Source of the DNA: Trueperaceae bacterium
Lineage (GTDB): Bacteria > Deinococcota > Deinococci > Deinococcales > Trueperaceae
Reading direction: 5' to 3'
Length of the DNA stretch: 64,000 bases
NCBI GenBank assembly: GCA_965213925.1
Contig: OZ243927.1
Coordinates: forward strand, 896,001 to 960,000
Both the position numbers and the translations under genes were made by a program. Below are positions 1 through 64,000 of this stretch, one piece after another (within the stretch, counting starts at the first letter, position 1; each line of letters opens with the position of its first letter). Under the pieces are notes generated by a model. That model did no database searches, had not been told where the DNA came from, and was given only the letters and a program-made list of their open reading frames with translations.

Positions 1-390
1 TTGGTCGTGGACTCCGCCGTCTTTGGCCCCTTCTCCCGGGCTATACGGGGCGAATATCTTTTGGGGAGGGACGCGGTGAGCGGCGAATGGGGCTACAACA
101 ACGGCAACTACGGGGTACTCTATAATTTCCGGCTCCGCGCCCGAAACGACGCCCTGTTGGGCTTGTCCTACGCCTTGCTAATGCAACCTTCCGGCGGGTT
201 CGGGCATTACGCGGTGCAAACCCAGGGCGACGTCGTGACCTCCGCGTTTATCTCCTACAAAAACGCCTGGTGGTTCTACCGGGCACTCATTTTGGGACCT
301 GGAGGCAGTCTAACGCTCCGCGCCGGCCTCACGGGTGGCTCGTTTGGGCCGCAGAAGTTCTTTTTCGTACCCTATAGGCGCTTTGAGTGA
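1..390 (+). CDS. hypothetical protein, 3' part (runs off window start)
   Basis: Open frame from base 1 to TGA at 388-390; no family recognised. Confidence 0.6.
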   Translation: MVVDSAVFGPFSRAIRGEYLLGRDAVSGEWGYNNGNYGVLYNFRLRARNDALLGLSYALLMQPSGGFGHYAVQTQGDVVTSAFISYKNAWWFYRALILGPGGSLTLRAGLTGGSFGPQKFFFVPYRRFE

Positions 391-581
391 GCGGCTACAC
401 TAGCGGCTGGCGAGATGGGCTGTGAATACAGTGAGCCGACCTGAGGGCAGTGCAACAGAAAACCCTCTACACGCATAGAGATTTACGCATTAGACGCGCG
501 CATCACACGCACGAAGTCTATGCAAATCTCCGCCCGAACTCTGCCCCGGTACTTAGCTGAATACCGATTCCAGGCGGTGCC

Positions 582-1298
582 TCACTCAAGCTGACTCAGC
601 GTCATGACGTTCCTGATCTTTTCCAGGTGCGCCGCCTCGACCTCCAGCCAGCTTTCCTCACGTTCTCCGCCCTCGCGCAGCTCCGCCGCAGCGAAGCCCG
701 AGGGCTTTAGGTCGTCGATAAAAATGATGAGGAGCTCTTTGCGGCGGGCCGAGTCCGGGATATGAACGAGCCGCGCGTAGAAATACTCGTCAGGGTAGCT
801 GTAGCCTTTGCCAGCAAGGAACTTGCGCACGAGGTAGCCGTCCGTTCCTGGTGAGCCAAGCCGCCAGAACCTAACGTCAATGCCTGCTGCTGTGTCCGTA
901 TAGAAGTTGAGGCCGTCTATTTCGACTCGAAGCGGAGAGTCAGTGTAATCATAGGCGTAGTCGTTGCTAGGCAAAAAGCCTTCAAACTGCAGCCAGAAAA
1001 GGCTTTTCAAACTTCCGTCCGGATGCTCCTCGACGAAGAAATGCTGTTCAACATCAGCGGTGCCGTAGAGTTCGAACGTTTGACCGCCGATGTACTCGTA
1101 GTCTTCGTCAAACATCATGTTCATGGCGGGGTCGGCTCGCGAGGTAAGGGTACCGGCTGACACAGATTTTTCTAATTCGGCGAATTCAGGTGATGTCGTC
1201 AACCTACCGGGGTCTGTAAAGTAGAAGTAGATAGCGGCAGCAGCCACAGTGATGAGGGCGAGTCCGGCGGCGATCAGGATAATCCTCTTCATAAGCAC
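582..1298 (-). CDS. hypothetical membrane-anchored/secreted protein
   Basis: 238-aa ORF with N-terminal hydrophobic helix (MKRIILIAAGLALITVAAAAIYF). Confidence 0.75.
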   Translation of the reverse strand: MLMKRIILIAAGLALITVAAAAIYFYFTDPGRLTTSPEFAELEKSVSAGTLTSRADPAMNMMFDEDYEYIGGQTFELYGTADVEQHFFVEEHPDGSLKSLFWLQFEGFLPSNDYAYDYTDSPLRVEIDGLNFYTDTAAGIDVRFWRLGSPGTDGYLVRKFLAGKGYSYPDEYFYARLVHIPDSARRKELLIIFIDDLKPSGFAAAELREGGEREESWLEVEAAHLEKIRNVMTLSQLE

Positions 1299-1454
1299 AT
1301 TTACTATAAAGCCTTCGCCTATTCCTCAAGGACACAGTTGCGCGCGTTCGCCGCACAAAGGCTTGAGCTTCGAAAGGCCTGTGCTGCGATCACTGAGCTT
1401 GAAAGAGCAACTTCGAGCACCTCACTTTTCGCGCAAAGCTTGTGTCGCTCACGT

Positions 1455-3677
1455 CTATGGGGAGGTATACACCCAATTTAGAAGTGCGCCTTCAACGCCC
1501 CCCGACACCAGACTGTCGCCATCAGATGACCAATCAAGGGCGAGAGAGCCAAAATCACCGAACGTCGTTTGCTGATGCCCTTCCAACCCCGTAATTCTTT
1601 CACCGGTGGCTGCCACCCAAACATGCACGCCGTCGTCCGCCTTCGCTTCGTCATCGTAGGTTGAACCTGACGTGGCGAGCCGGTGACCGTCAGGGCTCCA
1701 CGCTAACTCGTCAATGCCGTAAGGCGCTTCGATTGTAGCTAATGTTTTCTCTGAAGTACTATCAATGATTTGAACTTTTCCGCTCGACCCGCCGACGGCG
1801 AGCCGCTGGCTGTCAGGACTCCAGGCGATAGTTTTCGGATCTCGGTCAATTGTGAACGTGTGCATAAGGCGGCTAGTTTCCGCGTCCCACACTTTGACCT
1901 CGTCATAGCCTCCTCCAGCGAGCTTTGTCCCATCAGGGCTCCACGCCAGAGTAAAAATAGGGCGATAGTCTTGAACCTCGAATGTTTTGAGTAAGCTACC
2001 TGTCGTCCCATCTCGCACCTTGATCGTGCCATCTTGACCCCCACTTGCCAATCTCGTGCCGTCCGGACTCCAGCCGACTGCGTATACCTCACCACGGTGC
2101 GCGTCAACCGAGAAGAGTTGTTTGCGCGTAGCCATATCCCAAATCTTTAGAGCGCCTTCGTTGTCCTGACCACTGGCGCTTGCTAATTTTGAACCGTCCG
2201 GGTGCCAAGCGATGGCGTGAACAAAAGTGTCAAGCTCCGCTAGTGTACCGAGGCTGCGCCCCGAGGCGGCCTCCCAAACCTTAACGGTTCCGTCGTAACC
2301 TCCGCTCGCTACCTTGCCTTCGTGCAATTTGACAGTGGCGACCCGAGCCGCGTGACCGTTCGACGACATGACCTTTTGTCCGCTCTCGGCGTTCCACACG
2401 CTAAACCAAGGGATGGTGTCGTCGGCCGCAAAACGGTCGCCGTCGGGGTGCCAGTCTGCTCCTAAGACCACTCGAGCCTTCCCTACGACGCGCAGCATTT
2501 CTCTGCCCGTAGCGGCGTCCCAGATTCTTAGTTCACCCTCAGTTCCACCCCCTAAGATGCGATTCGTATTGGGTTCCCAGGCTACGACCAGAGGTTGAAA
2601 GTAATCTTCGTCGTCATCTCTCAACAGGACGCGCACAGGCTGACCCGTGTCAGCGTCCCAGATCACGACCTTGCCGCCGTTGCCGCTACTCACAAACTGC
2701 GAGCTGTCGGCGTTCCAGTCGACGTCCCAGACCCCTCCGAAAACATCAATCTCATAGAGGTGTTCGCCGGTTTCTGCATTCCATACACTGATCGAACGGT
2801 CTCCACCTACGATCTTCTCGCCATCCTGACTCCACGCCACAGCGTTATAGGTGTAATTATCGAGGCTCCAAAGCTCCTGGCCGCTCGCTATGTCCCACAC
2901 CCGCAATAACGCGTCGCCGCAGCTAACAAGTTTAGTCCCATCCGGACTCCAAGCTATATCGGTGACTTCTTCTGTATGTCCGACTAGGTCGGCGACGACT
3001 TCGCCCGTTGCCACAGACCAAACTTTAAGGCTTCCGCCCTTAAACGGTGCACCCGAACCACTTGCCACGAAAAGTCCATCCGGACTAAATGCGACCGCTT
3101 CGGCTTTTGCCGAATAGGTGTCGGAATCGAAATGATCATCGAGAGTGAATTTTAGGCTTCCCGTGGTTGCGTCCCAAAGTTTGACCATGCCGTCTGCCCC
3201 GCTAGTCGCGAGCAACTGTCCAGTCGGGCTCCAATCTAAATAGCGGACCTCCGCTGTATGGCCTGCGCCGAGTTTCCAGGCTACGTTAGTAGAGGGTAAC
3301 TGCCCTTCAACTTCTATCTTGCGCGTCGCTTTCGAGGACGTGCTCTTTGCGGAAAGCGTATAAGTTGTCTCTCCAACCGACCAGACAGCAGCTTCGGATA
3401 AACCGCTGACGTCGCCTATATCTGGCTCGAGAGTGAGCGTCAGCGACTCATCGGGAACTTGCCAGCTCAGCTGTACAGCCTCTCCGGCGGGCACAGTGAG
3501 CGTGGAAGCGGTCAATGACGTGATTAAAGTGGGGTCTGTCTCGAGGTCGACCGGGTTGTTGCCGTCTTTTACCTCATGAGTACACGATACTAACAGAGCC
3601 AAACTAAGAAGGAGGGAGCCGACGAGCCGTCTTTGATAAAAAGCCCGCACGTTCAGGCTGCTGAAATAGCGTCTCAT
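1455..3677 (-). CDS. WD40-repeat lipoprotein (about 14 repeats, probably two beta-propellers)
   Basis: Repeated GH...VAWSPDG..LASG..DG.VK.WD units; lipobox LVSC; ATG at 3677 overlaps the upstream TGA (ATGA). Confidence 0.9.
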   Translation of the reverse strand: MRRYFSSLNVRAFYQRRLVGSLLLSLALLVSCTHEVKDGNNPVDLETDPTLITSLTASTLTVPAGEAVQLSWQVPDESLTLTLEPDIGDVSGLSEAAVWSVGETTYTLSAKSTSSKATRKIEVEGQLPSTNVAWKLGAGHTAEVRYLDWSPTGQLLATSGADGMVKLWDATTGSLKFTLDDHFDSDTYSAKAEAVAFSPDGLFVASGSGAPFKGGSLKVWSVATGEVVADLVGHTEEVTDIAWSPDGTKLVSCGDALLRVWDIASGQELWSLDNYTYNAVAWSQDGEKIVGGDRSISVWNAETGEHLYEIDVFGGVWDVDWNADSSQFVSSGNGGKVVIWDADTGQPVRVLLRDDDEDYFQPLVVAWEPNTNRILGGGTEGELRIWDAATGREMLRVVGKARVVLGADWHPDGDRFAADDTIPWFSVWNAESGQKVMSSNGHAARVATVKLHEGKVASGGYDGTVKVWEAASGRSLGTLAELDTFVHAIAWHPDGSKLASASGQDNEGALKIWDMATRKQLFSVDAHRGEVYAVGWSPDGTRLASGGQDGTIKVRDGTTGSLLKTFEVQDYRPIFTLAWSPDGTKLAGGGYDEVKVWDAETSRLMHTFTIDRDPKTIAWSPDSQRLAVGGSSGKVQIIDSTSEKTLATIEAPYGIDELAWSPDGHRLATSGSTYDDEAKADDGVHVWVAATGERITGLEGHQQTTFGDFGSLALDWSSDGDSLVSGGVEGALLNWVYTSP

Positions 3678-4797
3678 TTGAAGAAGAGGCTCCAAAGGAT
3701 AACTTCTGCTCCTCGGCTACCAGAGACGAGAAACTGGCCGTCCGAACTCCAATCAAGCGTGGTAACTGATCCGATATGACCTATAAGTGAAACAAGCTCT
3801 TGGCCGGTTATGGCGTTCCAGATTTGGACACTTTGGCCGTCGCCGCTGGCGGCGAGTTGAGTACCGTCAGGGCTCCAGCTAAGCCCATAGATAAAGCGGT
3901 TAACGTCTGAATATATAGTGAACGGCTCCGAAGGAGATATCAGGGTCCATACCTTAACCTTGGACGAGTCAAGCGTAGCGGCTAAACGCGTACCGTCAGG
4001 GCTCCAAGCCAAATTGTGCACGCTATCGTAAGTGTCAAGCCCTTTCAAGACAATTTCCTTGCTCGTCGCGACCTCCCAAACGCTAACGTCTCCCCACTGG
4101 TTGCCCGCTGCGAGAAAACGTCCATCTGGACTCCAGACGATGTCAGCGATGCGGCCGGAGATTCCAGAAAAAGACACGCCCTCAGTCCCGGTCGCAGCGT
4201 CCCAGGTCTTAATAGCGCCTATACCGCTGTCTTTTAATTCGCCTCCTGCCGAGCGGACGCCATCCGGCCCCCAGTCGATAATCGCTTCGTAGCTGCCTTC
4301 AATCGTAAGTTGAAGACCTCCAGATGTTACGTCCCAAGTCTTGAATCTAGCCACGCTACCTGTCCCAGCGCCAGGGACGATTTCATAATAAGCAGCTGTT
4401 GTAAAGGCGCTGCCATCAGGCTTCCAAGTTGCGTCATCGAAGCCTGGATAGCTATTGTCGGTGAGAGACGATAGTTTCGTTCCGGTTGTAGTCTGCCACA
4501 GGTAGGCAACACCATCACGGGCAACGCTTAAAACACGGCTGTTGTCTGGGCTGAAGGTTACGGCAGTCACCTCGTCTTGGTGCCCCGCCGCGAAGGTGGT
4601 AATGGTCAGATCCTTCGCAGCAGTGTCTGCATTCCATAGTCCAAGCGTGCCATCTGTGGCTCCTGTGAGAAGTTTAGTGCCCTCTGGATGCCAAGCAATG
4701 TCGGCTTCCCAGGAAGAAAGTCCCTCCGTCTCCTTAGCGCCCTTGAGTTCTCGCAGCGCAGACCCAGTTGAGGCATCAGCAAGAATGGCATGGAGAT
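3674..4797 (-). pseudogene. WD40-repeat protein, 5'-truncated
   Basis: WD40 frame continues upstream of ORF 3674-4570 (HAILADASTG...IAWHPEGTKLLTGATDGTLGLWNA) to about 4797, then switches to the antisense of cas5e sequence with no start codon. Confidence 0.7.
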
Positions 4798-5073
4798 CCC
4801 TAGCCGATCTATCTCGGTCGGCGTGGCTACTATCCGAGCGTCCCGCTGTTTGTCATTGACGGGCTGAAAAAGGCGAGTTTGGAGGAGGCTATCGCTACCT
4901 ATCCCCGTGTCCTAGCCGATAAAGCGGTGCGGTTCGCCGACTGCCACATCGAAGGCAAAGGCAAGGTCGTACACGACCAGCCCGTCAGCTTCGCCACTCA
5001 TACCTTCGGACCCCGGAGGGTCTACCACTGCTGCGTCAGCAAGTTAGGAGCATCATGTACGTCACCGAACTGA
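4798..5073 (+). pseudogene. cas5e: type I-E Cas5 (Cas5e/CasD), C-terminal fragment
   Basis: Frame reads P*PIYLGRRGYYPSVP...HDQPVSFATHTFGPRRV, matching the Cas5e P.wp.yLGR...Ps.P and D.P.sF...RrF..R.v motifs; overlaps the cas6e start; N-terminal half absent. Confidence 0.8.
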
Positions 5074-5723
5074 CCTTAAACCAGGACAACCTCTTCGCCA
5101 TGCGCGACGTCGCCGACCGCTACGAGACGCACCGCTCTGTGAAGCGCTTGACCGAAGGGATGGAGCGCAGGGTTTTGTGGCGGCTCGACATGCAGCGTGA
5201 ATGGCGGCTCACGGTTCAATGTGAGCGTCCGCTCGAGCCGCGCTATGTGTCCAAGGCGATGCCCGGATACGCCGATCAAGTCCGGAGCGCGGAGGTTGCT
5301 ACGAATTTCGACCCTGGCGACCTGCTCCTCTTCCAGCTCGAGGCGAACCCGACCGTGAAGTGTGCCAAAAAGCGGCGGGCGCTAAAGAGTATGGCTGAGC
5401 TACAGGAGTGGCTACAAAGGAAGTTTGATGATGCAGGTTGTGAACTCCTAGACTTTGCAATCTTGAAGCAGCAAGCGTTACGGTTATATCGCCAGAAGAG
5501 GCCAGATGAACAAGAAAATGACGACGAGAATGGGTGTAAGTACGCCATGTTCAACAGCGTCAGGTTCATGGGCAGCACTAAAGTAGTAGACCTTAAAGCG
5601 CTCAAAGATACGCTCGAGGCTGGCATCGGCAGCGCGAAGGGATATGGCTTTGGGTTGCTCTCATTGCGACCTATCCCTTACAGAGACATAGCTGGAGTTA
5701 AAGTCTCAAAAAGCGTGTGTTGA
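5055..5723 (+). CDS. cas6e: type I-E CRISPR endoribonuclease Cas6e (CasE/Cse3)
   Basis: MYVTELTL..Y.TH..LWR N-terminus, F.LEANPT, C-terminal G-loop GIGSAKGYGFGLL; RBS AGGAG upstream; array directly downstream. Confidence 0.93.
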   Translation: MYVTELTLNQDNLFAMRDVADRYETHRSVKRLTEGMERRVLWRLDMQREWRLTVQCERPLEPRYVSKAMPGYADQVRSAEVATNFDPGDLLLFQLEANPTVKCAKKRRALKSMAELQEWLQRKFDDAGCELLDFAILKQQALRLYRQKRPDEQENDDENGCKYAMFNSVRFMGSTKVVDLKALKDTLEAGIGSAKGYGFGLLSLRPIPYRDIAGVKVSKSVC

Positions 5724-5729
5724 TCGAGC

Positions 5730-5878
5730 CTTTTCCCCACTCGCGTGGGGGTGGCGCGGGCGACTGATGCGCCTCGCCCTACTCCTCGCCTTTTCCCCAC
5801 TCGCGTGGGGGTGGCGCGCAAACGGGCGCGGCGAAGGGCAAAGAGGGCATTCTTCCCCACATTGGTGGGGGCGGTACC
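5730..5878 (+). CRISPR. type I-E mini CRISPR array: 3 repeats (third atypical), 2 spacers
   Basis: CTTTTCCCCACTCGCGTGGGGGTGGCGCG at 5730-5758 and 5790-5818; diverged TTCTTCCCCACATTGGTGGGGGCGGTACC at 5850-5878; exact 60-bp period; CCCCAC/GTGGGG stem; spacers 5759-5789 and 5819-5849. Confidence 0.92.
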
Positions 5879-6048
5879 ATCAGCAGAGCAAATCAAAAGC
5901 GAAAGCTGGAGTAAGTCCAGTGCATCGCGGCGAATCGCCAAAATACATTGGACGGCTGATGTATAGAAATGTCGATATCCAAGACATTGGGCGCATGATG
6001 TTTGAAACTCTTGATTAGACGAGGACTTACAGGAAGGCGTAGCAACTC

Positions 6049-6711
6049 CTATGTTGCGACTGGATGTCGAATCTCTCCAATCATGAGTCCCATTACTATG
6101 CTCGATTGGAACCAGCAGAAATTCTCGTCAACAGGGGCACGAAGTACATCCGTGAAACGCAGGTCGTACCCGCAAATTACGCAACAGTGGAGTTCCTCTT
6201 CGTCACCTCTACCGATCACTATAGCGCTCCCATAGCTATCACACTCGGTGTGTAGAAAGTTCTTATGATGTACGCAAACGCTGCAAAAGCTATACATCCA
6301 CTCCCGCCGAAAGAAAGGTTGCGTGTCCTCGAGAAGGCAGCGCGGACAATATTGAGTTGTGACAATTGGTTTAGGAGTTTTCGTCTGACGTGGGCGGTGA
6401 GAAAGTAGCTCACGCGAGCGGACACTCGCGCTTTTAATGCGTACCCGTGTCGGCGCAAGCAGCGCTTCGATATCGCCCACTGCTTGACCCGTACCCCGAG
6501 CCAAAACCTCGACCACGCTTTCTAGCTGACTGCCCTTTCGGTCTCTTATCCCTTTAGGGATAAGAGACTTGAGCAGCTTTTTTCCACTCCGCTTCTCCAA
6601 CACCTTCCAAAATCTATCCCAAGCTAAGCCGTTGCTCACAGCCAACCTAGCAACCCAGGAAGCGAAACTCTCACCTTGAAACAGTGAAGCGTGATACAGC
6701 CACAAATCCAT
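6049..6711 (-). CDS. tniQ: TniQ family Tn7-like target-selector protein
   Basis: GESFASWVARLAVSNG N-terminal motif; QYCPRCL.ED..PFFRREW.....C..H...L...C zinc motifs; C-terminal CVICGYDL; ATG at 6711 follows a TACACT -10 box. Confidence 0.88.
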   Translation of the reverse strand: MDLWLYHASLFQGESFASWVARLAVSNGLAWDRFWKVLEKRSGKKLLKSLIPKGIRDRKGSQLESVVEVLARGTGQAVGDIEALLAPTRVRIKSASVRSRELLSHRPRQTKTPKPIVTTQYCPRCLLEDTQPFFRREWMYSFCSVCVHHKNFLHTECDSYGSAIVIGRGDEEELHCCVICGYDLRFTDVLRAPVDENFCWFQSSIVMGLMIGEIRHPVAT

Positions 6712-6832
6712 ATGACAGTGTAGCAAATAGAGCAGCTTTCTTCGAAAGGACTGAAGTTGTAAACCGCTTCGGAGATCGCCCGTATACAGCCACTTTGTGA
6801 TATTATGCAGATGTGCCCCGCCCGAGCCAGAG

Positions 6833-6880
6833 CGATTCTCAGTATTCTTTACCTATTCTCAAAATTCTTTGTTTCTGACA
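6833..6880 (-). mobile_element. putative Tn7-like transposon end
   Basis: Minus strand reads TGTCAGAA-ACAAAGAATTTTGAGAATAG-GTAAAGAATACTGAGAATCG: terminal TGT, 8 bp, then two 20-bp-period direct repeats AAAGAATnnTGAGAAT. Confidence 0.7.
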
Positions 6881-6924
6881 CACCTATTCGAATAGAGGCG
6901 ACTGCGGCGGATAGTTCGTAATCA

Positions 6925-6958
6925 TGACCTCTTTGCCCTTCGCCGCGCCCTCTTGCTT
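6925..6958 (-). other. protospacer (6925-6955) plus 5'-AAG PAM (6956-6958) matching spacer 2
   Basis: Target CAAGAGGGCGCGGCGAAGGGCAAAGAGGTCA vs spacer CAAACGGGCGCGGCGAAGGGCAAAGAGGGCA, 28/31 identical. Confidence 0.9.
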
Positions 6959-7192
6959 ATAGTTGTTCATCCCGTACTGAAGTTCCCAAGGGACGATGTG
7001 CGCAAATGAAAAGAGCGCCCTGACCTCTTCGCAATCGTCATAAGTGATGAGCCATTTGTGCTTCACCTTTTGCATCACGGCGGCAAAACGCTCGTGATCG
7101 AAGGTCGTGTGCAGCTTCCCTTTTTTGCCGTAGAGCTTTGACTTTGTAGCGGATAAATAGGGCGGGTCCAGGAAAATAAAGACGTTTTCGCC

Positions 7193-7380
7193 GCCTAACG
7201 CACCGGGAGACCCGGATGCTGCGGACCCTAAACCCGGATGCTGCGGACCCTAACGCACCGGGAGACCCGGATTTCGCCGGACCCTAACGCACCGGGAGAC
7301 CCGGATGCTGCGGACCCTAACGCACCGGGAGACCCGGATGCTGCGGACCCTAACGCACCGGGAGACCCGGATGCTGCGGA
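7193..7380. repeat. 33-bp tandem repeat, 6 units (33,22,34,33,33,33 bp)
   Basis: Unit CCCTAACGCACCGGGAGACCCGGATGCTGCGGA; encodes SAASGSPGALG on the minus strand. Confidence 0.95.
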
Positions 7381-8041
7381 TGGCGCTAAGACGACCTCTT
7401 CGTAGTCGAGATTGGTAATCTTGGTCCCTTCAAGAAGAGGGGCGACGCGCCGTAAACGCCCTATCGAGGACTGCGTGAAGCGCTTTTCAAATGCACCTTG
7501 CGAATAGCCGCCCGCTTCGACCGTGCCCGAAAAGGTGATGCGGTTGAGGAGAAAAAAGCGGATGGCTCTGTGTAAGGGTGCGTCGGGTACGTTATCGACC
7601 AATGAGCGGTGCAGCGTGCGTCCGTCTGTCACCGTATCTTTCTGCTGCTGCACGCCTTCGACGAGCGCCTCTGGGCAATCGCGTAGGTAAAGCCAGAAGT
7701 GGTAAAGCTCTGCGTTGAGGTCGCTAATCCAGAACGAGGCGTTTGGGTGTTGCTGCCGCAAAGCTAAAAAGACAGAGCCGCCCCCTATGAAGGGTTCGCG
7801 GAACTCGCTGAACGTTGGAACGAGCGGCAGGATGGTTTTAAGTGCTTTTGCCTTACCGCCTGGATACCTCAGCGGTGTTTTTACCGAAGTGAAAAGACCG
7901 TCTTGCATTGACGTGCATCGTATCAGTCAATCGTGCCAGCTACTACCTCGAGGTGCAGGGTTAGGACACTACACGGAACAGTCACGCGCGAATGTCGCCT
8001 GACAGGAACGTAAAATATTTCACTTTGCTAAACTACCTCTA

Positions 8042-8641
8042 ATGGTCTCAACACGCAACGCCGAAGCCACCCAGCAGCGGCTCATGGACGCCGCGCTCTC
8101 GCTCTACGCCGAGCGGGGCTACGCAGGCACGTGCCTAGACGCGATCTTGAAGCGTGCCTCGTCGTCGAAGGGCGCGTTTTATCACCACTTCGACTCAAAA
8201 GAGGCGCTGACGGCGCAAGCCTTGTCGCTCCGCTGGAATGCGATGTTGGAGACCGTGGGGCAGGTCTGGCAGCAGGGAAACTCCCCCGAGGAGAAACTCG
8301 ACTACCTGCTCAACCTCCTAGAGCCGAAATGCACGGAAGGTCAGGTGGCGTGCCCGATCGGGCTTTTAGGGTTCGAATCGCGCAGCCTGCCCGCGCCGAT
8401 CCAGCAGGCGCTTAGGGAGGGGCTGACGCACTGGTCGGCGCAAGTGGCGCGGCTCCTAGAGGATTTAGGGTTAGAGGATTACAAGGCTCGAGCTTTCGCC
8501 GAGCAGCTTTTTCTAATCTACGAGGGTGGCGTGTTGGTTGGGCGCATCAGCGGGTCGTGCGGGTCGCTCTACTCTATGTTGGGGGTGTGGCGCAAAGCAG
8601 TCTTGAGCGAGACGTGTACTCAAGCCAGGGGCGAAGCGTAG
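8042..8641 (+). CDS. TetR/AcrR family regulator
   Basis: N-terminal HTH (GYAGT....ILKRASSSKGAFYHHFDSKE). Confidence 0.9.
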   Translation: MVSTRNAEATQQRLMDAALSLYAERGYAGTCLDAILKRASSSKGAFYHHFDSKEALTAQALSLRWNAMLETVGQVWQQGNSPEEKLDYLLNLLEPKCTEGQVACPIGLLGFESRSLPAPIQQALREGLTHWSAQVARLLEDLGLEDYKARAFAEQLFLIYEGGVLVGRISGSCGSLYSMLGVWRKAVLSETCTQARGEA

Positions 8642-8882
8642 GTACACCGCGCCGCAAGGTGAGATAATAAACTTCGTAAGTTTTGCGGCTTGATTCGCTG
8701 AAATGTCCACTTCAAACAATCTCTTTCGAACATTTTGAGAGAACCTTTAGCGATCATTCTCAGCAGGCTTGTGAAAAACGTGGCAAATCAGACATCGCTC
8801 ACTAATGTGAGCGTAAGCGTCGCGGTAGACTATAAAAGTAGAGATTTGACGTTAAACTATGGAGAGACTATAGGAGGTTTCT

Positions 8883-9239
8883 ATGTACCGAGGAAGAGAA
8901 GGGCAGTGGGCGTTCGTACTCCACCGACTTTCCGGTGTAGCACTCGCTCTTTATCTGCTGCTACACGTTTTAGATATCAGCTTGATCATGTATGGACCCA
9001 GAGTGTTCAACGCCTTTTTAGCGTTCTATCACCAGTGGCCCTTTCGCATCGGTCTTATATTGATCATGGCGGGCGTCGTCTACCACTCGTTCAACGGACT
9101 GCGCATTATCTTGATGGACTTTACCGAGTGGGGCACGCGCTATCACCGCTCGCTCTGGTACGGCGTGCTAGGAATTACGACTATTATCGGCATTCCCGTT
9201 CTCATCAAAGTTCTCCCTGAAATCTTTGGAGGTGCCTAG
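8883..9239 (+). CDS. sdhC: succinate dehydrogenase cytochrome b556 subunit
   Basis: LHRLSG...YHSFNGLRI motifs; first gene of the sdh operon. Confidence 0.93.
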   Translation: MYRGREGQWAFVLHRLSGVALALYLLLHVLDISLIMYGPRVFNAFLAFYHQWPFRIGLILIMAGVVYHSFNGLRIILMDFTEWGTRYHRSLWYGVLGITTIIGIPVLIKVLPEIFGGA

Positions 9240-9676
9240 TGGCCGTTAAAGCCAAAACGCTCAACCAGGCGAAAGCCTTACACAACACTAACAGCGAACT
9301 CGCGTGGTGGGTTTTCATGCGCGTGTCGGGGCTTATTCTTGTCTTTTTAGTCTTTGGACACCTCTACTTCAACAACATCGCCTTTAACGCAGGCAACATC
9401 GACTACGCTTACGTCGCTGAGCGCGTTTCGAAGCCCTGGATCAAGGTCTACGACTCCTTCTTGCTCGGTTTTGCCATGTTGCACGGCGTCAACGGACTGC
9501 GCTACAGCATCGAGGATTACATCCGCAAACCGGGGCGGCGTTTCGCGTGGAAGGTGGTGCTCTATACGGTGGCAGGCATCATCCTCGTTATCGGCGTGAT
9601 CACGCTCTGGTCCTTTTCATTCGACGAGATGGGCGACGCGGTTCGTGCGCTGCCTGCCGAACAACATTCGCAGTAG
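9239..9676 (+). CDS. sdhD: succinate dehydrogenase membrane anchor subunit
   Basis: W.FMRVSG...HGVNGLR; position between sdhC and sdhA. Confidence 0.9.
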   Translation: MAVKAKTLNQAKALHNTNSELAWWVFMRVSGLILVFLVFGHLYFNNIAFNAGNIDYAYVAERVSKPWIKVYDSFLLGFAMLHGVNGLRYSIEDYIRKPGRRFAWKVVLYTVAGIILVIGVITLWSFSFDEMGDAVRALPAEQHSQ

Positions 9677-9688
9677 GTAGGAGGCACT

Positions 9689-11428
9689 ATGTCGAGAGCA
9701 CATAAATACGACGTGATTGTGATTGGCGCGGGCGGCTCAGGGTTGATGGCGGCGCGGTACGCGGCGCAGGAGCCCGGCGTGTCCGTCGCGGTCATCAGTA
9801 AACTTTACCCGACCCGCTCGCATACAGGGGCGGCGCAAGGGGGTGTGGGCGCAGCTTTAGGCAACGTCACCGACGACCACCCCGACTGGCACGCCTTCGA
9901 TACGGTCAAGGGTGGCGACTACCTAGCGGACCAAGACGTCGCGGAGATGTTCGCGTACGAAGTCGTCGAGGCAGTCTACGAGTTAGAGCACATGGGCTTG
10001 CCCTTCTCACGTACGCCTGAAGGCAAAATCGCCCAGCGTAAATTCGGTGGGCACACCCGCGAATTCGGCAAGAGCGCCGTCGAACGTGCCTGCTACGCGG
10101 CGGACCGCACGGGTCACATGATTTTGCAGACGCTCTATCAGCAGTCCATCAAGAACAACGTGACCTTTTTCAACGAGTTCCACGTGCTCGACATGATCAT
10201 GGAAGCCGGTGAGTGTCGCGGCGTGGTGGCGTACGAGCTTGCCACGGGCGAGCTTCACACCTTCCAGGCGAAAGCCACGATTGTCGCCACCGGCGGCAAC
10301 GGGCGCATGTTCAAAGTGACCTCGAACGCGCACGCCTTGACGGGCGACATGATGAGCGTCGTCTACCGGCGCGGCATCCCGATTGAAGACCCCGAGTTTT
10401 ACCAGTTCCACCCGACGGGTCTCTACAAAATTGGCGTTTTACTGACTGAGGGCGCAAGAGGTGAAGGTGGGATTTTGCGTAATAGCGAGGGCGAGCGCTT
10501 TATGGAGCGTTACGCGCCTTCCATCAAGGACTTAGCGCCGCGGGACATGGTCTCGAGGGCGATGTACCTAGAGATGCGCGAAGGGCGCGGCACCGGACCC
10601 GACGCCGACTACATCCACCTCGACCTCACCCACATCGACGATCACATCATCGAGACGCGCCTCCCCGATATCACCGAGTTCGCCCGGATTTACCTAGGCG
10701 TTGACCCCTTAAACGAGCCCGTCCCCGTGCAACCCACCGCGCACTACGCGATGGGTGGCATCCCCACGACCATCGACACCGAAGTCATCATGGACGGCGA
10801 CAACGCCGTCGTGCCAGGGCTCTACGCCGCAGGTGAAACAGCGTGCGCCTCGCTGCACGGCGCGAACCGCCTCGGCACAAACTCGTTAGGCGACCTCATC
10901 GTGTTCGGACGCCGCGCGGGTATCTTCGCTGCTCGTTACGCCGCGGGAGCGGAGTACGGCAAGCTGCCTTTAGACGCGCAAGACTTTGCTAAGAGCCAAC
11001 TCGACACCGCGCTGAACGGCTCTGGTAAGGAGCGCGTGAGCCGCATTCGTAAAGAGATGCAAAACACCATGATGGACAACGCCTCGGTCTTCCGCACTGA
11101 AGAGACCCTGTGTACGCAGATCGAAAAGCTCAGAGAACTCAAAGAGCGCTATAAAGGCATCGGCGTTGAGGACAAGGGCGAGCAGTTCAACACGGAGCTG
11201 ATGGAAGCGATTGAACTCGGCTTCCTTTTAGACAACGCCGAGCACCTCGTCCACGCGGCGTATAACCGCAAGGAATCGCGCGGCGCGCACTCCCGCGAGG
11301 ACTACAAGGAGCGCAACGACGACGAGTGGCTCAAGCACACGCTCGTCTATAAAGACGGCGACGGCGTGCGCATCGACTATAAACCCGTAACCTTGGGCAA
11401 GTACGAGCCTAAGCCGAGAGTTTATTAA
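9689..11428 (+). CDS. sdhA: succinate dehydrogenase flavoprotein
   Basis: [19 protein letters not shown]-His motif, HGANRLG. Confidence 0.97.
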
Positions 11429-11514
11429 GCAACTCAGCGTCTCAGCTAGTCAGCATTTCAGGTCTTTCCTGACTAGCTGACTAGCTGACCGGCTGAAATG
11501 CTATAAGGATTTTT

Positions 11515-12237
11515 ATGAACGCAGACGCAATGAAACCCAGAGAAATCAACGTCAAGATCAAGCGCTTTAACCCCGAAGAGGACAAGCGACCTTATTGGGC
11601 GGAGTACAAAGTCGAAGCGCGACCGACTGACCGCGTGTTAGACGTGCTCCACGAGATTAAATGGGAAATCGACGGCACGCTCTCCTTCCGCCGGAGCTGC
11701 GCGCACGGCATCTGCGGCTCGGACGCGATGCTTATCAACGGCGTGAACCGCTTAGCGTGCAAGATTTTGGTCAAGGATTTGGGCGATGACATCTCGGTTG
11801 AGCCGATTCGCGGGCTCGAGGTGCTTAAAGACATGGTTGTCGACATGGAGCCCTTCTTCGACTCCTACAAAGCGGTGCTGCCCTACTTCATCAACGACGA
11901 CGCCCCGCCCACCACCGAGCGCTACCAGAGCCCCGAAGACCGCGAAGTGTTCGACGACACGACCAAGTGCATCCTCTGCGCGGCGTGCACGACCTCTTGC
12001 CCGATCTTCTGGACGAACGGCTCGTACTTGGGTCCAGCGGCGATCGTTAACGCGCACCGCTTCATCTTCGATTCACGTGACAGCGGCACTACCGAGCGTT
12101 TAGAGGTGCTCAATCAGGCCAACGGCTTGTGGCGCTGCCGCACCGCATATAACTGCACGCAGGCGTGCCCGCGCGGGATTCCGGTGACGCAAGCGATTGA
12201 AGAGGTTAAGAAGGAGTTGTTGTGGCGCAGAGCGTAA
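11515..12237 (+). CDS. sdhB: succinate dehydrogenase Fe-S subunit
   Basis: SCAHGICGSD, CILCAACTTSCP, CRTAYNCTQACP. Confidence 0.97.
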   Translation: MNADAMKPREINVKIKRFNPEEDKRPYWAEYKVEARPTDRVLDVLHEIKWEIDGTLSFRRSCAHGICGSDAMLINGVNRLACKILVKDLGDDISVEPIRGLEVLKDMVVDMEPFFDSYKAVLPYFINDDAPPTTERYQSPEDREVFDDTTKCILCAACTTSCPIFWTNGSYLGPAAIVNAHRFIFDSRDSGTTERLEVLNQANGLWRCRTAYNCTQACPRGIPVTQAIEEVKKELLWRRA

Positions 12238-12262
12238 GCTTCTCAGTTCAGTAGTAAGTTAG

Positions 12263-12287
12263 AAGAGGTGCAAGAAAAGCACCTCTT
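12263..12287. terminator. hairpin between convergent sdhB and ridA, likely terminator
   Basis: AAGAGGTGC-aagaaaa-GCACCTCTT. Confidence 0.6.
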
Positions 12288-12308
12288 TACTATTTCCTCA
12301 AGACCCAC

Positions 12309-12692
12309 TCAACCAGAAACTAGCGCCACCGCCTCAATCTCAATCAGCACGTCTTTCGGCAGCCGCGCCACCTCCACCGCGCTCCGCGCAGGCGGCTCAC
12401 TCTCAAAGAAACGTCCGTAGACCTCATTCACCGTACTGAAATCCGCCATGTCTTTCAAGAAGCAGGTGCATTTTATGGTGTTGACGAGGCTCGAGCCCCC
12501 CGCCTCCAGCACCGCCTGAAGATTCTTCATCACCTGCTCGGTTTGCGCCGCAACGTCACCCTCTAAAAGGTCTCCATTAGGCAAGAGTGCAATCTGCCCT
12601 GAGGTGAAGAGCAAGTCGCCGACGCGCACCGCTTGAGAGTAAGGACCGATAGCGGCGGGCGCGTTGTCTGTGGAGATAACTGTTTTATTCAT
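12309..12692 (-). CDS. ridA: RidA/YjgF enamine deaminase
   Basis: APAAIGPYSQAV, PARSAVEV..LP...IEIE. Confidence 0.93.
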   Translation of the reverse strand: MNKTVISTDNAPAAIGPYSQAVRVGDLLFTSGQIALLPNGDLLEGDVAAQTEQVMKNLQAVLEAGGSSLVNTIKCTCFLKDMADFSTVNEVYGRFFESEPPARSAVEVARLPKDVLIEIEAVALVSG

Positions 12693-12720
12693 AGCGCTAC
12701 CTTAACGTACTCGAGGACTG

Positions 12721-12797
12721 AGAGAAAAGGACTGTTACGAAGTTTTCGCAGAGCGAAAGGACTGAGTAAAAGCTTTTCTCTCAGCACTCAGTCCTTT
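12721..12797. repeat. dispersed palindromic repeat (second copy at 36263-36341)
   Basis: Shared AGAGAAAAGGACTGTTACGAAGTTTT...AAAGGACTGAG...GCTTTTCTCTCAG..CTCAGTCCTTT. Confidence 0.8.
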
Positions 12798-12807
12798 AAC
12801 CTCGCTT

Positions 12808-13839
12808 CTACCTTAAACTAAAATACAAAAACAGCACAAAAAGATAGATACAACCTAAAATCCACACGCGGTACGGGTACCAGGTTTGGCGGCGCAGCTT
12901 ATCTAAGCGGCGGCGTGACGGGTACGCCTCCTCAACTTTGTAAATGCCGCTCATCGTCTCGCCGATGTTCACAGATGAAGCTTCTTCTTTGGGCAAGTCG
13001 TAGCGCTTGGGCTTGGGCTCGACGGTTTCGGCGAAGAGGACGACGGCGGTCACGTTATCGGGGCTGCCGCGTTCGTTGGCGTTTTCTATGAGTTTTGCGG
13101 CGGCGTCTTCGGGCGCGTGCTCGCTCAAAATCTGTAGAATCACCTCGTCGGAGAGGAGCGTGGTGACGCCGTCGCTGCAGAGCATGAGCTTGTCGCCCGA
13201 GTGCACCTCGAAGTGGAAGATGTCGAGCTTGAATTCGGGGGTGGAGCCTAGCGCGTTGGTGATGATGTTGCGCCAGCGGTGATGCCGCGCCTCCTCCTCG
13301 CTGAGGAGCCCTTGGCGCACCCTGTCGGCGACCCAGGAGTGGTCTTGGGTGAGTTGGTGGATTTCGCCGTTACGAACCAGATAGGCCCTCGAGTCCCCCA
13401 CATGCCCCACCAACCCGACTTGGTCATCCACTAAAAGCGTCGTCAGCGTCGTGCCCATACCGCGACTTTCGGGGTGCTCGGTCGCGTAGTCATAAATCTC
13501 TAAGTTGGCATCTTGCACTGCCCTGGCAATTGCCGCAGGTGGATGCGCCTGCGCCTTCTTTAGGGTGCGGCTCAGCACCTTGACCGCGCTCTGGCTGGCG
13601 ATTTCGCCCGACTGGTGTCCGCCCATCCCGTCCGCGACGATGGCCAGGACGCCTTGCGGCGTCGTGTCCACAAAATAGGTGTCTTGGTTGACCTTGCGCA
13701 CCTCGCCCGCCTCGCTCTGACCCGCAAAGTGGATGCGCGTCGCGGCGAGTTGCCCCTTCGATTGCGGCTTAGTTTGAGGCTTAGCCTCAAACGCCGCTTC
13801 AGCATCTTTCTTTTTCGCTCGGGAGGGTGCAGACTTCAT
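12808..13839 (-). CDS. PP2C-type Ser/Thr phosphatase (Stp1/PrpC-like) with C-terminal TM helix
   Basis: R..NQD, VADGMGG, HVGDSRAY, LCSDG, DNVT. Confidence 0.93.
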   Translation of the reverse strand: MKSAPSRAKKKDAEAAFEAKPQTKPQSKGQLAATRIHFAGQSEAGEVRKVNQDTYFVDTTPQGVLAIVADGMGGHQSGEIASQSAVKVLSRTLKKAQAHPPAAIARAVQDANLEIYDYATEHPESRGMGTTLTTLLVDDQVGLVGHVGDSRAYLVRNGEIHQLTQDHSWVADRVRQGLLSEEEARHHRWRNIITNALGSTPEFKLDIFHFEVHSGDKLMLCSDGVTTLLSDEVILQILSEHAPEDAAAKLIENANERGSPDNVTAVVLFAETVEPKPKRYDLPKEEASSVNIGETMSGIYKVEEAYPSRRRLDKLRRQTWYPYRVWILGCIYLFVLFLYFSLR

Positions 13840-14113
13840 GAAGGTCGATTATACATCGGCTACCCGGCAGCGTTGCGTAAATCTCTATTAGTGGCGCGCG
13901 AGTACGTTCGCCGAGGGCAAAAGTGAGGGATAAAACGAGGCGAATGCTGGTGAACTGTGGGCAAATTGGGGGACGTTATTCAGAAACGTTCTCGTAGCGT
14001 ACGAACACCATCTACTGATGCCTAGTTCTTCACCCCTTTTCACGCCAGGTGCCTCATTGACGGGTACTTTAACGACTTCGTGACCCCTGACTCTCATACG
14101 GTATGCTGTCAAG

Positions 14114-15574
14114 ATGAAGTTTGCTCATCAAATTGCGGAAGAGGTCCGCTCTAGGCAGGTCAGTGCGGAAGAGGTCGTGCGAGCGGCGCTCGAGCGTGCC
14201 GAGCGCGTACAGCGGGACCTCAATGCGTTTCTTACAATCTCCTATGACGCGGCACTTGAAAAGGCTCGAGCCCTAGACCAAAAACTAGCGTCAGGAGAAG
14301 ACATTGGACCTCTTGCGGGTGTCCCTATAGCGGTCAAAGACAACATCTGCACCGCAGGCATTCGCACGACGGCGGGGTCGAAAAGTTTAGGGACCTTCGT
14401 ACCGCCTTACAGTGCGACGGTGGTGGCGCGGCTCGAGGCGGCGGGCGCAATCGTGATTGCGAAGACGAACCTCGATGAATTCGGGATGGGAGGCTCGAGC
14501 GAAAACTCGGCGTATGGGGCGATGAGAAATCCCTGGAACCCGTTAAGAGTCCCCGGCGGCTCCTCGGGCGGCTCCGCCATCGCCGTTTCAGCGGGCGTCG
14601 TGCCGCTCGCGCTCGGCACCGATACGGGCGGCTCGGTGCGTCAGCCTGCAGCGTACACGGGGCTGATTGGCTTTAAGCCGACGTACGGCAGATTGCCACG
14701 TTACGGCGTAGTGGCGTTTGCGAGTTCGCTCGACCAAATCGGCGTCTTATGCCGCTCGTCGCAAGATTTGGCGTTGACGATGGACGCCGCGAGCGGTCAC
14801 GACCCCTGCGACGCGACGAGTTTAGAGGCCGCGCCCGCTTTTATGGCGGGGCTCGAGACCTGGACCTCTTTAGAAGGGCTGCGCGTCGGTATCATTCAAG
14901 AGCTTTCCGGTGAAGGTAACAGCGAGGGCGTCCGAGCGGCGCTAGAATGCACCGCAGAAACCCTGACCTCGTTAGGCGCAACGGTAGGCGAAGCCTCTAT
15001 CCCTAACGCGCCGCACGGCATCGCCGCATACTACCTCGTCGGGCCCGCTGAGGCGTCCGCCAACTTAGCCCGCTTCGACGCCATGCTCTATAGCGAGCGT
15101 TCGGGCGAGAACCGTTTAGGACAAGCTGAGGTGATGATGCGCTCGAGGGGTAAAAATTTCGGACCCGAGGTGCGCCGCCGCATCCTGATGGGCACCTACG
15201 CGCTTTCGGCAGGCTACTACGACGCCTACTACGGCAAAGCGCTCAAGGTGCGCCAGCTTATCGCGGACGATTTTGCCAGGGCCTTCGAAGATTTCGACCT
15301 ACTCATGACGCCGACCACGCCGAGCACCGCGTACGAGCTAGGCAAGAAGTCAGACGACCCGCTCGCAATGTACTTAGATGATATTGATACGGTCCTTGCA
15401 AATCTCGTAGGCACCGGAGCAATCAGTGTCCCGGCGGGTACGGTAGACGGTTTGCCTTGCGGCGTGCAGCTTTTCGCGCCCGCCTTAGAGGATGAGAAGT
15501 TGGTCGCGGTAGCGCAGAGGCTCGAGCAAGCAGCGGGGGAAACCTTTTCCCCAGTCGCTCCTGACTACGTCTAA
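14114..15574 (+). CDS. gatA: Asp/Glu-tRNA amidotransferase subunit A
   Basis: Amidase signature GGSSGGS, GTDTGGSVRQPA; EVRRRILMGTYALSAGYYDAYY. Confidence 0.96.
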   Translation: MKFAHQIAEEVRSRQVSAEEVVRAALERAERVQRDLNAFLTISYDAALEKARALDQKLASGEDIGPLAGVPIAVKDNICTAGIRTTAGSKSLGTFVPPYSATVVARLEAAGAIVIAKTNLDEFGMGGSSENSAYGAMRNPWNPLRVPGGSSGGSAIAVSAGVVPLALGTDTGGSVRQPAAYTGLIGFKPTYGRLPRYGVVAFASSLDQIGVLCRSSQDLALTMDAASGHDPCDATSLEAAPAFMAGLETWTSLEGLRVGIIQELSGEGNSEGVRAALECTAETLTSLGATVGEASIPNAPHGIAAYYLVGPAEASANLARFDAMLYSERSGENRLGQAEVMMRSRGKNFGPEVRRRILMGTYALSAGYYDAYYGKALKVRQLIADDFARAFEDFDLLMTPTTPSTAYELGKKSDDPLAMYLDDIDTVLANLVGTGAISVPAGTVDGLPCGVQLFAPALEDEKLVAVAQRLEQAAGETFSPVAPDYV

Positions 15575-15827
15575 ATGATACGTCTAAGTAAGAGGTCAAA
15601 TTCAGTCGCGTTTGAGCTGTTGATGACAGCTTCGGTGATGAAGAGGGCTCAAGCCTCCAATGATTGCGCCCGCTACGCCCAAACTGTTATAGTCGTCTCA
15701 TCAAACGATAGTAGGTAAGGGCTCAGCGTCAACCGTTTTACTGGGTGGGGCTCTTTTTGAAGTCATTGCGCCATTTATCGCTGCCTGATAGCAGACCTAC
15801 CACCGTTTCGAAAGGAAGAGGTGAAGG

Positions 15828-17125
15828 ATGAAGAGGTTCATTTTAGGGTTGCTCTCGCTGAGCCTGGTGTTCGGCGCGGCGCAGGCGCAAACGACGATCC
15901 GCTTTTCGGGGGGCGCGTCGGGTCCGGGGCTCGAGACCGAGCGCCAATTGGCCCAGATGTACATGGAGCAAAACCCGGACGTCACGGTCGAGGTGCTCCC
16001 CGGTCCCGACTCCTCGGACGAGCGTTTTTCTCTGTACCTCCAGCTCTTCGAGGCGCAGTCCGCCGACTTCGACGTGTTACAGCTCGACATCATCTGGCCC
16101 GGTCAGCTCGCGCAGCACCTCGTAGACTTGAATCAATACGGCGACATCCAGAGTTCGACCAGCGAGTTCTTCCCGGCCATCGTCGAGGCGAACACGGTGG
16201 ACGACAAGCTCGTCGCGATCCCTTGGTTCACCGACGCCGGGCTGCTCTACTACCGCACCGACCTCCTGGAGCAGTACGGCTTTGGCGGTCCGCCCGAGAC
16301 TTGGGCGGAGCTTGAAGAGATGTCCACCGCCATCCAAGAGGGTGAGCGCCAGAACAACCAAGACTTTAGCGCCTTTGTGTGGCAGGGTCAGTCTTACGAG
16401 GGGCTCACCTGCGACGCTCTGGAGTGGATCAACTCGGCGGGCGGCGGACAGATTATCAGCCCCGAGCAGGTTATTACGGTCTTCAACCCGAACGCGGTGG
16501 ATATGATAGCCCGCGCCGCAAGTTGGGTCGGCAACATCTCGCCTACAGGCGTCACGGGCTTTCAAGAGGAGGACGCGCGCAACTTCTTCCAGCCGGCAAC
16601 GCCGCGTTTATGCGTAACTGGCCCTACGCCTACAGCATCATGAACGCCGACGACAGCCCTATTTCGGGCAACTTCGACGTGGTGCCGCTGCCCCACATCG
16701 AGGGTAACAATTCCGCCGCCGCCTTGGGCGGCTGGAACTTAGGCGTGTCGCGCTACAGCCAAAACCCTGAGGTTGCCGCCGACGTCGCCGCGTTTTTCGC
16801 CTCACCCGACGCGCAGAAGCTCCGCGCGGTCGAGGGCAGCTTTATCCCGACGCGCCCCGCTCTGTTCGAAGACCAAGAGGTCTTGGAGGCGCAACCCTTC
16901 TTCGGACGTCTTTTGGACGTCTTTACGGGCGCCGTAGCGCGCCCTTCTGCGCCGACGGGTCAGCAGTACAACGAGGTCTCGAGGGCCTTCTACACCGCCG
17001 TCCACAACGTGCTCACAGGCGAGGAACAAGCGGAGATCGCCCTGGAGATTCTCGAGCTTGACCTCCAAGACATCACCGGCTTCGAAGTCGGCGACCCGCA
17101 GACGCAGACGGGTTCGACTCAGTAG
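15828..17125 (+). pseudogene. sugar (trehalose/maltose-type) ABC substrate-binding protein, one-base frameshift near 16592
   Basis: Signal peptide, DIIWPG, YEGLTC in frame 1; GNAAFMRNWPYA...RP in frame 2; could be a sequencing indel. Confidence 0.8.
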
Positions 17126-17166
17126 CCTTCGCAGCCGACGCGCGGTACGTTAAACTTAGAGCGTTT

Positions 17167-17199
17167 ATCGACCGGACCGAGCAGCAAGGTCCGGTCGAT
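17167..17199. terminator. 12-bp perfect hairpin downstream of the binding-protein gene
   Basis: ATCGACCGGACC-n9-GGTCCGGTCGAT. Confidence 0.5.
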
Positions 17200-17260
17200 C
17201 TCTGTCGTCAGCCTCCCGTATTCGCAACTCGCTACTCGAACATACGCTAAAGGAATCTTC

Positions 17261-18964
17261 ATGACCCAACCTCAAAAACAAACCTGGTGGAAAGAGAGCG
17301 TCGTCTACCAGATTTATCCGCGCAGCTTCTATGACAGTAACGGCGACGGCGTTGGCGACTTGCGCGGCATCATCCAGAAGCTTGACTACATCCAAGAGTT
17401 GGGCGTCGACGTCATTTGGCTCTGCCCCGTATATGAGTCACCCAACGACGACAACGGTTACGACATCAGCGATTATCAAAAGGTTGCTGAAGAATTCGGC
17501 ACAATGGACGACTGGGACGAACTCTTAGCTAAGTTGCACGTTAGGGGCATAAAACTCATCATGGACTTAGTCGTCAACCACACTTCGGACGAGCACCCTT
17601 GGTTCACCGAGTCGCGCAAATCTAAAGACAATCCCTACCGCGACTTTTACATCTGGCGACCTGGAAAAGAGGGCAAGGAACCTAACAACTGGCGCTCGCT
17701 CTTCGGCGGCTCAGCGTGGCAGTACGACGAGCAAACGGGCGAATATTACCTCCACCTCTTCTCGAAAAAGCAGCCCGACCTCAACTGGGAGAATCCGGCG
17801 GTCCGCGAAGCCGTCTACAACATGGTGAGGTGGTGGCTGGACAGGGGCGTCGACGGGTTCCGCTTGGACGCCATCAATTTGATTTCCAAAGTGCCGGGGT
17901 TGCCGGACGCGCCCGCCACGAACGGGAGCCGCTACGGGTTCCCCGGCGCGCTCGTCTTTAACGGACCTCGGCTCTACGAGTTTTTGCAGGAGATGAAAGA
18001 GGAGGTGCTCCGCCACTACGACGTACTCACCGTAGGCGAAACGGGCTTGGTCACGACGGAGCACGCGGTAGCGCTCACCCACGAAGAGGCGGGCTCGCTC
18101 AACATGCTCTTCCAGTTCGAGCATTTAGAGATCGACAAAGATAGCGGTAGCGACACGCCCAACTGGAGCCAGACGCCTTGGAGCCTGCTGGAGTTGAAAC
18201 GGATATTGACGCGCTGGCAGCTCGAGCTTGAGGGCAGGGGTTGGAACAGCCAGTATCTCAACAACCACGACGTGCCCCGCGCCGTCTCCCGCTTCGGCAA
18301 CGACGGCGCATACCGCGTCCAGTCCGCCAAACTTCTCGCCACGCTCGTTCACACGCTAGGCGGGACGCCCTACATCTACCAAGGCGAAGAGATCGGCATG
18401 ACGAACGTTGCCTTTAAGTCTATCGCTGAGTACCGGGACGTGGCAACCTTGAATATGTACCGAGAATTTGTCGAGGAGAGAGGGATGGACCCGCAGGAGG
18501 TGTTGGCACTCATTAACGCCAAAAGCCGCGACAACGCCCGCACGCCGGTGCAGTGGGACGCCTCCGAGCACGCGGGTTTCACAAAAGGTGTGCCCTGGAT
18601 CAAGGTTAATCCGAACTACAAAGATATCAACGTAGAACATTCCTTCAGTAACTCGGACAGTATTCTCGCCTACTACAAGGTGCTTATCCACCTGCGAAAA
18701 ACGCATCCCGTCATCGTTTACGGAACGTACGATTTGCTCCTAGCGGAGCACGAGGAGATTTATGCGTTTACGAGAGCATTGGAGAACGAACGCTTGCTCG
18801 TTATTCTAAACGTCTCGGAGAATACGCCCACGTTTAACTTGCCGAGTGAGGTCCCCTTCGCTGAAAAGACGTGTTTGCTCAGCAACTATGAGGTCGAGGC
18901 AGGTGAAGATATCAGGGGGCTGAAGCTGCGGGCATTTGAGGCTCGAGTCTACTATTTGACCTAG
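17261..18964 (+). CDS. GH13 alpha-glucosidase / oligo-1,6-glucosidase
   Basis: YQIYPRSF.DSNGDG.GD, DLVVNH, QPDLN, GFRLDA, NNHD. Confidence 0.95.
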   Translation: MTQPQKQTWWKESVVYQIYPRSFYDSNGDGVGDLRGIIQKLDYIQELGVDVIWLCPVYESPNDDNGYDISDYQKVAEEFGTMDDWDELLAKLHVRGIKLIMDLVVNHTSDEHPWFTESRKSKDNPYRDFYIWRPGKEGKEPNNWRSLFGGSAWQYDEQTGEYYLHLFSKKQPDLNWENPAVREAVYNMVRWWLDRGVDGFRLDAINLISKVPGLPDAPATNGSRYGFPGALVFNGPRLYEFLQEMKEEVLRHYDVLTVGETGLVTTEHAVALTHEEAGSLNMLFQFEHLEIDKDSGSDTPNWSQTPWSLLELKRILTRWQLELEGRGWNSQYLNNHDVPRAVSRFGNDGAYRVQSAKLLATLVHTLGGTPYIYQGEEIGMTNVAFKSIAEYRDVATLNMYREFVEERGMDPQEVLALINAKSRDNARTPVQWDASEHAGFTKGVPWIKVNPNYKDINVEHSFSNSDSILAYYKVLIHLRKTHPVIVYGTYDLLLAEHEEIYAFTRALENERLLVILNVSENTPTFNLPSEVPFAEKTCLLSNYEVEAGEDIRGLKLRAFEARVYYLT

Positions 18965-18994
18965 ATGTGTAGGGTCGGCGGATAATTCCAGATA

Positions 18995-19245
18995 AGCGTA
19001 CTACAGCGTTAAGTAAGAAATGGGTCATGTCATTCTGAACGTAACGAAGTGGAGCCCTTTACAGGATTGGCTTCGCCTGATGAAAGAATCTCTGACCTTG
19101 CTGACTCCTCTTGCTGAGATTGAAAGTTACAAAGTTTTAGCGCAGCTAAACGAGACCCTTACGCCTTCGCCGAAGCTTCGCTCTACTTCGTGAACAGGGT
19201 GACATGCCAATGAGTAGCAATACTTTGTTTACGGTGTAGTACGCT
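18995..19245. mobile_element. MITE-like element with nested REP-like palindrome
   Basis: Terminal IRs GCGTACTACAGCGTTAAGTAAG / CTTTGTTTACGGTGTAGTACGC (18/22); internal TGTCATTCTG...AAGAATCTC...GAGACCCTT...CAGGGTGACA. Confidence 0.55.
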
Positions 19246-19321
19246 ACCCTCTGAGAATTAAGCCACATTTTTGCCGCGCTTACGCCGCCGCCGTCCCTTT
19301 CCTGGTACGCTGACCTTTACT

Positions 19322-20050
19322 ATGCCCAAGCTTTCTCCGTCCACCTTGCGCGGCTACCTCGTTCACGTCTACACCGCCTCGACGCTCATCTTCGTGACGT
19401 TAGCGGCGCAGTGGATTTTGGAGGGAACCTACCGCTGGGCGTTGGCTGCGCTCGCTGTGACCATTATCATCGACGCCACCGACGGCGCGTTAGCGCGTAA
19501 GTGGCGCGTGAAGGAGACGGCCGCGGGCATCGACGGCGAACTGCTCGACAACATCGTGGACTTCGTTTCGTACGTCGTGGTGCCGATGCTCTTTATGCTC
19601 CAAGCGCAGATGTTCATCGCGCCAATGACGCTCTGGATGGCGTTCGCGATGTTCGCGAGCGCATTTGGGTTCTCACGAACAACCGCCAAACTCGCGAATG
19701 AGGGCTTTTTCGTCGGTTTCCCGTCGTACTGGAACATCGTGATTTTCTACCTCTATTTGCTCGGCACGCCGCCGCTACTCAATACCGTCATCGTCGTGCT
19801 GCTCTCGCTCTCGGTCTTCGTGCCGCTGCGCTTTCTCTATGTGAGCCGCTTGTCCAAAGGGCGCACGTTGCACCTCGGGCTCGGGTTCATCTGGGGTGTT
19901 CTCTGCCTCGCGGCGCTCGCCATGGAAGCGAGCATGGCGCGCACGCTCATCTTGTACCTCTCGCTCGTCTACCCGCTCTACTACACGGCGCACTCGCTGC
20001 AGCTCGACTTCAAGCTGCGCCAAGAGCAGCGCGAAGCCCTCGCAGACTAA
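19322..20050 (+). CDS. CDP-alcohol phosphatidyltransferase, phosphatidylcholine-synthase-like
   Basis: VH.YTAS, DATDGALAR...DG.LLDNIVDF..Y, F.GFPSYWN. Confidence 0.85.
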   Translation: MPKLSPSTLRGYLVHVYTASTLIFVTLAAQWILEGTYRWALAALAVTIIIDATDGALARKWRVKETAAGIDGELLDNIVDFVSYVVVPMLFMLQAQMFIAPMTLWMAFAMFASAFGFSRTTAKLANEGFFVGFPSYWNIVIFYLYLLGTPPLLNTVIVVLLSLSVFVPLRFLYVSRLSKGRTLHLGLGFIWGVLCLAALAMEASMARTLILYLSLVYPLYYTAHSLQLDFKLRQEQREALAD

Positions 20051-20056
20051 CGCTGA

Positions 20057-20902
20057 CTAACGAGGTTGCTTGAGCGCGTCCTGAACGGCGTTCATCATAA
20101 CGCCGATAGGCGCGTCCTCACCCGTCCACGCTCTGAACGATTCCGCCCCCTGATAGACGAGCATCGGCACGCCGTTCTGCACCTTTAAGCCTTCGCCTTC
20201 GGCGTCTTTGAGGAGGCGCGTCTTTTCGGGACGGTAGATGAGGTCGCATACGAGCCCTTGATGAGGGAGCAGTCCGGGTGGTAGGGGAGATAGGTCGGGG
20301 TTGGTACCCTCGTGCGCCAAGCCTACCGAGGTCGTGTTGACCAGGAGGTCCGCGCCGCGCACCGCCGTATCTAAAGCGCGAAAATCCACCGCTTCGATGT
20401 CGCCGTAGTCGCCGAACTCGAGCCCCATCTCCTCCGCCTTCTCCTGCGTCCGGTTGAAAATCTGCAAGCGCTCAACGCCCGCATTAAGGAGCGCGTAGGC
20501 GGCCGCCCTGCCCGCGCCGCCCGCGCCCAGAAGCACGGCGCGCAGACCTCCGGGCTCGAGGTCCGCGTCTTCGATGAGTCCTCTCATAAAGCCCGTCGCG
20601 TCCGTGTTGTCCCCGATCAAGCGTCCGTCTCGGTTGATGATCGTGTTCACCGCGCCAATCGCCTGCGCCGCGTCCGTCAGTTCATCCATAAAGGGTAAGA
20701 CCGTAAGCTTATGCGGCACGGTGACGTTCGCGCCGTAACTCTCCTCTTTGCGCAACCTCTCCATCACTTCGGGAAGTTGCTCGGAGGTTACGTCTAATGC
20801 CTCGTACGTCGCGTTTAACTGAAGTTCGGAGAACGCGGCGTTGTGCATCGCCGGGCTGAGCGAATGTCCCGCTGGATGCGCCAAAAGGTACGCCCGCTTC
20901 AC
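20057..20902 (-). CDS. aroE: shikimate dehydrogenase
   Basis: HSLSP.MHN, G.NVTVPHK, GAVNT, NTD, GAGGAG. Confidence 0.95.
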
Positions 20903-21966
20903 GCGGAGACTGCTCGCTGCGAAACCTCTTGAATGACCTCTTGAATAACGCTGGCAGCCCTCGTCACGTCCTCATCCGTGATGTGATAATGCGTCACTAG
21001 GCGAATCGTCGGCGCGCCGAGCGCGTTACACAGAACGCCCCTTTCCGCCATCTTTTCAGCGATAGAGGCGGCGTTGGGAACGTGAAAGTAAACCATGTTG
21101 GTCTGCACAGTGGATAAATCCAGTGTGACCTCGGGAAGTTGCACAAGCGCCTCAGCTAAACGCCTCGCCCGCGCGTGGTCCTCACTCAGTCGCCCCGTCA
21201 TCTCCTCTACCGCGACGATACCCGCCGCCGCCAACACGCCCGCTTGCCGCATCCCACCGCCCAACATCTTGCGGTAGCGGTGCGACTCTTTGATGAAGTC
21301 TTGAGAGCCTAAAAGCACCGTGCCGACGGGCGCGGCGAGCCCTTTACTCAAGCAGAGGGAAACGGAACCGAAGGGCGCGCACAGCTCAGCTAGGCTCACG
21401 TCCAGTGCCGCCGCCGCGTTCGCTGCTCGCGCGCCGTCTAGGTGAAGCGGTAAACCTTCCTCTTGTGCGAGTTGCGCAACCTCATGACAGCGCTCCAAAG
21501 GTAGAACCGTTCCGCCCGCCTTGTTGTGCGTATTCTCGAGCACGATCATCCCCGTCGGCGCTTGGTGGATGCTGCGGTGGACCGCACCTCTTATATCTTC
21601 GACTTCGGGGATGCCCAGTGGCGCAGGGACGAGGCGCGGCAGTGCGCCGCTGATGACCGCCATCGAGCCCAACTCGTACTCGTAGACGTGTGCGCCCTCC
21701 GGTGCGATGACCTCTTGCCCGCGTTTGGTGTGAACGGCGATGGCGATCTGGTTGCTCATCGTGCCTGACGGCATGAGAAGCCCCGCCTCGAAGCCCGTAC
21801 GTTCAGCCAGCACCTCTTGAAGCCGGTTGACGGTGGGGTCCTGTCCGTACACATCGTCGCCGACATGCGCGTCCATCATCGCTTGGCGCATCTTTGGGGT
21901 AGGTTGAGTAACGGTGTCGGAGCGTAAATCAATGGGTGGATTAATTGGAGAGCCAGTCGTTTGCAT
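20899..21966 (-). CDS. ltaE: low-specificity L-threonine aldolase
   Basis: [31 protein letters not shown]. Confidence 0.93.
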
Positions 21967-22001
21967 GGGTCATTCTACCTATGCGCTCCATGTTGGGGTT
22001 G

Positions 22002-22544
22002 TTAGACGCGCTCGAGCCCCACGTGCGGCTCAGCCGGAAGCTCCACCCGAATCGCGTCATCAACCCTAATCTCGCCGCCTGCAAGCACCACGCTCATCAC
22101 GCCTGCCTTGCGAATCAGGTTGCCTTCTTCGTCGTAGCCAAGCACCGCTTTCATCAGCCCGTTCTGAAACCTATCGAGTTGGGCACAGGGGTTGCGCAAG
22201 CCGGTTAGCTCGAGCACCACCTCTCGACCCACGTAGAGCTTTGTCCCTCTCGGCAAACCGAGCAAGTCAACGTCCCGCGTCGTGATATTCTCGCCCATGT
22301 CGCCCGCCGACACCTCGAAACCTTTCACGCGCAGCTCGTCGTGAAGTTCCGCGTGGATGAGGTGGATTTGTCGCAGATTGGGCTGGGTCGGGTCGGCGGC
22401 GACTCTCGAGCGGTGCTTGACCCTCTCGCCCATGTGCGCGTCGCCTTCGACGCCTAGACCCTTCAAGAGTCGGATGCTCGTTTGGTTGGTTTTGCTGAAG
22501 GTATGCGCTTTGCTGCGGCTGACGGCGGTGACTTTGGTGTTCAT
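22002..22544 (-). CDS. MOSC domain protein
   Basis: G.EGDAH, GENITT, RNPC. Confidence 0.88.
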   Translation of the reverse strand: MNTKVTAVSRSKAHTFSKTNQTSIRLLKGLGVEGDAHMGERVKHRSRVAADPTQPNLRQIHLIHAELHDELRVKGFEVSAGDMGENITTRDVDLLGLPRGTKLYVGREVVLELTGLRNPCAQLDRFQNGLMKAVLGYDEEGNLIRKAGVMSVVLAGGEIRVDDAIRVELPAEPHVGLERV

Positions 22545-22556
22545 ACTCGCGCCTCT

Positions 22557-23031
22557 CTAAAAGAGCGTTTCGTCCTCTTGTCGTATCTTAAAAAGCGCTT
22601 TCGGATAACGGTTTAGAAGGGGCGAATCAGGGAAATCTTCGGGGATGCGCGTAGCAAAGCTCTAAGGATTCTCCGTCCAGCCCATTTAGGGTGCCACCTA
22701 TTACTTTACATAGAAAAGCGACGGTTGTGACCTCGAGCCTGTCTCCATTCGGGTAAATATGACGATGATTCGCACCGCCGAAGACACCCGCTACCTTTTC
22801 GGGCACAACGTGAAGCCCAGTCTCTTCGTACGCTTCGCGCACAACTGCTTCTGCGGGCGTTTCGCCGGGGTCAATCGCGCCACCAGGTGCACACCAAGTA
22901 CCGTCGTCACGCCTTTTTTGCAAAAGAATACGCCCCTCATCATCGCGAATAATCGCCATCACGCCAGGATTGAGAATTAGCTCATGCCCAATGGCGGCGC
23001 GTATCCTTTTGAGGTAGTCAGAAATCGGCAC
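22557..23031 (-). CDS. NUDIX hydrolase; apparent one-base frameshift near 22642
   Basis: Nudix box GG.IDPGET..EAVVREAYEETG; removing one C in the C4 run gives HPEDFPDSPLLNRYPKALF...* ending at 22557. Confidence 0.8.
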
Positions 23032-23065
23032 CTAAACACGCTATCACGAGGTGCTCGTCGCAGGT

Positions 23066-23084
23066 GTAATTACGCTATAATTAC
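23066..23084 (+). promoter_or_regulatory. -10 box overlapped by repeated GTAATTAC/ATAATTAC palindromes (probable MazEF operator)
   Basis: GTAATTACgctATAATTAC; TATAAT lies 6 nt before the ATG at 23088. Confidence 0.5.
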
Positions 23085-23087
23085 TTT

Positions 23088-23351
23088 ATGGCAGAACTCA
23101 TCCAAATTGGCAACTCCAAAGGCGTACGCATCCCCAAAGTGCTGATCGAGCAGGCGGGGCTCGAGGGGCGCGTGCTCGAACTTAAAGTCGTGCGGGAGGG
23201 ACTACTCATCCAACCCGTCAGGCAACCCCGTCAGGGTTGGGACGAGGCGGTCAAGGCTGCCGTAGCGCGCGGCGAAGTTAACTACGACCAAGCGTGGTTG
23301 GAGGCAAACTTAGACAGAGGTCTCGAAGAGGTAGAAAGCTCCCAAGATTAA
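23088..23351 (+). CDS. mazE: AbrB/MazE antitoxin
   Basis: IGNSKGVRIPK; upstream of the toxin. Confidence 0.88.
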   Translation: MAELIQIGNSKGVRIPKVLIEQAGLEGRVLELKVVREGLLIQPVRQPRQGWDEAVKAAVARGEVNYDQAWLEANLDRGLEEVESSQD

Positions 23352-23372
23352 AAATACTTGAGGTCAGTAGTT

Positions 23373-23693
23373 ATGGACGTTCGCCGCTTCGACGTGTACC
23401 GCGTCAACTTAGAGCCCGCTAAGGGCAGCGAGACGAATAAACTCCGCCTTTGCGTGGTCGTGTCCCCTGACGAACTCAACCACTTAGCAACCGTCATCGT
23501 CGCTCCTCTAACGAGCCATAGCTTTGCCCTTCCGAGCCGCGTCCCCTGCGCGTTCATGGGCAAGCAGGGTTTAATCCTGCTTGATCATCTACGCGCCGTG
23601 GACAAGATGAGGCTGACGGAGCGTGTCGGCACGCTCGAGCTAGAGAGTCAACGAGAGGTTTGCGAGGTCTTGCAGGAGATGTTTGCGTACTAA
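23373..23693 (+). CDS. mazF: PemK/MazF toxin
   Basis: V.LEP.KGSE..K.R..VVVSP, VAPLTS, VDK.RL. Confidence 0.9.
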   Translation: MDVRRFDVYRVNLEPAKGSETNKLRLCVVVSPDELNHLATVIVAPLTSHSFALPSRVPCAFMGKQGLILLDHLRAVDKMRLTERVGTLELESQREVCEVLQEMFAY

Positions 23694-23729
23694 GCTTGAG
23701 CCGCGTTTACGGTAGGTTTGGCACCTACT

Positions 23730-24692
23730 TTACGCGCCGACTAGAGACTCTTGCTCGCTCACGTACCACTCCCAAAAGCGCTCAACGCCCTCTTGCACCG
23801 AAACGGTGGGGTTAAAACCTAAAAGCTCCCTCGCCTTACTCGTGTCGGCGTAGGTGACGTAGACATCGGCGGGCAGTTTGGGCTGCGGATTGAGGTTGGC
23901 TTTCTTGCCCGCAATGCGTTCCATTGTCTCGATGAAGTCCGCGAGCGGCAGCGGCTCGCCGCGCCCCAAATTGATGATTTCGTACCCGAGCGGCGTGTCA
24001 ATCGCGGCGACGAGCCCTTTGGCGATGTCCTCGACGAAGGTCCAGTCGCGGCGCATGTCGCCCTCGTAAAGAGGGATTTGCTTGCCCTTGTAGATGCTCT
24101 CCGCCAAGAGGTAGGGCATCATGTCGGGGCGTCCATTGGGACCGTACACGGTGAAAAAGCGCGTCGCGGTGAAGTTCAGATTGTAGAGCGTGTGATAGGT
24201 GTAGCCTAGGAGTTCGGCGGCGCGTTTGGCGGCGGCGTAGGGCTGTGGGGGTTTTAAGCAGGGGTCCGTTTCGACGAAGGGAATCGTCTCAGTGCTGCCG
24301 TAAATTGAAGAGGTCGAGGCGAACACGAAGTTGCCCACGCCCGTCTCTAACGCCGCGTCCATGAGGTGCTGCGTCCCGTTAAGGTTGACCTCCATGTACA
24401 GCGCGGGATTCTGGACCGAGTTGCGCACGCCCGCCATCGCCGCGATGTTCGCCACCACGTCGAAGTTCTCATCCCTAAAGAGGTCGAAGACCTCGTCGCG
24501 GTTGCGAATATCGCCCTCGACCATCCTGAAGGTGTCGTACTGAGCTAACCGTTTTGCGTTAGCACGCTTTTTCGCGGGGTCGTAGTAGTCGTTGAAGTTG
24601 TCCAAGCCGACGACGGTGTCGCCGCGTTCAAGTAGCATCTGCGCGGTGTGGCTGCCGATAAAACCGGCTGCGCCTGTAACGAGTATTTTCAC
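23730..24692 (-). CDS. NAD-dependent nucleotide-sugar epimerase (UDP-glucuronate 4-epimerase-like)
   Basis: TGAAGFIG, AGVR.S, YAAAK, RFFTVYGP.GRPDM. Confidence 0.9.
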   Translation of the reverse strand: MKILVTGAAGFIGSHTAQMLLERGDTVVGLDNFNDYYDPAKKRANAKRLAQYDTFRMVEGDIRNRDEVFDLFRDENFDVVANIAAMAGVRNSVQNPALYMEVNLNGTQHLMDAALETGVGNFVFASTSSIYGSTETIPFVETDPCLKPPQPYAAAKRAAELLGYTYHTLYNLNFTATRFFTVYGPNGRPDMMPYLLAESIYKGKQIPLYEGDMRRDWTFVEDIAKGLVAAIDTPLGYEIINLGRGEPLPLADFIETMERIAGKKANLNPQPKLPADVYVTYADTSKARELLGFNPTVSVQEGVERFWEWYVSEQESLVGA

Positions 24693-24853
24693 AGTGTGGC
24701 TCCTAAATCAAGGTTGCTGAATTTCCATGAGTCACCTAAGAAGGTAACTCGCTCGTGCTCGAGCCTACCTGAAATTCACATGAAGCGATATGAACAATGT
24801 GGCTTTTCTCGCGTGAAAGCCAGTTAGCCTGTCAGGGTTTCGGTTTTTCCTGA

Positions 24854-26200
24854 TTAGCTGACGAGCTGAGATTCTGAAGTGCTGTAGCGGATGGACTCGA
24901 GCCACCCTCCAAAATCTTCGATGCCACGTTTATACGTCCTCATACGCCTGTCTTTCTTCCCTTCACCTCTTTGCTTGGGAAGCGTCGGCACGAGCCCCCA
25001 GTTCGCGTTCATGGGCTGGAAGTTGTCGGGGTTCGCTGAGGCTAAAAAGCGCACTAAGCCGCCCAGCATCGAGGTTTCGGGGGGAAGCAGCGGGTCTTGT
25101 CCCAGCACTTGCCGCGCCGCGTTCGTTCCGGCTAACCAGCCCGTAGCAGAGGACTCCAAATAGCCTTCCGTTCCCGCTAAGACGCCTGCCACGAAGAGGT
25201 GGGGGTGCGCTTTTAAGCTGAGGGTGCTCGAGAGGAGTCTAGGCGCGTTGAGATACGTGTTGCGGTGCATCACGCCGTAGCGTACGACTTCGGCGTTCTC
25301 TAATCCAGGAATGAGTCGCAAGACCTCTTTTTGGTCGCCCCATTTCAAACCTGTTTGAAACCCCACGAGGCTCCACATCTGTCCGCGCACATCCTCTTGG
25401 CGGAGCTGCGCCACGGCGTAAAACCTCTTGCCCGTTTCAGGGTGCTCCAAGCCAACGGGCTTCATCGGTCCAAATCTTGGCGTATCGTAGCCGCGCCGCG
25501 CAATCTCTTCGATGGGCATACAGCCTTCGAAAAACTCCAAGGTCTCCCAGTCGTGCGGGGTGTGCTTGCGGGCGTTGGCGAGCGCGCCAAACCAGCGGTC
25601 GTACTGTTCTTTGTCGAAAGGCAGGTTGAGGTAATCCGCGCCCTGATCGTAACGCCCTTTGCGGTAGGCGATGTTCATGTCGATGGAGTCCACGTCGATC
25701 ACGGGGGCGGCGGCGTCGTAGAAGCCTAAGAAGTCTTCGCCCACCGTCCGGCGGATATCCTCGGCGAGCGCGTCCGAGGTGAGCGGACCCGAGGCGATGA
25801 CGACGGTGCCGTCAGGAATGACGGCGAGTTCCTCGTCGTGAACCGTGATGTTCGGATGGTTGCGGAGCGTACTCGTGACCTTTTCACCAAAGGCGTCGCG
25901 GTCTACAGCTAACGCGCCGCCCGCAGGAACTCTCGCTTCGTGTGCGGCGCGCATCACCAAGCCTTCCGCCGCTAACATCTCCGCTTGCAGCAGTCCTTTG
26001 GCGTTGGTCTGCCCCTCGCCGCCGAACGAGTTCGAGCAGACGAGTTCGGCGAAGCTGCCCGTGCGGTGCGCGGGGGTCATCTTTTTGGGGCGCATCTCGA
26101 ACAGGTCAACCTGGACGCCTAAGTTCGCCGCCGCTAGCGCCGCGTCGCTGCCCGCCATGCCCGCGCCTATGACGGTGATTCGTTCTTCTGGATTTGCCAT
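24854..26200 (-). CDS. trmFO: folate/FAD-dependent tRNA m5U54 methyltransferase
   Basis: AELVCSNS, FYDAAAP, FEGCMPIE, GPMKPVGL, RYGVMHRNT. Confidence 0.96.
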   Translation of the reverse strand: MANPEERITVIGAGMAGSDAALAAANLGVQVDLFEMRPKKMTPAHRTGSFAELVCSNSFGGEGQTNAKGLLQAEMLAAEGLVMRAAHEARVPAGGALAVDRDAFGEKVTSTLRNHPNITVHDEELAVIPDGTVVIASGPLTSDALAEDIRRTVGEDFLGFYDAAAPVIDVDSIDMNIAYRKGRYDQGADYLNLPFDKEQYDRWFGALANARKHTPHDWETLEFFEGCMPIEEIARRGYDTPRFGPMKPVGLEHPETGKRFYAVAQLRQEDVRGQMWSLVGFQTGLKWGDQKEVLRLIPGLENAEVVRYGVMHRNTYLNAPRLLSSTLSLKAHPHLFVAGVLAGTEGYLESSATGWLAGTNAARQVLGQDPLLPPETSMLGGLVRFLASANPDNFQPMNANWGLVPTLPKQRGEGKKDRRMRTYKRGIEDFGGWLESIRYSTSESQLVS

Positions 26201-26509
26201 CTCTATCGTCACCACTTTCGACTGCTTTACGCCTATATTCAGCTATGGACGTGCAACTAATAGTATTGGGCACCTTGACCGCGCCGTTTAGAGCAGTTTA
26301 GCAAGCAAACCTCGATACGCCTGACAGCTAGGGAGTGATAGGAAGCAAAACCCCCTCGAGTCGCTTCTTACTCGAGGAGGGTTCGCTCAGGGTAAATGTC
26401 GTACTCGGACGTACGCACACAGTATCTCCCCTACAACGTGAAAGAGGATGACGCTAAGGTGAAGCTCATGAGAGAATGAGTTTAGCGTTCAGGTCGCTCG
26501 AGTTGCGCT

Positions 26510-27580
26510 CTAATGAGTTTTTGGTGAGGTGAGGTTGAGCGTGCTATTCGGCTTTAAGTCCATCATCGCCACCACGACGAGGTGCGGTTTCGTCAGTGCG
26601 CTGATCAAGATGAGGTAGAGCGCGACGAAGCCCTCTAAGGAAACGATTCTCGCCGCGTTGAAGAGGTAAAACCCGCTCAGCAAGCAGAGCGCGGCGAAGG
26701 TGACGGGCAAGAGGTCTAAGGTGAGCCGCCTGATAGGGGGATACAGGTGCCCCTGGGCAACTTGCGCTGCGTCCCTCGGGTGCAAGATGAGAAGACGCCC
26801 TAAATGCCTCAGCGAGTGCCAGAAGAGGAAGTAGACGCCGACGGACATGTAGGCGGGTACGAGCGTGAAAAGCAGGATGAGAAGGAGAACCTCCGCCGCG
26901 TCTACCGTGAGCACGAGGGTGTTCGGCGCGGCGCGAACGGCGTTAAAAGCGTAGGCGATTAGCCCAACTGTGAGCATGAGAACGAGGGGAACGACGAGCC
27001 AAGGTGACGTAAGCGTGAGCGTCGTGTCAGCCAGCCCGAGCCCCGTGGCGGCGTGGCGGTAGAGGCTTTCGGCGGTTTCGGGAAAGGCTAAAACGGGCAG
27101 CACGATAGGCAAGCTGCCCCGCACCAAAAGCGTCACCCAAGCGCCCCAGCGCGTCGGACGCTGTCTCCCTAAGAAAATCTCTAAAAAGCGCTGATCGCCC
27201 TGACCCCAGTGCCACACCGTCGCGGCTAAAAACCCGATGAACGCCGCCGCCGGGCTCCACAGCCAGAGTCCTAAGTAGAGCGCCGCAACCATGACGTAAG
27301 CGAGCAGATAGAGGGCGACGCCCAAGGGTTTACGTCCCCAAGAGAGCCCGAGCCGCGCCGGTACGAGGTGATCGAGTGCGCCGTGCGGCAGACCTAAAAG
27401 TACGATACCTAATAGGAGCGGGTAGAGCGCATAAGCGTCTATGAGGGTAGGGGCGGTGAGCTGTAGACCTAGGGTGAGCAAAACCAAAGAGGTTGGTATA
27501 AACGTGAGAAAGGGCGCGAGCCGCTCCGCTGCTGTGGCGCGGCGCGCTCCTCGAGCGACCGTAGGGCTAAATCTGAGCAT
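26510..27580 (-). CDS. blh: Brp/Blh beta-carotene 15,15'-dioxygenase
   Basis: Multi-TM protein with four His motifs GLPHGALDH, WHWGQGD, FWHSLRH, LTKPH. Confidence 0.88.
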   Translation of the reverse strand: MLRFSPTVARGARRATAAERLAPFLTFIPTSLVLLTLGLQLTAPTLIDAYALYPLLLGIVLLGLPHGALDHLVPARLGLSWGRKPLGVALYLLAYVMVAALYLGLWLWSPAAAFIGFLAATVWHWGQGDQRFLEIFLGRQRPTRWGAWVTLLVRGSLPIVLPVLAFPETAESLYRHAATGLGLADTTLTLTSPWLVVPLVLMLTVGLIAYAFNAVRAAPNTLVLTVDAAEVLLLILLFTLVPAYMSVGVYFLFWHSLRHLGRLLILHPRDAAQVAQGHLYPPIRRLTLDLLPVTFAALCLLSGFYLFNAARIVSLEGFVALYLILISALTKPHLVVVAMMDLKPNSTLNLTSPKTH

Positions 27581-27728
27581 TTACGGAAGTCTACTGCACA
27601 GACGCTAAAGTGCGAAAGCCTTTTTCCCACACTTTGCGGCGCATTCCAAGTGCGCGGCGGGTAATGAAGCTGGCAATAAAGCCGAACAAAAGGCGAAGAT
27701 GCTGAAGCGGAAGAGGAGCCTCATGAAA

Positions 27729-28286
27729 TTATCTTAGCGGGAAGTAGAGCTTGAGGGTATGGGGCTCAAGATACCGCGTCAGCGCGTAGCCAAAGAGCCC
27801 GGCACTCGCCGCTAAAGAGAGCCAAAAGAGCCAAGCGTTCAATATGCCAATGTCTGCCATCCCAATCGGCAAGAGGTCATAGTCTATCGCTGCGATATCG
27901 TTGGTTAGACGACTTAACGGGAAGTGCCAGTAGAGAAACCCTAAAATCAAAGGCAGAGCCGCGTTAAGCAGCGGCTCTCGCCAAATCGCAAGCGGAACTG
28001 CGATGAGAGCAAGCACACCGAGAAAGAGGTTGAGGGTCACAAACGTAGAAAGCGCCTCAGTAATCTGAGGTGCGTATTCCACCAAAACGGGCTGCGCGTC
28101 GTTTTTTAGGCTGCTCCGCGTCCAACCTACATGAAGTCCCCAGGGATAAAAAGCGAACGGCGTAAAGATAGAAAGGACGAGCCGCCAGCCACCCGTGGAC
28201 TTCATTAGACTGCCCGAAGCAAAACCTAACAGCAGGGTGATGAAAGGAAAAATCAGAGTCATGAAAAGAGGAAACATACCAGTCAT
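27729..28286 (-). CDS. hypothetical membrane protein
   Basis: Hydrophobic 185-aa ORF, about 5 TM segments. Confidence 0.6.
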   Translation of the reverse strand: MTGMFPLFMTLIFPFITLLLGFASGSLMKSTGGWRLVLSIFTPFAFYPWGLHVGWTRSSLKNDAQPVLVEYAPQITEALSTFVTLNLFLGVLALIAVPLAIWREPLLNAALPLILGFLYWHFPLSRLTNDIAAIDYDLLPIGMADIGILNAWLFWLSLAASAGLFGYALTRYLEPHTLKLYFPLR

Positions 28287-28349
28287 CCACGAAATATTTT
28301 AAGCCAAAAATGGGTTTGTGACGGTCCTCTTATCACCTAGACTCGAGGC

Positions 28350-28877
28350 TCAACCTCTCGCCGCAATTCGGTTGTCATGATCTTTCATAAGTTTTAGCAG
28401 ACTAGGGAGTGTATAGGCGAGAAGGCAAATGCTCACCAATAAATTTCCAAGAAAGAGGGCAAGATTGTGTCCGTTGTCGTCGAGCCAAATTCTTGCCACC
28501 GGAGACTGAACTGCGTCCGCAAACGGATTGTAGGAAACATTTTGATAAAGACCGAGTAGGAGAAAAGGCAACATCGGCGCGAGAAAGGGCGTACGCCAGG
28601 TCAGAAGTAGTGCGGCGATGTAAAACGTTCCCGCAAGCAGGTAGCTCGTCCACTCAAGGCGTTGGGTCGCTTCTTCGACTAAGATATGAGCCTCATGCGT
28701 GCCAGTCCAAGACTTTACGCCGCTGAACCGTTCGACATGTCCATAAAAAGGCACGAATAAAAGAAGCAAGAGAAAAGGTAGAAGGAGCCGCTGAAAGCGC
28801 TTTCCTAACATGAAAAGTCCAGTCAGAGTAATCCCGAAAGCAGCGAGACGAGAAAATAGCCAAAGAAGCACGTCCAT
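28350..28877 (-). CDS. hypothetical membrane protein
   Basis: Hydrophobic 175-aa ORF, translationally coupled to recG (TGATG). Confidence 0.65.
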   Translation of the reverse strand: MDVLLWLFSRLAAFGITLTGLFMLGKRFQRLLLPFLLLLLFVPFYGHVERFSGVKSWTGTHEAHILVEEATQRLEWTSYLLAGTFYIAALLLTWRTPFLAPMLPFLLLGLYQNVSYNPFADAVQSPVARIWLDDNGHNLALFLGNLLVSICLLAYTLPSLLKLMKDHDNRIAARG

Positions 28878-31249
28878 CAGATCACCTCTCTAAATCCGAC
28901 CGTCTCTACCCTGCGCCGCAGTTCATCCCGCAGCCGCCGTGCCCAGGGAGCTTCCAACTTGGGGTCAGCCTCGAGCATCTTTTTAGCGAGTTCTCGAGAC
29001 TTCTCGATGATGTCCCCGTCCTGCGCTAAATCTCCCAACACGAGGTCCGGCATCCCCGACTGCCGCGTCCCGCGAATCTCACCGGGACCGCGCAGCTCTA
29101 GGTCTTTCTCCGCGATCACAAACCCGTCCGAGTGCTTTTCGATGACACCTAAGCGGTGTTGCGTCTTTTTAGAGCGGTCTCCCGCGACGAGTACACAAAA
29201 GCTCTCGTGCTCGCCCCGCCCGACGCGCCCGCGAAGCTGGTGAAGCTGCGAAAGTCCGAAGCGTTCGGCGTTTTCGATGATCATCAAGCTCGCGTTTGGG
29301 ATGTCCACACCGACCTCGATAACGGTGGTCGAAACTAAGAGGTCGAATTCGCGGCGGCGAAAGCGCTCCATGATCTCGTCTTTTTCGACACCTGTCATCT
29401 TGCCGTGGAGCATCTCGGTGCGGCAGGCTTGAGGCATGATCTGCTGCAAGTCCTCGAACATCTGCGTGGTCGAGACGATGTTGTCTAGCGCCTCGCTCTC
29501 TTCGATAAGTGGCGTAACGAGGTAGACCTGTCGCCCCTTTTGAATCTCGCCCCAGGCGAAGCGGTAGACCTCTCTACGCTTGGAGTCGTTCACCAGGCGC
29601 GTCTTGACGCCTTTACGCCCCGGCGGGAGTTCGTCGATAATGGAAAGCTCGAGGTCGCCGTAATAGGTCAGCGCCAAAGAGCGGGGGATGGGCGTCGCGC
29701 TCATCACCATCACGTCGGGGAGGTTGCCCAAAAGCTTGCGCCGCTGCTCCACGCCGAAGCGGTGCTCCTCGTCAATCACCGCGAGTCCGAGGTTGCGAAA
29801 GTCCACGCCCTCCTGAATGAGCGCGTGCGTCCCGACGGCTAAATCCGTCTGCGAGGAGCGCAACCTGTCCCGCGCCGCGTTGCGCTCTTTCAAGCTCGCC
29901 GAGCCGATGAAGAGGTCGCTCTCGACGCCTAGCGGGTAGAGGTACTGAATCAAATTGAGGTAGTGCTGCCGCGCCAAGATTTCAGTAGGAGCCATCAGCG
30001 CGGCTTGGTAGCCGTTCTGAATCGCCACGTAAATCGCCGCCGCCGCCACCGCCGTTTTCCCCGAGCCGACATCGCCCTGGAGGAGCCGCGCCATCTGCTT
30101 AGGGTTTTTCATGTCGGCGCTGATTTCGTCCAGCACGCGCTTTTGCGCTTTAGTGAATTTGAAGGGTAAGCTCTTCTCGAAGGTTTGCAAGTCCTTTTTC
30201 AATACCTTGAAGGTTTTGCCTAAGAGCGTCGTGTCGCGGTTTAGGAGGACGCGCAGCTCGAGAAACAAAAACTCGTCAAACTTAAGCCGGCGCAAGGCAG
30301 CTTGGAGCGGTTTTTCTCCCGTGGGTAGATGGATTTCGCGCAGAGCTGTATCTAAAGGAATGAGGGTGTAACGCTCCAGCACGCTCTTTGGCAAATGGTC
30401 GGGGATAACGGTTAGAGCGTCCAGCAAACGGTGTGCCGCGCGCCGCAAGTACGCTTGCGAAAGCCCTTGCGTCGTGCCATAAAGACCGACGATACGCCCC
30501 GTCGAGAGGCTCTCGCCCTCTTCGTCAATCTCGTGATGCGCCGCTGCTAAGTCTATATAGCGACCTTTTTTCTTAACTTTGCCTGTAACGATAATCCTCT
30601 GACCGGGGAAGAGCTGCTTTTCCAACCACGGTTGATTAAACCAAACAACGGTAAGTTTTGCGCCTAAAGCATCCTCCAAAAACGCCCGCACCACCATCAT
30701 TCCGCGCTTGCTCTTCGTCGCCTTGCGCCCGGTGATGACGCCCGAGACAGTAGCCGACTCGTCGTCTTGCAGCGCGGAAAAGGTCGGCAAGACGCGGCGG
30801 TCTTCGTAGCGTTTGGGGTAGTGGTACAAGAGGTCGCGGTAAGTTTTTAAGCCCACCGTGGCGAGTTTTTTAGGGGCTTGTGCGCCGAAGTCTACGAGTT
30901 TCTCCGCGATGTCTTTGTCTAAGTCGTCGCTACTTAGCGTATCGCTCGAGCCTCTTCCAATCTCCTTGAGAGGTGGCGGGTCAGGCGCGGGCGCAGGACT
31001 TTGTGATCGTGCTTGGGGTTGTGCGCCAACCTCTAACATTCCCAGGGCTTGCTCCAAGCGCTCCAAGCGCTCCTCCGGCGTGAGACTGCTGTAGCCGTTC
31101 ATCACACTGCGAACGTCGGTAAAGGGTGCGCCCACCGTGGCGACGAGCTTTTCCAAGCCGCCCACGACCACCGAATCTTGACAGCCGCTCCTGAGTTCGC
31201 GCTCTAAGGGGCGTCTAAGTCTGCTGCGCAGTTCCTCAACCGTTGCCAC
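28877..31249 (-). CDS. recG: ATP-dependent DNA helicase RecG
   Basis: QGDVGSGKT, DEEHRFGV, SATPIPR, QLRGRVGR, wedge domain. Confidence 0.97.
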   Translation of the reverse strand: MATVEELRSRLRRPLERELRSGCQDSVVVGGLEKLVATVGAPFTDVRSVMNGYSSLTPEERLERLEQALGMLEVGAQPQARSQSPAPAPDPPPLKEIGRGSSDTLSSDDLDKDIAEKLVDFGAQAPKKLATVGLKTYRDLLYHYPKRYEDRRVLPTFSALQDDESATVSGVITGRKATKSKRGMMVVRAFLEDALGAKLTVVWFNQPWLEKQLFPGQRIIVTGKVKKKGRYIDLAAAHHEIDEEGESLSTGRIVGLYGTTQGLSQAYLRRAAHRLLDALTVIPDHLPKSVLERYTLIPLDTALREIHLPTGEKPLQAALRRLKFDEFLFLELRVLLNRDTTLLGKTFKVLKKDLQTFEKSLPFKFTKAQKRVLDEISADMKNPKQMARLLQGDVGSGKTAVAAAAIYVAIQNGYQAALMAPTEILARQHYLNLIQYLYPLGVESDLFIGSASLKERNAARDRLRSSQTDLAVGTHALIQEGVDFRNLGLAVIDEEHRFGVEQRRKLLGNLPDVMVMSATPIPRSLALTYYGDLELSIIDELPPGRKGVKTRLVNDSKRREVYRFAWGEIQKGRQVYLVTPLIEESEALDNIVSTTQMFEDLQQIMPQACRTEMLHGKMTGVEKDEIMERFRRREFDLLVSTTVIEVGVDIPNASLMIIENAERFGLSQLHQLRGRVGRGEHESFCVLVAGDRSKKTQHRLGVIEKHSDGFVIAEKDLELRGPGEIRGTRQSGMPDLVLGDLAQDGDIIEKSRELAKKMLEADPKLEAPWARRLRDELRRRVETVGFREVI

Positions 31250-31511
31250 GTGTTTTATTGTACCTGCTGAACCGAAACTTACTAAGACTTAGGCTCACTC
31301 GGACACCTTAGGTACTGTATTATCCATACTAAGTGCTTCGGCTTCGAAAACCTAAACCATTTCAGAAAGGTTTTTTGAGACGAACTTCGCTGGCGTTCTC
31401 CAGTCCAGGTCATTTCGGTGCACCCACTTAATGTATTTTTCCTAAGTGCAGAGGACAAAAACCTACGGGTCACTGCCTCTAGGGAGGAATGTAACAGCTA
31501 GTGTTCGCTCA

Positions 31512-31904
31512 CTACCGCGCATCAAAGTCGAGATGGAGCGCTCTCTTAGTGAGGATGTCCTGACCTAAGCGGATAAGGACAGTGCGCTCGGGTGGATAGT
31601 CGATGAAGAGGTCGCCTTGAACATAAGTTGATACATTCTCAAACGCTTCCCCGAGAAAGTGGATAGAAGGTACTAAGCACTGCTCGAGCGTCATCCCTCC
31701 TAGTGCTCCGCGAGATTGGACGGTCCCCCGCTTCGGGTACGTGGTTGCGTAGGCGCTCAGCAGCGTTAACTGGCTCGCGCCCGTATCTACGAAAGCGTAC
31801 CCGGTGTACTCTCCAATACGAATAGGCGCGAACATCTGCAACCTATAAATGAAGAACGAAGTATCAGGCATACGCAACCCTCCTACCTCTACTTTACGAC
31901 GCAC
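31512..31904 (-). pseudogene. retropepsin-like aspartyl protease, probably truncated
   Basis: FVDTGAS and LGQD motifs; downstream sequence is stop-ridden. Confidence 0.5.
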
Positions 31905-31993
31905 CGAAAAGGGCGAGAGGTTGCTCTCTCGCCTAGAATGACCATCACCAAAATGACCATCACAAAATGACCATCAATCGTCAAGTCAAGAGG

Positions 31994-33814
31994 TTAGTCC
32001 GCCGCCACCGCCTCTGGCCCTACCTCCGGCCCCGCGTTCGTCTGCCGCAAGGTCAACTCGGGGATGAAGAGCGTCACAAGCCAAGCGATCGCCACGATGA
32101 AGATGCTGTAGAAGTAAATCCGGGTAATCGCGGTGGTAAAGGCTTGCTTCGTCGCCCTCGTAACTTGAGCGCTCACTTGCGCCGCTTGCTCATCGAAGGT
32201 CGTTCTGAGCTGCGCTAAAAAGCCCTCTGTCGCTTGCGGATTGCCCATCACCTGACTTGCGCCTTGTTGAATGCCCGCTTGCGCTTCGGGCGGAAGCGGA
32301 CTGTTCGCCAAAACCTCTCCCAAGGCTTGACTGTTCCCTTGCTGCACCGCCTGAGTAATCGCCTGATACTGCTGGTCGAACGAAGTCTGAATCGTCTCGG
32401 CGGTGTTCGCGCCGCCCGTCGAGCCTAATCGCTCTGCTGAACTCGAGACGCTCCCCGGTCCTGCGTTACCCGGCAGGTCAAGATTTGCAAAGGACGCCGC
32501 CAACGTCGTCGCTAAGACCGTCCCCATAATCGCCGCGCCTACCGTCCCGCCAATCTGCCTAAAAAACTGGCTGGACGAGGTTGCTTGACCGATCCTGCGC
32601 ACGTCCACCGCGTTTTGAATCGCTAAGGTGTAAAGCGGTAGCGAGGGACCCAAACCGAGCCCGCACACAATCATGTAGAGCGTGACTTGCCAGTAGGGGA
32701 TGTCGGGGGACATGCTCGAGAGCAAGTACGTCCCGAGGATCAGCACCGCCCCGCCAAGAAGCATCAAGCGGCGGTAGTGACCGAACTTCGAGACGAGTTG
32801 CCCCGAGACGATCGCCCCGAAGACCAGCCCGAGCGAGAGCGGAATGAGGCTCACCCCGGCGCTCGTCGCGGAGACACCGACAACGTTCACCATAAAGAGC
32901 GGCAAGAAGATGAGGATGCTTAAAAAGCCCGCGCCGAAGAAGAAGAGCGCCAAGTTCGCGGTGCTAAAGACTTTATTCTTGAAGAGCGAGAGGTCTAAAA
33001 TCGGATTTTTCTCGCGCAGTGAGCGGAACACGAACAAGGTGAGGGAGATAGCGGCGACGGCGAAGAGCGACAACGTCACCCCACCGCTCCAGGGATAAAG
33101 CGTTTTATCCAATTGCAGCGCCAAAATAAAGGGCACGAGTCCGGCGATGAGCAAGAAGGCGGAGAGGTAGCTTAAAGGTTGCTTTTCGCCAGCGGGCTCG
33201 AGCTTAGGCATCTTGGTGATAATGAACCAGAGCGCCAGTGCCCCAAACGGCACGTTCACATAAAAAACCCAGCGCCACCCGGCGATACCAGGGATGATCG
33301 AGCCGCCGTAGTCCGTTAAAAAGCCGCCGATGAGTGGTCCCAACACGCTCGCAATCCCAAAAGTCGCCCCGACGAAGCCCTGATACTTGCCGCGCACCGA
33401 AGGCGGGTAAAGGTCAGCGATGATGATAAACGCCATGCCCAAGAGCCCCGCGCCGCCCAAGCCCTGAATCGCCCGAAAGATGATGAGCTGATTCATGCCG
33501 TCGCCGAGGAGTGGTAGCGGCCCGAACTCGCCCGCTAAGCCGCACAAGAATGAGCCCGTCAAAAAGATTCCGATAGCCCAGAGTTCGATCCGTTTGCGCG
33601 AGACCATATCCGAGAGCTTGCCGTAAATTGGCACGAGCACCGTCGAGGCGAGCAGGTAAGAGGTCGCCACCCAAGCGTAGCGGCTCACGCCCTGCAAGTC
33701 TTCGACGATTTTGGGGAGCGCTGTCGAGACGATGGTTTGGTCTAATGCGCCTAAAAAGAGCGCCAACAAAATACCGATGAGGGTAAAATTTTTGTCTCTC
33801 GCTGATAAGTTCAT
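31994..33814 (-). CDS. DHA2 (EmrB/QacA) MFS drug efflux transporter
   Basis: LDQTIVSTALP, YGKLSD, WRWVFYVNVP, 14 TM. Confidence 0.95.
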   Translation of the reverse strand: MNLSARDKNFTLIGILLALFLGALDQTIVSTALPKIVEDLQGVSRYAWVATSYLLASTVLVPIYGKLSDMVSRKRIELWAIGIFLTGSFLCGLAGEFGPLPLLGDGMNQLIIFRAIQGLGGAGLLGMAFIIIADLYPPSVRGKYQGFVGATFGIASVLGPLIGGFLTDYGGSIIPGIAGWRWVFYVNVPFGALALWFIITKMPKLEPAGEKQPLSYLSAFLLIAGLVPFILALQLDKTLYPWSGGVTLSLFAVAAISLTLFVFRSLREKNPILDLSLFKNKVFSTANLALFFFGAGFLSILIFLPLFMVNVVGVSATSAGVSLIPLSLGLVFGAIVSGQLVSKFGHYRRLMLLGGAVLILGTYLLSSMSPDIPYWQVTLYMIVCGLGLGPSLPLYTLAIQNAVDVRRIGQATSSSQFFRQIGGTVGAAIMGTVLATTLAASFANLDLPGNAGPGSVSSSAERLGSTGGANTAETIQTSFDQQYQAITQAVQQGNSQALGEVLANSPLPPEAQAGIQQGASQVMGNPQATEGFLAQLRTTFDEQAAQVSAQVTRATKQAFTTAITRIYFYSIFIVAIAWLVTLFIPELTLRQTNAGPEVGPEAVAAD

Positions 33815-34248
33815 GTGGTCTCCTGTGTGCGTTTTTGCGCGATAGTTTCTAAAGAGCGAATCATGATGGCGGCGTCCGTTTGGGAGAGTGTGGCGAGAAG
33901 ACGCCCTACCTCTTCGTCCAATGTTTTTTGAGCTTGGCTCGAGACCTCTTGACCCTTAGCGGTCAAACTCAGCACCCGCCGCCGCGCGTCGCTCGGGTCG
34001 AGGCTGCGCCGAATAAGCCCGCCCTTCTCCAGAGCGCCTATCTTGCGCGAGATGTTGTGAGCCGGAATCTGCATCGCCTCGGCGATCTCTGACGGGCTCA
34101 TATCCGTGTTGCCGATTTGCTCCAAAAGCATCACTTCCAAGAAGTCAACGCCATGTTCTTCACGCACACGTGGGTTGACCTGACTGATAATCTGTTGACG
34201 TAACTGCCAAAAGCTGTGGATAAACCGCCGACTGTCGATAAGGGTCAT
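33811..34248 (-). CDS. MarR family regulator
   Basis: LEKGGLIRR..DPSDARRRVLSLT; RBS-like GGAG before ATG 34248; coupled to the MFS gene. Confidence 0.9.
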   Translation of the reverse strand: MTLIDSRRFIHSFWQLRQQIISQVNPRVREEHGVDFLEVMLLEQIGNTDMSPSEIAEAMQIPAHNISRKIGALEKGGLIRRSLDPSDARRRVLSLTAKGQEVSSQAQKTLDEEVGRLLATLSQTDAAIMIRSLETIAQKRTQETT

Positions 34249-34268
34249 CTCCGCTCCATCACCTCCTA

Positions 34269-34379
34269 TAGCAGGTATCATCTGGTTTGAGACACGCTCA
34301 CTTTTGAGAACATTGCGCAGCACGCACGTTCTGGGATGATACCTGCGCCCATCCGTCTCAGTATGTTTTGGAACTGCTG
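34269..34379. repeat. MITE-like element (related longer copy at 62340-62560)
   Basis: Shared ends TAGCAGGTATCATCTGGTTTGAG and GTCTCAGTATGYYTTGGAACTGCTG. Confidence 0.7.
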
Positions 34380-34503
34380 CTTTATGCATTGCTGCTAGAC
34401 GCAATACTTGCACAACGCAAATACTACACCTTGCAAATTTAAGGTGTGTAGGGCGGCTGACAAAGTTAAAGCGTAGTGCTTGGAGTTTGTTGAATGGCAG
34501 TTA

Positions 34504-34559
34504 TCAGTAGTCAGAATTCAGTAGCTTCCCACACGCTGACTACTGAATTCTGACTACTG
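34504..34559. repeat. palindrome built of 7-nt units (TCAGTAG/TCAGAAT)
   Basis: CAGTAGTCAGAATTCAGTAG ... CTACTGAATTCTGACTACTG. Confidence 0.6.
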
Positions 34560-34608
34560 CTTTATCCTTGTTTTACTCGAGACCTCTTCAAATCTTAAAA
34601 ACCAGCCG

Positions 34609-35082
34609 CTACACCAACGCCTTCTCACTTAAAATAATACCGTCCTCGTCCGCATAGACGAAGAACCCAGGCTGCCACAGCACGCCGCCAAAATTGATAA
34701 TCGGATTGCGCATCCCCTCGCCTTTTTTGTTGCTCTTTTTAGGATGCGGCGCGAGCGCAAGCACACCCACGTCCAACTCGGCAAGCTCCGCGCTGTCGCG
34801 CACACAACCATTGATGATGACGCCGGGGAGACCGCGAGAGACCGCAATCCCCCCTAAACGGTCCCCCATGAGCGCACAGTTCAGCGAGCCGCCCCCGTCT
34901 ACGACGATGACGGTTCCTTCAGCGACAGAGTTTAACGCCTCCTCGTATAAGACGTTATCCTCGAACAAGCTCACCGTGTGAATCGGACCGTGAAATTTGG
35001 TGCGCCCGCCGAAGTTGCGGAAGATGGGGGCGCAGTATTGAAGGTTGCTGTTGTCGTCGCTGAGGTCTGTGGTGTGGAACAT
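34609..35082 (-). CDS. rraA: RraA family protein (HMG aldolase / RNase E regulator)
   Basis: TTDLSD, FEDN, VVDGGGS..CAL.GD, GCVRD, AD.DG. Confidence 0.92.
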   Translation of the reverse strand: MFHTTDLSDDNSNLQYCAPIFRNFGGRTKFHGPIHTVSLFEDNVLYEEALNSVAEGTVIVVDGGGSLNCALMGDRLGGIAVSRGLPGVIINGCVRDSAELAELDVGVLALAPHPKKSNKKGEGMRNPIINFGGVLWQPGFFVYADEDGIILSEKALV

Positions 35083-35133
35083 GCTTAGACTTTACCCCTT
35101 AAAGAGGGGACGTGGATACTTCTCGAGAGGTGA

Positions 35134-35190
35134 CGAGCAACGAGCAATGAGTCTAAAGATTTTCACTCATTGCTCGGAACTCATTGCTTC
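35134..35190. repeat. dispersed heptamer-based palindromic repeat (second copy at 37861-37930)
   Basis: GAGCAATGAGTCTAAA...TTTCACTCATTGCTCG...AACTCATTGCTTC in both. Confidence 0.75.
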
Positions 35191-35290
35191 CTTTCGTGCT
35201 AGAGTGCTCAGCAGAAAGCAGGTGTTTTGATGATTGAGTGCCTTCACAACCAGCAGCCTTTGACGTTTCACTCAATTAGAGGAGCACACC

Positions 35291-36217
35291 TTGCTTATTC
35301 GCAATATTGCAGAACAGGACTACCCCCAAGTAGCAAAGATTCATAACGCCCAAAACGAACCTCATTTTCAGACCACGCCCGAGCAGATGCAGCGCTCAGA
35401 TGAGGCGTTTCGGCGCAGTGACCCGCATTGTCGGCGCTACGTTGCCGAAAAGGACGGTGAGGTCATCGCAACAGGGTATCTCACGCCGACTTGGGCGGGG
35501 TCAACCGTTTCAGGGCGCGCGTGGACGGGTGTTACGACTCGAGCCGACCACCGCCACACAGGTGTAGATACGCGGGTGCTCGAGTACGCCCTAACCCATT
35601 CCGACTTATCCGCTAAAGAGGTCTGGAGCTGTGTCCGTGAGGACTTCGTGCCGATGTCGGGTTATCTGGAAGGGTTCATAGAACAGTTCCGCAGCTACGG
35701 CGGCGAGCTTGACCTCTCGCAGTTTGACGCTGCCGAGTTTTCACCTCTTACGAAGAGGTTGGAGGCAGAAGGCGTCACCATCAAACCTTACCCCGACCTC
35801 TCCGATGACGCTGAAAGAGACGAAAAACTCTTAGCTCTCCACGCTGAAACAGAAGCCGACGCCCCCTATCACGAGCCGATTATTCCCAAACATCATCCTG
35901 ACATTCATAGTCCTGAGATGAATCAGAGCAGCGTTTTTGTCGCTGTGCACGACAAGCAGTATGTTGGATACACGGGGCTCGAGGTGGACGGCAGAACAAC
36001 GACAGCCATCGCTTTTCTAGGCGTTTCACGCGCTTACCGCTACCGAGGGATTGGAACGGCGTTAGGGACCCTAGTCGCTGAGTTCGCTAAATCCAGCGGC
36101 TACACCGAACTCAACGCGGGCGGCGGCGCAAAGGAAAACGCCTCTATGCAGCGCGTCTTACGCAAGCTCAGTTTTGAGATTGAGCCTGAATGGGTGACGT
36201 TCTCGAGAAAGCTCTAG
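35291..36217 (+). CDS. tandem GNAT acetyltransferase
   Basis: Two GNAT domains (HRHTGV; GVSRAYRYRGIG; N.SM). Confidence 0.82.
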   Translation: MLIRNIAEQDYPQVAKIHNAQNEPHFQTTPEQMQRSDEAFRRSDPHCRRYVAEKDGEVIATGYLTPTWAGSTVSGRAWTGVTTRADHRHTGVDTRVLEYALTHSDLSAKEVWSCVREDFVPMSGYLEGFIEQFRSYGGELDLSQFDAAEFSPLTKRLEAEGVTIKPYPDLSDDAERDEKLLALHAETEADAPYHEPIIPKHHPDIHSPEMNQSSVFVAVHDKQYVGYTGLEVDGRTTTAIAFLGVSRAYRYRGIGTALGTLVAEFAKSSGYTELNAGGGAKENASMQRVLRKLSFEIEPEWVTFSRKL

Positions 36218-36262
36218 CTATCAACCTTCTGAAAGTTAAGCGGCACTAATCCGCAAGCTGAA

Positions 36263-36341
36263 AGAGAAAAGGACTGTTACGAAGTTTTTGCATGGTGAAA
36301 GGACTGAGATGCAAGGCTTTTCTCTCAGTCCTCAGTCCTTT
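36263..36341. repeat. dispersed palindromic repeat, copy of 12721-12797
   Basis: Direct sequence similarity. Confidence 0.8.
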
Positions 36342-36350
36342 CACCTGCTT

Positions 36351-37736
36351 TTACTTTTTCTTCTTATTCGCGATATGAATCGCCTCACCGTGCGCCGCCT
36401 CCGCCGCCTCCATGAAGCTCTCGGCGATGGTGGGGTGCGCGTGCTGCGTCAGCGAGATGTCGCCTAGCGTCGCGCCCATCTCGATGGCTAAGGCTGCTTC
36501 AGAGACCATGTCTCCCGCGCTCGGTCCGACCATGTGAAAGCCTAAAAGCTGGTCCGACTCTTCGTCGGCGATGACCTTAACGATGCCCTCGGTGACGCCT
36601 AACGTCATGGCGCGCCCGGAGGCTTGCATCGGGAAGCTGCCCACGATGACGTTGTGACCGGCGTCTTTCGCCTCCTGCTCGCTCATGCCGACGGACGCGA
36701 GTTCGGGGCTCGTGTAGACGACGCTCGGCACGATGGTGTCGTACGCGCTCGGTTTGCCGGAGGCGTGCTCGGCGGCGACCAAGCCCTCTTTCATCGCTTT
36801 ATGCGCCAAAAGGGGCGGACGCGCCACGTCGCCGATGGCGTAGATGTGCGGAACGTTGGTCTGCATGTGGTTGTTCGTGGGGATAAAGCCCTGCTCGACT
36901 TTGACGCCGATGTCCTCGAGCCCTAAGTTTTCCCCCCTCGGCTTGCGCCCAACCGCGACGAGAATCTTGTCCACGGTGATGGTCTCTTCGCCGTCTTCGG
37001 TCTCGAGCGTGACCTCCAGCCCTTCGTCCGTCTCCTTCTGGCTCGTCGCCTTCGCGCCCGTCTTAATGTTGATACCGCGCTTCTCGAACGACTTGCGCAG
37101 CTCCTTTGCCGCGTCGGGGTCGGAGGTGGGGACGATCTGGTCCATGAGTTCGACGACGGTGACTTCGGAGCCTAGCGCGTTGTAGATGTCCGAAAACTCC
37201 AAGCCGATGGCGCTGCCGCCGATGGCTAGAAAGCGCTCCGGCACTTCGGAGACCAGAAGCGCACCCGTCGAATTGACGATCGTCTCGCCGTTCGTCTCAA
37301 AGCCGGGAATCTCGATAGGCTCCGAGCCCGTCGCTACGATAATCTTCTCCGCCGTGACAGTCTTATCGCCTACCTCGACCGTATTCTCGTCCTTGAACTT
37401 CGCTGTGCCCTCAATCAGTTCGACTTTGTTGCCCTTAAACAAGCTGCGCACGCCGCCCGTGAGCTTCTTAACGACGCTGCCTTTCCACTTATCCAGGGCT
37501 TTAAGGTCAATCTCCGGCTCGCCAAACTTAATGCCAAACTCCTCCGCGTGCTTCGCCTCGCGCAAGTCGTCGGCAACGTGCAGGAGCGCTTTGGTTGGAA
37601 TGCAGCCGACATTTAAGCACACGCCCCCCACATACTCCTGCTCCACGCACGCCACTTTCATCCCGAGCTGCGCCGCGCGAATCGCCGCGTGGTAGCCGCC
37701 CGGTCCCGAGCCGATAATCAGTAGTTCGTAGTCCAT
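36351..37736 (-). CDS. lpdA: dihydrolipoyl dehydrogenase
   Basis: GSGPGG, GGVCLNVGCIPTK, HAHPT..E; start at MDYELL. Confidence 0.96.
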   Translation of the reverse strand: MDYELLIIGSGPGGYHAAIRAAQLGMKVACVEQEYVGGVCLNVGCIPTKALLHVADDLREAKHAEEFGIKFGEPEIDLKALDKWKGSVVKKLTGGVRSLFKGNKVELIEGTAKFKDENTVEVGDKTVTAEKIIVATGSEPIEIPGFETNGETIVNSTGALLVSEVPERFLAIGGSAIGLEFSDIYNALGSEVTVVELMDQIVPTSDPDAAKELRKSFEKRGINIKTGAKATSQKETDEGLEVTLETEDGEETITVDKILVAVGRKPRGENLGLEDIGVKVEQGFIPTNNHMQTNVPHIYAIGDVARPPLLAHKAMKEGLVAAEHASGKPSAYDTIVPSVVYTSPELASVGMSEQEAKDAGHNVIVGSFPMQASGRAMTLGVTEGIVKVIADEESDQLLGFHMVGPSAGDMVSEAALAIEMGATLGDISLTQHAHPTIAESFMEAAEAAHGEAIHIANKKKK

Positions 37737-37860
37737 ATTGGTCCTCTCTGAGACTAGGTTCGTGGTTCTTTTAACCTCTTTAGTGTACCTTGCAAGTAGC
37801 GTTGAGACTTCATCTGTGTTTACGAAAGGAAGCAGTGAGGAGAAAAGAAGCCATGGGTAC

Positions 37861-37930
37861 CGAGCAATGAGCAATGAGTCTAAAATCCTTGAATTTCACT
37901 CATTGCTCGTTGCTTTCAACTCATTGCTTC
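37861..37930. repeat. dispersed repeat, copy of 35134-35190
   Basis: Direct sequence similarity. Confidence 0.75.
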
Positions 37931-37979
37931 TGTCCGCTACCCCCTAGTCCCTCACGCCAAAACGCGCCACACTAGCGCT

Positions 37980-38549
37980 ATGTTCTCCCTCCGCCAACCC
38001 TCCGAACACGAGATGCGCACCTTTTTAGCTCAGCAGAGCGCCGAACCCTTCTCCTATGATGACATCGGCATGTCGCAAGAGGACAGCGTACCTGATAAAT
38101 ACGCCGTTGACCGCTACCGCGTCAAACTCGGTGAGGGGAAAGAGGTGTTTGAGCGTGCGGTAGAAGCGGTGCGCACCTGGAAGTCTTATCCGAGCGCCTG
38201 GATGACGCTCTACCCGCCGAACGTGCCGATTAAAGAGGGAGTGTCCGTGGGGATTCTCGCACATTTGCCTTTCGTGTGGGTCAAAAGCGCGGTGAGAGTC
38301 GTTTACGTCGTTGACGATAAGCGGCGCTACTGTTTCGCGCTTGGTACGCTGTCCAAGCACGTCGAGAGCGGCGAGGAGCGTTTTTTGGTGGAGTGGCTCT
38401 CAGACGACTCGGTCTGGTACGAGGTCTTCGCGGTTTCTAAGCCGAAGCACCCGCTCGCGAGGCTGGGTCACCCGTTTGCGCGGCTCGTCCAAAAGAAGTT
38501 TGGGCGCGACTCGAAGGAAGAGGTCAGGGCGTTCGTCCAGTCTTCATGA
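37980..38549 (+). CDS. DUF1990 family protein
   Basis: FSY, LG.G.EVFERA, GTL..HVESGEERF. Confidence 0.85.
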   Translation: MFSLRQPSEHEMRTFLAQQSAEPFSYDDIGMSQEDSVPDKYAVDRYRVKLGEGKEVFERAVEAVRTWKSYPSAWMTLYPPNVPIKEGVSVGILAHLPFVWVKSAVRVVYVVDDKRRYCFALGTLSKHVESGEERFLVEWLSDDSVWYEVFAVSKPKHPLARLGHPFARLVQKKFGRDSKEEVRAFVQSS

Positions 38550-38574
38550 CCCAAGTTTGTCGTAAACTGAAGAG

Positions 38575-38793
38575 GTGGTTGACAAACGAGGCAAGCTAGA
38601 AGGGGAGCCTTTCTCCTATCAGGCGGGTAAAGACACCCTCTTTATCTTTTGGGAGGGTAGGCGCGTGAAAATCTTCAAAGGGAAAGAGGCGAAGAGGGTG
38701 GCGGGAAGGCTCGAGCAATCCACCCCTCAAAACGCTCAGCTCATCATGGCGAAACTCACCGGCAATTTCAAACGCGGCAACGAGCGCAGCTAA
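38575..38793 (+). CDS. small conserved hypothetical protein
   Basis: 72 aa ending AQL.MAKLTGNFKRGNER; fits in operon. Confidence 0.7.
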   Translation: MVDKRGKLEGEPFSYQAGKDTLFIFWEGRRVKIFKGKEAKRVAGRLEQSTPQNAQLIMAKLTGNFKRGNERS

Positions 38794-38804
38794 GAGGTTC
38801 TTGG

Positions 38805-39269
38805 ATGACGCGCATCATCACCTTCAAAAATAGCCTCCTGATTGACCGTCCCTGCGAAGAGGTCTTCACCTTCATCACGGACTTTCGCAACATGCCCAAG
38901 TGGAACTACCATGTGCTCACTGTCAATAAACTCTCGGGGCGCGTGAGCAAGACCGGCACGGTTTACCGCCAAGTGCGTAAAACGGATACGCAAGACTACG
39001 AGGTTGTCGAATACAGCCCGAACCGCGCTGTTACCGTCGAAACGTTGCCACCTGCGCGGATGCTCAAGATGCGCTTCACGTTTGTAGAAACGAACGGCAG
39101 CACGAAACTTACCGACGAGTGGACGCTTGGCGGCGCGTCGCTAGGGCTTTTCAAAGGGTTTGCCGAGCGCAAGGTTAAAGGGGCGGTGGCGGAGAATTTG
39201 CTGAAGCTCAAGGTGCTGTTGGAGACGGGGTATGTGCGGTTGCAAGATGGGCGAGAGGTTTATTTGTGA
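38805..39269 (+). CDS. SRPBCC/polyketide cyclase family protein
   Basis: IDRP.EEVF.F..DF.N.PKW. Confidence 0.85.
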   Translation: MTRIITFKNSLLIDRPCEEVFTFITDFRNMPKWNYHVLTVNKLSGRVSKTGTVYRQVRKTDTQDYEVVEYSPNRAVTVETLPPARMLKMRFTFVETNGSTKLTDEWTLGGASLGLFKGFAERKVKGAVAENLLKLKVLLETGYVRLQDGREVYL

Positions 39270-39278
39270 GGTCTGAAC

Positions 39279-39662
39279 TTATGCGCCTGATTGAATCGCA
39301 AATCTCTCACGTGCCTCTTTGACCTCATCCATATGGGTTTCTGCCCAAGCGCAAAGCGCGTGAAGGGGTTCGTAAAGGGTCTCGCCAAGAGGCGTTAGAC
39401 TATATTCGACGTTAAGAGGTTTCGTTGAATGCACTACGCGCTCAACCACGCCGTTACGCTCCAACTCTTTCAGCGTGCGGGTCAACATGCGCTGTGACAA
39501 GCCTTCGATCATCGCGTCAAGTTCACTGTAGCGTTTAGGACCATCGCCGAGCGCACAGAGGATAATCGAGACCCAGCGGTTAGCGATGACTTTGAGGGTT
39601 TGTCTAGCTTCGCTGTTTGCGTTGAGCACTAGTTTCTCTGCCGGGTTGGTATCTAGTGCCAT
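39279..39662 (-). CDS. HxlR family wHTH regulator
   Basis: IANRW..IL, RYSEL, GLSQRML..LKELE..G, VEYSLT. Confidence 0.9.
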   Translation of the reverse strand: MALDTNPAEKLVLNANSEARQTLKVIANRWVSIILCALGDGPKRYSELDAMIEGLSQRMLTRTLKELERNGVVERVVHSTKPLNVEYSLTPLGETLYEPLHALCAWAETHMDEVKEARERFAIQSGA

Positions 39663-39684
39663 AGAGGATACTGTTGGCGAACCC

Positions 39685-41316
39685 CTAAGCCTGCAGCCTA
39701 GCAAAGCGAGACACCCGCGTCTGCTCAGGCTTGATGTCTTCGAACCAGTCCGCTAGCCTCTGAAAATTGATCGCCGCGGCAGTGGCGACGTTTTGCAGGT
39801 GGTTTTTCCTTAGGCTAATGTAGCGGCTCTTCCTTAACCCTGTCGCTCTCACCCCTTGCGAGAAGGTGCCCTCGATCCCGGCTCGGCGGTCGTAGCGCCG
39901 TTTCCATTCGCGCGTCCCCTTCTCCTCGCGGTACTTCGTGAGCACCTCGTGCTGCGCCTCTGGCCTGAAACGCAGCTTACGCGAGTTCGTCGGTGACTCG
40001 TTTATACAGCTGCGGCTAGCGCTACAGGCTCGGCAGTCGCCCCGCGCGAACTTCGTGGTGATCACCTCCTGGCCCTTGAGTTCGAAGACGCTCCACTTGC
40101 CGCTCCTTTTCCCCATTGGGCAGATGGCAACACGTTTCTCCCAATCCAGAGTGAAGTCTTTAAGGGCGAAACCCGACTTGGCTTGGGCATGGGTGTTGGG
40201 TTTCAGGGGACCGATGAGTTCCAAACCTAGCTCCTTCTTACAAGCCACGACCAGGTCCGAGTTGAGGTAGCCGCCGTCAACGAAATGTTCACGTGGTAAC
40301 AGCGCCCGCTCCTCTAACGCTTCGTGGATAGATTCCAGCTGGCCTATATCAGAAAGGGCAGGCTCGGTCGTCTCAACGTGAGTGATGAGGTGCGGCGAGC
40401 CGTCGTCGCAGGTCTCGGTGTAGTGGACCTTGTAGCCGATCCAGTCGAGGGCACCCTTCTTGCCGTAGTGCGCCTTGGGGTCGTAGGGAGAGTCGAGCCG
40501 CTCAGCCGCGGGCTGCAAGTTGCCCTTCTCGCGCCACTTAACCTCGCCGCCGATGACCTCGTACTGCCCTACCCAGCAGCGGCGCAGCAGCTCGACCTCC
40601 GGCAGCTTAATAAGGGAACCCAAGCCGGAGTCGTAAACCGAGCGCAGCAACCGGAAGCCGTCGCGCCCGATCTGCTCGGCGAGCTCTCGCTCCTTCTCTA
40701 CGCCCCTAGGCACCCGTTCCTTCTCAAAGCGTTTCGCGTAACGCTTGTACCAATCCTCTTCGACCTGCGTCCTCAACCATTTAGGGGCAACCACCGCGAG
40801 CCGGTTTAAGGTCGTGCGTAAGGTCTCACCAGCGACCTCGAGGCGGTTGAGCCTGCGCACGCCCGCTAAAATGTGGGTGGAGTCGGTTCTAGCTTTGCCG
40901 CAGGATTTGAGCAACTTAGCCGACCTGCACGTCTCAATCAGCTTATCGAGCAGCAGATGCTCGGCGTCTCCTTCCAGCAGGCGGCTGCGGAAGCGCGACA
41001 AAATGGAATAGTGGAAGCCGGGATCATCCAACTCCAACCCTAGAAGGTATTTCAGATCAATACGCCCCCTCACCGCGTCGGCAGCTTGCCTGTCCGAGAG
41101 CCCCTCGGCGAACTGCACGACCGTGACCAGAGCTAAGCGCCAGGGCGCTTCGGCGGGTTGTCCTACTGCCGGAAAGAGGTGGGCGAAGGTCTCGTCTGTG
41201 AAGAGCGTGCAGAGGTTATCGCGCAGAGTGAGGTAGCGGTTGCCTTTGGGGAAGGCAGCTTGGGCTATGCGAACAGTTGCGGCAGGGATTGGCAAGTCCG
41301 TCTGGGGTCTAAGCAT
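39685..41316 (-). CDS. IS1182 family transposase
   Basis: LSDRQAADAVR.RID.KY.LGL, RTDSTH, SPYDP.A, GYKVH.TE, VD.GY, Y.RRAG.EGT. Confidence 0.93.
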   Translation of the reverse strand: MLRPQTDLPIPAATVRIAQAAFPKGNRYLTLRDNLCTLFTDETFAHLFPAVGQPAEAPWRLALVTVVQFAEGLSDRQAADAVRGRIDLKYLLGLELDDPGFHYSILSRFRSRLLEGDAEHLLLDKLIETCRSAKLLKSCGKARTDSTHILAGVRRLNRLEVAGETLRTTLNRLAVVAPKWLRTQVEEDWYKRYAKRFEKERVPRGVEKERELAEQIGRDGFRLLRSVYDSGLGSLIKLPEVELLRRCWVGQYEVIGGEVKWREKGNLQPAAERLDSPYDPKAHYGKKGALDWIGYKVHYTETCDDGSPHLITHVETTEPALSDIGQLESIHEALEERALLPREHFVDGGYLNSDLVVACKKELGLELIGPLKPNTHAQAKSGFALKDFTLDWEKRVAICPMGKRSGKWSVFELKGQEVITTKFARGDCRACSASRSCINESPTNSRKLRFRPEAQHEVLTKYREEKGTREWKRRYDRRAGIEGTFSQGVRATGLRKSRYISLRKNHLQNVATAAAINFQRLADWFEDIKPEQTRVSRFARLQA

Positions 41317-41372
41317 TTGTCAGTATGACAGCATCGCCGTACGGATACTACTTTATCGAACCCCGAGATGTT

Positions 41373-41807
41373 TTATCGAACGTTCACTATACGCTCTACC
41401 GTGATGACCCCCTCTGCGGGTTCGCTCCGCCCCCGGATAACGACAGTCGCTGTTCCGGTTTGCTCGAAGCGCACAGTTCTGACGTGCTCGTAGGGTAGTA
41501 GTTCCGTGGTGCAAGCGCCACGTGTCTGTTCGTAGTCGTAAGGCGTCACCACAGCTTCCAAAGCACTTATATCTACATGAGTTTCTCCTTTTTCCACACA
41601 CCCGCCTCCGTATGTCGTGACACTTATCTGAAAATCACGGCCCCGCTCTATCTCTTCAGGAACCTGCACCTGTACAGGCTGACTACCATAAAGCTCGATG
41701 AGGCCGATCTTCCGGCTACGCCCCGTGAACAGACTGCAAGCGCTGAGTAGGATCATGAGGGCGGTTAGTGCAACTGCTAACTTGATAGGAGGTATGACTT
41801 TTCTCAT
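41373..41807 (-). CDS. hypothetical lipoprotein (transposon cargo)
   Basis: Lipobox LSAC; RBS GGAG. Confidence 0.75.
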   Translation of the reverse strand: MRKVIPPIKLAVALTALMILLSACSLFTGRSRKIGLIELYGSQPVQVQVPEEIERGRDFQISVTTYGGGCVEKGETHVDISALEAVVTPYDYEQTRGACTTELLPYEHVRTVRFEQTGTATVVIRGRSEPAEGVITVERIVNVR

Positions 41808-42018
41808 TCTTTCTCCCTACTCGTCACCGAGATGACCCCAGAACCGAATTCCACGCTCTGAGGTCAAGAAACTTGTTGGTACATATCATTGAGGGCATGC
41901 CAACAGGCTGCATCGCACCCTTCCGCAGCTTACGGCGCATTGCCTCTCACGTACTAGAGATTCAACCCTTCGCCGAGTCGAGCAGGTTACCCGCTAGTAC
42001 TCCTCAGGTTGAATGCTG

Positions 42019-43344
42019 TCAGTCCACATCGAGGTTTCCTAGATCAGATTCTACACCTTGAAAGGAACTGAAGATGAAGTAAACTCTCTTACCCGTGATG
42101 GTAAACCTCCAATATCTCCCCCAAGCAATACCGTAAAGCGTGTCGATATCTCCGACAGACGAGGTTCTCAATACGGGTGAGCCACTATCTCCAGGCTCCT
42201 GATTGGCGCGAACGCGAGTTTGACAGAGGAGAATGACGTTCGAGTTGTCACGCTCAAAATTAGCGCAAGAGTTCGCTACAGCGCCCTCAGTATCGCCAGT
42301 TGTCCGCCCTACTTTGTGTAATCTTACCCCCACCCAATCAGAGTCCGGTAGACCGCCTTTGCTACCGTCTATCCGTTCGGTGCGATATATTTCGAGAGGG
42401 TCTGAGGTTGAGATACCCGCTCTCTGCTTCGTGACGGCGTATCTTCTCGAATTACTGATCGAGGGGCGGTACCTCACGAAGTTACTGTCGCTGTAGCGGC
42501 AGCGACTGCCCGAAGGACAACTCCCGCCTGTGAAGCCGCTGTAATCCCTAATTTCGTCGCTAATATAGTCGCCCCCCTGATAATACCGAGTGCTGTCGCG
42601 CGCATCGGTGCTGCTACTACAATGCGAGTTTGTGACGAAGCCGTAAGCGTTGAGGCTGTAGTGATAAGCGTTGAAACCTAAAGTGCAAGCGCCTCCACCT
42701 GCGGGGCTAGTTGCCACACCTCCTACAACCGGGCGCACCCTGTCATTCAGGGTAAGTGTAGACTCAACCTCGCCCACCTCGAAACCTACCGCCCCATCCG
42801 GTACATTCAGGTCAGCTAACTTTTCTCCAACTTTGACAGCTGTCTCTTCGCTCTCCACCCCGATCAAGACTCGGTTGTTTCGCTCATCAACATCCGTGAA
42901 GATGACGCCGGGATAAGAGAAGACGTGGTCGTCAGCCCTTCGTCGCCACTGCGCAAGGGTCGCGAAATCGTACTTCCCTTGAAGTACTTTGACCTCCCCT
43001 TTAGGGAGCCTCGGGCTCCAAAGCGGATGATCCCTATCTCGCGTAAGGAGGTTTGCGCCGAAGACGGCAGAAAGTGCCGCTTTAGCCTGCTCTTTCTTGG
43101 AGGAGTTCAGCAGATAAACGTTTATATCCCCGTTCTCGTCGTAGAAAGCACCCCCGAAACCGGGAACCTCTTGTGCTACCTCGACAAACTTTTTATCTAT
43201 GGACCAGGTCTCGCTCCCGGGAAGTATAGCTTGAGTGTCTAAATTCTTGGGTTCTGAATCGGCTGGAGAGGAACAACTGCTAATGACGAGAGTGAGAACG
43301 AGGAAGGTGATGAGAAGGCCTGCTCTTTTAGTAAACATGATCAC
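42019..43344 (-). CDS. S1 (chymotrypsin-like) serine protease lipoprotein with pro-region (transposon cargo)
   Basis: Lipobox ISSC; CTLGF, TNSHC, YSDS, K.GRTTG.T.G, GDSGSP. Confidence 0.85.
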   Translation of the reverse strand: MIMFTKRAGLLITFLVLTLVISSCSSPADSEPKNLDTQAILPGSETWSIDKKFVEVAQEVPGFGGAFYDENGDINVYLLNSSKKEQAKAALSAVFGANLLTRDRDHPLWSPRLPKGEVKVLQGKYDFATLAQWRRRADDHVFSYPGVIFTDVDERNNRVLIGVESEETAVKVGEKLADLNVPDGAVGFEVGEVESTLTLNDRVRPVVGGVATSPAGGGACTLGFNAYHYSLNAYGFVTNSHCSSSTDARDSTRYYQGGDYISDEIRDYSGFTGGSCPSGSRCRYSDSNFVRYRPSISNSRRYAVTKQRAGISTSDPLEIYRTERIDGSKGGLPDSDWVGVRLHKVGRTTGDTEGAVANSCANFERDNSNVILLCQTRVRANQEPGDSGSPVLRTSSVGDIDTLYGIAWGRYWRFTITGKRVYFIFSSFQGVESDLGNLDVD

Positions 43345-43697
43345 GCTTCTTTCTGAGAATCAGCTTTTAGTCGGTGTGCCTATTCCTACCCGCTCGCCCC
43401 TTCCCCCATCAAAGCGTGCCCACTAAACCAAGACTGCGCCAGCACTATTGAACAGAAAGTTAAAGCCGGCTCTGAGGTTATTTGAGTTCTATGAGATTCT
43501 TGACGAAAGCTTGCGTCGCGTCTGTGAGATTTTTTACATCACGACATATTACACGCATCATTCTTATGACCTGACGCACCACTTTATTCGCCAACAGTAT
43601 CCATAGAGGAAGTATAACAACTTTCACAGAAGGCACGAACATTGAGGTCCGTAGCTACCGAAAAGTGGATTGCCTATACTAGCGGCGGAGGTCGATA

Positions 43698-44114
43698 ATG
43701 GTTGTTAAACAGATTCACCACTTCGCGCTTGTCGTTCAAGAATTGGAGGCGTCGGTTCGTTGGTACGAGGACATGCTGGGCTTTAGACTTGAGCGACGCT
43801 TTGGATTTCAAGAAGTCAACGTAGAAATTGCTCATGTCCTTACCCTGAACGGCGCACGTATAGAACTTATCGAGCAAGTAGGTTCTAAGCCGAGCCCAGA
43901 CGAGGGTCAGGATGCTTTTGGAGCACTCTACACACGCGGGGCAAAGCATATCGGTCTTTTGGTAGACGACATCGGAGCGGTAGCAGAAGAACTTAAAGCC
44001 AAGGGTGTTGAGGTAGTACATGAAGTCACCAAGGTTGAACCTGCTGGTGTAAGAAATTTCTGGATCAGAGACAATTCAGGTAATCTTTTGGAGTTAAACC
44101 AGTGGCTCGAGTAG
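43698..44114 (+). CDS. VOC/glyoxalase family protein
   Basis: IHHFALVV..LE.SV.WY..MLGF, HIGL.VDD, D.SGN.LEL. Confidence 0.9.
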   Translation: MVVKQIHHFALVVQELEASVRWYEDMLGFRLERRFGFQEVNVEIAHVLTLNGARIELIEQVGSKPSPDEGQDAFGALYTRGAKHIGLLVDDIGAVAEELKAKGVEVVHEVTKVEPAGVRNFWIRDNSGNLLELNQWLE

Positions 44115-44136
44115 CTCGCCTTCAACCTCTCGAGCG

Positions 44137-45198
44137 TCAGTTTCGACTAAATGCGACATACTCCTCCAATTTTTGCGCCGCCTTACCCTCCTCAATTAAC
44201 TCCGTCGCTAGCACGACACCTTCAGCAATCGTCGGCGCTTTATCCGCCAAGTAGAGCGCCGCGCCCGCGTTTAAGAGCACCACGTCACGCTTCGCGCCGT
44301 GCACCTCTCTACGTAAGATGCCGCGAATCATCACGGCGTTCTCCTCGGGCGTGCCGCCCATGATTTCGGCGCGGTCATACACGGCTAAGCCGACGCTTCT
44401 AGGATGGACGACGTAGCTTCTTAATGTCCCTTCTGTATCTAGCTCTGTTACCTTCGTCTCGCCGCACACGGTGAACTCATCAATTCCGTCACCGTAGACG
44501 ACTAAGGCGCGTTCTGTGCCGAGCCCGCCTAAGACTTGCGCAAGAGGTTCGGTGAGCGCAGGGTCATACACGCCCAAAAGCTGCCTGTTCGCCCCTGCTG
44601 GATTCGTAAGAGGTCCGAGCGAGTTGAAAATCGTGCGCGCTTTGAGGTTCGCGCGAATGGGCGCGACGAACTTCATGGCGGGGTGGTGAGCCCGGGCGTA
44701 GATAAACGCTAGCCCCACCTCGCGGATGCTCTCTGCCAAACGTTCGGGCGTCGCCTTCAAGTTGACGCCGAACGCCTCCAGCACGTCCGCCGCCCCCGAC
44801 TTGCGCGTCACCGCGCGGTTGCCGTGCTTAGCAACCCTCACGCCGCCTGCCGCCACCACAAAGAGGCTCGCCGTGCTGACGTTAATCGTGCTGACGCCCG
44901 TGCCGCCCGTGCCGCAGGTGTCGAGAAGAGGTCCGTCTACGTCTACCGAAACTTTGATAGCGCGTTCACGCATCGCTTTAGCGAAACCGATGATCTCATC
45001 TACCGTTTCACCTCTTGTGCGCAGAGCAGCTAAGAGCGCAGCGGCTTGCATCTGAGATAGTTCGCCGTCCATAAGCTGCCCCATGACCTCTTCGGCGCGG
45101 TCTTGTCCTAACGTTTTGCCTTCGAAGACATCGGTGAGCAGGGGGGCGATGTCAAAGTCGGTATTAGCTTGGGTTGTGTCCACCTTGAATTCCTCCAA
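44137..45198 (-). CDS. trpD: anthranilate phosphoribosyltransferase
   Basis: DTCGTGG, NVST, AKHGNR, GPLTNPA; exact start uncertain. Confidence 0.95.
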   Translation of the reverse strand: MEEFKVDTTQANTDFDIAPLLTDVFEGKTLGQDRAEEVMGQLMDGELSQMQAAALLAALRTRGETVDEIIGFAKAMRERAIKVSVDVDGPLLDTCGTGGTGVSTINVSTASLFVVAAGGVRVAKHGNRAVTRKSGAADVLEAFGVNLKATPERLAESIREVGLAFIYARAHHPAMKFVAPIRANLKARTIFNSLGPLTNPAGANRQLLGVYDPALTEPLAQVLGGLGTERALVVYGDGIDEFTVCGETKVTELDTEGTLRSYVVHPRSVGLAVYDRAEIMGGTPEENAVMIRGILRREVHGAKRDVVLLNAGAALYLADKAPTIAEGVVLATELIEEGKAAQKLEEYVAFSRN

Positions 45199-45255
45199 GT
45201 TTATCGTGTGATGATTAAGGGCTCGAGTCTCAAGAATATACCCCGCTTGGACCGG

Positions 45256-45642
45256 TCAAACCTCAACCTTGTACGGAAGGTCTAGCTCGTCACCTGGCAC
45301 GCCGCGAATGCCCCAATTGTGCCTAGGCGTTTCGAAAATCGTGATTTCTACGTCATTTTCCGCGATACCTAACGCGCTGCACCTCTCGAAAAGCAGTCGG
45401 ATAAGCCGCTTTTTCACCTCTTTTGAGCGTCCTCCAAACATGCTGACCTCAAGAATCGTGTACCTCTTTGTACGGTTAGATGGATAGATGAAGTCTTTGG
45501 GCCCCAACCCCACAAACCGCTGAAACCTCTTGTCAGCAGGCAACCCCAGAGCGTCCACCAAGCAACTATGAATCACGTCAGAAAGCTCAGCCCTAACCTC
45601 TTCTAAATGACCTCTTAGTCCGTAGACTTTGACCTGCGCCAT
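45256..45642 (-). CDS. tautomerase family protein
   Basis: P.DKRFQRF, GRS.E.KK, NWGIRG. Confidence 0.85.
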   Translation of the reverse strand: MAQVKVYGLRGHLEEVRAELSDVIHSCLVDALGLPADKRFQRFVGLGPKDFIYPSNRTKRYTILEVSMFGGRSKEVKKRLIRLLFERCSALGIAENDVEITIFETPRHNWGIRGVPGDELDLPYKVEV

Positions 45643-46278
45643 CTACGTCTTGCGCGTATCCGCGAACGCCGTGCCGATGCCCAGTGCGATAAAAACTGTT
45701 CCCGTAAACCAGCGTTGCGCTTGCCAAAAGACCGTCTTCGCCTTGAGCCAGTTTCCTAAAGCGCCTGCGAGCAGTGCAACAGCAATGTCCACGAGTGCGC
45801 CGTTCACGACAAAAAGGAGACCGAGCAGGAGAATTTGTACCCCTACCGCGCCGCTCCCCGGATTGACAAACTGTGGCAAGAAGGCGAGGAAGAAGAGCGC
45901 GATTTTGGGGTTCAAGACGTTCGTAATCATGCCCTGATAGTAGATTTTATAGGAGGTCGCGCGGGACAGCTCGAGCTTCTCCACCTCTTCCTCACGGCTC
46001 AGCAGCGTGCGCACGCCCAGGTAGATGAGGTACGCTGCGCCCAAATACTTCACCACGCTAAACGCTACCGCCGATGATGCGAGCAGTGCTGACAATCCGA
46101 GCACCGCCGCCGCAATGTGGACGATGACACCCGTGTAGATTCCAAGAATCGAAACTAGCCCTGCCCCGCGTCCCTGTCCGACGCTCCGCGCGATGATATA
46201 GAGCATGTCCGGTCCGGGGGTGATGCTGAGGAGCAGCGCGGCGGCTGAGAAGACGAGGATGGTGGTGAGGTCTAGCAT
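45643..46278 (-). CDS. LysE/RhtB family translocator
   Basis: TPGPD, GAAYLIYLG, LNPK..FF.AFLPQF. Confidence 0.93.
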   Translation of the reverse strand: MLDLTTILVFSAAALLLSITPGPDMLYIIARSVGQGRGAGLVSILGIYTGVIVHIAAAVLGLSALLASSAVAFSVVKYLGAAYLIYLGVRTLLSREEEVEKLELSRATSYKIYYQGMITNVLNPKIALFFLAFLPQFVNPGSGAVGVQILLLGLLFVVNGALVDIAVALLAGALGNWLKAKTVFWQAQRWFTGTVFIALGIGTAFADTRKT

Positions 46279-46811
46279 CAGTTTTCCGTCCAATCTAGGT
46301 GTACGCCGTGTTGCGCTAGAAAGGGGTCTAAATGACAGTCATGCTCACCGAGACCGTTAACGAGCCAATGGGTGCGTTCTAAGGTCAAATCGCGCTCACC
46401 GGGGAGGAAGTGTCCGGCGTCTATAGCTTGCAAATATTCGTCTGTGTCAATAACCCTAGCCCATTTGCCCTCGAGTACGAGCACATCAAGATAGAGGTCT
46501 CTGAGCGTCCAAACCTCTCTATTCTGCTCAACCTCTCCGATGATGTCAACGTAGTAGTCGTAAGCGCCGTAAGGATGATTGCCACTGCGCCAGTTGAAGC
46601 GTGTGACTTGTAAGTTGAGCGAGGGGATTACTTGAGAGATATGACGAGTTACATGCTTGTTGTCGGGCGTCGGGTGTGCGTAGAGGACTCCGTGAGGGTG
46701 GGCTCGAGCGGTCTCCAAGTCATACCGCTCGATCTCTCCACCTTTATCCCGCACTTTTGTCTTTGTATCCAAATTAAGCGTAACCACCGTCACCGGATGA
46801 ATCACTTGCAA
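46278..46811 (-). CDS. DUF402 family protein
   Basis: YYVDI, DLYLDV, D.DEY. Confidence 0.75.
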   Translation of the reverse strand: MQVIHPVTVVTLNLDTKTKVRDKGGEIERYDLETARAHPHGVLYAHPTPDNKHVTRHISQVIPSLNLQVTRFNWRSGNHPYGAYDYYVDIIGEVEQNREVWTLRDLYLDVLVLEGKWARVIDTDEYLQAIDAGHFLPGERDLTLERTHWLVNGLGEHDCHLDPFLAQHGVHLDWTEN

Positions 46812-47377
46812 ACGTCCAAGAAGTTCTGGAGCATCTGCTTACCCGTATCTGTCAAGATGCTTTCAGGGTGAAACTGCACGCCCCACACCGGATAGGTCTT
46901 GTGCCTAAGCCCCATAATGACCTCTTCGCCGTCGTCGTTCACCCAGGCGTTCGCCTCCAAAACATCGGGCAAATCTCTGACAATCAGCGAGTGATAGCGC
47001 GTCGCTGTCACGCTCTCGCCTAAATCCTTAAAGGACGCCGTCCCGTCATGACGAATCTCGCTCGTTTTGCCGTGCATGATTTTAGGGGCGCGTACCACCT
47101 GTGCGCCGTAGGCTTGCCCGATGCTCTGATGCCCTAAGCACACGCCGAAGATAGGCGTTTTTTCTCCGTAGCGCTTGATGACCTCGACGGAGTGACCGGC
47201 TTCAGTCGGCGTGCAAGGACCGGGGGAGACGACGATGCCGTCGGGATTAAGGTCGTCAATGTCCTCTAAGCTGAACTGGTCGTTGCGCCAGACCGTCGGG
47301 GTGACGCCGAGTTCGCCTAAGTACTGAACCAAGTTGTAGGTAAATGAGTCGTAGTTGTCAATCACAAGAATGTTCAC
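46802..47377 (-). CDS. trpG: anthranilate synthase component II
   Basis: IDNYDSFTYN, SPGP, GVCLGHQ, RYHSL, QFHPES. Confidence 0.95.
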   Translation of the reverse strand: MNILVIDNYDSFTYNLVQYLGELGVTPTVWRNDQFSLEDIDDLNPDGIVVSPGPCTPTEAGHSVEVIKRYGEKTPIFGVCLGHQSIGQAYGAQVVRAPKIMHGKTSEIRHDGTASFKDLGESVTATRYHSLIVRDLPDVLEANAWVNDDGEEVIMGLRHKTYPVWGVQFHPESILTDTGKQMLQNFLDVCK

Positions 47378-47402
47378 GGTAGACCTCTTCTAAAGGTAGA
47401 AA

Positions 47403-47999
47403 CTATTTGTACCTTGTGCCAAGGGCGTAGACCTTCTCGAGCCACCGCTCCCGAAAGGCGTCCGAGGAGAGCCGAATCGGTCCGATGAAGGTACTTCTCA
47501 CCGGACGGACGCCGCAAAACTCAAATAGGAGCCCTTTAAGCATGTGATAGCTGGGGCGGTTGTATCTGAGCCAGTAGAACCAGGCGGGCTGATCTGCTGT
47601 TGCGATGATGCGTGCGGAGCGTCCCGTGAGCAATTTATCCCAGCGAATCTTCGAGCCTTCGTGCTTTCTGAACGCGAAACCCGGCAAAAAGACTCTATCC
47701 AGAAAACCTTTGAGGAGCGCCGGGACTGAGCCCCACCACACGGGGTGGATGACGACGATATGGTCTGACCACTTAATGAGTCTCTGCGCCTCGAGTAGGT
47801 CGGGCTCTAGCTCAGTACGCTTCCTGTAGCCGTAGCGCAAGTTCGGGTTGAAGTTCAACTCAGCGACGACGACCTCTTCTACCTCCGCACCGCTGGATAA
47901 GGCTCCCCGCTTATACGCCTCAGCGAGCGCGAAGCAGTAGCTTTCGGGGTCAGGGTGTCCTTGGATGAGGAGCACCTTAGTCTGCTGCTCGTTGCTCAT
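47403..47999 (-). CDS. flavodoxin-like NAD(P)H quinone oxidoreductase
   Basis: GHP..ES, P.WW.SVPA.LKGFLDR; likely start MSNEQQ. Confidence 0.88.
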   Translation of the reverse strand: MSNEQQTKVLLIQGHPDPESYCFALAEAYKRGALSSGAEVEEVVVAELNFNPNLRYGYRKRTELEPDLLEAQRLIKWSDHIVVIHPVWWGSVPALLKGFLDRVFLPGFAFRKHEGSKIRWDKLLTGRSARIIATADQPAWFYWLRYNRPSYHMLKGLLFEFCGVRPVRSTFIGPIRLSSDAFRERWLEKVYALGTRYK

Positions 48000-48465
48000 G
48001 GTTGACCGCGCGTAGATTGAGAACGAAATTAGCGGCGTTGGGGCGTTCTTGCCAGCCTCTTTTACTGTAGTACGCCCGCTCATATGAGGTCTTGTTGCGC
48101 ATGTTGAGAAGGGACAACCTTGCGCAGCCTCGAGCCTTACCCTCTTGGATAATACAACTAAGTAAAGAGGTGCCTAGACCCCTCGAGCGTTCCTCAGGAT
48201 GCACAAAAAGCTCCGAGACAAAGCCTTCACCGTCTGCGTGGAGAAGTGTGGGCTGCCAGTGAGCACTGATGTACGCGGTCAACCTCTCTTTCTCAGTTGC
48301 AACGAGAAGGGTATGCTCTGCGCTTCGGGTGATGTGCGCCAACTGCTTTTTGACTCTTGCCAGCGTCACTTCAAAAGACTCTGCGGCGATGGTAGACAGA
48401 CTTTCTAGCGCGTGGAGCGAAGAGGTCAACCCTACGGCATCCTCTTCTCGGCAAGGGCGAATCAC
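47977..48465 (-). CDS. GNAT acetyltransferase
   Basis: ELFVHP..RSRGLG; overlaps the trpE stop. Confidence 0.85.
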   Translation of the reverse strand: MIRPCREEDAVGLTSSLHALESLSTIAAESFEVTLARVKKQLAHITRSAEHTLLVATEKERLTAYISAHWQPTLLHADGEGFVSELFVHPEERSRGLGTSLLSCIIQEGKARGCARLSLLNMRNKTSYERAYYSKRGWQERPNAANFVLNLRAVNHEQRAAD

Positions 48466-49895
48466 GCTAGACCTTCTGTAGCGAGTTCCACCGCCCGCAC
48501 GAGCGCCGCCAATTTATTTACCGACTCCTGATATTCAAACTCGGGGTCGGAATCCGCGACGATGCCGCCGCCCGCTTGCAAGTGAAGTTTGCCGTTCGCA
48601 ATCACCGCCGTTCGCAGCGTCAGCGCCATGTCCATCGCACCGGAAACGCTCAAGTAGCCGAACGCGCCCGCGTAGGGTCCGCGCCTGACAGGTTCTAACT
48701 CGTCGATAATCTCCATCGCCCGAATCTTAGGCGCACCCGACGCCGTGCCCATCGGTAGCGTACTCGCGAGTGCGTCTAGCGGCGTCTTTCCTTCTGCAAG
48801 TAACCCTGTCACCTCCGAAACGATGTGCATCACGTGGCTATAACGTTCAATCCGCATGAGGTCAGTGACCTGAACGCTGCCGAACTCACACACGCGTCCT
48901 AAATCGTTGCGCCCTAAATCCACGAGCATGATGTGTTCGGCGCGTTCCTTTTCGTCGGCGAGGAGTTCGGCGGCTAAAGCGGCATCCTCTGCGGCATCGT
49001 TGCCGCGTTTTCTCGTACCTGCAATCGGCAGTGTGTCTACGCGCCTGCCGTCGCTGCGCACTAGGCTCTCGGGGCTGCTCGAGACCAGCGTCACCGGACC
49101 CAAATCGAGATAGCCAAGATACGGACTCGGGTTGACCGTCCTCAAAGCGCGGTAGAGCGCGAAAGGATGAACGCCTAAGTCTGAGGTGAGACGCTGACTC
49201 GGCACAACTTGGAAGATGTCGCCTGCGCGGATGTATTCAACCGCTTTGGAAACAGCGGCTTTGAAACCCTCTTGCGTGAAGTTGCTCTTAAACTCTGTTC
49301 GTATGCCTGCTCTGTCCCCCGGCACACCCGGTAGCGGTCCGCGCAACCTTGTGTAGAGGCGGTCAACCAAAGCCCTTGCCCGCACCTCATCCGCTTCATC
49401 CTCCACCTCCGTAGGCGCGACGATGAAGATACGCCGCTTGAGGTGGTCGAAGATGATGAGCGCTTCGGGCTCAATGAACAAGAGGTCGGGGATGTTCAGT
49501 TCGTCGGGGTTATTGTCCGGGAGCGTTTCGTAGCGCCGAATGAGGTCGTAGCTCGCGTAGCCGACTGCGCCCGCCCAGAAGTCGGGCAGGTTAGGGTCGG
49601 GCACGGCGTCTTTAACCGTCAAATCCCAGAGGACGCGCAAGGGGTCATCCGATGAAAACGTCTCTGCGCCCTGCGCCGTGGTGACGGTAAGATGTTCGCC
49701 CCTCGCCTCAATCCTGCGCCTTTCGCCCGTGCCAATAAACGAATACCGCGCGACGCGCTCGCCCTGCTCGACACTTTCTAATAAAAACGATGGATGCCCC
49801 GCTACCTTGAGATAAGCGGTTAAGGGCGTTTCCAAATCGGCTAAAACTTCTCTGTAGATAGGTTTTACGTTTGTGCGGACGTCGGCAAGTGTCAC
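48462..49895 (-). CDS. trpE: anthranilate synthase component I
   Basis: LLES, GDIFQVV, NPSPY, PIAGTR, EH.MLVDLGRND, SGAPK. Confidence 0.96.
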   Translation of the reverse strand: MTLADVRTNVKPIYREVLADLETPLTAYLKVAGHPSFLLESVEQGERVARYSFIGTGERRRIEARGEHLTVTTAQGAETFSSDDPLRVLWDLTVKDAVPDPNLPDFWAGAVGYASYDLIRRYETLPDNNPDELNIPDLLFIEPEALIIFDHLKRRIFIVAPTEVEDEADEVRARALVDRLYTRLRGPLPGVPGDRAGIRTEFKSNFTQEGFKAAVSKAVEYIRAGDIFQVVPSQRLTSDLGVHPFALYRALRTVNPSPYLGYLDLGPVTLVSSSPESLVRSDGRRVDTLPIAGTRKRGNDAAEDAALAAELLADEKERAEHIMLVDLGRNDLGRVCEFGSVQVTDLMRIERYSHVMHIVSEVTGLLAEGKTPLDALASTLPMGTASGAPKIRAMEIIDELEPVRRGPYAGAFGYLSVSGAMDMALTLRTAVIANGKLHLQAGGGIVADSDPEFEYQESVNKLAALVRAVELATEGLA

Positions 49896-50049
49896 AGTTG
49901 TTCCTCGTTATTCCTGGAATAGAGCCCAAACTTTGTCCAAATGGACGAAATCTAAAGGTGTCCCAAATTGTGCGTTTATAGTGAAGTTCGTTTTGCGTTC
50001 CCAAAGCATGTTTTAGAGAACAAGACACAATTTGTGGTACACCGTCAAT

Positions 50050-50100
50050 CTAACAGCGACGCCATCGCCTATGCTCGAGCTGCCAGGAAAGCGAGTACAT
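50050..50100 (-). promoter_or_regulatory. candidate leaderless trp leader peptide MYSLSWQLEHRRWRRC
   Basis: ATG 6 nt after TATACT; 16 codons with two TGG; ends about 155 bp upstream of trpE. Confidence 0.5.
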
Positions 50101-50145
50101 AAGGAAAGTATACCTCTTCGAAAGCCTAAAAGGTATATGTGAATT

Positions 50146-51129
50146 TTAGCGAGCCCAAGCCAACTCGCTGATAACCGGATAGTGATCCGAGTCGAAACGT
50201 TTTCCTCTCAAACTTTTGACAGCAATGAGCGCGGGCGAATGCCATATGTAATCGATGCGTAGAAAGGGGAGGCTGGTGTGCCAACTGAACCCGAAGCCTC
50301 GAGCGCTTTCACGGTAGCTGTCTTGCATCACGGCGGCGAGTTCGCTGTAGACGGGCGAGTACTCGCTCAAGTTGAAGTCCCCTGCGACGATGTGGGGGAG
50401 AGGTTCAGCCTCGAGTTCCTCCAACAGCGTCCGAATCTGCGCGTTGCGTACCCGCTCGTCGTACCGTGCCCCGAGAAGCTGCCCTAGCGTACTCTCTACC
50501 GGGCGTAAGTTTAGAGGGAGCAAGAGGTGAATGTTGTACACGGCGAGTTCGCGTCCGTCTACTTCTACCACTAGCCGCTGAGCCTCCCAACCTCCGCCTA
50601 ATGAAATATTGCGTTCAGCCAGAACGGGATATTTAGATAGGACTGCGTTACCCCGCCGTTCGCCGCCATAAACGAGGCTGTAGTGCTCTGTTATCTCCAA
50701 CTCTTGAAGCTCGCTCAGACTTGGCGTCTCCTGGACGAGTACGAGGTCTGTACCGTATGTGTTGACTGCATCCTCTAAAGCTGCAGGGTTGACGATCGTG
50801 TTAAAGGTCATGACCGAAATACCAGCGGAGATGTTTGCGCTAGGAGAATTGTGAGTGAAGAGAGGTGCAAACAGCCACAGCGCCAGCGCAGTGACGAGCA
50901 CAGACCCCAACATCAACCTCTTACGTCTGACGACAAACCCAAAAACGCCGATGGGCAGCGCCGCTAGGTAGAGCACAGGCAGCACGGTGAGTAAAAGCCC
51001 CGGTATTGCCCACCAGCCGTAAGCGTCGCTAAAAGGTTGTATGAGGGTGATGACGCTGAGGATGGCTAAAGCGAAGAGGTACGAGCAGAGGAAACTGAGG
51101 AGGGGCTCGAGGCGAGACCAGAACTTCAT
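50146..51129 (-). CDS. endonuclease/exonuclease/phosphatase family membrane protein
   Basis: N-terminal TMs; MTFN, LVQE, AGDFN, RIDYI, SDH. Confidence 0.9.
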   Translation of the reverse strand: MKFWSRLEPLLSFLCSYLFALAILSVITLIQPFSDAYGWWAIPGLLLTVLPVLYLAALPIGVFGFVVRRKRLMLGSVLVTALALWLFAPLFTHNSPSANISAGISVMTFNTIVNPAALEDAVNTYGTDLVLVQETPSLSELQELEITEHYSLVYGGERRGNAVLSKYPVLAERNISLGGGWEAQRLVVEVDGRELAVYNIHLLLPLNLRPVESTLGQLLGARYDERVRNAQIRTLLEELEAEPLPHIVAGDFNLSEYSPVYSELAAVMQDSYRESARGFGFSWHTSLPFLRIDYIWHSPALIAVKSLRGKRFDSDHYPVISELAWAR

Positions 51130-51379
51130 ATAAAGATCAGGTTACCCATTTTGCATCTTTTAAGCGCGTAGTTTTATTACGCGCACGGTGTTACGGCGCG
51201 ACGTTCGTACGGGTGACCTATCGACTAGCTGAGCATGAGGAGACTATCGCGTCGCTGATTGTAGCGTTGGTTCGGAGGCAGGCACATAGAGAGCGGATGA
51301 ATAGAGGGGAATTTGGTTGCGTATAACCCCTGTGTGCATTCGTTATCACATACACGCACGTGAACACCCTGCCTTTGTT

Positions 51380-52264
51380 TCAGTAATCAACGGCTGAAGT
51401 GTACCGGGGGTCGTCGTGCAGAGACCAGTAAGCGTCTTGCAGTTTCTGAGTGATCGGACCTATTGACCCGGTACCGATGATTTGGTCGTCAATCTTGGTG
51501 ATTGGCATGATGCCACCAGCCGTACTTGTCGCAAACACCTCATCGGCGGCGCGCGCGTGTTCAGGGGCTAGGTCAGCCTGGACAACCTTGTACCCATGTT
51601 CCATTGCCAACGCTACCGCTGTTTTGCGGGTAATGCCCTCGAGCACACCGCTTGCTGGTGTTGTAATGACGGAATTTTTAACGGCGAAGATGTTGAAGCC
51701 AGTCCCTTCCTTGATATTGCCCCCAGCGTCGACCACTGCCGCTGTTTCCCCGCCGCGGTCGTAAGCCTCAAACTGCCCCATGACCAAGTCGAGCCAGTGA
51801 TAGTTTTTGACGACGGGATCAACGGACTCGGGCGGTATCCGCTGCTTGCGGCTCACGATCAGATGAAGCCCTCCTTGTGGCTCCGTTATCCAGACGAAGG
51901 GAATGGCGAAGGCGAAAAATTGGTTCGTGCAGGTTCTCGGGTCGCGCGATCCGGGTTCAGGTTGACCCCTGGTCGTGATCATCTCGACATAAGCCTTACG
52001 CAGCCCGGTCGCCCTAACGCAATCACTCAAAATCGAAGATAACGCCTCGCGCGAGTAGGGAATGGACAGACGCAACTTAGCCATGCCGGAAGAGAAGCGC
52101 TCCAAGTGATCGTCAAGCCGAAAGAATTTGCCGTTCCACACGTGCACAACGTCGTACGTCGCGTCAGAATGGAGAAAGCCCCAATCGAGTATCGAAATCT
52201 TCGCTTCGGAAATCGGCACAATCTCTCCGCCGATATAGGCAGCGCCTTTCGAGAAGTCGGTCAT
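51380..52264 (-). CDS. class IV aminotransferase ((R)-selective amine transaminase-like)
   Basis: D.GF.HSDATYDV, KNYHW.D, EG.GFN, L.GITR, STAGG. Confidence 0.9.
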   Translation of the reverse strand: MTDFSKGAAYIGGEIVPISEAKISILDWGFLHSDATYDVVHVWNGKFFRLDDHLERFSSGMAKLRLSIPYSREALSSILSDCVRATGLRKAYVEMITTRGQPEPGSRDPRTCTNQFFAFAIPFVWITEPQGGLHLIVSRKQRIPPESVDPVVKNYHWLDLVMGQFEAYDRGGETAAVVDAGGNIKEGTGFNIFAVKNSVITTPASGVLEGITRKTAVALAMEHGYKVVQADLAPEHARAADEVFATSTAGGIMPITKIDDQIIGTGSIGPITQKLQDAYWSLHDDPRYTSAVDY

Positions 52265-52313
52265 CCTTGTTTTCTACCATTTGTAGGGAGCGGATAGATA
52301 AGGGGAAAGCTCG

Positions 52314-52508
52314 TTACGGCGTAGTATCGAAATCGTCAGCCATCTTAAACCAACCCTTACCGCTTCTAACCAGTCCACGTGTCTTACTAGAAAGCTGTTG
52401 CGTAGGCACGATTTTTATTGCGGCACCATCTTCACCTACAATTACGACCTCTTTACCCTAGGCAGCCTCAGCGAAGCGCTTTTCCGCCTCTTTGAGCGGG
52501 ATGTTCAT
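52314..52508 (-). pseudogene. Phd/DUF2281-like antitoxin pseudogene
   Basis: MNIPLKEAEKRFAEAA*GKEVVI...RGLVRSGKGWFKMADDFDTTP; in-frame TAG at 52458-52460; TATACT 6 nt before ATG. Confidence 0.6.
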
Positions 52509-52580
52509 GAGAGAAGTATACCTCTTCTACAGGTGAACCTCTAACGGCTATAGCTCAGGAGCGCTAAATACTCGAGAAAG

Positions 52581-53537
52581 TTAGTTTGACAGTTTCCACT
52601 CGAAACCGGTTTCTTTTTCTGATCGGTCCCACAGCTTTGTCATGACGGCCTTGTCGTGGGCGTAGGGTTCCAGCGTGCCCTTACCGACCGGACCGACCAT
52701 TTCCATGCGACCGGTGGGGCCGTAAAAGGCTCGCTGTTCCAAAACTCCTTCGGTTGCGCACATGACTTCTGGATAGGCGCCTTTCTCGGCGGTCTGAACC
52801 ATTGGCGACTTGGTCATGAGCCACCACATAATCCGTGTTCCGAGACCACCGCTGGTGCTGATCAACGAGGTCGCGGACGAGCCGGGATGGCAAACGTAGA
52901 CTTTGACATTCTTATTTGCTTCTTTGACCTTATCTTGCAGTTCATATGCAAACATCATCTGAGCCAGCTTACTTTGGCTGTAAGCGGGATTGGCCCGATA
53001 ATTCTTGTCCCAGTTCATGTCGTCGAACTGGATCGTCCTCAGCCCCATCTTATAGCCAAGACTTGCAACAACCACGATGCGGCCCTCGGATTCTTCAATG
53101 CGGTCGAAGAGCATTCCACATAGAATGAAGTGACCGTAATGGTTGGTGCCAAGCTGGCTTTCAAAACCATCAACGGTGAACTTCTGTGTGGGCACCTGTG
53201 CGATGGCCGCGTTGCAGATGAGCGCGTCGATGTGGGGGACTTTCTCCAAAACCTCTACTGCCGCTTCCCGCACAGAATCTAGCACCGCTAAGTCCATACG
53301 CACGAAAGTCACGTCAGCGTCACTGCCAAATTCCTCTTTTAGGGTCGCGATGGCGGCGCTAGACTTTTCGGCGTTGCGGTTCATCATCACCACTTTTGCG
53401 CCTTTGAACAGGAGTATCCGCGTTGCCTCAAATCCTGCACCCGCGTTAGCGCCAGTGATGACATAGGTTTTGCCTGCAAGGGAGCCGAGACGCTCCGGTG
53501 TCCAGCCCCTATGTCCAAATGTTTTTTGCGTAGTCAT
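52581..53537 (-). CDS. SDR family oxidoreductase
   Basis: TGANAGAG, CNAA, YSQSK, HPG. Confidence 0.92.
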   Translation of the reverse strand: MTTQKTFGHRGWTPERLGSLAGKTYVITGANAGAGFEATRILLFKGAKVVMMNRNAEKSSAAIATLKEEFGSDADVTFVRMDLAVLDSVREAAVEVLEKVPHIDALICNAAIAQVPTQKFTVDGFESQLGTNHYGHFILCGMLFDRIEESEGRIVVVASLGYKMGLRTIQFDDMNWDKNYRANPAYSQSKLAQMMFAYELQDKVKEANKNVKVYVCHPGSSATSLISTSGGLGTRIMWWLMTKSPMVQTAEKGAYPEVMCATEGVLEQRAFYGPTGRMEMVGPVGKGTLEPYAHDKAVMTKLWDRSEKETGFEWKLSN

Positions 53538-53627
53538 TGTTCAAACTCCTTGTTTTATGTGAGATGGTTTTTGTTTGTACGAAAGATGGTCTTGCCTGAA
53601 ACAATATGCACCCTTCTTAGTTTAGAC

Positions 53628-53647
53628 GTGAGTAAATGTTTACTTAC
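53628..53647. promoter_or_regulatory. probable TetR operator upstream of the SDR gene
   Basis: Palindrome AGTAAA-TG-TTTACT; second copy at 54244-54257. Confidence 0.65.
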
Positions 53648-53663
53648 AATGGTCTAAGAAGAA

Positions 53664-54242
53664 TTATTGAAATCCTTGCCAAAAAATATTGAGTACCTCC
53701 CTTAGATCAGCTTTTTCGATACCCTGCAATTTTTGAAACGATTCGCGAACCAATTGGCTGAGTGAACCGTAAACTGCAGCGATGATGATGTCATTGTGAA
53801 TGTCTTGGCGGATGAGCTTGTTTGCTTTTGCTTCATCGAGAAGATTCGTGAGTAGGTTGAACGTCTGCTCGAGCGCACCGGCTTCATTCTCTTTTTTGAT
53901 TGAGGCAGCGCGGTTCAAGGTTTCAAATAGGACAAGACGTTCAGGCTGCTTCAAAAAAGAACCAAACAAATCCTCAAGAAACCCCGTGAAGCGCTTCTCG
54001 GCGGTGCCTTCCTGCTGGCTGAAGCGCTTGGCATAGTCTTCTATCTCCCTGGCGATACCAAGATAAACCTCAGCTAAGAGGTCGTCTTTGTTATCAAAGT
54101 GGCGATAGAGTGCTCCGTCGGTCAAGCCTGCACGTTTGGCAATCTTACTGATGCGAGCAGCATCCAGACCTTCTTCAACGATGAGATCAGCGGCAGCATC
54201 TAAGATTTTTTGACGTGTATCCATGTCACCCTTCAAAGACAT
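53664..54242 (-). CDS. TetR/AcrR family regulator
   Basis: ILDAA..EEG...IAKRAGLT.GALYRHF.NK. Confidence 0.92.
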   Translation of the reverse strand: MSLKGDMDTRQKILDAAADLIVEEGLDAARISKIAKRAGLTDGALYRHFDNKDDLLAEVYLGIAREIEDYAKRFSQQEGTAEKRFTGFLEDLFGSFLKQPERLVLFETLNRAASIKKENEAGALEQTFNLLTNLLDEAKANKLIRQDIHNDIIIAAVYGSLSQLVRESFQKLQGIEKADLREVLNIFWQGFQ

Positions 54243-54260
54243 AAGTAAACATTTACTTAC
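54241..54260. promoter_or_regulatory. probable TetR auto-operator at the tetR start
   Basis: AGTAAA-CA-TTTACT directly upstream of ATG 54242. Confidence 0.65.
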
Positions 54261-54562
54261 TGATATAGATTACACTCGATACTCAATTTTGTCAAGCCTC
54301 AGTGAGGATGGAGCGGATCATGTCAATTTGTGTGCTCGAGCTGCGAAAACTCACCGCCCGCAAGCGCTTCTTTGCCCACATAACTATAATTATCCCGCAG
54401 AGTGCAGGATAGCATCCTTAATAAGCATTTTATCGCAGCACGAAAATAAAAAGTATGATGACGATGAAATATACATAGGTGTTTGCTCAAAAGAAACTCC
54501 CTTTCCCGGTACACCTTCCGAAAGCAAACCGAAAATGTCAGTCTCAGGACGCAACAAGAACA

Positions 54563-55357
54563 TCAATCTGCTGCGTCCAAAAACATCCCCATCGCATGAT
54601 AGCCAGCGTCCACATAAATCGTCTCGCCCGTAATCCCACTTCCCAAATCATCCGCCACGAGCGACAGCGCCAACCCCGCCACCTCATCTTGGGTAATGTT
54701 GCGCTTCAACATCGAGAGCTTGCCCGCCACCGAATACATATCCCCGAAACCCGAAATACTCCGCGCTGCCACGGTGCGAAGGGGTCCCGCGCTAATCGCG
54801 TTGACGCGGACGCCTTGTTCACCAAGGTCGTAGGCAAGAAAGCGGACGCTGGCTTCTAACGCCGCCTTCGCTACCCCCATCATATTGTAGTGCGGCACGA
54901 CGCGCTCGGCTGCAAGGTAGGTCATCGCGAGGATGCTGCCGCCGTCTGTCATAAGAGGTTGGGCGCGTTTTGCCATCGCCACAAGTGAGTACGCCGACAC
55001 GTCCATCGCCGTCGTCCAGGCTTCGCGGCTCACCTCATAAAAAGGCTTTTCAAACGTTTCAGGGGGCGCGAAGGCAACCGAGTGGATGATGAAGTCGAGC
55101 GTGCCGAACTCGTCTTTGACGGCGGCAAAGACTCTGTCTAAGTCGTTGTCTTGGGTGACGTCGCACTCGAGCAACACCGTTTCATCCATTTCCGCCGTGA
55201 GCTTCTCTAAGGTACCTTTAAGCCGCTCCGCCTGATACCCAAAGGCGAGCCGCGCCCCCGCTGCTGAAAGCTTTTGCGCGATGGGCCAGCCGATAGAGCG
55301 CTGATTGGTGACGCCGAAAACGAGTCCTTTTTTGCCTGAGAGGTCGATTGTGTACAT
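54563..55357 (-). CDS. fabI: enoyl-ACP reductase
   Basis: N.RSI.W, SAYSL, YNMMGVAKAALE, ISAGP.RT. Confidence 0.95.
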   Translation of the reverse strand: MYTIDLSGKKGLVFGVTNQRSIGWPIAQKLSAAGARLAFGYQAERLKGTLEKLTAEMDETVLLECDVTQDNDLDRVFAAVKDEFGTLDFIIHSVAFAPPETFEKPFYEVSREAWTTAMDVSAYSLVAMAKRAQPLMTDGGSILAMTYLAAERVVPHYNMMGVAKAALEASVRFLAYDLGEQGVRVNAISAGPLRTVAARSISGFGDMYSVAGKLSMLKRNITQDEVAGLALSLVADDLGSGITGETIYVDAGYHAMGMFLDAAD

Positions 55358-55527
55358 GCGAATAACTTAACACGTGGACGGAAGCGTGCGTACGGCGGTG
55401 TGGCGGCGCGTAGGGCGCGTCTAGGAACAACGCGCCGTCCCTCGAGACCTTTTAGCGAGCGTCCGGGAGCGCTGTGTAGGGGCATTGTAATCTGCCCCGG
55501 CAAAACGTTCTGAATGAGAAAGGCGGG

Positions 55528-57525
55528 TTAGCTCGAGGCTGCCAACAGCTCCAGCGGTGTAATCTCTAAGCGCCGCGCTACAGCGTGCTCTTGCAGGTGG
55601 GTGATGAACGCATCCGTTCCTACGCCGTTTTGATTCGGTTCTTTGCGGCTGCGGAAGGAGAGGGCGTCGTTCTCGAGTTCTTTATCGCCGATGATGATGA
55701 TGTACGGCACTTTGTAAAGCTCCGCTTCGCGCACCTTGTACTGCATCCGCTCGCTGCTGGTATCAACTTCGGAACGTAAACCTGCCTCGAAGAAGCGAGC
55801 TTTAAGTGCGTGCGCGTACTCGTTGTGACGGTCTGCAATCGGCACGATGCGCACTTGTTCGGGCGCGAGCCACAAGGGGAAGTCGCCTGCGAAATGCTCC
55901 AACAGAAAGCCGATGAAGCGCTCATGGGTCGAAAGAGGGGCGCGGTGCAAACAGAGCGGCACCTTCTTCTCGTTGTGCTCGTCGATATAGAAGAGCCCGA
56001 GCCGCTCAGGTTGCGCGAAGTCCACCTGGTTGGTCGCTAGCGTGAACTCGCGACCGATGGCGCTCTTGATCTGCACGTCGATTTTGGGACCGTAAAACGC
56101 GGCTTCGTCCTCGACTTCGGTGAAGGGGACGTCATTTTTCGTCATCGCGTTACGCACCATGTCTTCGGTTTTGAGCCAGAGAGGTTCGTTGTCAACGTAC
56201 TTCTTACCTAAACCGTCTTTGCTGTGTTTGGAGAGGCGCATCACGTAGTCACGGATGTCGAAGAGGTTGAAGTAGTAGAGGTACATCTCGATGACGTTCA
56301 AGAACTCGCGTTCGAACTGGTCTTCGGTGCAGTAGATGTGCGCGTCGTTCATCTGCAAGCTGCGCACGCGCATGAGTCCCATCAGTGCGCCCGAGCCCTC
56401 GTACCGGTAGCAGGTGCCGTATTCGGCTAAGCGAATCGGCAAGTCGCGGTAGCTGCGCGGACGCGCGGCGAAAATCTTGTGGTGGAAGGGGCAGTTCATC
56501 GGCTTCATGAAGTAGCGGACGTTCTCCAACTCCATCGGCGGGTACATGTCCTCTTCGTAGTAGGCGAGGTGCCCGCTTTTGATGAAGAGCTGGTCTTTGG
56601 CGAGGTGCGGGCTCTTGACACGCTGGTAGCCCGCTCTCAGCTCGACCTCTTTGGCTAAGCTCTCGAGTTCCTCGATCATCACGCCGCCGCGCGGCAGCCA
56701 AAGGGGTAAACCAGGACCGACATCCTCGTCCAAGGTGTAGATATCCAGCTCCGCGCCCAACTTGCGGTGGTCGCGCTTTTTCGCCTCCTCGAGCATCCAC
56801 AGGTGCTGCTCTAGCTCGTCTTTGGTCTTAAACGCTACGCCGTAAATCCGCTGGAGCATCGGGCGCGACTCGTCGCCACGCCAGTACGCGCCTGCGACGC
56901 TCATCAGCTTAAAGTGTTGCGGGATGTCGCCCGTGCTCGGCACGTGCGGACCTCTACAGAGGTCGGTGAAGCCCGTCTCGCCGCCCTGTTCGTAAAAGGT
57001 CAGTGCTACGTCTTCGGGCAGGTCGCGGATAAGCTCGAGCTTATAGGGGTCGCCGACCTCTTCATAACGCGCGACCGCCTCCTCACGGGGTAATTCATAG
57101 CGGCGCAGCGGGAGCTTCGCCTTAACGATGTCGCGCATCCGCTTCTCGATGTCTTCTAAATCTTCCGCGCTGAGCGTTTCCGGTACGTCGAAGTCGTAGT
57201 AAAAGCCGTTCTCGATGACCGGACCGATGCCCATTTTGACGTCACTGCGGCTGTAGCCCTTCGCCGCGAAGAAGTCGATGACCGCTTGCGCCATCACGTG
57301 CGCTAGGGTGTGGCGCATCAGGCGTAAGACCTCGTCGTCGCGCTTGGTTAAGATAGTGACTTGCGCTTCGCCCGGAACTTCGCTGAAGAGGTCGCTGAGC
57401 TGTCCGTTCACCGTGCCACCTAGCGCGGCTTTCGCCAAACCAGGACCGATGGCTTCGGCAACGCTTTTTAGGGTCGAATGTTCGGGCAAGTCGAGACGCT
57501 TGCCGTCGGGTAGGGTTACGTGCAT
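55528..57525 (-). CDS. thrS: threonyl-tRNA synthetase
   Basis: TGS domain, DLCRGPH, RDHRKLG, KPMNCP, FYGPK. Confidence 0.97.
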   Translation of the reverse strand: MHVTLPDGKRLDLPEHSTLKSVAEAIGPGLAKAALGGTVNGQLSDLFSEVPGEAQVTILTKRDDEVLRLMRHTLAHVMAQAVIDFFAAKGYSRSDVKMGIGPVIENGFYYDFDVPETLSAEDLEDIEKRMRDIVKAKLPLRRYELPREEAVARYEEVGDPYKLELIRDLPEDVALTFYEQGGETGFTDLCRGPHVPSTGDIPQHFKLMSVAGAYWRGDESRPMLQRIYGVAFKTKDELEQHLWMLEEAKKRDHRKLGAELDIYTLDEDVGPGLPLWLPRGGVMIEELESLAKEVELRAGYQRVKSPHLAKDQLFIKSGHLAYYEEDMYPPMELENVRYFMKPMNCPFHHKIFAARPRSYRDLPIRLAEYGTCYRYEGSGALMGLMRVRSLQMNDAHIYCTEDQFEREFLNVIEMYLYYFNLFDIRDYVMRLSKHSKDGLGKKYVDNEPLWLKTEDMVRNAMTKNDVPFTEVEDEAAFYGPKIDVQIKSAIGREFTLATNQVDFAQPERLGLFYIDEHNEKKVPLCLHRAPLSTHERFIGFLLEHFAGDFPLWLAPEQVRIVPIADRHNEYAHALKARFFEAGLRSEVDTSSERMQYKVREAELYKVPYIIIIGDKELENDALSFRSRKEPNQNGVGTDAFITHLQEHAVARRLEITPLELLAASS

Positions 57526-58051
57526 AGAAGTACCTCGAGAAATACTAGAGTTTTTAGTCCTTTGAAAAATTGAATCAGGTGTGCAGCATTAAGAGCGCCC
57601 AAAGCGGCGCGTTCGAGTCGTTAGATAAGTAGGACTCGAGAAATAAACAAATTCAAAGTGAGGTCTTATCCTCATAACTCTAAGGTAACATAGTTAGGGT
57701 TTTTTAGAGCGTTATGCACGTCGCAAGAAATCGCGTTAATTCTTCAGGAAAAGCATTTCAGCATAGGTGAAGGCTAAAAGCCCCCTTTCGTTACGGAGTT
57801 TCCCGAAGGGACGGATGAACGACCTTTGAGCTTCGCTCTAACCTGTGTCAGCTAGTCAGCTTACGCAAGTTTTGACTTTGTCAAACCGTTCGTTTGCTTC
57901 GCGAGAGTACATAACCAGCTCGACTGGATTTCAGGTATCTAAACCTTTCCCTAACTAGCTGACTCGCTGCTCTCCCACTTCTAAAGCAAGAGCTTGTCAC
58001 TCAGCACAAACTCTTACACATCTCTCTCCAGATAGTATACACTGTACTATC

Positions 58052-58837
58052 ATGAACTTGATTGCCTTGCTTTGCACCGATACACAGCTCAGCCACACGC
58101 TCAGCCATTTTCGCAAGGCGTCTTTGGGTTGTTACCTCCATCCCATCTCTCACACTAACATGAGCGAGGTATCGCGTTCGCTCGCGCCGATGGGCTTCTC
58201 TGGCGCACTCATCCTGGACGAAGCGCAGCACGCCAGAGCGTACAGCACGGCGCAGCGCAGTTCGTTAGACGCGCAAGAGGTCGGGGCGGCGGACGCGCTG
58301 AGCGTTTCGATCGGCGGGCTCTTAGCCGAATATAACCTCGGGCGGTCGGTCGGCGCGGCTTTGCAAAATAGAGGGTGGAGCGCACGGGGGGCGAACGTCG
58401 TGCTCTTGGGAGAGGGCGCGCCCGCACGGACGACGTGTTTGGAACTCTCGAGCTTAGGAGCCGCTCACCTCACCGTCTTAGCCACCAACCGCCCCGCCGC
58501 CGAGCTGACCTCGCAGTACGCTTACGCCGCCAGCACCCAAATCACCGCGCGGGCGTACCGCGACCCCTTAGCCCACGCCTATCTGAGCCGCGCGGACCTC
58601 TTGATTCGCATAGACGAGAGCGCCGACGTTCCTGCGAATGTTCTCGGACCTCACCTGAGCGTCGTGGACTTCTCCAGAGAAGCCATGAGCCCGCTGCGCC
58701 AGCAAGCTGCGAGTTTAGGCGCGATGACTTTAGGCTACCGCGACGTGCAGGCGTATCAGATTGCGCTGGGGTTAGAGCAGATTTTGGGCGCACGGGTCAA
58801 CCCGAGCGACTTTTTAGCGGCGCTGCACTCGCTTTAA
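58052..58837 (+). CDS. divergent shikimate-dehydrogenase-like protein
   Basis: GFSGALI..A.EVGAAD and Rossmann-like VVLLGEG; canonical AroE motifs degenerate. Confidence 0.6.
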   Translation: MNLIALLCTDTQLSHTLSHFRKASLGCYLHPISHTNMSEVSRSLAPMGFSGALILDEAQHARAYSTAQRSSLDAQEVGAADALSVSIGGLLAEYNLGRSVGAALQNRGWSARGANVVLLGEGAPARTTCLELSSLGAAHLTVLATNRPAAELTSQYAYAASTQITARAYRDPLAHAYLSRADLLIRIDESADVPANVLGPHLSVVDFSREAMSPLRQQAASLGAMTLGYRDVQAYQIALGLEQILGARVNPSDFLAALHSL

Positions 58838-58904
58838 GAGAAACCACGTTAAGAATTACGCGGTGGCTGGAAACCCTCTATCTCGAGCTTTGCTAAACTG
58901 TCTT

Positions 58905-59426
58905 ATGAAACTGCAACGGTTCTGCCTGCTGAGCGTTCTACTCATCCTCTGCGCTTGCTCCGCGAATCCCGATGAAGCGCCGAGCGAAAACCTCGAATTT
59001 GTTTTGCAAACCGACCAGACTCGTTATCTCGCCGAGCCCTCTATAGGTTCCTCTTACAGCTTCTCTCTGACCGCGACCCTCGATAACACGACGGCTGAAA
59101 CGATCTACTTAAACCTCTGCTTTCCAGATGACACGAGCCCTATCTACGGTGTTGTGTTGGCGGACGAAGACGCCGGGGAGAGCGCCTGGAATCCGGCTTG
59201 GGGCTGTGTAGGGCATGATGAGAGCATCGCGGTAGAGCCGGGGCAAAGCTACACCGAAACGTACCGACTCGAAGCTCCCAACGCCTACAGTAGCGACGGA
59301 GAACCCATCGGAGAGACCGAAGGGCTATTCAGGCTCGTTTACGAAACGCTCGCTTGCGCTGAGAGTGATGCGTGCGCGCCCGGCTCTCTCAGCTCGAACG
59401 CTTTCAGGATCGAGCTTGCCGATTGA
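58905..59426 (+). CDS. hypothetical lipoprotein
   Basis: Lipobox LCAC; ATG 5 nt after TAAACT. Confidence 0.75.
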   Translation: MKLQRFCLLSVLLILCACSANPDEAPSENLEFVLQTDQTRYLAEPSIGSSYSFSLTATLDNTTAETIYLNLCFPDDTSPIYGVVLADEDAGESAWNPAWGCVGHDESIAVEPGQSYTETYRLEAPNAYSSDGEPIGETEGLFRLVYETLACAESDACAPGSLSSNAFRIELAD

Positions 59427-59537
59427 AGGTGCCGCTCGGTGTTACCTTTAACAAGGTCTCGGCTCCACCTTGAACGGTAAATGGTGTGTGAAAATTAACT
59501 CACAAATCCGCACAACGCGCGTCATAGACTAGAATCT

Positions 59538-61364
59538 GTGAACGTTTTTCGCTTGACCTTTTTGTTTTTACTCCTGTGTTCAGGTTATGTCTTTGCCCAA
59601 AATGGGTCGCTCTACGAACTCCCTTATGTGCAGTTAGAGCGCTCAGACGAGACGCTGACGCTCCGCTATGACGGGAAGCGGGCGCGGTACGTGCAGGGGG
59701 TAGGGTGGCTCGAGCCTTCCTTAAACACCGCCCCGCGCGTTGTCGGCGATGAGGTCTTTGTGGACGCTTCGGTTTTAGCGTACTTCGGCGTGGACCTGCC
59801 GAAACTCACGGAGGTGCGTTTCAGCAAGCGGAGCGCAGGCTCGGAGGCGAGCATCACCACGTCGCGGTTTGGGCGAGAGGACGTGCAGAACGTCCGGCTC
59901 GTGTTGGATTTTAGCGAACTCGAGGATGCGAGAGGTTTGGAGAGGCTAGAAGAAGAGGGTGAAGTTCGAGCAGGGGAGAGGCTCGAGCTTATTCTGCCGC
60001 GCGTCTTACTCCCGCTAGGATTGCCCGAAGAGGTATATAGGCTAGCGTTGGAGCTGAATACCACCTCTATCATGACGAAGCTCAACTTGGGCGGCGAGGA
60101 CCGTTCGGGCGAGGATGGCGCGGCGTTTCGCTACCGGGTGTTCGCGCTCGAGAACCCGACGCGGCTCGTTATAGACCTGGAGATTGAACAGCCGCCAATC
60201 TCCACGTTTCAGAGCGAAATACCGGATACCTTTACAGAAGAACCCTCCGCAGAGGCTGACGAACCTCGTAATTTCGATTCCGATGAACAAACAGGTGCCG
60301 ACGCGCCGGTTAGCCCTAGCGAGCAGAGCGAAGCCGAGCTTGATGCTCGAGATAACGAAGCGGCTGAAGGGGCGTGGACTGCGCCGCCGCTAGAGGAGCC
60401 GCGCGTCTTACATCCCGCTGTTACCCAACGGCGCATGACGTATCCGGTCCTGCTCGGCGAAAGCCGCGTGGACATTATCGAAATCGCGCCGGGTTACGGT
60501 GAGTTTCGCGTTGTCGGCGAGTCGTTCGTACCGCGGACGCTTTCTGAACTGTCGGACGGCGGTCTCGCCGCGATTAACGCGAGCTATTTCGACACGGATG
60601 ACCTGCGTACGATTGGTCTACTAGAAATCGACGACACGCTGCTCTCGCTGCCGACCAGAAACCGCGCGAGCATCGGCTTTGGCTTCGGCGACCCGGTGAT
60701 CGACCGGATTCAGGCGACGGTGGAGCTTAGCATCAACGGACGGGCGAAGAGGTTCGACTCGAGCCGGACCGACATCCAAATCTATACGGCTGCGGGGCGA
60801 GAGGTGGGCAGTCCGAGGCAAGGCGCTCTCGTGGTCCAGCGGGGGCGCGTGCTGATGAACAAGGTCGGACCGAGGCGCGTGCCGAGCGGCGGCATGGTCA
60901 TCGCCTACGCGCCGGACTTGCGCGAGTTGGCGCTCGTAGACGCGGGGGACCGTGTGAGCGTCACAGCGGACCTCACCCCTTCGGCGTTCAACTTCGTGGC
61001 GTACGCGGTCGAGGCGGGACCGCTCCTGGTCGCAGACGGACGAGCGGCGTATGAGCCGGGGCTAGAGGCGTTCAGCGCGAGCCCTCTAAGCAACGTGAAC
61101 CGCCCCGCCAGTCGCGCCGCCATCGGCTTGAAGGAGGACGGCACGGTTTTGTTCGTCACCGCGACGAACATGAGCGCTCGCGAGCTGGTCCCGCTCTTTC
61201 TCTCGCTCGGCGCGGAGCGCGCCCTGCAGATGGACAGTGGCAGCAGCAGCACGCTCGTCGCGGCGGGCGAGGTCATCAACCGCCCGCCGGACTCGCAGCG
61301 CCAGATTGCGACGGCGGTCGTGTATGTGCCTTTTGATTTGAGCGGCGTGCAGGGGCTCGAGTAA
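59538..61364 (+). CDS. secreted phosphodiester-glycosidase (NAGPA/DUF2233-like) protein
   Basis: Signal peptide, P.RLVID, AAINASYF, AGPLLV, RAAIG, A..MD.G.S. Confidence 0.8.
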   Translation: MNVFRLTFLFLLLCSGYVFAQNGSLYELPYVQLERSDETLTLRYDGKRARYVQGVGWLEPSLNTAPRVVGDEVFVDASVLAYFGVDLPKLTEVRFSKRSAGSEASITTSRFGREDVQNVRLVLDFSELEDARGLERLEEEGEVRAGERLELILPRVLLPLGLPEEVYRLALELNTTSIMTKLNLGGEDRSGEDGAAFRYRVFALENPTRLVIDLEIEQPPISTFQSEIPDTFTEEPSAEADEPRNFDSDEQTGADAPVSPSEQSEAELDARDNEAAEGAWTAPPLEEPRVLHPAVTQRRMTYPVLLGESRVDIIEIAPGYGEFRVVGESFVPRTLSELSDGGLAAINASYFDTDDLRTIGLLEIDDTLLSLPTRNRASIGFGFGDPVIDRIQATVELSINGRAKRFDSSRTDIQIYTAAGREVGSPRQGALVVQRGRVLMNKVGPRRVPSGGMVIAYAPDLRELALVDAGDRVSVTADLTPSAFNFVAYAVEAGPLLVADGRAAYEPGLEAFSASPLSNVNRPASRAAIGLKEDGTVLFVTATNMSARELVPLFLSLGAERALQMDSGSSSTLVAAGEVINRPPDSQRQIATAVVYVPFDLSGVQGLE

Positions 61365-61409
61365 TACCAGAATGGAGAAACAGACGCTTTCATTCTCCGT
61401 TCCGTCCAC

Positions 61410-62246
61410 CTAGTCGCCCCCTCGTTTCCCCCCCGACTTTTGCCCCTTCTGCCCGCCTTTGATCCTCACGACCTCTTCCGCCGGGTACTCCTCGAAACCG
61501 CCCTCGTCGAGCTTCATCTCGACGCTTTGCTTTAAGGGGTTGAGCTTCACCACGCGCCCGCACGCGCCGCTCTCCTCGTGACACGCCTTGCTGCCCTTTT
61601 TCGGCAGTCCTTTGAGCAACTCTTTATACATGTCGTGCTCGTACTGCAAGCAGCACATGAGGCGTCCGCAGGGACCGCTGATCTTCTCGGGGTTGAGGGG
61701 AAGCTGCTGGTCGCGCGCCATGCGAATCGAGACGGCGTTAAAGCCTTGTAGCCAGGTGGACGAGCACGAGCCGCCGCCGCACGCGCCGAGCGTGCCCAGA
61801 ATGCGGGCTTGGTCACGCGGTCCGACGTTGTCGAATTCGATGCGGGCGTCCGTGTAGCCCATAAGCTCTTGCGCCAAGGCGCGCAGCGAAACGGAGCCTT
61901 CAGCGCTGTAGGTGACGACTAGAAGGGCTTCGTCCAGGGTGAATTCCAAGCGGATGACCTTCATCTTTTCGCTGCGCTCTCTCGCACGCGCTTTTAAGAG
62001 CCACTTGAGGTCGTCGGCTTTGGCTTCTAAGGCTCTGTAGGTCTCGAGGTCTTTGGGGTGCGCCACGCGCACGACCTTACCGCTCGGCTTGGCGTCCCCT
62101 CGCGGCGAGGTGCGCACGAGCGCGACCTCTAAACCGCGCCGCGTGTTAACGACGCAGCGCGCGCCGACCTCGGGCACCTCTCTAGGCGGCTCCATGTAGT
62201 GAAGTTTAGGTCCGTTGTCGAAGCGGACCCCTATCGTCTCGGGCAT
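61410..62246 (-). CDS. PSP1/YaaT (RicT) family protein
   Basis: RD.A..G..G.CG, I.MAR.Q.L.LNP.KISG.CGRLMCCL.YE. Confidence 0.92.
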   Translation of the reverse strand: MPETIGVRFDNGPKLHYMEPPREVPEVGARCVVNTRRGLEVALVRTSPRGDAKPSGKVVRVAHPKDLETYRALEAKADDLKWLLKARARERSEKMKVIRLEFTLDEALLVVTYSAEGSVSLRALAQELMGYTDARIEFDNVGPRDQARILGTLGACGGGSCSSTWLQGFNAVSIRMARDQQLPLNPEKISGPCGRLMCCLQYEHDMYKELLKGLPKKGSKACHEESGACGRVVKLNPLKQSVEMKLDEGGFEEYPAEEVVRIKGGQKGQKSGGKRGGD

Positions 62247-62339
62247 CCTTTCCTCCCGTTATCTCTTTTCCCTGGGTGAGTTGGCTCACCTAAGACCTAT
62301 AGCGTACCAATTTTATCCACAAAGAGACTTCACATTTTT

Positions 62340-62560
62340 TAGCAGGTATCATCTGGTTTGAGTGCGCGAAGCGATGCGACCGTTCGTCCAGCTTGACTGG
62401 AAGCAACACTCTCACTATATAAAGCAACGTTTCGCTTTGCGAAAAGTGCCTAACTAGCACGCACATTCGGTGGTGAAATCCCGCTAGCTTCGCTGAGACC
62501 TTTGGCGTTGCCAAAACTTCCGTAAGCGGCGTCCTGTCTCAGTATGCCTTGGAACTGCTG
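62340..62560. repeat. MITE-like element sharing both ends with 34269-34379
   Basis: 23-bp identical left end, 23/25 right end. Confidence 0.7.
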
Positions 62561-62587
62561 TTTGTTCTCTAAGCGCTCCTCCCGCGT

Positions 62588-63235
62588 TCAGGTAAAGAGC
62601 GTGCCCTGCGCCGCCCGCTGCGCGACGGGGCGAAAGCTCTTCCGGTGAAGAGGGCAGAGACCGTGTTCGGACAGCGCCGCCAGATGCTGCGCGGAGCCGT
62701 AACCTTTGTGCTTGGCGAAACCGTAAGCGGGATAGCGGGCGTGCGCGTGGACCATCAGGCGGTCTCTGGTCGTTTTCGCTAAGATGCTCGCCGCCGCGAC
62801 CTGGTAGCTCTGCGCGTCTCCTTTGACCGCGGCGACGACGGGACCGGGAAAGTCTAGCTTCAGAAAGTCCGTTACCAACGCGTCAACGTTGAGACGGAGC
62901 GCGTGAAGCGCCCTTTGCGCGGCGAGGTGCGTGGCGCGCAAAACGTTCACCGCGTCCACCTCTTCGGCGCTCGCCTGACCAACCGCCCACGCTAGCGCCC
63001 TAGCCTTGACCTCTTCGGCTAAGGTTTCACGGGTTGCGGCGCTGAGCGCTTTGGAGTCGTCGAAAGGGTACCCGGCGAAAGGGAGAATGGCGGCGGCGGC
63101 GACGACGGGTCCAGCCAGCGCGCCGCGCCCGGCTTCGTCCACGCCGGCGGTGCAGGCGTAGCCGTTTGTCCAGAGGGGGTGCTCGAGCCCCCACCCTGGC
63201 GTCAGCTTATCTTTAATCTTGCGCGAGGACGACAC
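62588..63235 (-). CDS. rnhB: ribonuclease HII
   Basis: GVDEAGRG.LAGPVV, DSK, KGD, AAASILAK..RD, KGYG. Confidence 0.96.
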   Translation of the reverse strand: MSSSRKIKDKLTPGWGLEHPLWTNGYACTAGVDEAGRGALAGPVVAAAAILPFAGYPFDDSKALSAATRETLAEEVKARALAWAVGQASAEEVDAVNVLRATHLAAQRALHALRLNVDALVTDFLKLDFPGPVVAAVKGDAQSYQVAAASILAKTTRDRLMVHAHARYPAYGFAKHKGYGSAQHLAALSEHGLCPLHRKSFRPVAQRAAQGTLFT

Positions 63236-64000
63236 CGTCGGTGAGAAGTTCCTTTGCGTGGGCGGGCACGCTGAAATAGAACGTGCTGCCCCGCCCCACT
63301 TTAGAGTCGACCCAAATCTCGCCGCCGTGTTTTTCTACGGCGAGCTTGCAGAAGGTCAGACCCATGCCTGTGTCGAAGCGGTCGTGCACCGTGTGGCGCG
63401 ACTGCTCGAAAGCGTTGAAGATGCGCTTGTGGTCCGCTTCGGGAATGCCTTCGCCGTCGTCGCGCACGGAGAGGACGACGTGCTCGTCCTCTTTCCAGGC
63501 GCGAAAGTCCACGTGCCCGCCGCGCCGCGTGTGCTTGACCGCGTTAGCGAAGAGGTTGGCGAGCACGCGGCGCAAAAGACCCTTGTCCGCGAAAATCCGC
63601 TCCGCCTCGGGTCTTACCAGCACGCTGAAATGCCGCTCCTCGTGGGCGCTTCTGGCGTCACCTAACGCCGTCTCGACGAGCCCCGTCAAGTTCTCTATCC
63701 AAGCGGGGTCGTAGGGCATGTGACCCTCTTTCATGCGGCGCACGTCGAGGATGTTGGCGGCTAGGTTGAGGAGGTGCTGCGACTCGCCGCGCGCCAAGCT
63801 CAGCAGCTCGACGACGCCCTGCTCGTCGTCCGCGGCGTGCATGATGTCGATGGTGTGGTCCAAAAGTCCCATCACGCTGGCGATCGGGCTCTTGAGGTCG
63901 TGGACGAGCATGTGGGTGAGGTCGTCCTTGACGCGCTCGGCTTCCTTAAAGGCGTCCTCGAACCCGCGTAGCCGCGCCAAGGTCTCGCGCAGCCCCGCGT
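63213..64000 (-). CDS. sensor histidine kinase, C-terminal part (runs off window end)
   Basis: HDLKSP H-box, N..NA.KH, D.G.GI, G.GL..CK, G.GSTF. Confidence 0.93.
   Translation of the reverse strand, partial: AGLRETLARLRGFEDAFKEAERVKDDLTHMLVHDLKSPIASVMGLLDHTIDIMHAADDEQGVVELLSLARGESQHLLNLAANILDVRRMKEGHMPYDPAWIENLTGLVETALGDARSAHEERHFSVLVRPEAERIFADKGLLRRVLANLFANAVKHTRRGGHVDFRAWKEDEHVVLSVRDDGEGIPEADHKRIFNAFEQSRHTVHDRFDTGMGLTFCKLAVEKHGGEIWVDSKVGRGSTFYFSVPAHAKELLTDGVVLAQD

Follow-up and report, generated by a model that had tools for sequence, protein, structure and literature searches.

Remnant of a Tn7-like transposon with type I-E Cascade genes and tniQ beside a chromosomal site matched by its own last spacer

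Reviews count five experimentally verified CRISPR co-options by Tn7-like elements, and no TniQ-dependent I-E variant appears in the 2025 classification. A type I-E CRISPR-associated transposon (CAST) has been described from Streptomyces telomeres (variant I-E5): it lacks both TnsA and TniQ and retains an active Cas3, and it is telomeric with a single end, beside which no protospacer lies (Hsieh et al., 10.1101/2024.11.13.623437). Since that element is TniQ-less and Cas3-keeping, the novelty of the locus described here lies in a TniQ-dependent, fixed-distance form. An initial annotation of the locus had left novelty to a literature check: no TniQ-dependent I-E CAST was found in the literature searched (I-E captures are listed in one review, without further description), but the name “type I-E CAST” is already in print for the Streptomyces element.

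The DNA analyzed (“the window”) comprises 64,000 nucleotides of contig OZ243927.1 from a Trueperaceae bacterium (GCA_965213925.1, here G000). Positions 4804 to 6880 are what remains of the right-hand side of a Tn7-like element, made up of a cas5e 3' half, cas6e, an array, tniQ and a TGT end, and each of the parts listed in the initial annotation, including the spacer match, was recovered in its place:

3674..4800, minus strand: WD40-repeat gene without its 5' end, joined to the cas5e remnant by a deletion (flank)
4804..5073, plus strand: cas5e 3' half; the 5' half is gone at the deletion junction near 4800
5055..5723, plus strand: cas6e, reading frame intact (PF08798, E = 3.6e-34)
5730..5878, plus strand: type I-E mini-array; repeats 5730-5758 and 5790-5818 identical, 5850-5878 degenerate
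5759..5789, plus strand: spacer 1
5819..5849, plus strand: spacer 2, the putative homing guide; 28/31 to 6925-6955 on the minus strand, mismatches at positions 4, 5 and 29
5908..6711, minus strand: tniQ, short (PF06527, E = 2.3e-17), stop at 6049-6051
6835..6880, minus strand: transposon end, terminal TGT at 6880; 16-nt TnsB-site-like repeats 6870-6855 and 6850-6835
6881..6885, plus strand: candidate target-site duplication, found in the empty allele of G001
6884..7908, minus strand: D12-class N6-adenine methyltransferase, the host target gene (PF02086, E = 1.9e-20)
6925..6958, minus strand: protospacer (6955-6925) and PAM AAG (6958-6956), 44 bp from the end

Profile searches recovered TniQ, as had been predicted, and Cas6e; the Cas5e remnant alone fell below the cut-off (PF09704, E = 0.0023), though it shares 62% identity with residues 133-220 of the Cas5e of G071, a 49-kb two-ended element that is the closest relative of the window element. 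In alignment, the window Cas6e keeps the Tyr/His and the Gly-rich loop, and in the tree it clusters with the G071 Cas6e (SH-aLRT 95). The mini-array begins 6 bp past the cas6e stop and holds two 31-nt spacers; all three repeats fold into a 7-bp stem with a 4-nt loop, like the canonical I-E repeat of the host, to which the array repeat is identical at 22 of 29 positions. The window tniQ matches the G071 TniQ (about 270 aa) at 55% over 268 aa, with one conserved zinc-finger Cys replaced by Tyr. Because an in-frame stop stands at codon 226 (Trp in P0003) and similarity to the G071 protein runs on beyond it to 5908, the gene is, as judged from its sequence, a pseudogene. Further close protein relatives were retrieved without genomic context (P0002-P0004, P0151, P0152 and P0154). 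The two 16-nt end repeats, 20 bp apart, occur nowhere else in the genome, and homologues of this end are present in G071, G002 and G001. The element lies 3 bp beyond the stop codon of the methyltransferase gene, which is frameshifted in the window inside a 33-bp tandem repeat (about 7200-7380) and intact in its G001 ortholog (290 aa).

The boundary proposed at 6880 held up against the sister genome G001, which is element-free at this site and in which homology to the window begins at 6881 and extends rightwards only. With the second end missing, no partner copy of the candidate target-site duplication could be located: motif and duplication searches of G000 gave none (no match within 150 kb), and none was found in G001 or G018 either. 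The gene hisA, which adjoins the empty site in G001, lies 3.2 Mb off in G000 with no transposon end beside it. G071 has both ends, 48,985 bp apart, with a shared 4-bp flank (against the 5-bp duplication usual for Tn7, the junction there also involving an older second end and G071 being the only testable case). Neither tnsA, tnsB and tnsC nor cas7, cas8e and cas11 were found anywhere in the host assembly (96.9% complete); weak tnsA/tnsB matches at C1:1.238-1.241 Mb were rejected as an antisense frame and an IS gene. The window copy of the element is dead, and its description as defective is borne out by the tniQ nonsense codon together with the genes missing from the whole assembly.

To place the remnant among its relatives, 363 genomes of the host order were surveyed (TniQ within 2 kb of Cas6e as the criterion), and tniQ was found beside I-E Cascade genes in 10. 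The anticipated linkage held in all ten loci, with none of cas3, cas1 and cas2 in the sequence retrieved around them (some contigs being short) or over the whole 49-kb G071 and 40-kb G001 spans. The genes that had been sought in intact relatives, tnsA/B/C and cas8e-cas11-cas7, were supplied by them, tnsA, tnsB and tnsC being present together in 7 of the 10 loci. The order cas5e-cas6e-array-convergent tniQ-end-target recurs in four genomes from three genera at 67-69% DNA identity to G071, and G071, G001 and G018 carry all five effector families: Cas8e (Cse1), Cas11 (Cse2), Cas7e, Cas5e and Cas6e (Pfam families Cse1, Cse2, CT1975, Cas5 and Cas6e among the relatives). Cse2 is fused in G281, separate in G271 and not detected in the Cas8e proteins of G040 and G056, with G279 and G048 outside the scan. 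TniQ scores above the PF06527 cut-off in the window and its relatives, at 252-297 aa in the window's lineage versus about 400 aa in a second lineage. The D-D-E residues of the G071 TnsB align; G001 and five second-lineage copies keep an intact TnsC Walker B motif, whereas G071 has SH in place of DE. The G001 copy carries an IS1 within tnsB and a stop in cas8e, and the G018 copy has a frameshifted cas7 on a contig without tnsABC; no copy in the window's family appears undamaged. The second lineage, from another family of the host order, is arranged tnsA-B-C-tniQ-cas6e-array-cas8e-cas7-cas5e, with the target adjoining the tnsA end; in G271, as in its other loci, cas6e directly follows tniQ.

The I-E elements thus divide into two transposase lineages (single clade rejected, p-AU 1.6e-16), which makes it probable that the I-E Cascade was captured at least twice. 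In the Cascade trees the second lineage forms one clade for Cas7, Cas6 and Cas5; G018 joins the window's group only in the Cas5 tree, and long branches meet, so that the trees neither support nor reject Cascade monophyly. TniQ-linked I-C candidates also occur in the host order, and the grouping of their TniQ with that of one I-E copy suggests effector swapping on a shared TniQ.

In 8 of the 9 elements having a flank, the last spacer matches the adjoining host gene, a different gene each time: methyltransferase (28/31), arginase (29/31), pilT (26/32), ruvC (24/32), rtcB (29/32), comEA (26/32), comM (20/27) and NFACT (24/32). The PAM is AAG at six of these matches, AGG at one and AAA at one. The PAM-flanked match reported next to the window end was confirmed at 28/31, with AAG and a gap of 44 bp; the next best site for spacer 2 in the 4.7-Mb genome reaches 24/31, and 300 shuffles gave at most 21 matches. 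Over the elements, shuffled spacers reached maxima of 17-22 and cross-pairings a maximum of 18. No spacer match was found at either flank of G040, whose last spacer is only 17 nt. Among the homing-spacer mismatches, 34/48 fall at positions 3n and 20/48 at 6n (those of window spacer 2, at 4, 5 and 29, lie off the 3n positions), and since the spacers mismatch the resident gene at wobble positions, they would have come from the ortholog of another host. In the window's family the gap between protospacer and end is 44, 43 and 42 bp in three of four elements and 36 bp in G001. Gaps in the second lineage are about 53, 53, 54 and 61 bp, measured to unconfirmed ends set only at the first TGT or where host-gene homology stops; no second end or duplication was found there. 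Two orphan ends of the window's family, in G001 and G002, have an AAG PAM 74 nt from the end, the same as in G071 and G018; these ends were not used in deriving the PAM-distance rule, and the background frequency of AAG is 0.018. The best non-self match of spacer 1 in its own genome is 25/31, without an AAG PAM; it had no match in 362 other genomes and only chance-level matches in plasmids and phages. The G071 spacer 1 resembles coaE of G000 (25/31), a candidate that was dropped as no link to coaE could be made for the four matches in other genomes. It is also worth recording that several homing targets (pilT, comEA and comM) are DNA-uptake genes.

Gene content, the match of the last spacer to the neighboring gene, the PAM, the near-fixed distance and the empty allele together form the basis of the best explanation, to which we assign a probability of about 90%: the window holds a dead Tn7-like CRISPR-associated transposon, of a kind in which a nuclease-less I-E Cascade and TniQ choose the insertion site. 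Transposition by the element is what we infer from these sequences. By analogy with I-F3, I-B and I-D CASTs, Cas6e would cut the mini-array, Cas8e-Cas11-Cas7-Cas5e-Cas6e would recognize an AAG PAM and bind in the host gene, TnsC would be loaded by TniQ at the end far from the PAM, and TnsA and TnsB would cut the element out and place it, with the tniQ end leading, 42-44 bp beyond the protospacer and usually just after the stop codon of the target gene. A complex prediction for G071 TniQ with Cas6e scored 0.51 versus 0.42 for the control, which speaks neither for nor against a contact. A later deletion in the window genome would have removed tnsABC, cas8e-cas11, cas7, half of cas5e and the second end, and tniQ would have gained its nonsense mutation. 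The second lineage would act alike through its unrelated transposase, with the target about 53 bp from the tnsA end.

Were the I-E genes instead the cargo of a protein-guided Tn7-like element, TniQ alone would find the site, and the self-matching spacer would silence the gene or have come after insertion. Such a role could be accommodated by the second-lineage TniQ, whose length of about 400 aa leaves room for a DNA-binding domain, and would fit both the absence of a homing match in G040 and the use of comM as a target by Cas-free Tn7-like elements in the host order (L024 and L129). We nevertheless regard it as improbable: eight different genes are targeted, yet there is one architecture per lineage; the wobble-position differences point to a spacer source in another host's ortholog; there is no cas1 or cas2 for spacer acquisition; the PAM sits at a fixed distance from the end, the two orphan ends included; and the TniQ of the window's lineage has only 252-297 aa.

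Still less likely is a process like that at Streptomyces telomeres, with Cascade marking the site, a host Cas3 degrading the DNA in trans and the transposase inserting at the damage. G000 and G001 do hold a complete canonical I-E system with cas3, but the single Cas6e match in G071 and in G018 is the transposon's own, and the elements have TnsA and TniQ, a retained protospacer and a nearly fixed distance, whereas in the published model TniQ is lacking, protospacers are deleted and distances vary. A fragmentary copy with several broken genes nearby might suggest that a decayed CRISPR locus and a piece of a transposon came to lie together by chance or through mis-assembly, but this is scarcely credible, being refuted by the architecture conserved in four genomes. 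The capture of a type I-E Cascade by a TniQ transposon, as the initial annotation had proposed, is supported, and none of the three contrary results it had named (homologous cas3/cas1/cas2 loci without tniQ linkage, an ORF failing TniQ profiles, or relatives lacking the block yet sharing the sequence left of 6880) was obtained.

Canonical I-E loci gave a different picture: tniQ was found in none of 80 metagenomic loci (Cas7-pattern scan, 27-35% identity; as fetched) and was absent from 21 of 22 loci in the host order as fetched, the exception being G231, with tniQ 26 kb off. No copies were found outside the host order with scans whose patterns are insensitive: the window TniQ gave only 2 weak, unrelated loci across 185,579 species genomes, and a metagenome scan with TniQ patterns gave no relative. 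A plasmid search with the G071 TnsC returned one match at 26%; for Cas7e the best plasmid match was from Thermus (30-34%).

On balance, we lean toward regarding these elements as an undescribed CAST class, in which unrelated TnsABC-TniQ transposons within one order took up I-E Cascade on two or more occasions and crRNAs home to many different conserved genes at an AAG PAM, a model from nature for joining programmable integration to the best-studied Cascade. If true, this would add one or two independent CAST origins, in a lineage without a CAST in the literature searched, and would reveal the way in which TniQ binds to a Cascade that has Cas11 subunits and is capped by Cas6e. From the eight natural pairs of guide and target, candidate rules for PAM, distance and mismatches can be drawn. 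As type I-E Cascade is the best-characterized class 1 effector, a natural I-E integrase would be a direct lead for insertion tools.

With canonical I-E defense the elements share the five effector families and the repeat hairpin, but they have no cas3, cas1 or cas2, carry only 1-7 spacers, sit on long branches of the Cas7 tree and have an altered 8-nt repeat handle. A Cas3-less I-E Cascade associated with Rpn likewise lies beside a putative mobility gene, but is non-Tn7, without TnsABC and TniQ (Rybarski et al., 10.1101/2021.08.16.456562). The Streptomyces I-E5 element likewise has a type I-E Cascade in association with TnsB and TnsC and lacks cas1/cas2; unlike it, the elements here have TnsA and TniQ, lack Cas3 and have a protospacer at near-fixed distance. 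In the I-B1/I-B2, I-D and I-C CASTs, too, a Tn7-like element independently acquired a class 1 effector via TniQ; their subtypes differ, and published descriptions of I-B have a protein, TnsD, guiding the homing, whereas here a spacer matches the chromosomal site. With I-F3 CASTs (Tn6677, PseCAST) the elements here share TnsABC plus one TniQ, a Cascade without Cas3, Cas1 or Cas2, and a homing guide last in the array by a diverged repeat with wobble mismatches tolerated; the best solved-structure matches of G071 TnsB and TnsC are in PseCAST, and that of G071 TniQ is in I-F3. The I-F3 hallmarks (Cas8f-Cas5f fusion, Cas7f and Cas6f) were not found, Pfam assigning the effectors to I-E families. Compared with I-F3, which targets about four genes, the elements here use a I-E effector (Cas8e/Cse1, Cas11/Cse2, Cas7e, Cas5e and Cas6e) with an AAG PAM, carry Cas8e-Cas11 fusions in G071, G001 and G281, and target many different genes.

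All parts of the Tn7-like transposon remnant described in the initial annotation (cas5e half, cas6e, array, convergent tniQ and TGT end) were located, through Pfam profiles and comparison with a related genome of the same order, G071:

4804–5073, + strand: cas5e 3′ half (Pfam Cas5, E = 0.0023, below cut-off)
5055–5723, + strand: cas6e (Pfam Cas6e, E = 3.6e-34)
5730–5878, + strand: I-E array of three 29-nt repeats and two 31-nt spacers, beginning 6 bp after cas6e
− strand, running towards cas6e and the array: tniQ (Pfam TniQ, E = 2.3e-17)
6880: terminal TGT of the transposon end, upstream of tniQ, with two 16-nt repeats 20 bp apart
6955–6925: protospacer matching spacer 2 (28/31, PAM AAG)

The TniQ and Cas6e assignments held against their profiles, and Cas6e retains the catalytic-type Tyr, His and Gly loop. 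For Cas5e the Pfam score fell short because only half a gene is left, but that half is 62% identical to the corresponding half of G071 Cas5e. The PAM-flanked match proposed to lie outside the end also stood: the second-best site for spacer 2 in its own genome reaches 24 bases. The protospacer, 44 bp from the TGT, belongs to a D12-class adenine methyltransferase gene and sits in its 3′ end; the stop codon of this gene is 3 bp outside the element. At the empty site in G001 (same genus), where the methyltransferase ortholog is intact, homology to the window starts exactly at 6881, the first base beyond the TGT, and is found only from there; synteny on the far side is lost. In the window the target gene is frameshifted within a 33-bp tandem repeat (7200–7380, including one 34-bp and one 22-bp unit), through slippage or assembly error.

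Among 363 genomes of the order, TniQ was found in 68 and Cas6e in 109; comparing the tables by coordinates placed the two ≤2 kb apart in 10. Four of these form the window's family (the host genome G000, G001, G018 and G071), with the common order cas5e-cas6e-array-convergent tniQ-end. The closest relative, G071 (Cas6e 58–60%, TniQ 55% identity; sister in both trees), reads tnsA-tnsB-tnsC-cas8e/cas11 fusion-cas7-cas5e-cas6e-array-tniQ, every family being Pfam-confirmed; its two ends are separated by 48,985 bp. The cargo of this 49-kb element (L127–L128) is of defence type, with DUF4007, PAPS reductase, BrxL and cysteine desulfurase-like genes (phosphorothioation or BREX-like defence); the element also has a gene for a 564-aa tyrosine recombinase, which adjoins tnsA (L059:5963–7654). 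Immediately after its left end comes a second right end (L120:1486–1540; G071:C2:3047102), so that the arginase site has received insertions in tandem. In G018, tnsA-tnsB-tnsC lie at the start of a contig (L271:145–3296; C158) other than the cas-tniQ contig. The remaining six (G040, G048, G056, G271, G279 and G281) are a second lineage from another family, ordered tnsA-tnsB-tnsC-tniQ-cas6e-array-cas8e-(cas11)-cas7-cas5e. Cas8e is only ~400 aa, with no Cas11 detected, in G056 (L124:13379–14578) and G040 (L121:13455–14636); elsewhere in this lineage Cas11 is fused to Cas8e (G281) or separate (G271).

Relatives combining tnsB/tnsC with Cascade and lacking cas3, which the initial annotation had suggested seeking, came to light in G071 and G001 and in the second lineage. 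Nor were the homologous loci ordinary defence loci unlinked to tniQ: cas3, cas1 and cas2 were absent from the stretches fetched for all ten, and tnsA, tnsB and tnsC were together in seven. Within the stretches fetched, tniQ was found in 0 of 80 metagenomic I-E loci and 0 of 22 canonical loci of the order; in G231 it lies 26 kb from a canonical I-E locus.

The relevant flank was present in nine of the ten elements (the G279 contig stops within tniQ), and in eight of the nine the adjoining host gene was the best non-self match of the last spacer: methyltransferase (28/31), arginase (29/31), pilT-type ATPase (26/32), ruvC (24/32), rtcB (29/32), a comEA-type SLBB gene (26/32), comM (20/27, short spacer) and NFACT (24/32), with pilT, comEA and comM being names read from Pfam families. 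The PAMs were AAG (six), AGG (one) and AAA (one); for G040 no homing match was found. Shuffled spacers (300 per spacer, 150-nt flanks) reached maxima of 17–22, and each spacer against the 150-nt flanks of the seven other elements at most 18, second-lineage flanks having been cut around a match already found in the whole 14–20-kb locus. Mismatches totalled 48 (five of these being tail positions of G056, whose spacer is short), with 34 at 3n and 20 at 6n. Type I R-loops have a gap at every sixth base; the guides therefore keep phase with both codon wobble and this gap, and they derive from the ortholog of another host. Spacer 1 of G071 (L058, minus) matches a coaE-like gene of the window's host (G000:C1:4203785) at 25/31; this may be another site for homing.

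Gaps between protospacer and end were 44, 43, 42 and 36 bp (the last in G001) in the window's lineage, with the target beside the tniQ end, and about 53, 53, 54 and 61 bp, to putative ends, in the second lineage, with the target beside the tnsA end. PAM-to-end distance was 74 nt in G071 and G018 and 75 in the window. As an out-of-sample check, two orphan ends of the window's family were recovered through DNA similarity, one in G001 (before rraA) and one in G002; each has an AAG PAM 74 nt from the end (background frequency of the triplet, 0.018 per position). At sense-strand targets the element lies at or beyond the stop codon; at the two antisense targets (ruvC, comM) it interrupts the 5′ part of the gene.

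The window copy, initially held to be probably defective or non-autonomous, is dead. Its tniQ is interrupted by a stop at codon 226, a position occupied by Trp in a close homolog (homology extends to 5908), and one conserved Cys is replaced by Tyr. The host genome (4.75 Mb, 96.9% complete) contains one TniQ match and one Cas7e, the latter part of a canonical system 3 Mb distant with cas3, cas1, cas2 and long arrays. Neither a second transposon end nor, using profiles from related proteins, TnsA, TnsB or TnsC of the element was found in this genome, which has only an unrelated Tn7-type tnsA-tnsB remnant adjoining glmS (G000:C1:249757–252236, without tnsC or tnsD). Around 4800 the cas5e half is joined to a WD40 gene without its 5′ end, marking a deletion there. 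Two tandem WD40 beta-propeller genes (1455–4800; 31% mutual identity) were not found in two sister genomes by DNA search. An 854-bp cassette (492–1345) with a 238-aa membrane-anchored ORF has a second copy, 100% identical, at G000:C1:3461587, and occurs at other places in G001 and G002. The host genome also holds a second, much more decayed remnant (L031, about 10226–10400; G000:C1:3260226), a tniQ fragment and worn end after rpmE, at the same site as the G002 orphan end and with the PAM again 74 nt from the end.

The gene content, the pairing of guides with targets, the PAM, its distance and the empty allele are direct observations; mechanistically, Cas6e would mature the crRNA, an R-loop would form at the target, TniQ would bridge to TnsC, and TnsAB would carry out cut-and-paste transposition. 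Transposon repeats keep the hairpin of the host canonical repeat and differ in the last 8 nt (22/29 identical), which may shield the self-matching guide from the host Cas3 system. Against the reading of a TniQ-dependent I-E CRISPR-associated transposon (CAST) stand G040 without a match, the 36-bp gap in G001, the putative target-site duplication of 4 bp in G071 and damage to each of the four copies in the window's lineage, among them G071, whose TnsC has a degenerate Walker B. We nonetheless consider the window very likely (probability about 0.9) to hold a real remnant of such a CAST, inactive itself yet pointing to complete-looking relatives with testable rules.

In trees built without reference CAST proteins, the two lineages occupy separate branches for TnsB, TnsC and TniQ, amid the order's Cas-free Tn7-like elements, and a topology uniting the seven TnsC proteins in one clade was rejected (p-AU 1.6e-16, 37 rows). 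The Cas trees sampled one in three or one in six of the metagenomic rows; in them the second lineage forms a clade for each of Cas7, Cas6 and Cas5. The window's lineage does so for Cas5 (94), with G018 apart, on long branches, for Cas7 and Cas6. These topologies require at least two captures of I-E, or one capture followed by transfer of Cascade between transposons; G018 may be a third capture. The Deinococcota-like host proposed initially agrees with canonical Cas1: of its 27 best plasmid matches, 21 are Thermus and 3 Deinococcus. Short tniQ genes followed directly by cas5c-cas8c-cas7c (Pfam Cas5, Csd1, Cas7) at L273:219–4885 (G280:C418) and L130:9840–14293 (G044:C14) are candidates for type I-C CASTs, and in the tree their TniQ joins the I-E TniQ of G018 (SH-aLRT 93).

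The I-E capture for which Faure 2019 is cited may be the Streptomyces TnsBC element. Across open-access PMC and bioRxiv (patents excluded, few subscription papers), the term "Type I-E CAST" occurred in a single paper. In its accessible part, Hsieh et al. (10.1101/2024.11.13.623437) describe their own I-E CAST as not Tn7-like, without TniQ or an adjacent protospacer, and with Cas3 kept. The available portion of PMC12669027 lists I-F3, I-B2, I-D, I-C, IV-A, Mu-linked I-A and TniQ-less I-E5, with I-E4 a PD-DExK nuclease variant; that of PMC11406308 gives five verified types, I-E not among them, and that of 10.1101/2021.08.16.456562 reports I-E solely with Rpn, as well as I-C CASTs. "I-E", "Deinococc" and "Truepera" are absent from the text and three supplements of PMC10293859, as are I-E CASTs from the accessible parts of 10.1101/2025.07.27.667033 and PMC11300857. 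PMC11656645, in the part available, names I-E among Tn7-like captures, giving no details but referring to Faure 2019, Rybarski 2021 and Faure 2023, which counts against novelty. Set beside these systems, a TniQ-dependent type I-E CAST is probably undescribed.

Follow-up and report, generated by a model that had tools for sequence, protein, structure and literature searches.

Probable target-proximal stump of a type I-E CRISPR-associated transposon with a small TniQ in a Truepera-like bacterium

The window, a 64,000-nucleotide stretch of DNA from a Trueperaceae bacterium, was found to contain what is probably the target-proximal stump of a CRISPR-associated transposon (CAST), with a type I-E Cascade as its guide module and a small, 272-aa TniQ as its adaptor. 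A sequence-only reading of this DNA had proposed a 3′ part of cas5e, cas6e, an array of I-E type, a tniQ in convergent orientation, and a TGT end with tandem repeats, and each was recovered where that reading had placed it. The gene identities, the array, the match of a spacer to a PAM-flanked target, and the orientation and spacing of that target relative to the TGT end are direct observations. The features are as follows.

4796 to 4803, no strand: left breakpoint, where a 5′-truncated WD40 gene (minus) abuts a 5′-truncated cas5e (plus)
4804 to 5073, plus: cas5e 3′ fragment, last ~89 codons and stop, from C-terminal profile positions and identity to P0161
5055 to 5723, plus: cas6e, intact 222-aa open reading frame (ORF), PF08798 (E 3.6e-34) and TIGR01907
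5730 to 5878, plus: minimal I-E-type CRISPR array of three repeats and two spacers, from repeat search and hairpin folds
5730 to 5758, 5759 to 5789, and 5790 to 5818, plus: repeat 1, spacer 1, and repeat 2
5819 to 5849 and 5850 to 5878, plus: spacer 2 (putative homing guide) and the atypical, divergent repeat 3
5893 to 6711, minus: tniQ pseudogene, 272 codons, PF06527, from read-through translation
6727 to 6880, minus: putative transposon end, with a terminal TGT and, inside it, two tandem 16-mers at a spacing of 20 bp (6870 to 6855 and 6850 to 6835)
6881 to 6885, no strand: putative target-site duplication copy, the five bases adjoining the end
6925 to 6958, minus: protospacer (6955 to 6925) with 5′ AAG PAM (6958 to 6956), within the last Dam-family codons
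6884 to 7908, minus: Dam-family (D12 class) N6-adenine methyltransferase, the target gene, PF02086 (positions 1 to 172 and 175 to 253) and TIGR00571

The identification of Cas6e was borne out by profile searches, with a TIGR01907 score of 66.9 bits against a cutoff of 45.2 and an E value of 1.8e-34 for the PADLOC Cas6e model. Its top PDB match was Thermus thermophilus Cse3 (1wj9/2y8w, E 3e-21), and a histidine aligned with the active-site region of that protein is retained. For Cas5e, the fragment itself remained under the cutoffs, aligning with positions 138 to 217 of 217 in PF09704 (E 0.0023; 18.4 bits, cutoff 23) and with positions 144 to 227 of 230 in TIGR01868 (E 0.0046; 16.7 bits, cutoff 68.95). 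The proposed identity was nevertheless supported by the 220-aa protein P0161, which is 82% identical along the entire fragment, places its start at about residue 132 of 220, and is itself a Cas5e by TIGR01868 (88.3 bits, cutoff 68.95) and PADLOC (E 2e-33).

The array has a period of 60 bp, and hairpin folding gave a 7-bp stem with a 4-nt loop in all three repeats, the atypical repeat 3 included, in agreement with the I-E-like character first ascribed to it; PMC11300857 gives an I-E repeat these same dimensions. Because repeat 1 begins 6 bp past the cas6e stop codon, there is no room for a leader. Homing guides of CASTs are likewise described in a review as bounded by an atypical last repeat (PMC8649781). 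The repeat core had no copy elsewhere in the window, and an Rfam scan of positions 5600 to 6100 returned no CRISPR repeat family, its sole match being attributable to chance (E 0.81). No second site for spacer 1 was found in the window, nor anything significant among plasmids (best E, 0.2) or phages (best E, 0.8), and a promoter and terminator scan of positions 4700 to 7100 gave nothing above shuffles.

The open frame of tniQ at 6049 to 6726 (minus strand) matched PF06527 with an E value of 2.3e-17 and 64.4 bits against a cutoff of 27, which confirmed the TniQ assignment by HMM. The gene contains one in-frame TAG, at codon 221 (6049 to 6051), where the relative P0004 has Trp, and a Tyr replaces a near-invariant zinc-ligand Cys that is present in P0002 and P0004. 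It converges with the cas genes, and only 14 bp separate its original stop from the last repeat. The fold model (pLDDT 73, pTM 0.70) retrieved only TniQ/TnsD chains among the 19 matches listed with E values up to 1.1, the best being the V-K TniQ 8bd5_Q (E 7e-5), followed by the I-B TniQ 8fcu_P (E 2e-4). Because the TniQ structures in the PDB all come from CASTs or Tn7, the fold match identifies the protein as a TniQ and not as a CAST TniQ in particular.

By sequence comparison, Cas6e and TniQ each fall in a tiny, isolated clade. Among 1.84 billion representatives, four TniQ relatives scored better than E 1e-27, with the next match at 7e-15. For Cas6e, four relatives lay at 58 to 89% identity and the next at 33%. 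When 75 TniQ representatives were placed in a quick tree, the TniQ of the window and P0002 grouped as a clade (SH-aLRT 97), the stem of which was long (1.29). The closest relatives of the two proteins appear to travel together on two other contigs at matching divergence, their shared contigs being deduced from equal bp totals (5,838,999 and 7,077) and not from observed adjacency. On the 5,838,999-bp contig, Cas6e (P0154) and a full-length TniQ (P0002) are 58% and 56% identical to the window proteins, and on the 7,077-bp contig (P0003, P0004, and P0155), the corresponding values are 87% for Cas6e and 78/67% for TniQ. A query of the ESM Atlas with P0002 yielded generic TniQ clusters only. No close relative of either protein was found among plasmids by tblastn; the best TniQ match there was 26% identical, from an Agrobacterium operon of Mu-transposase, TniB, and TniQ, and the best Cas6e match was from Thermus, at 36%. 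Among 25 sampled matches, Cas6e was 34 to 36% identical to Thermus proteins and 24 to 27% identical to full-length Streptomyces ones (two partial ones, 29 to 30%). A TniQ profile search of genome contigs returned one locus, from Sphaerisporangium viridialbum, with a TniQ 25% identical to that of the window. This is an actinomycete Tn7-like TniB/TniQ element without cas genes, in which ORFs of 252 and 708 aa lie upstream of TniB; neither matched any Pfam family, and they could be TnsA and TnsB.

The claim that the last spacer matches a PAM-flanked site just outside the end was substantiated. Spacer 2 agreed with 6925 to 6955 (minus strand) at 28 of 31 bases, a second match occurred in none of 100 shuffles, and by chance ~1e-8 matches of 28/31 or better would be expected in the window. 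The same pair was recovered by an inverted-repeat search, as 33 nt with 91% complementarity. The three bases 5′ of the protospacer are AAG, and its PAM-distal side faces the transposon end, with a gap of 44 bp to the TGT and 78 bp from the first PAM base to the element. Insertion by an I-D CAST is placed 75 ± 6 bp from the PAM (PMC9881144) and insertion by an I-F CAST 43 to 45 bp away from the target's 3′ end (PMC11300857).

The TGT terminus (6880 to 6878, minus strand) lies 3 nt past the TAG stop (6886 to 6884) of the Dam-family gene. The target is the 3′ end of a Dam-family methylase gene, and the geometry is that of a homed CAST. The methylase gene is itself interrupted, both by a 33-bp tandem repeat and by a shift of frame, as seen in a three-frame translation. 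The motif AAAGAATNNTGAGAAT occurs twice, at 6855 to 6870 and 6835 to 6850, and neither a further copy of it nor a second terminus was found in the window by motif search. In shuffled sequence the motif averaged 0.32 matches, and at least two matches occurred in 4 of 100 shuffles; on its own, therefore, the end motif is only moderately unusual. If the element behaves like a member of the Tn7 family, positions 6881 to 6885 would hold one copy of a 5-bp target-site duplication.

Two of the three mismatches between spacer 2 and the site fall at positions 4 and 5 counted from the PAM, which we take to be within the I-E seed, so that present-day recognition of the site would be weak. All three alter Dam codons, and the guide therefore suits a different allele better than the one at 6925 to 6955.

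An ordinary I-E defence locus, carried as cargo by a TniQ transposon and with a dam match unrelated to targeting, would be a very unlikely account of these data. Self-targeting spacers do occur in defence arrays. Defence cargo is also described as frequent in Tn7-like elements (PMC8649781). However, such a locus would leave unexplained why the sole site that matches is found 44 bp outside the end of the element itself, with the correct strand and orientation and beside a canonical AAG PAM. It would likewise not explain the two-spacer, leaderless array with its atypical last repeat, the lack of cas1, cas2, and cas3 in the window, or the fact that the isolated Cas6e and TniQ clades appear to occur together.

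Of the 62 ORFs in the window that reach 150 aa or more, 50 were scanned against Pfam, the other 12 being overlapping shadow frames and the two sdh genes, and no tnsA, tnsB, tnsC, cas7, cas8e, cas11, cas3, cas1, or cas2 was found among those scanned. An unrelated IS transposase was located at 39685 to 41316. Frame changes split the WD40 gene (3674 to 3695), a solute-binding gene (16379 to 16643), and dam. The host SdhB shares a 90%-identity cluster with SdhB of Truepera radiovictrix; by this marker the host groups with Truepera (Deinococcota), consistent with the Deinococcota-like origin suggested beforehand.

The description of this copy as defective was likewise upheld. Translations showed that at the left breakpoint the WD40 gene reads leftwards and cas5e rightwards, and cas8e, cas11, and cas7 would lie in the part removed there. 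The copy is dead: both cas5e and the WD40 gene are cut at ~4796 to 4803, and tniQ has gained a TAG and lost a zinc-binding Cys. It is unlikely, although more probable than the cargo explanation, that the junction arose through misassembly, or marks an inversion or translocation, and that the remainder of the element persists at another place in the 4.58-Mb genome, of which the window covers 64 kb. The frame changes that split several other genes could mean an error-prone assembly; against this, the junction does not lie within a repeat, and the TAG and the Cys-to-Tyr change in tniQ are substitution-type defects that indel-type sequencing errors would not explain and that are consistent with real decay. 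The least probable of the explanations weighed, to the point of being scarcely credible, is that a decayed I-E locus and a decayed, unrelated TniQ transposon were joined by rearrangement. It would account for the damage in both modules and agree with the further rearrangement scars in the region, but the relatives of Cas6e and TniQ appear together on two further contigs with matching divergence, merely 14 bp lie between the last repeat and the original tniQ stop, and the geometry from spacer to end speaks against chance juxtaposition.

On the reading of the locus as a CAST stump, the intact copy would have carried a cas8e-cas11-cas7-cas5e-cas6e operon transcribed directly into the leaderless two-spacer array, and the transcript would have been cut by Cas6e at the 7-bp hairpins. 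The second crRNA, bounded by the atypical last repeat, would then have been taken up by Cascade and directed it to the AAG-flanked site in the last Dam-family codons. TniQ, docked on the PAM-distal (Cas6e) end of Cascade, would have recruited a TnsC/TnsB-type transposase, with insertion ~45 bp past the protospacer, the tniQ-proximal end towards the target, and presumably a duplicated target site. Later, a single deletion or rearrangement may have taken everything from inside cas5e to inside the WD40 gene, and tniQ would have acquired its nonsense codon and lost its zinc ligand. The steps that we infer are the binding by Cascade, its contact with TniQ, the kind of transposase that acted, and the duplication of the target site. 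The proposal of an I-E CAST stood with respect to the proteins, the array, and the geometry of spacer, PAM, and end. The term “Tn7-like” did not stand to the same degree: since no tnsA, tnsB, or tnsC was seen, either in the window or among the relatives, both it and “transposon” derive from TniQ, one end, and the geometry.

The transposase partner may also have been of another kind. It is possible, though clearly less probable than the Tn7-type reading, that insertion was RNA guided but depended on a TnsA-less TniA/TniB/TniQ core (Tn5053- or V-K-like) or on another transposase, in which case the element would be CAST-like in action but not strictly Tn7-like. The nearest annotated plasmid TniQs (26 to 31% identity) belong to tnsA-less operons that encode a Mu-type transposase, TniB, and TniQ, and the top structural match of TniQ is the small V-K protein. 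In I-F3 elements a tnsABC operon lies between the end and tniQ; here tniQ is directly inside the end, so there is no such operon between them. The identity to the plasmid TniQs is low, however, and the distant Sphaerisporangium relative has a possible TnsA and TnsB. The content of the window speaks neither for nor against a TnsA-less partner.

With the CAST reading retained, it appears on balance probable, if less so than the reading of the stump itself, that Truepera-like Deinococcota harbour a living family of I-E CASTs that depend on TniQ. Such a family would represent an independent capture of a Thermus-type I-E Cascade, homing to the 3′ end of a Dam-family gene by means of a guide bounded by an atypical repeat and inserting ~45 bp past the protospacer, and in it an I-E Cascade would for the first time be seen to work with TniQ in RNA-guided transposition. 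Candidate members are the 5.84-Mb genome with TniQ P0002 and Cas6e P0154 and several small environmental contigs. CASTs are programmable DNA-insertion tools and a textbook case of the repurposing of an immune system by transposons, and the I-E Cascade is the best-understood type I effector. A TniQ-coupled I-E element, if real, would add one more independent, convergent capture event and extend CASTs to the Deinococcota. It would also mark the tail of a dam-family gene as a new kind of attachment site and provide a Cascade-TniQ interface for comparison with those of I-F3 and I-B. As this copy is dead, its value is that of a pointer, supplying query proteins, an end motif, and a guide-target rule for finding an intact relative.

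The set of CAST subtypes originally taken as established (I-F3, I-B, I-D, and V-K) proved incomplete, as I-E5, I-C, and IV-A types have also been published. A TniQ-linked I-E CAST was not found in the literature, although the Rybarski and Hsieh preprints might list such loci in their supplementary tables. In a 2024 review, “I-E” is named as one of the types captured by Tn7-like transposons, with Faure 2019, Rybarski 2021, and Faure 2023 as the sources; “I-E” is absent from the main text and two supplementary files of Faure 2023.

The closest annotated Cas6e (35 to 36% identity) is that of the canonical I-E system of T. thermophilus, which also shares the cas5e-cas6e order with gene overlap and has repeats that form a similar hairpin. 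Long arrays accompany cas3, cas1, and cas2 in the canonical system, whereas the array here has two spacers, lacks a leader, and abuts tniQ. The Rpn-associated I-E loci described in the preprint by Rybarski et al. (2021) resemble what remains of the present locus in having a Cascade without cas3 and sometimes self-targeting spacers, and they were proposed to be mobile. Their defining feature is a PDDEXK Rpn-like protein, and the preprint expressly sets them apart from Tn7; in the window no Pfam match to such a protein was found, and TniQ is present.

The sole I-E CAST found in print, I-E5, comprises telomeric TnsBC elements of Streptomyces (Hsieh et al., bioRxiv 10.1101/2024.11.13.623437; classified in PMC12669027). 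According to that preprint, these elements likewise tie a type I-E Cascade operon to a transposon and have lost cas1 and cas2, but they are without TniQ, keep an active cas3, have one end and a telomere, and show no insertion beside a protospacer. TniQ and a neighbouring protospacer set the present element apart from I-E5; it lies at CAST spacing from that protospacer, among housekeeping genes.

As far as this remnant extends, parallels in organization were found with the I-F3 CASTs (Tn6677/VchCAST), in which, according to PMC8649781, PMC11656645, and PMC11300857, TniQ stands beside a Cascade module without adaptation or nuclease genes, the array is very short, the homing guide is bounded by an atypical repeat, and insertion occurs at a fixed distance past the protospacer on its PAM-distal side, at a point shortly downstream of a host gene. 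In contrast to I-F3, the effector here is I-E (Cas6e, Cas5e, a 7-bp/4-nt hairpin, and an AAG PAM), TniQ has 272 aa instead of ~350 to 400 aa and only marginal sequence similarity (6pif, E 0.006), tniQ is the only gene at the end and points towards the cas operon in convergent orientation, and the target is a dam-family gene. The cyanobacterial I-B and I-D CASTs represent independent captures of a type I Cascade by a TniQ-bearing Tn7-like element, as proposed here, with a different Cascade subtype, phylum, and gene order. The 78-bp distance from the start of the PAM is comparable to the 75 ± 6 bp of the I-D CAST (PMC9881144), and the I-B TniQ 8fcu_P was the second-best structural match. Homing in I-B CASTs is protein-only, via TnsD, according to the 2024 review, whereas the site by the end described here matches a spacer.

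The sequence-only reading had listed its features correctly, and all of them lay within 4804-6958. The profile checks supported Cas6e (PF08798 and TIGR01907, both above cutoff) and TniQ (PF06527, 64 bits). The features, with the target gene, were as follows:

4804-5070, + strand: cas5e 3' fragment (last ~89 codons), its match to the Cas5/Cas5e profiles confined to their C-terminal third
5055-5723, + strand: cas6e, intact
5730-5878, + strand: CRISPR array of three repeats and two spacers, starting 6 bp past the cas6e stop
ATG at 6711, - strand: tniQ, 272 codons, convergent with cas6e and the array
6880-6878, - strand: tniQ-side terminus TGT, with two 16-mers, 20 bp apart, behind it
6884-7908, - strand: Dam-family methylase gene (target), broken, with a repeat at 7210-7380

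The cas5e fragment was 82% identical to the C-terminus of P0161, a full-length relative (220 aa) that passes the Cas5e equivalog model. The best solved relative of Cas6e was Thermus thermophilus Cse3, and in the alignment a histidine of the Cse3 active-site region was conserved. Every array repeat folds into a 7-bp stem with a 4-nt loop; in the last repeat, downstream of spacer 2, the stem was kept while the loop and both flanks differed. Spacer 1 (5759-5789, + strand) had no match in the window and no significant match in plasmid or phage collections.

A PAM-flanked match to the last spacer had been reported just outside the TGT end, and this held. Spacer 2 (5819-5849), the last of the array, matched 6925-6955 on the - strand at 28 of 31 positions, with a chance expectation of ~1e-8 in the window and a second match in 0/100 shuffles. 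Immediately 5' of the protospacer lay AAG, the canonical type I-E PAM. The protospacer's PAM-distal end faced the TGT terminus across a gap of 44 bp, and the distance from the first PAM base to the element start was 78 bp. Published distances are 75 ± 6 bp, counted from the PAM, for a type I-D CRISPR-associated transposon (CAST) (PMC9881144) and 43 to 45 bp, counted from the target's 3' end, for a type I-F CAST (PMC11300857). An atypical-repeat arrangement has been described for CAST homing guides, and spacer 2 with its downstream repeat showed the same arrangement (PMC8649781). The end motif alone was only moderately unusual (at least two matches in 4/100 shuffles), and the two 16-mers had no further occurrence in the window. 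The terminus lay 3 nt past the stop codon of the methylase gene and the protospacer within its last codons; therefore, the element is placed directly behind a host gene, in the manner of Tn7-family elements. Of the three mismatches, two fell at spacer positions 4 and 5, which lie in the I-E seed; all three altered Dam codons, so that a different allele suits the guide better than the present one. Either drift has changed the site or the spacer since insertion, or mismatches are tolerated here, as they are by some CAST homing guides.

The reading frame of the methylase gene changed across a 33-bp tandem repeat (4.5 copies plus one 22-bp variant), which is located immediately ahead of the DPPY motif, between positions 172 and 175 of the Pfam profile. 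The broken gene may be a pseudogene, or the repeat may drive a phase switch.

This copy had been judged probably defective or non-autonomous from the outset, and the data agreed that it is defective. At ~4796-4803, the rightward cas5e and a leftward WD40-repeat gene both lacked their 5' parts, which would be explained by one deletion or rearrangement between the two genes, with everything between lost. The tniQ gene had the same length as that of the full-length relative P0002, and its codon 221 was TAG, where the relative P0004 has Trp. At one of eight near-invariant zinc-ligand positions it encoded Tyr, where P0002 and P0004 have Cys. A Pfam scan of 50 of the window's 62 ORFs of at least 150 aa found no TnsA, TnsB, TnsC, Cas7, Cas8e, Cas11, Cas3, Cas1, or Cas2 among the ORFs scanned, and neither the terminus nor its motif recurred elsewhere in the window. 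The very large WD40-repeat gene (1455-4795, - strand), its 5' end cut at the cas5e junction, was in pieces; its ORFs at 1455-3695 and 3674-4570 (the latter open to ~4795) overlap, and therefore the frame changes near 3674-3695. The third frame-broken gene in the window encoded an SBP_bac_1 solute-binding protein (15828-17125, + strand), in which two overlapping ORFs (15828-16643 and 16379-17125) covered the N-terminal and the C-terminal portion of the profile. Such genes reflect either a pseudogene-rich genome or assembly indel errors. An insertion sequence transposase at 39685-41316 (- strand; DDE_Tnp_1_6 and DUF772) was unrelated to the element.

Both TniQ and Cas6e were members of very small, isolated clades. 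Against 1.84 billion representatives, TniQ had four relatives better than E 1e-27, namely, P0002 (56% identical, full length) and the fragments P0003, P0004, and P0005; the next match, at E 7e-15, was among 829 generic TniQ matches. In a quick tree of 75 TniQ representatives (P0001, the window protein, with P0002 and P0006-P0079, filtered to 180 to 560 aa, thereby excluding fragments and longer proteins), the window protein and P0002 formed a clade with an SH-aLRT of 97 and a long stem. Cas6e likewise had four relatives at 58 to 89% identity, followed by a drop to 33%. The records for P0002 and the Cas6e relative P0154 each give a contig of 5,838,999 bp, and those for P0003, P0004, and the Cas6e relative P0155 each give one of 7,077 bp. 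Divergence was similar for TniQ and Cas6e (56% versus 58%, and 78/67% versus 87%). The two genes were therefore taken as co-inherited, on the basis of contigs of equal size rather than observed adjacency. On the 7,077-bp contig, tniQ was recorded as two fragments and cas6e was out of frame after ~residue 110; either that copy is decaying too or the contig carries indel errors. An intact relative probably resides in the public 5.84-Mb genome, and the main value of the present copy is as a lead to intact relatives. A profile search of genome contigs yielded a single locus, from the actinomycete Sphaerisporangium viridialbum (L001, 9911-16212), whose TniQ is only distantly related and whose element lacks cas genes. 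Here, two TniQ genes flank a 252-aa ORF, a 708-aa ORF, and a TniB-like ATPase, adjoining a Tn3-family transposase, with no cas genes within 20 kb.

The window was ordinary chromosome with housekeeping genes throughout, and its SdhB fell in a 90%-identity cluster with that of Truepera radiovictrix, which supports the proposed Deinococcota-like host. A second public genome (a 4,393,473-bp contig) encodes a ThrRS, P0165, at least 90% identical to that of the host. Among the matches listed, the nearest annotated Cas6e was from Thermus thermophilus (34 to 36% identity); Streptomyces Cas6e proteins were 24 to 27% identical over their full length, with two partial matches at 29 to 30%. By this protein comparison, the Cascade resembles an I-E lineage of Deinococcota type rather than that of Streptomyces.

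In the best reading, the locus is probably what decay has left of a TniQ-coupled transposon guided by a type I-E Cascade: its target-proximal stump, still at the element's own homing site behind the dam-family gene of a Truepera-like bacterium. In this reading, the element works like a classical CAST. The gene identities, spacer match, PAM, spacing, orientation, and apparent co-occurrence were observed; Cascade binding, TniQ-Cascade contact, the transposase, and the duplication are what we infer. In an intact copy, transcription of the cas operon would run directly into the leaderless array, and Cas6e would cleave at the repeat hairpins. Carrying crRNA 2, Cascade would bind to the methylase gene's AAG-flanked site. 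A TnsC/TnsB-type machine, recruited by TniQ at the PAM-distal end, would insert the element ~45 bp further on, tniQ end proximal to the target. A TniQ structure model (pLDDT 73) retrieved only TniQ/TnsD chains among the 19 matches listed at E of 1.1 or below, the best among them being V-K and I-B TniQ; this identifies the fold and says nothing of the partner. With the transposase genes, second end, and duplication missing, the element is not established as one of the Tn7-like CASTs. Against the best reading count the mismatches and the modest rarity of the end motif, and no transposase gene of the element was encountered, here or in relatives. In addition, the nearest annotated plasmid TniQs are encoded with a Mu-type transposase and TniB in operons that lack tnsA, and the transposase core could therefore be Tn5053/V-K-like, not Tn7 proper.

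A 2024 review counts "I-E" among Tn7-like captures, in its available text without detail, citing Faure 2019, Rybarski, and Faure 2023 (PMC11656645). "I-E" was absent from the main text and two supplementary files of Faure 2023. The sole I-E case in the available text of the Rybarski preprint concerned loci in which I-E Cascades lacking cas3 neighbor Rpn-like PDDEXK proteins; these were proposed to be mobile systems of a non-Tn7 kind. None of the ORFs scanned in the window was an Rpn-like PDDEXK protein. No TniQ-linked I-E CAST was found in the literature searched, and the bioRxiv supplements may hold such loci. The sequence-only reading had named I-F3, I-B, I-D, and V-K as the characterized CAST subtypes, a list that proved incomplete, as a type I-E CAST had already been published in the form of Streptomyces telomeric TnsBC elements (bioRxiv 10.1101/2024.11.13.623437), classified as variant I-E5 (PMC12669027). 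As described in the available preprint text, I-E5 elements are without TniQ, keep an active cas3, have one end plus a telomere, and show no protospacer beside their ends (bioRxiv 10.1101/2024.11.13.623437). The present element appears to depart from this published I-E CAST in each of these features: it has a TniQ and a protospacer beside its end, no cas3 was found among the ORFs scanned, and it lies among housekeeping genes.

Follow-up and report, generated by a model that had tools for sequence, protein, structure and literature searches.

At the locus under study, which lies in the window (the whole 64-kb stretch of DNA that was analysed), a truncated type I-E cas operon is followed by a CRISPR array, a broken tniQ gene and a methylase gene (Table 1). 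Open reading frames (ORFs) were scanned in two ranges. Between 1 and 22 kb, where 52 ORFs of ≥80 aa are listed, a first scan took 16 of them and a second one 6; between 22 and 64 kb, 61 ORFs reach ≥110 aa and 42 of these were scanned. The omitted ORFs overlap longer ones. Among these 64 scanned ORFs of the window we found no cas7e, cse2 or cas8e, no cas1, cas2 or cas3, and no tnsA, tnsB or tnsC; the only transposase among them was an IS-type DDE enzyme at 39685-41316. In these ORFs the Cascade gene set consists of a cas5e remnant and cas6e, and not of the full cas8e/cse2/cas7e/cas5e/cas3 complement. A search of Rfam gave no family in 4500-7500 at E ≤ 1.

Table 1. Features of the locus (window coordinates)
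Feature	Position	Strand	Remarks
Probable deletion joint	4723..4804	.	WD40 (-) meets Cas5e homology (+); both genes without their 5' parts
cas5e remnant	4804..5073	+	last 89 codons only; PF09704, PADLOC, Ideonella Cas5e alignment
cas6e (CasE/Cse3)	5055..5723	+	222 aa, apparently intact; PF08798 E 3.6e-34
Repeat 1	5730-5758	+	29 nt
Spacer 1	5759-5789	+	no match found
Repeat 2	5790-5818	+	29 nt, same sequence as repeat 1
Spacer 2	5819-5849	+	last spacer, putative homing guide; 28/31 match to 6925-6955 minus strand
Repeat 3	5850-5878	+	29 nt, atypical; differs from repeats 1/2 at 10/29 bases
tniQ	5893..6711	-	convergent with array, broken; PF06527 E 2.3e-17; PADLOC TniQ E 7.6e-19
Two tandem 20-bp units (AAAGAATnnnGAGAATnnnn)	6831..6870	-	candidate transposase-binding sites; exact motif matches
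Candidate transposon terminus	6878..6883	-	5'-TGT at 6882-6880 or 6880-6878
Dam-family (D12 class) DNA adenine methylase	6884..7908	-	attachment gene; PF02086
Protospacer	6955-6925	-	inside YGMNNYKQxxAAKGKE motif of methylase
PAM 5'-AAG	6958-6956	-	three bases 5' of target, spacer-like strand

Homology to Cas5e starts at residue 1 of the frame that begins at 4804 and is confined to the end of the family: profile positions 138-217 of 217 in PF09704 (E 0.0023, below the cut-off), positions 144-227 of 230 in the PADLOC Cas5e profile (E 0.0012) and residues 130-208 of the 224-aa Ideonella Cas5e (35% identity, pairwise E 7e-10). The 3' end of this remnant overlaps the cas6e start, an arrangement also found in canonical I-E operons. 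On the other side of the probable joint, the WD40 frame is open from 4852 downward with GTG 4570 as its first start codon, and the start-less 94 aa give weak matches to PF00400 (E 2e-4, below the cut-off). The cas6e product scores 66.9 bits against TIGR01907 (cut-off 45.2), has the GIGSAKGYGFGLLSL motif and carries a 13-residue acidic insertion that is absent from its relatives. A His that is invariant in 8/8 aligned sequences stands at what we take to be the position of the catalytic His in the CasE proteins of E. coli and Thermus.

The array comprises three repeats and two spacers with a period of 60 nt, and begins 6 bp after the cas6e stop codon, an interval that holds no cas1e-cas2e adaptation genes. 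All three repeats fold into a 7-bp stem with a 4-nt loop. None of the 14 stem positions is touched by the ten changes that set repeat 3 apart (hypergeometric P 1.5e-4), which argues for selection for the hairpin and not for decay. Judged on its layout (two spacers, directly after cas6e, without cas1e/cas2e), the array is like that of a CRISPR-associated transposon (CAST) and not like that of a defence locus.

The first-pass annotation had reported a match of spacer 2 to the neighbouring methylase gene, interrupted by mismatches at positions 4, 5 and 29 of the spacer, and an AAG 5' of the target; both observations are borne out. At ≤3 mismatches this is the only non-self match of spacer 2 in the 64-kb window, and 100 dinucleotide-preserving shuffles gave none (mean matches 0.00); the match is not due to chance. 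With the flanking base at either end included, the complementarity covers 33 nt (5818-5850 against 6924-6956, 30/33, 91%), and the PAM-distal side of the target faces the cas6e-array-tniQ block. Mismatches 4 and 5 fall where E. coli Cascade has its seed. A type I guide follows an every-sixth-base rule for pairing, as set out in the available part of 10.1101/2020.07.02.184150; none of the three mismatches is on a sixth position (6, 12, 18, 24, 30), so all three would be in paired positions.

The target gene is itself broken, within a 33-nt tandem repeat at 7210-7380. Its N-terminal and C-terminal parts match PF02086 with E 1.9e-20 and 1.4e-11, respectively, the DPPY motif can be read in the C-terminal piece, and the split of the gene keeps the TIGR00571 scores (62.6 and 26.6 bits) under the cut-off of 114.85. 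The C-terminus (...SPLFE-stop, stop codon at 6886-6884) is intact and the stop is the native one, since a relative (P0155) likewise ends in ...SPLFE. Translated, the target reads ...KQEGAAKGKEV...; it lies towards the 3' end of the gene, 38 bp ahead of the stop codon and in the last 24 codons. This motif could be parsed in 96 of 119 methylase relatives, with G and E invariant and A present in 93/96, and judging from this alignment it is strongly conserved at the protein level. The closest methylase relatives are P0153, P0158 and P0157, on contigs of 71,166, 22,570 and 11,675 bp, respectively.

It had also been proposed that the spacer came from another allele of this methylase. Mismatches 4 and 5 agree with that proposal, since no codon of the motif varies more than the one in which they lie; mismatch 29 does not, as the spacer implies Gly at a position occupied by Leu, Val or Ile in 96/96 parsed relatives, and the QTG reading of the spacer occurs in 0/119 relatives. 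The last two points, like the place of mismatches 4 and 5, also count against a homing guide. Neutral drift in place is an unlikely source of the three mismatches because repeats 1 and 2 are the same in sequence: by our own arithmetic, at a rate of 3/31 per site the probability that 58 repeat bases stay unchanged is ~0.003. The mismatches fit a guide that was shaped on another allele before its arrival here.

Between the array and the candidate element end lies tniQ, whose full-length frame ends 15 bp from repeat 3. The frame is interrupted by an in-frame TAG at 6049-6051 (TGG to TAG) where a relative has Trp (P0004, ...HPVAAWELLRLP... at this site), giving a product of 220 aa against 272 aa in an intact relative. 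Beyond the TAG the frame remains recognizable, with 54% identity to residues 223-268 of the relative P0002 (E 9e-14). A structure was predicted for TniQ (pLDDT 79, pTM 0.76), and in a fold search with it the 20 rows listed, which run down to rank 22, were all solved TniQ/TnsD chains. The fold search was clearer than a sequence search of the PDB, which gave weak matches to I-F3 TniQ in the zinc-finger region (best E 0.006).

A candidate transposon end lies near 6880. Its TGT terminus is 1-3 bp past the methylase stop codon and 43 or 45 nt from the PAM-distal end of the target, and it is accompanied by two tandem 20-bp units, the motif of which has one other match in the window, at 2 mismatches. 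A promoter-like TTGAGA-16-GAGAAT at 6862-6835 faces tniQ and overlaps the units, which can equally be read as a promoter. Neither 1-7000 nor the remainder of the window showed an inverted copy of the 20-bp motif, and no second element end, target-site duplication or empty site was seen; the other end was presumably lost with the deletion or lies outside the window. An inverted pair at 3100-3121 and 6880-6901 (77%) falls within the WD40 gene and was set aside as chance.

Both the Cas6e clade and the TniQ clade are rare, and they travel together. Close relatives of TniQ were found only on contigs of 5,838,999, 7,077 and 756 bp, and those of Cas6e only on contigs of 5,838,999, 7,077, 6,508 and 952 bp; outside its own clade the next best relative of Cas6e is 33% identical. 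The two clades share two other contigs (5,838,999 and 7,077 bp), as judged from the equal bp figures, and the same figures suggest that the two genes are adjacent there. The 5.84-Mb genome holds P0002 (TniQ) and P0274 (Cas6e).

Taken together, we consider, with a probability of about two in three, that spacer 2 served as homing guide to a CAST that combined a type I-E effector module with TniQ as its target selector, and that the locus is a fossil of what is probably a new CAST variant. The homing role proposed for the spacer in the first-pass annotation is supported in part, by its place as the last spacer, the atypical repeat, the AAG, a target at a gene end, the PAM-distal side turned to the element, a candidate end ~43-45 bp away and tniQ in between. 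A working CAST is not supported: cas5e is truncated, tniQ carries the TAG, and no transposase, cas7, cas8 or cse2 gene of such an element was found in the ORFs scanned. The match, its PAM and orientation, the identities of the genes, their breaks, and the rarity and co-occurrence of the two protein clades are established here, whereas the transposon end, the transposase partners, the docking of TniQ and a past role of the guide in driving insertion are inferred. We found no description of a TniQ-linked type I-E CAST in the literature. We also lean slightly towards a broader claim: that this would be the first TniQ-dependent Tn7-like CAST with a co-opted type I-E Cascade, a capture separate from that of the TniQ-less telomeric I-E5 elements, which has the 3' end of a Dam-family methylase gene as its homing site and of which the 5.84-Mb genome holds an apparently intact copy (TniQ 272 aa, Cas6e 202 aa).

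In the mechanism that we propose by analogy with I-F3, I-B and I-D CASTs, the cas operon and the array would be transcribed jointly, and the repeats would be cut by Cas6e. The last guide, bounded by the diverged but hairpin-keeping repeat, would load a nuclease-free I-E Cascade, which would bind the AAG-flanked, protein-constrained motif 38 bp ahead of the methylase stop codon. Purely by analogy, the PAM-distal (Cas6e) end of Cascade may be the docking site of TniQ, which through TnsC/TnsB-type machinery would direct insertion ~43-45 bp further on, past the stop codon. Insertion just beyond the stop codon would leave the host methylase gene whole. The window would then hold the att-proximal stump of the element, left at its landing site after a deletion joined cas5e, cut in its middle, to a WD40 gene likewise cut in its middle and took away everything upstream; the Trp-to-stop change in tniQ could have come after the deletion or before it. 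We rejected the idea that cas6e, the array and tniQ form a deliberate minimal module borrowing host proteins, as cas5e is cut and tniQ has a nonsense codon.

The best of the other explanations is that the locus is the remnant of an ordinary type I-E defence system, in which spacer 2 was taken from a Dam-family methylase gene on a phage or plasmid and pairs with the homologue on the chromosome through family resemblance, with tniQ from an unrelated element. Methylases of this family are widespread (2360 matches at E ≤ 0.001) and not universal, and mobile DNA often carries them, so that a spacer directed in defence at a mobile copy could also match the chromosomal gene; the conservation of the target motif makes this conceivable. 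Normal I-E acquisition leaves AAG and a matching final repeat base, both of which are seen here, and the spacer match is imperfect. We nevertheless regard this explanation as improbable. The sole good match lies 1.1 kb away, in the correct orientation and at the correct distance to the candidate end, and the comparison of the spacers with phage and plasmid records, which had been suggested as a check, gave no support to it: neither spacer had a match better than E 0.02, none of the matches listed falls within a methylase gene, and no phage or plasmid match of spacer 2 rivals the local one. The explanation also has against it a two-spacer array directly after cas6e without cas1/cas2, a terminal repeat that retains its stem, and the contigs shared by the Cas6e and TniQ clades.

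Less probable again is an autoimmune accident, in which an active I-E system took a spacer from its own adjacent DNA and then decayed to escape self-cleavage. Self-targeting is known to lead to the loss of cas genes, and the cas operon is indeed truncated and two of the mismatches are at PAM-proximal positions 4 and 5. Against it, the changes are on the spacer side and not in the target, where KQEGAAKGKEV is the same in the relative P0157, and the sameness of repeats 1 and 2 speaks for little drift; the accident would moreover leave unexplained the presence of tniQ, the absence of cas1/2, the repeat 3 hairpin and the co-occurrence of the clades. The suggestion that a Cas3-less Cascade bound to the methylase gene lowers its expression gained nothing and is very improbable: the match and the PAM are real and the 64 scanned ORFs of the window include no cas3, but the site is 24 codons from the stop and away from the promoter, the guide would pair with the template strand, which is the weaker choice for blocking inside a gene, no further Cascade genes are present among the ORFs scanned, and the methylase gene is already frameshifted.

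The reading of spacer 2 as a homing guide draws its closest parallels from the I-F3 Tn7-like CASTs (Tn6677 of Vibrio cholerae, Aeromonas I-F3b). In the available part of their description (10.1101/2020.07.02.184150), the protospacer sits at the end of a gene and ~48 bp away from that of the element, which places the insertion just outside the frame, and the homing guide is always the last spacer, has atypical flanking repeats and tolerates mismatches; another source, also available in part (PMC11300857), reports a protospacer-to-end distance of 42-46 bp. As far as these accounts go, the present locus is like the I-F3 elements in linking TniQ to a type I module that lacks Cas3 and Cas1/2, and in its very short array with a chromosome-directed last spacer and an atypical, stem-keeping repeat; it would also share with them a target at a gene end, ~45-48 bp from the element end, which here is a candidate end, and the tolerance of guide-target mismatches. 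It is unlike them in that the module is I-E (Cas6e, Cas5e, 29-nt repeat, and a 7-bp stem and 4-nt loop, the figures given for I-E repeats in the accessible sections of PMC11300857), and in that tniQ is short (272 aa in full length), converges with the array and stands next to the att-proximal end, where I-F3 instead has tnsA, together with a tniQ-cas8-cas7-cas6 operon. The locus has a Dam-family methylase as its attachment gene in place of guaC, yciA, ffs or rsmJ, and no transposase genes of the element were seen among the scanned ORFs.

A 2025 classification (PMC12669027), in the portion available, lists CASTs derived from I-F, I-B, I-D, I-C, IV-A and I-A (Mu), and one I-E-derived CAST, the TniQ-less I-E5, with a different mode. 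The locus resembles this telomeric I-E5 CAST of Streptomyces (TnsBC elements) in being without cas1-cas2 (PMC12669027; 10.1101/2024.11.13.623437). In the sections available of 10.1101/2024.11.13.623437, I-E5 is without TniQ, keeps an active Cas3 and has tnsBC inside the cas operon, and its arrays lie upstream of cas3, at telomeric sites, with no protospacer beside the end. The present locus, in contrast, has a TniQ, an array downstream of cas6e and a protospacer beside the candidate end; with no cas3, tnsB or tnsC among the ORFs scanned, it does not classify as I-E5.

Canonical I-E systems (the Ideonella dechloratans plasmid locus L002, E. coli, Thermus) share with the locus the Cas6e/Cas5e homology, the overlap of cas5e and cas6e, the 29-nt hairpin repeat ending in CG and the AAG PAM. 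They differ from it in their gene content, as cas3, cas8e, cse2, cas7e, cas1e and cas2e are missing here among the ORFs scanned. In L002 the order is cas6e-cas1e-cas2e followed by 70 repeats of 29 nt with a 61-nt period, against two spacers and a 60-nt period in our array. Tn7, which inserts downstream of glmS, provides a parallel of another kind: its TnsD likewise recognizes a conserved 3' coding segment and insertion occurs past the stop codon, sparing the host gene. The proposed recognition here differs in being by a guide RNA and not by the TnsD protein, and the target gene is neither essential nor universal.

If true, a TniQ-linked I-E CAST would add one more case in which a transposon independently captured a CRISPR effector. 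No Cascade is better understood in structure and biochemistry than that of type I-E, so the reading of a completed R-loop by TniQ would be directly testable. A methylase landing site would widen the known range of attachment genes and extend the rule of a protein-constrained motif at a gene end to accessory genes, and the window would be a natural example of such an element dying in place.

Wider searches gave distant relatives. By tblastn against plasmids, TniQ had ≤32% identity among the 15 matches listed, and Cas6e was ≤36% identical to any Cas6e of the plasmid collection, the top match being a canonical I-E locus that served only as a comparator. A TniQ profile search of genome contigs (45 candidate stretches) returned one relative, a Sphaerisporangium TniQ that is 25% identical; around it 60 ORFs of ≥120 aa are listed, the 17 of them that were scanned include no cas family, and its locus is a Tn7-like element with TniQ, TniB and a second TniQ. 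In the ESM Atlas, which returned nothing for the ORF at 582-1298, TniQ falls among generic TniQ clusters.

Spacer 2, the last spacer of the two-spacer array, has a single other match in the window at ≤3 mismatches, on the minus strand at 6925-6955 within the methylase gene. The mismatches lie at positions 4, 5 and 29, and a match of this kind was obtained in 0 of 100 dinucleotide-preserving shuffles. Complementarity extends one base further on each side (30/33), and on the spacer-like strand the target is preceded by AAG. The G of this motif is in register with, and pairs with, the last repeat base; such pairing is the trace expected from type I-E acquisition. The match to the methylase gene is real and non-random, and the self-match with an AAG PAM proposed in the first-pass annotation was borne out as written.

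Features of the locus, with strand and supporting matches
Feature	Position	Strand	Remarks
WD40 gene, very large	1455-4852	-	no start codon above first blades; frame break ~3674-3695
cas6e	5055-5723	+	PF08798 E 3.6e-34; TIGR01907 above cut-off
CRISPR repeats, 29 nt	5730-5758, 5790-5818, 5850-5878		array directly after cas6e
spacers, 31 nt	5759-5789 (spacer 1), 5819-5849 (spacer 2)		
tniQ		-	downstream of and convergent with array; PF06527 E 2.3e-17; PADLOC TniQ E 7.6e-19
methylase gene, D12/Dam class	stop codon 6886-6884	-	target of spacer 2

Repeats 1 and 2 are identical. Repeat 3 differs from them at 10 of 29 positions, all of them outside the 14-position stem (hypergeometric P 1.5e-4), and all three repeats fold into a 7-bp stem with a 4-nt loop, described in a passage of PMC11300857 as typical type I-E repeat geometry. 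Neither a leader nor cas1-cas2 was found ahead of the array; in the canonical type I-E locus of an Ideonella dechloratans plasmid, cas6e-cas1e-cas2e precede 70 repeats with a 61-nt period, whereas here no gene separates cas6e from the repeats. Spacer 1 had no match in the window and nothing better than E 0.2 in phage and plasmid collections; its target is presumably mobile DNA.

The best-supported reading of spacer 2 is a homing guide (probability about 0.7), because each rule reported for I-F3 CRISPR-associated transposons (CASTs) has a counterpart in the window. According to passages of the I-F3 study (10.1101/2020.07.02.184150), the guide aimed at the chromosome invariably occupies the last spacer position and is flanked by atypical repeats that keep their stem, and its protospacer lies at a gene end ~48 bp from the element end, with insertion just outside the frame; a passage of PMC11300857 gives the distance as 42-46 bp. 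Similarly, the guide here is the last spacer, atypical repeat 3 keeps its stem, and the target falls within the final 24 methylase codons, with the PAM on the far side and the PAM-distal end towards the cas6e-array-tniQ block. The methylase C-terminus (...SPLFE-stop) is native, being common to the relative P0155, and 172 bp separate its stop codon from the tniQ start (6711). Just past the stop, the minus strand read inward gives GTGTGTCAGAAAC and then two tandem 20-bp units AAAGAATnnnGAGAATnnnn, placing a candidate TGT terminus at a distance of 43 or 45 nt from the protospacer end. The proposal of a homing spacer fits in spacer place, orientation, TGT distance and atypical repeat; against it, no tnsA, tnsB or tnsC was found among the window ORFs scanned. 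By analogy with known CASTs, the TGT sequence would mark a transposon end, TniQ would dock where Cas6e sits at the end of Cascade, and transposase partners would complete the system.

For 119 methylase relatives we surveyed the final 115 residues; the target motif could be parsed in 96. Conservation of this motif, YGMNNYKQxxAAKGKE[L/V/I], is strong (G and E invariant, A 93/96, Q 85/96), and it is a good target for a mobile element. Mismatches 4 and 5 fall in one codon (GAG, Glu), at the motif's most variable position (E 24, K 22, G 12, A 8, D 8, others), in agreement with a guide that took its form from another allele, as the first-pass annotation had suggested. That suggestion held only in part, since mismatch 29 implies Gly where all 96 parsed relatives have Leu, Val or Ile, and the QTG reading is absent from all methylase relatives in the survey. 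By our own arithmetic, if the spacer had drifted by ~10%, finding all 58 repeat bases unchanged would have a chance of ~0.003; because repeats 1 and 2 are identical despite this spacer difference, we think that at least the seed-side mismatches predate the element's arrival. The mismatches are all at paired positions and none at sixth positions. In E. coli Cascade the seed comprises positions 1-5, 7 and 8, and if this Cascade acts like that of E. coli, present-day binding would be poor, in line with the weakening earlier raised as possible for the PAM-proximal mismatches, and irrelevant for a dead element. I-F3 guides tolerate mismatches, with ten in a working Aeromonas example in the passage concerned (10.1101/2020.07.02.184150).

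The methylase frame itself is broken within a 33-nt tandem repeat (7210-7380) located in the loop that precedes the DPPY motif. The repeat, present in 4.5 copies (93% match) and one 22-nt variant, codes in frame for SAASGSPGALG; the frame breakers are one 34-nt unit and one 22-nt unit. Since close relatives carry 0 (P0155-P0158), 1 (P0154) or 2 (P0153) copies at the same place, this is a variable-number coding minisatellite.

A defence spacer raised against a mobile methylase gene could in principle cross-match the chromosomal homologue, and the methylase family is large (2360 matches), but distance, orientation, tniQ, the missing adaptation genes and the preserved hairpin would then be unexplained. 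When the spacers were searched against phage and plasmid records, collections poor in host relatives, nothing better than E 0.02 was returned and no listed match lay in a methylase gene. Autoimmune capture followed by decay is unlikely: it would place escape changes in the target, yet the window's target is identical in reading to that of P0157. Cascade repression of the methylase gene, the alternative offered by the first-pass annotation, is argued against by the site at the gene's 3' end, the unfavourable strand and the absence of Cascade genes.

The element carrying the putative homing guide is, in the window, a dead stump. The cas6e product is by sequence clearly assignable to CasE, with a His invariant in 8/8 aligned sequences at what we take to be the catalytic position of E. 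coli and Thermus CasE. A 13-residue acidic insertion of the window's Cas6e at residues ~160-172 (PDEQENDDENGCK) is missing in P0273, P0274 and more distant CasE proteins. Ahead of cas6e and overlapping its start, 89 codons correspond to the C-terminal part of Cas5e; profile matches are weak and confined to the last third of the profile (Pfam E 0.0023, PADLOC E 0.0012), and the remnant is 35% identical to residues 130-208 of the 224-aa Cas5e of the canonical locus (pairwise E 7e-10). Plus-strand cas homology ends at ~4723-4804, where the WD40 gene and cas5e face each other head to head, each lacking its 5' part, and we therefore read this as a probable deletion joint. The WD40 gene, all-WD40 with ~1100 codons of blades, has the look of a pseudogene that lost its 5' end and became joined to the cas5e stump. 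The tniQ gene has an in-frame TAG at 6049-6051, where another relative has Trp, and the frame past it runs to 5893, matching the C-terminal end of P0002, a relative of 272 aa (54% identity, E 9e-14). A solute-binding protein gene (SBP_bac_1, 15828-17125) is likewise split, into two overlapping ORFs (frameshift or assembly error); because it and the WD40 gene are split, some frameshifts in the window could be assembly errors. The defects of tniQ and cas5e are of another kind: one base is substituted in tniQ, and cas5e lacks 130 codons.

A whole-library HMMER search with TniQ returned 821 proteins at E≤0.001, 12 at E≤1e-10 and 2 at E≤1e-30. Its close relatives are P0002 (56% identity; 5,838,999-bp contig), P0005 (756-bp contig) and two pieces, P0003 and P0004, on a 7,077-bp contig. 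Cas6e has four (P0274, 58%, 5,838,999 bp; P0275, 87%, 7,077 bp; P0273, 60%, 6,508 bp; P0272, 89%, 952 bp), the next best being 33% identical. Both clades are very small. Besides the window, the clades pair up on same-sized contigs twice (5,838,999 and 7,077 bp) at similar divergence, which points to co-occurrence, adjacency being unproven. On the 7,077-bp contig both genes look broken as well, with TniQ in two pieces and the Cas6e tail unrelated after residue ~110; a sister lineage may have kept the same fossil there, or the contig may be poorly assembled. Both proteins are full-length in the 5.84-Mb genome. A model of P0002 (60-sequence alignment, pLDDT 79, pTM 0.76) was compared with the PDB, and the 20 matches listed down to rank 22 were TniQ/TnsD chains (V-K, I-B and I-F3 CASTs; Tn7). 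Its N-terminal two thirds cover the small V-K TniQ (TM 0.67-0.78, target-length normalised), followed by an extra C-terminal helical part (helices 196-269), most of which the window's TAG removes.

In the passages concerned, the 2025 classification (PMC12669027) gives as CASTs I-F3, I-B2, I-D, I-C, IV-A and I-A with Mu, and one I-E variant, I-E5, without TniQ-TnsD. I-E5, as far as its description goes (10.1101/2024.11.13.623437), is a TnsBC telomeric element of Streptomyces with tnsBC in place of cas1-2 inside the operon, Cas3 intact, its arrays placed upstream of cas3, and an end that no protospacer adjoins; the window locus is unlike it on every one of those points. Part of a metagenomic survey (10.1101/2021.08.16.456562) reports Cas3-less I-E Cascades beside Rpn-like nucleases, without TniQ. 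Full-text literature searches, including CASTs from 2025 on, found no paper on a TniQ-linked I-E CAST, and 'I-E' is absent from the main text of a Tn7 target-selector survey (PMC10293859). The window family is probably a new TniQ-linked, Tn7-like I-E CAST. Neither the transposase genes that define such elements nor their pair of ends was seen, so that membership is unproven. The stump is of value chiefly because it points to an undescribed lineage of TniQ-linked type I-E CASTs with an apparently intact member.

None of cas7, cas8, cse2, cas3, cas1, cas2, tnsA, tnsB and tnsC was found among 64 window ORFs scanned (22/52 listed at ≥80 aa in 1-22 kb and 42/61 at ≥110 aa beyond, those omitted overlapping longer ORFs). 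The remaining window resembles ordinary chromosome (sdh, amidase, amylase, trp genes, thrS etc.). Its SdhB protein shares a 90%-identity cluster with Truepera radiovictrix; judged from this one protein, the host probably belongs to the Deinococcota. The only transposase found is an IS-type DDE enzyme unrelated to Tn7 (DDE_Tnp_1_6 + DUF772, 543 aa; 39685-41316, minus). Of two short 14-nt tandem repeats (31937-31976 and 32789-32820), one closely precedes an MFS transporter gene and the other lies within it. ORFs 582-1298 (minus) and 1-390 (plus) had no Pfam, NCBIfam or PADLOC match and fell only in unnamed Atlas clusters, at less than the usual recognition level; possibly neither is a gene. On a Sphaerisporangium viridialbum chromosome stretch, no cas family was found among 17 scanned of 60 listed ORFs ≥120 aa. 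It carries a Tn7-like gene row (9911-16212) in which two TniQ genes surround a 708-aa ORF (no Pfam match) and a TniB/TnsC-like ATPase, with a Tn3-family transposase a few kb away.

Follow-up and report, generated by a model that had tools for sequence, protein, structure and literature searches.

What is the pair of imperfect repeats that stands between the end of a DNA methylase gene and a tniQ gene in this chromosome? An earlier note, made from the sequence alone, had proposed that the block at 6833-6880 of the window (by which we mean the whole 64,000-nucleotide stretch analysed here) is the terminus of a Tn7-family transposon which a type I CRISPR guide had directed to a point just behind the stop codon of the methylase. 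This proposal is supported by an exact break in synteny and by a survey of the motif across genomes, and we consider it very probable that 6833-6880 is the tniQ-proximal end, equivalent to the 'right end', of a Tn7-like CAST which uses a type I-E Cascade.

The terminus and its repeats

The reverse complement of 6833-6880 reads TGTCAGAA, ACAAAGAATTTTGAGAATAG, GTAAAGAATACTGAGAATCG, which matches the earlier reading exactly. It consists of an 8-nt terminal segment, TGTCAGAA (6873-6880, minus strand; outermost base 6880, which we favour, or 6882), followed by two presumed TnsB-binding repeats on the minus strand, ACAAAGAATTTTGAGAATAG (6853-6872) and GTAAAGAATACTGAGAATCG (6833-6852). The two 20-mers abut and are identical at 15 of 20 positions; the first holds the invariant core common to both ends of a related element in genome G260, and the second also aligns with those ends. 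In an alignment of the window with both G260 ends, conservation runs from the TG across 44 columns, and the flanking sequence is unrelated to either G260 end. The TG sits 8 nt before the first repeat at both ends in G260 and also in the elements of G258 and G245, and the tniQ-side end carries two repeats in the present genome (G000), G260 and G258, and three in G245.

Taken alone, a tandem repeat with 15 of 20 identities is at chance level: the 4.58-Mb contig has 12 clusters of tandem 20-mer pairs with at least 15 of 20 identities, and a shuffled version of it has 15. These counts would suit the view that an AT-rich tandem repeat resembles a Tn7 end by chance, to which we assign a negligible probability, as it is contradicted by conservation across genomes, by a fixed register to four protospacers and by the exact synteny break described below. 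It is position and conservation that set the window pair apart. A pair of TGRGAAT cores at 20-nt spacing occurs nowhere else in the genome, and on a weight matrix the two window sites score 28.0 bits (repeat 1) and 27.0 bits (repeat 2), the next best site genome-wide (4.75 Mb, both strands) reaching 19.7 bits; the window scores are partly circular, since two of the four sites from which the matrix was built are the window sites themselves. The weak third site that the earlier note had suspected near 6782-6798 scores less than 5 bits and is not supported.

A 33-nt consensus of the end, allowing up to 3 mismatches, was found in 3 of 364 genomes of the phylum, at four places (once in G000, twice in G260 and once in G257), and a reversed-pattern control gave none. 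All four places are ends or fossils of one element family, and since the consensus occurs only at these, the motif is not a general regulatory element. This bears on whether the repeats might be mainly an operator or promoter of tniQ, or a terminator of the methylase gene, rather than a transposon end, a question that the earlier note had itself raised. The repeats do lie between the methylase stop codon and the tniQ start, and a double role is possible, as the TnsB sites of the Tn7 right end also repress transcription. Nevertheless, homology with the empty site stops exactly at the outer edge of the repeats, the same block adjoins unrelated genes (arginase, a GNAT-like gene) and in every case looks onto a matching protospacer, one solo copy persists where no tniQ is left, and the block is absent from 361 of the 364 genomes; a mainly regulatory role is thus highly improbable. 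A 23-nt pattern of the end also matched contig L046, upstream of a Cas3-like helicase in a low-GC organism; this match is without a second repeat and was judged to be due to chance.

Guide, target gene and insertion site

The gene that the end faces encodes a D12 DNA methylase, present as an N-terminal piece (7228-7908, PF02086 match) and a C-terminal piece, the target proper (6884-7078, minus strand; an ORF orthologous to a gene of G258). The CTA at 6884-6886, read on the minus strand, is the TAG that closes ORF 6884-7078; this stop codon is intact, with the terminus 3 bp past it, as had been claimed. The 3' end of the methylase gene contains the homing protospacer (6925-6955, minus strand), which matches spacer 2 (5819-5849) of a small CRISPR array inside the element at 28 of 31 positions and is flanked on its own strand by the PAM 5'-AAG-3' (6956-6958, minus strand). 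The three mismatches lie at spacer positions 4, 5 and 29, the first two within the seed, and there is no other place in the genome that spacer 2 matches within 6 mismatches. The gap from the PAM-distal end of the protospacer to 6880 measures 44 nt, the value given in the earlier note.

This register recurs at three further, independent loci, with gaps and PAMs of 43 nt and AAG in G260, 43 nt and AAG in G245, and 37 nt and AGG in G258, the last gap departing from the 43-44 nt of the others. At all four loci the PAM-distal side faces the element end, and at each of them none of 2000 shuffled spacers matched equally well. The self-matching spacer in this genome is a homing relic and not a sign of autoimmunity. 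A pattern of guide-target mismatches at every sixth position, as expected from base flipping in Cascade, was considered and dropped: most mismatches fall at every third position, as codon wobble would give.

At window 7177-7380 a 33-nt tandem repeat has expanded (to 4.5 copies, with a partial duplication of 22 nt in addition) and has broken the methylase gene into two ORFs, 7228-7908 and 6884-7078, that are in different frames; 155 nt are absent here from G258 and from one contig of a sequencing run of the sample, X1. The D12 methylase looks like a pseudogene in this genome.

An empty site is provided by G258, which belongs to the same genus and carries the orthologous methylase gene without the element. 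Homology between G258 and the window begins at 6881 (CACCTAT...), with 87% identity, and the sequence to the left is unrelated; the comparison with an empty-site genome, by which the earlier note had wished to fix the breakpoint, thus bears out its placement. A contig with a G258-like unoccupied junction, with a loose end at 6902, is also present in X1, which is a mixed sample. The CACCT at 6881-6885 (unstranded), which overlaps the stop codon at 6884-6886 and forms the first bases common with the G258 empty site, is the presumed target-site copy by the end. In G000, the counterpart of the left flank of this G258 site is found at a distance of 3.2 Mb, next to a low-GC island without an end, so that the far junction cannot be read by synteny.

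From this comparison we favour a breakpoint at 6880/6881. The empty site also has CA just before CCTAT, and a terminus at 6882 therefore fits it equally well. The same element would then have TGTGTCAGAA as its true terminus and CCTAT (6883-6887) as its duplicated target, with a gap of 42 nt and an end 1 bp past the stop codon. Such a placement agrees with a fossil in G257, the closest lineage, which also reads TGTGTCAGAAAC and shares TGTGTCAG, including the extra TG, and whose blastn similarity extends to window 6882, and the CA of the G258 site is compatible with either end. However, at the ends of G260 (both), G258 and G245 the TG stands 8 nt, not 10, before the first 20-bp repeat, and a third fossil of the family, at C1:2117289, has CG rather than TG before TATCAGAA. 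We regard a terminus at 6882 as rather unlikely, and use 6880 in what follows.

A decayed copy in the window and further fossils

Read inward from the end, the first gene is tniQ (6049-6726, minus strand), with 225 codons up to an in-frame TAG at 6049-6051; its product matches PF06527 (E 2.3e-17) and is 55% identical to the TniQ of G260. Behind the TAG, and in frame with it, lies the C-terminal remainder of about 51 codons (5893-6048, minus strand), which aligns with the C-termini of P0002 and P0004, and tblastn alignments pass through the stop. On the opposite strand follow a mini type I-E CRISPR array (5730-5878, plus strand) with a period of 60, composed of three repeats (5730-5758, 5790-5818 and 5850-5878, the last degenerate) and two spacers (5759-5789 and the homing spacer 5819-5849), then cas6e (5055-5723, plus strand; PF08798, E 3.6e-34; 58% identical to the Cas6e of the G260 element), and a 3' fragment of cas5e (4804-5070, plus strand). 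This fragment comprises the last 88 codons (residues 133-220 in G260; 62% identity by tblastn), and its homology begins, in translation, right behind a stop codon, which places the inner breakpoint of the fossil at 4803/4804. As in G260, tniQ and the cas6e/array unit converge.

The tnsA, tnsB, tnsC, cas7e and cas8e genes of the element family were found neither in the window, nor in the 20 kb upstream, nor in the 96.9%-complete assembly; for the transposase genes tblastn is the better test of absence, as a PF09299 control gave no match anywhere. The far end, which had been predicted to read CACCT-TGT followed by binding sites, is absent from the assembly in 20-mer, weight-matrix and CACCTTG scans: neither 20-mer has a second copy within 3 mismatches in the genome, and of the 1168 CACCTTG sites none has an array, and within 90 nt of 4 of them there is one core motif. 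What remains in the window is a dead, immobile fossil of about 2.1 kb (4804-6880), which explains why the genome holds an orphan cas6e, a mini-array and a tniQ. Two large ORFs with WD40 repeats (window 1455-4570; 746 and 298 aa, with a 22-nt overlap), perhaps one gene with a frameshift, abut the cas5e breakpoint, and have no DNA match in G257, G258, G259 or G260.

The assembled contigs of X1 raise the question of whether the fossil state is partly an artefact, or one of two forms in the sample, the other being a second, near-identical copy at the same site which would continue into an intact cas5e and perhaps represent a whole element. The join at 4803 would in that case be one strain's rearrangement or a mis-join. 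In X1, one contig ends and another starts exactly at 4803, and the depth, given here as contig means and not as copy numbers, is 8.0 to the left (with 0 differences from the window) against 16-18 over 4803-7216. Furthermore, the dominant sequence over 4803-7216 has 12 differences from the window, one of which (6050 T>C) turns the TAG of tniQ into TGG. On the other hand, the X1 contig left of 4803 is identical to the assembly, which means that the sample does contain the join, a G258-like organism is also present in X1, the family's tnsABC, cas7e and cas8e are not found in the 96.9%-complete assembly, and the alternative path itself is not seen in X1. The two-form account, including its explanation of the join, therefore seems doubtful to us, although a second form may be present in the sample, one in which tniQ is intact and the sequence to the left of 4803 differs. 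The copy in the assembly is the fossil described above.

A canonical type I-E system is resident elsewhere in the genome (L005, G000 C1:3962001-3982000), with two arrays that have about 15 repeats each and whose repeats differ slightly, located about 3 Mb from the window. The 29-nt repeat of the mini-array, CTTTTCCCCACTCGCGTGGGGGTGGCGCG, has the same stem as the resident I-E arrays and differs from them in its last 8 nt (GTGGCGCG versus ATGAACCG). The resident system coexists with a self-matching CAST spacer whose target is flanked by an AAG PAM; self-targeting may be prevented by the two mismatches in the seed and by the differing 5' handle.

Further fossils of the family are present in G257 and in this genome, where they are more eroded than the window copy. 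The G257 fossil (L054 1300-1546) is a 240-bp stump made of the end and the first 18 or so codons of tniQ. A second fossil in G000 (C1:3260224-3260360) contains a 45-codon tniQ fragment with a TGA and part of one end repeat; it is orthologous to the site of the G257 stump, and the insertion consequently predates the split of the two species. A third (C1:2117289-2117530) is a solo tniQ-side end, TATCAGAAACAGAG..., broken up by about 170-180 bp that have GGATAT on either side. The G000 fossils show how such elements erode from their transposase side and leave stumps near the end at several sites.

Other repeats and rearranged genes were observed in the region. An 854-bp stretch (window 492-1345) has a copy with 100% identity at C1:3461587-3462440 and one with 94% identity in G257; it contains an ORF of 238 aa without Pfam match and may be a small mobile element. 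The match of a 316-aa ORF at L004 12830-13780, which is 7-8 kb upstream of the window, covers only the C-terminal portion of the succinate dehydrogenase flavoprotein, the full sdhA being located at window 9689-11428; this ORF is a truncated paralogue and hints at rearrangement in the region. Two intergenic sequences, at window 11428-11502 (with a 35-nt imperfect palindrome) and 12708-12814 (about 90 nt), have many chromosomal copies with 80-88% identity and look like REP- or MITE-like repeats.

Relatives of the element and comparison with known CASTs

A TniQ protein search of the 364 phylum genomes gave one close match, in G260 (55% identity), where the tniQ belongs to an element that carries on one strand, in this order, tnsA (PF08722), tnsB, tnsC (PF05621), a cas8e/cas11 fusion, cas7e, cas5e and cas6e, followed by a three-repeat array and a converging tniQ. 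The Cse1-Cse2 (Cas8e-Cas11) fusion has 590 aa and matches PF09481 and PF09485, and PF09344, PF09704 and PF08798 are matched as well; the TniQ, of 272 aa, stands alone at the very end. The G260 TnsB matches the solved TnsB chains of PseCAST, Tn6677, ShCAST and Tn7, TnsC has no match among solved structures, and TniQ has one only, with an E value of 0.006. No Cas3 family was found among the ORFs chosen between the two ends, namely 21 ORFs of at least 120 aa past L021 16000 (E at most 1e-5) and ORFs of at least 110 aa before that position (E at most 0.001). The cargo is of defence type and includes a BrxL-like protease, DUF4007, a PAPS reductase, a UvrD-like helicase and a PD-(D/E)XK nuclease.

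The tniQ-side end in G260 reads TGCAAAAA, ATAGAGAATTTTGGGAATAG, GTAGAGAAAATTGAGAATCA, beginning with TGC and not TGT, and the last spacer has its match, with 2 mismatches, in the 3' end of the adjacent arginase gene (PAM AAG, gap 43 nt). An inverted end with related sites, ...TTTTTGTCA, lies 48,985 bp away and delimits an element of about 49 kb; the flanks, TACCT and (A)ACCT, share ACCT, four of the five bases expected. A clean empty site for this insertion was not found: the arginase gene is present in G259, with its downstream flank elsewhere in G260, and no claim made here depends on the unpublished genome G324. A second, solo tniQ-side end was observed at L024 11094-11154, four bases (ACCT) after the far end, and the 15 nt preceding the two tniQ-side ends are alike (TTTTTGCCACTACCT and TTTTTGTCAACCT), which suggests stacked insertions, or repeated homing at one attachment site.

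The copies in G245 and G258 share gene order and the layout of the end with the G260 copy; they are damaged, the G260 copy being intact-looking. In G245, cas8e, a partial cas7e, cas5e, cas6e, an array and tniQ are followed by TGTGGTAA and three 20-bp repeats; the stop codon of a pilT-like gene precedes the end by 5 nt, and the guide matches at 25 of 31 positions (PAM AAG, gap 43). The G258 element consists of tnsA, a tnsB split by IS1, tnsC, a cas8e fusion with one TGA, cas7e, cas5e, cas6e, an array and tniQ, and ends with TGTCAAAA and two 20-bp repeats at the start of ruvC, the guide matching at 24 of 31 positions (PAM AGG, gap 37). G000 is the empty site for this ruvC insertion, with the break at the terminus; the far end was not found within 40 kb using a two-site matrix. 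At L022 11010-11020 the terminus, ...TTGACA, supplies ruvC with an in-frame TTG that replaces the native GTG of the G000 empty site, and the transposon end may thus provide the start codon from which ruvC of G258 is expressed. The Cas signature families PF09481, PF09485, PF09344, PF09704 and PF08798 occur in G260, G258 and G245, with the exception of PF09485, which was not seen in G245. At three of the four loci the element lies just past a stop codon and the recognised sequence is inside the gene.

The family is rare: the TniQ clade contains one full-length relative and three fragments, and the Cas8e-Cas11 fusion is represented by three proteins among 5.8 billion clusters. Contigs L006 and L007, weak hits of a single-TniQ search of genome contigs, proved unrelated, and a search of metagenome contigs with a two-sequence alignment found nothing.

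The end, its register and orientation, the guide-target pairs with their spacing, the empty site and the intact-looking relative allow a mechanism to be proposed for an intact element, in which the binding partners and the chemistry are inferred by analogy with type I-F3 CASTs and Tn7. Cas6e would cut the mini-array transcript, and a Cas3-less Cascade (Cas8e-Cas11 fusion, Cas7e, Cas5e and Cas6e) loaded with the last spacer would bind the AAG-flanked protospacer in the last codons of the host gene. TniQ and TnsC would mark a point about 43-44 nt beyond the PAM-distal end, where TnsB, bound to the 20-bp repeats behind the 8-nt terminus, would paste the element together with TnsA, with the tniQ-side end facing the protospacer and a 5-bp duplication. 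Landing just past a stop codon, as at three of the four loci, follows the same safe-site logic as attTn7.

The end itself resembles the right end of Tn7, which also has a 5'-TG(T), a short terminal segment and closely packed repeats of about 20 bp. At attTn7, too, the element goes in immediately behind the stop codon of a conserved gene, and the sequence that is recognised lies within the coding region; in contrast to Tn7, the target here is presumably read by a guide RNA and not by TnsD. The I-F3 CASTs (Tn6677/VchCAST, PseCAST) share with the G260 element TnsA, TnsB and TnsC together with TniQ and a Cas3-less Cascade, and G260 TnsB matches PseCAST TnsAB (E 7e-24) and Tn6677 TnsB (E 1e-15). 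They also share with the present family a short array whose last spacer homes into the end of a host gene, and one defined end facing the protospacer, tens of bp past its PAM-distal edge; in I-F3 CASTs the offset is about 49 bp and the duplication 5 bp. Unlike these, the present family has a type I-E Cascade (Cse1/Cas8e fused to Cse2/Cas11), 29-nt I-E-like repeats, an AAG or AGG PAM, both of which are type I-E PAMs, and a short tniQ (272 aa) that is isolated at the very end, converging on the cas operon.

Type I-B, I-D and I-C CASTs are, in the accessible parts of two reviews (PMC12669027, PMC11406308), also Tn7-like, with TniQ and a type I Cascade, of a subtype other than the I-E of the present family. 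I-B2 and I-D CASTs, according to one of these (PMC11406308), have a fused TnsA-TnsB and TnsD-type homing to tRNA genes or glmS, unlike the present family with its separate TnsA and TnsB and guide-directed homing. The same review, as far as its text was available, also notes exceptions to the TGT/ACA rule for Tn7-like ends (PMC11406308).

A capture of a type I-E Cascade by a TnsB/TnsC transposon has been described in Streptomyces, and the telomeric elements concerned have, in the accessible text, one ordinary end and a telomere and no protospacer by the end (Hsieh et al., bioRxiv 10.1101/2024.11.13.623437). Under the name I-E5, they are portrayed in the available part of the classification as elements that lack TniQ-TnsD and have a Cas3 that is still active (Makarova et al. 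2025, PMC12669027). Compared with I-E5 as presented there, which is without TnsA and TniQ, TniQ is present here, TnsA occurs in G260 and G258, no cas3 was found among the ORFs searched in the G260 element, that element has two ordinary ends, the location is chromosome-internal and not telomeric, and a protospacer lies 37-44 nt from the end.

A 2024 Annual Review lists, in its accessible text, five CAST types, I-E not being among them (PMC11406308), and the consulted part of the 2025 classification gives I-F3, I-B2, I-D, I-C, IV-A, Mu-linked I-A and I-E5, with I-E4 appearing in a supplementary table row as a PD-DExK nuclease variant (PMC12669027). In the available text of Rybarski et al., an I-E Cascade is linked only to Rpn-like genes, in that of Faure et al. 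2023 the terms I-E, Cas8e, Cas6e and Cse1 do not occur, and in the accessible part of Altae-Tran et al. 2023 no I-E system is linked to Tn7. A Tn7-like, TniQ-bearing I-E CAST was not found in the full-text literature that is openly accessible. Within that scope the family appears to be a new and rare CAST variant, a Tn7-like one that makes use of a type I-E Cascade, and at least one member, of 49 kb, looks intact. A bolder reading, which we advance only tentatively, is that it may be an undescribed CAST subtype with separate TnsA, TnsB and TnsC, a short end-placed TniQ, a Cas3-less I-E Cascade with a Cas8e-Cas11 fusion, an AAG PAM and insertion at about 43-44 nt, of which the 49-kb G260 copy would still be active and of which the present sample would also hold a methylase-site copy with an intact tniQ continuing beyond 4803.

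No natural systems other than CASTs are known to insert large DNA at a site chosen by a guide while avoiding double-strand breaks, and the coupling between Cascade and TnsC has proved different with each independent capture of a CRISPR effector. Type I-E is the best-understood Cascade; in the accessible part of the literature searched, its CAST role is confined to TniQ-less telomeric elements with no fixed-offset targeting. A TniQ-dependent I-E CAST, if this is what the family represents, would be a compact candidate tool with a simple AAG PAM, and would offer a natural comparison for how TniQ docks on a different Cascade, with a Cas6e end, a Cas8e-Cas11 fusion and a TniQ of 272 aa.
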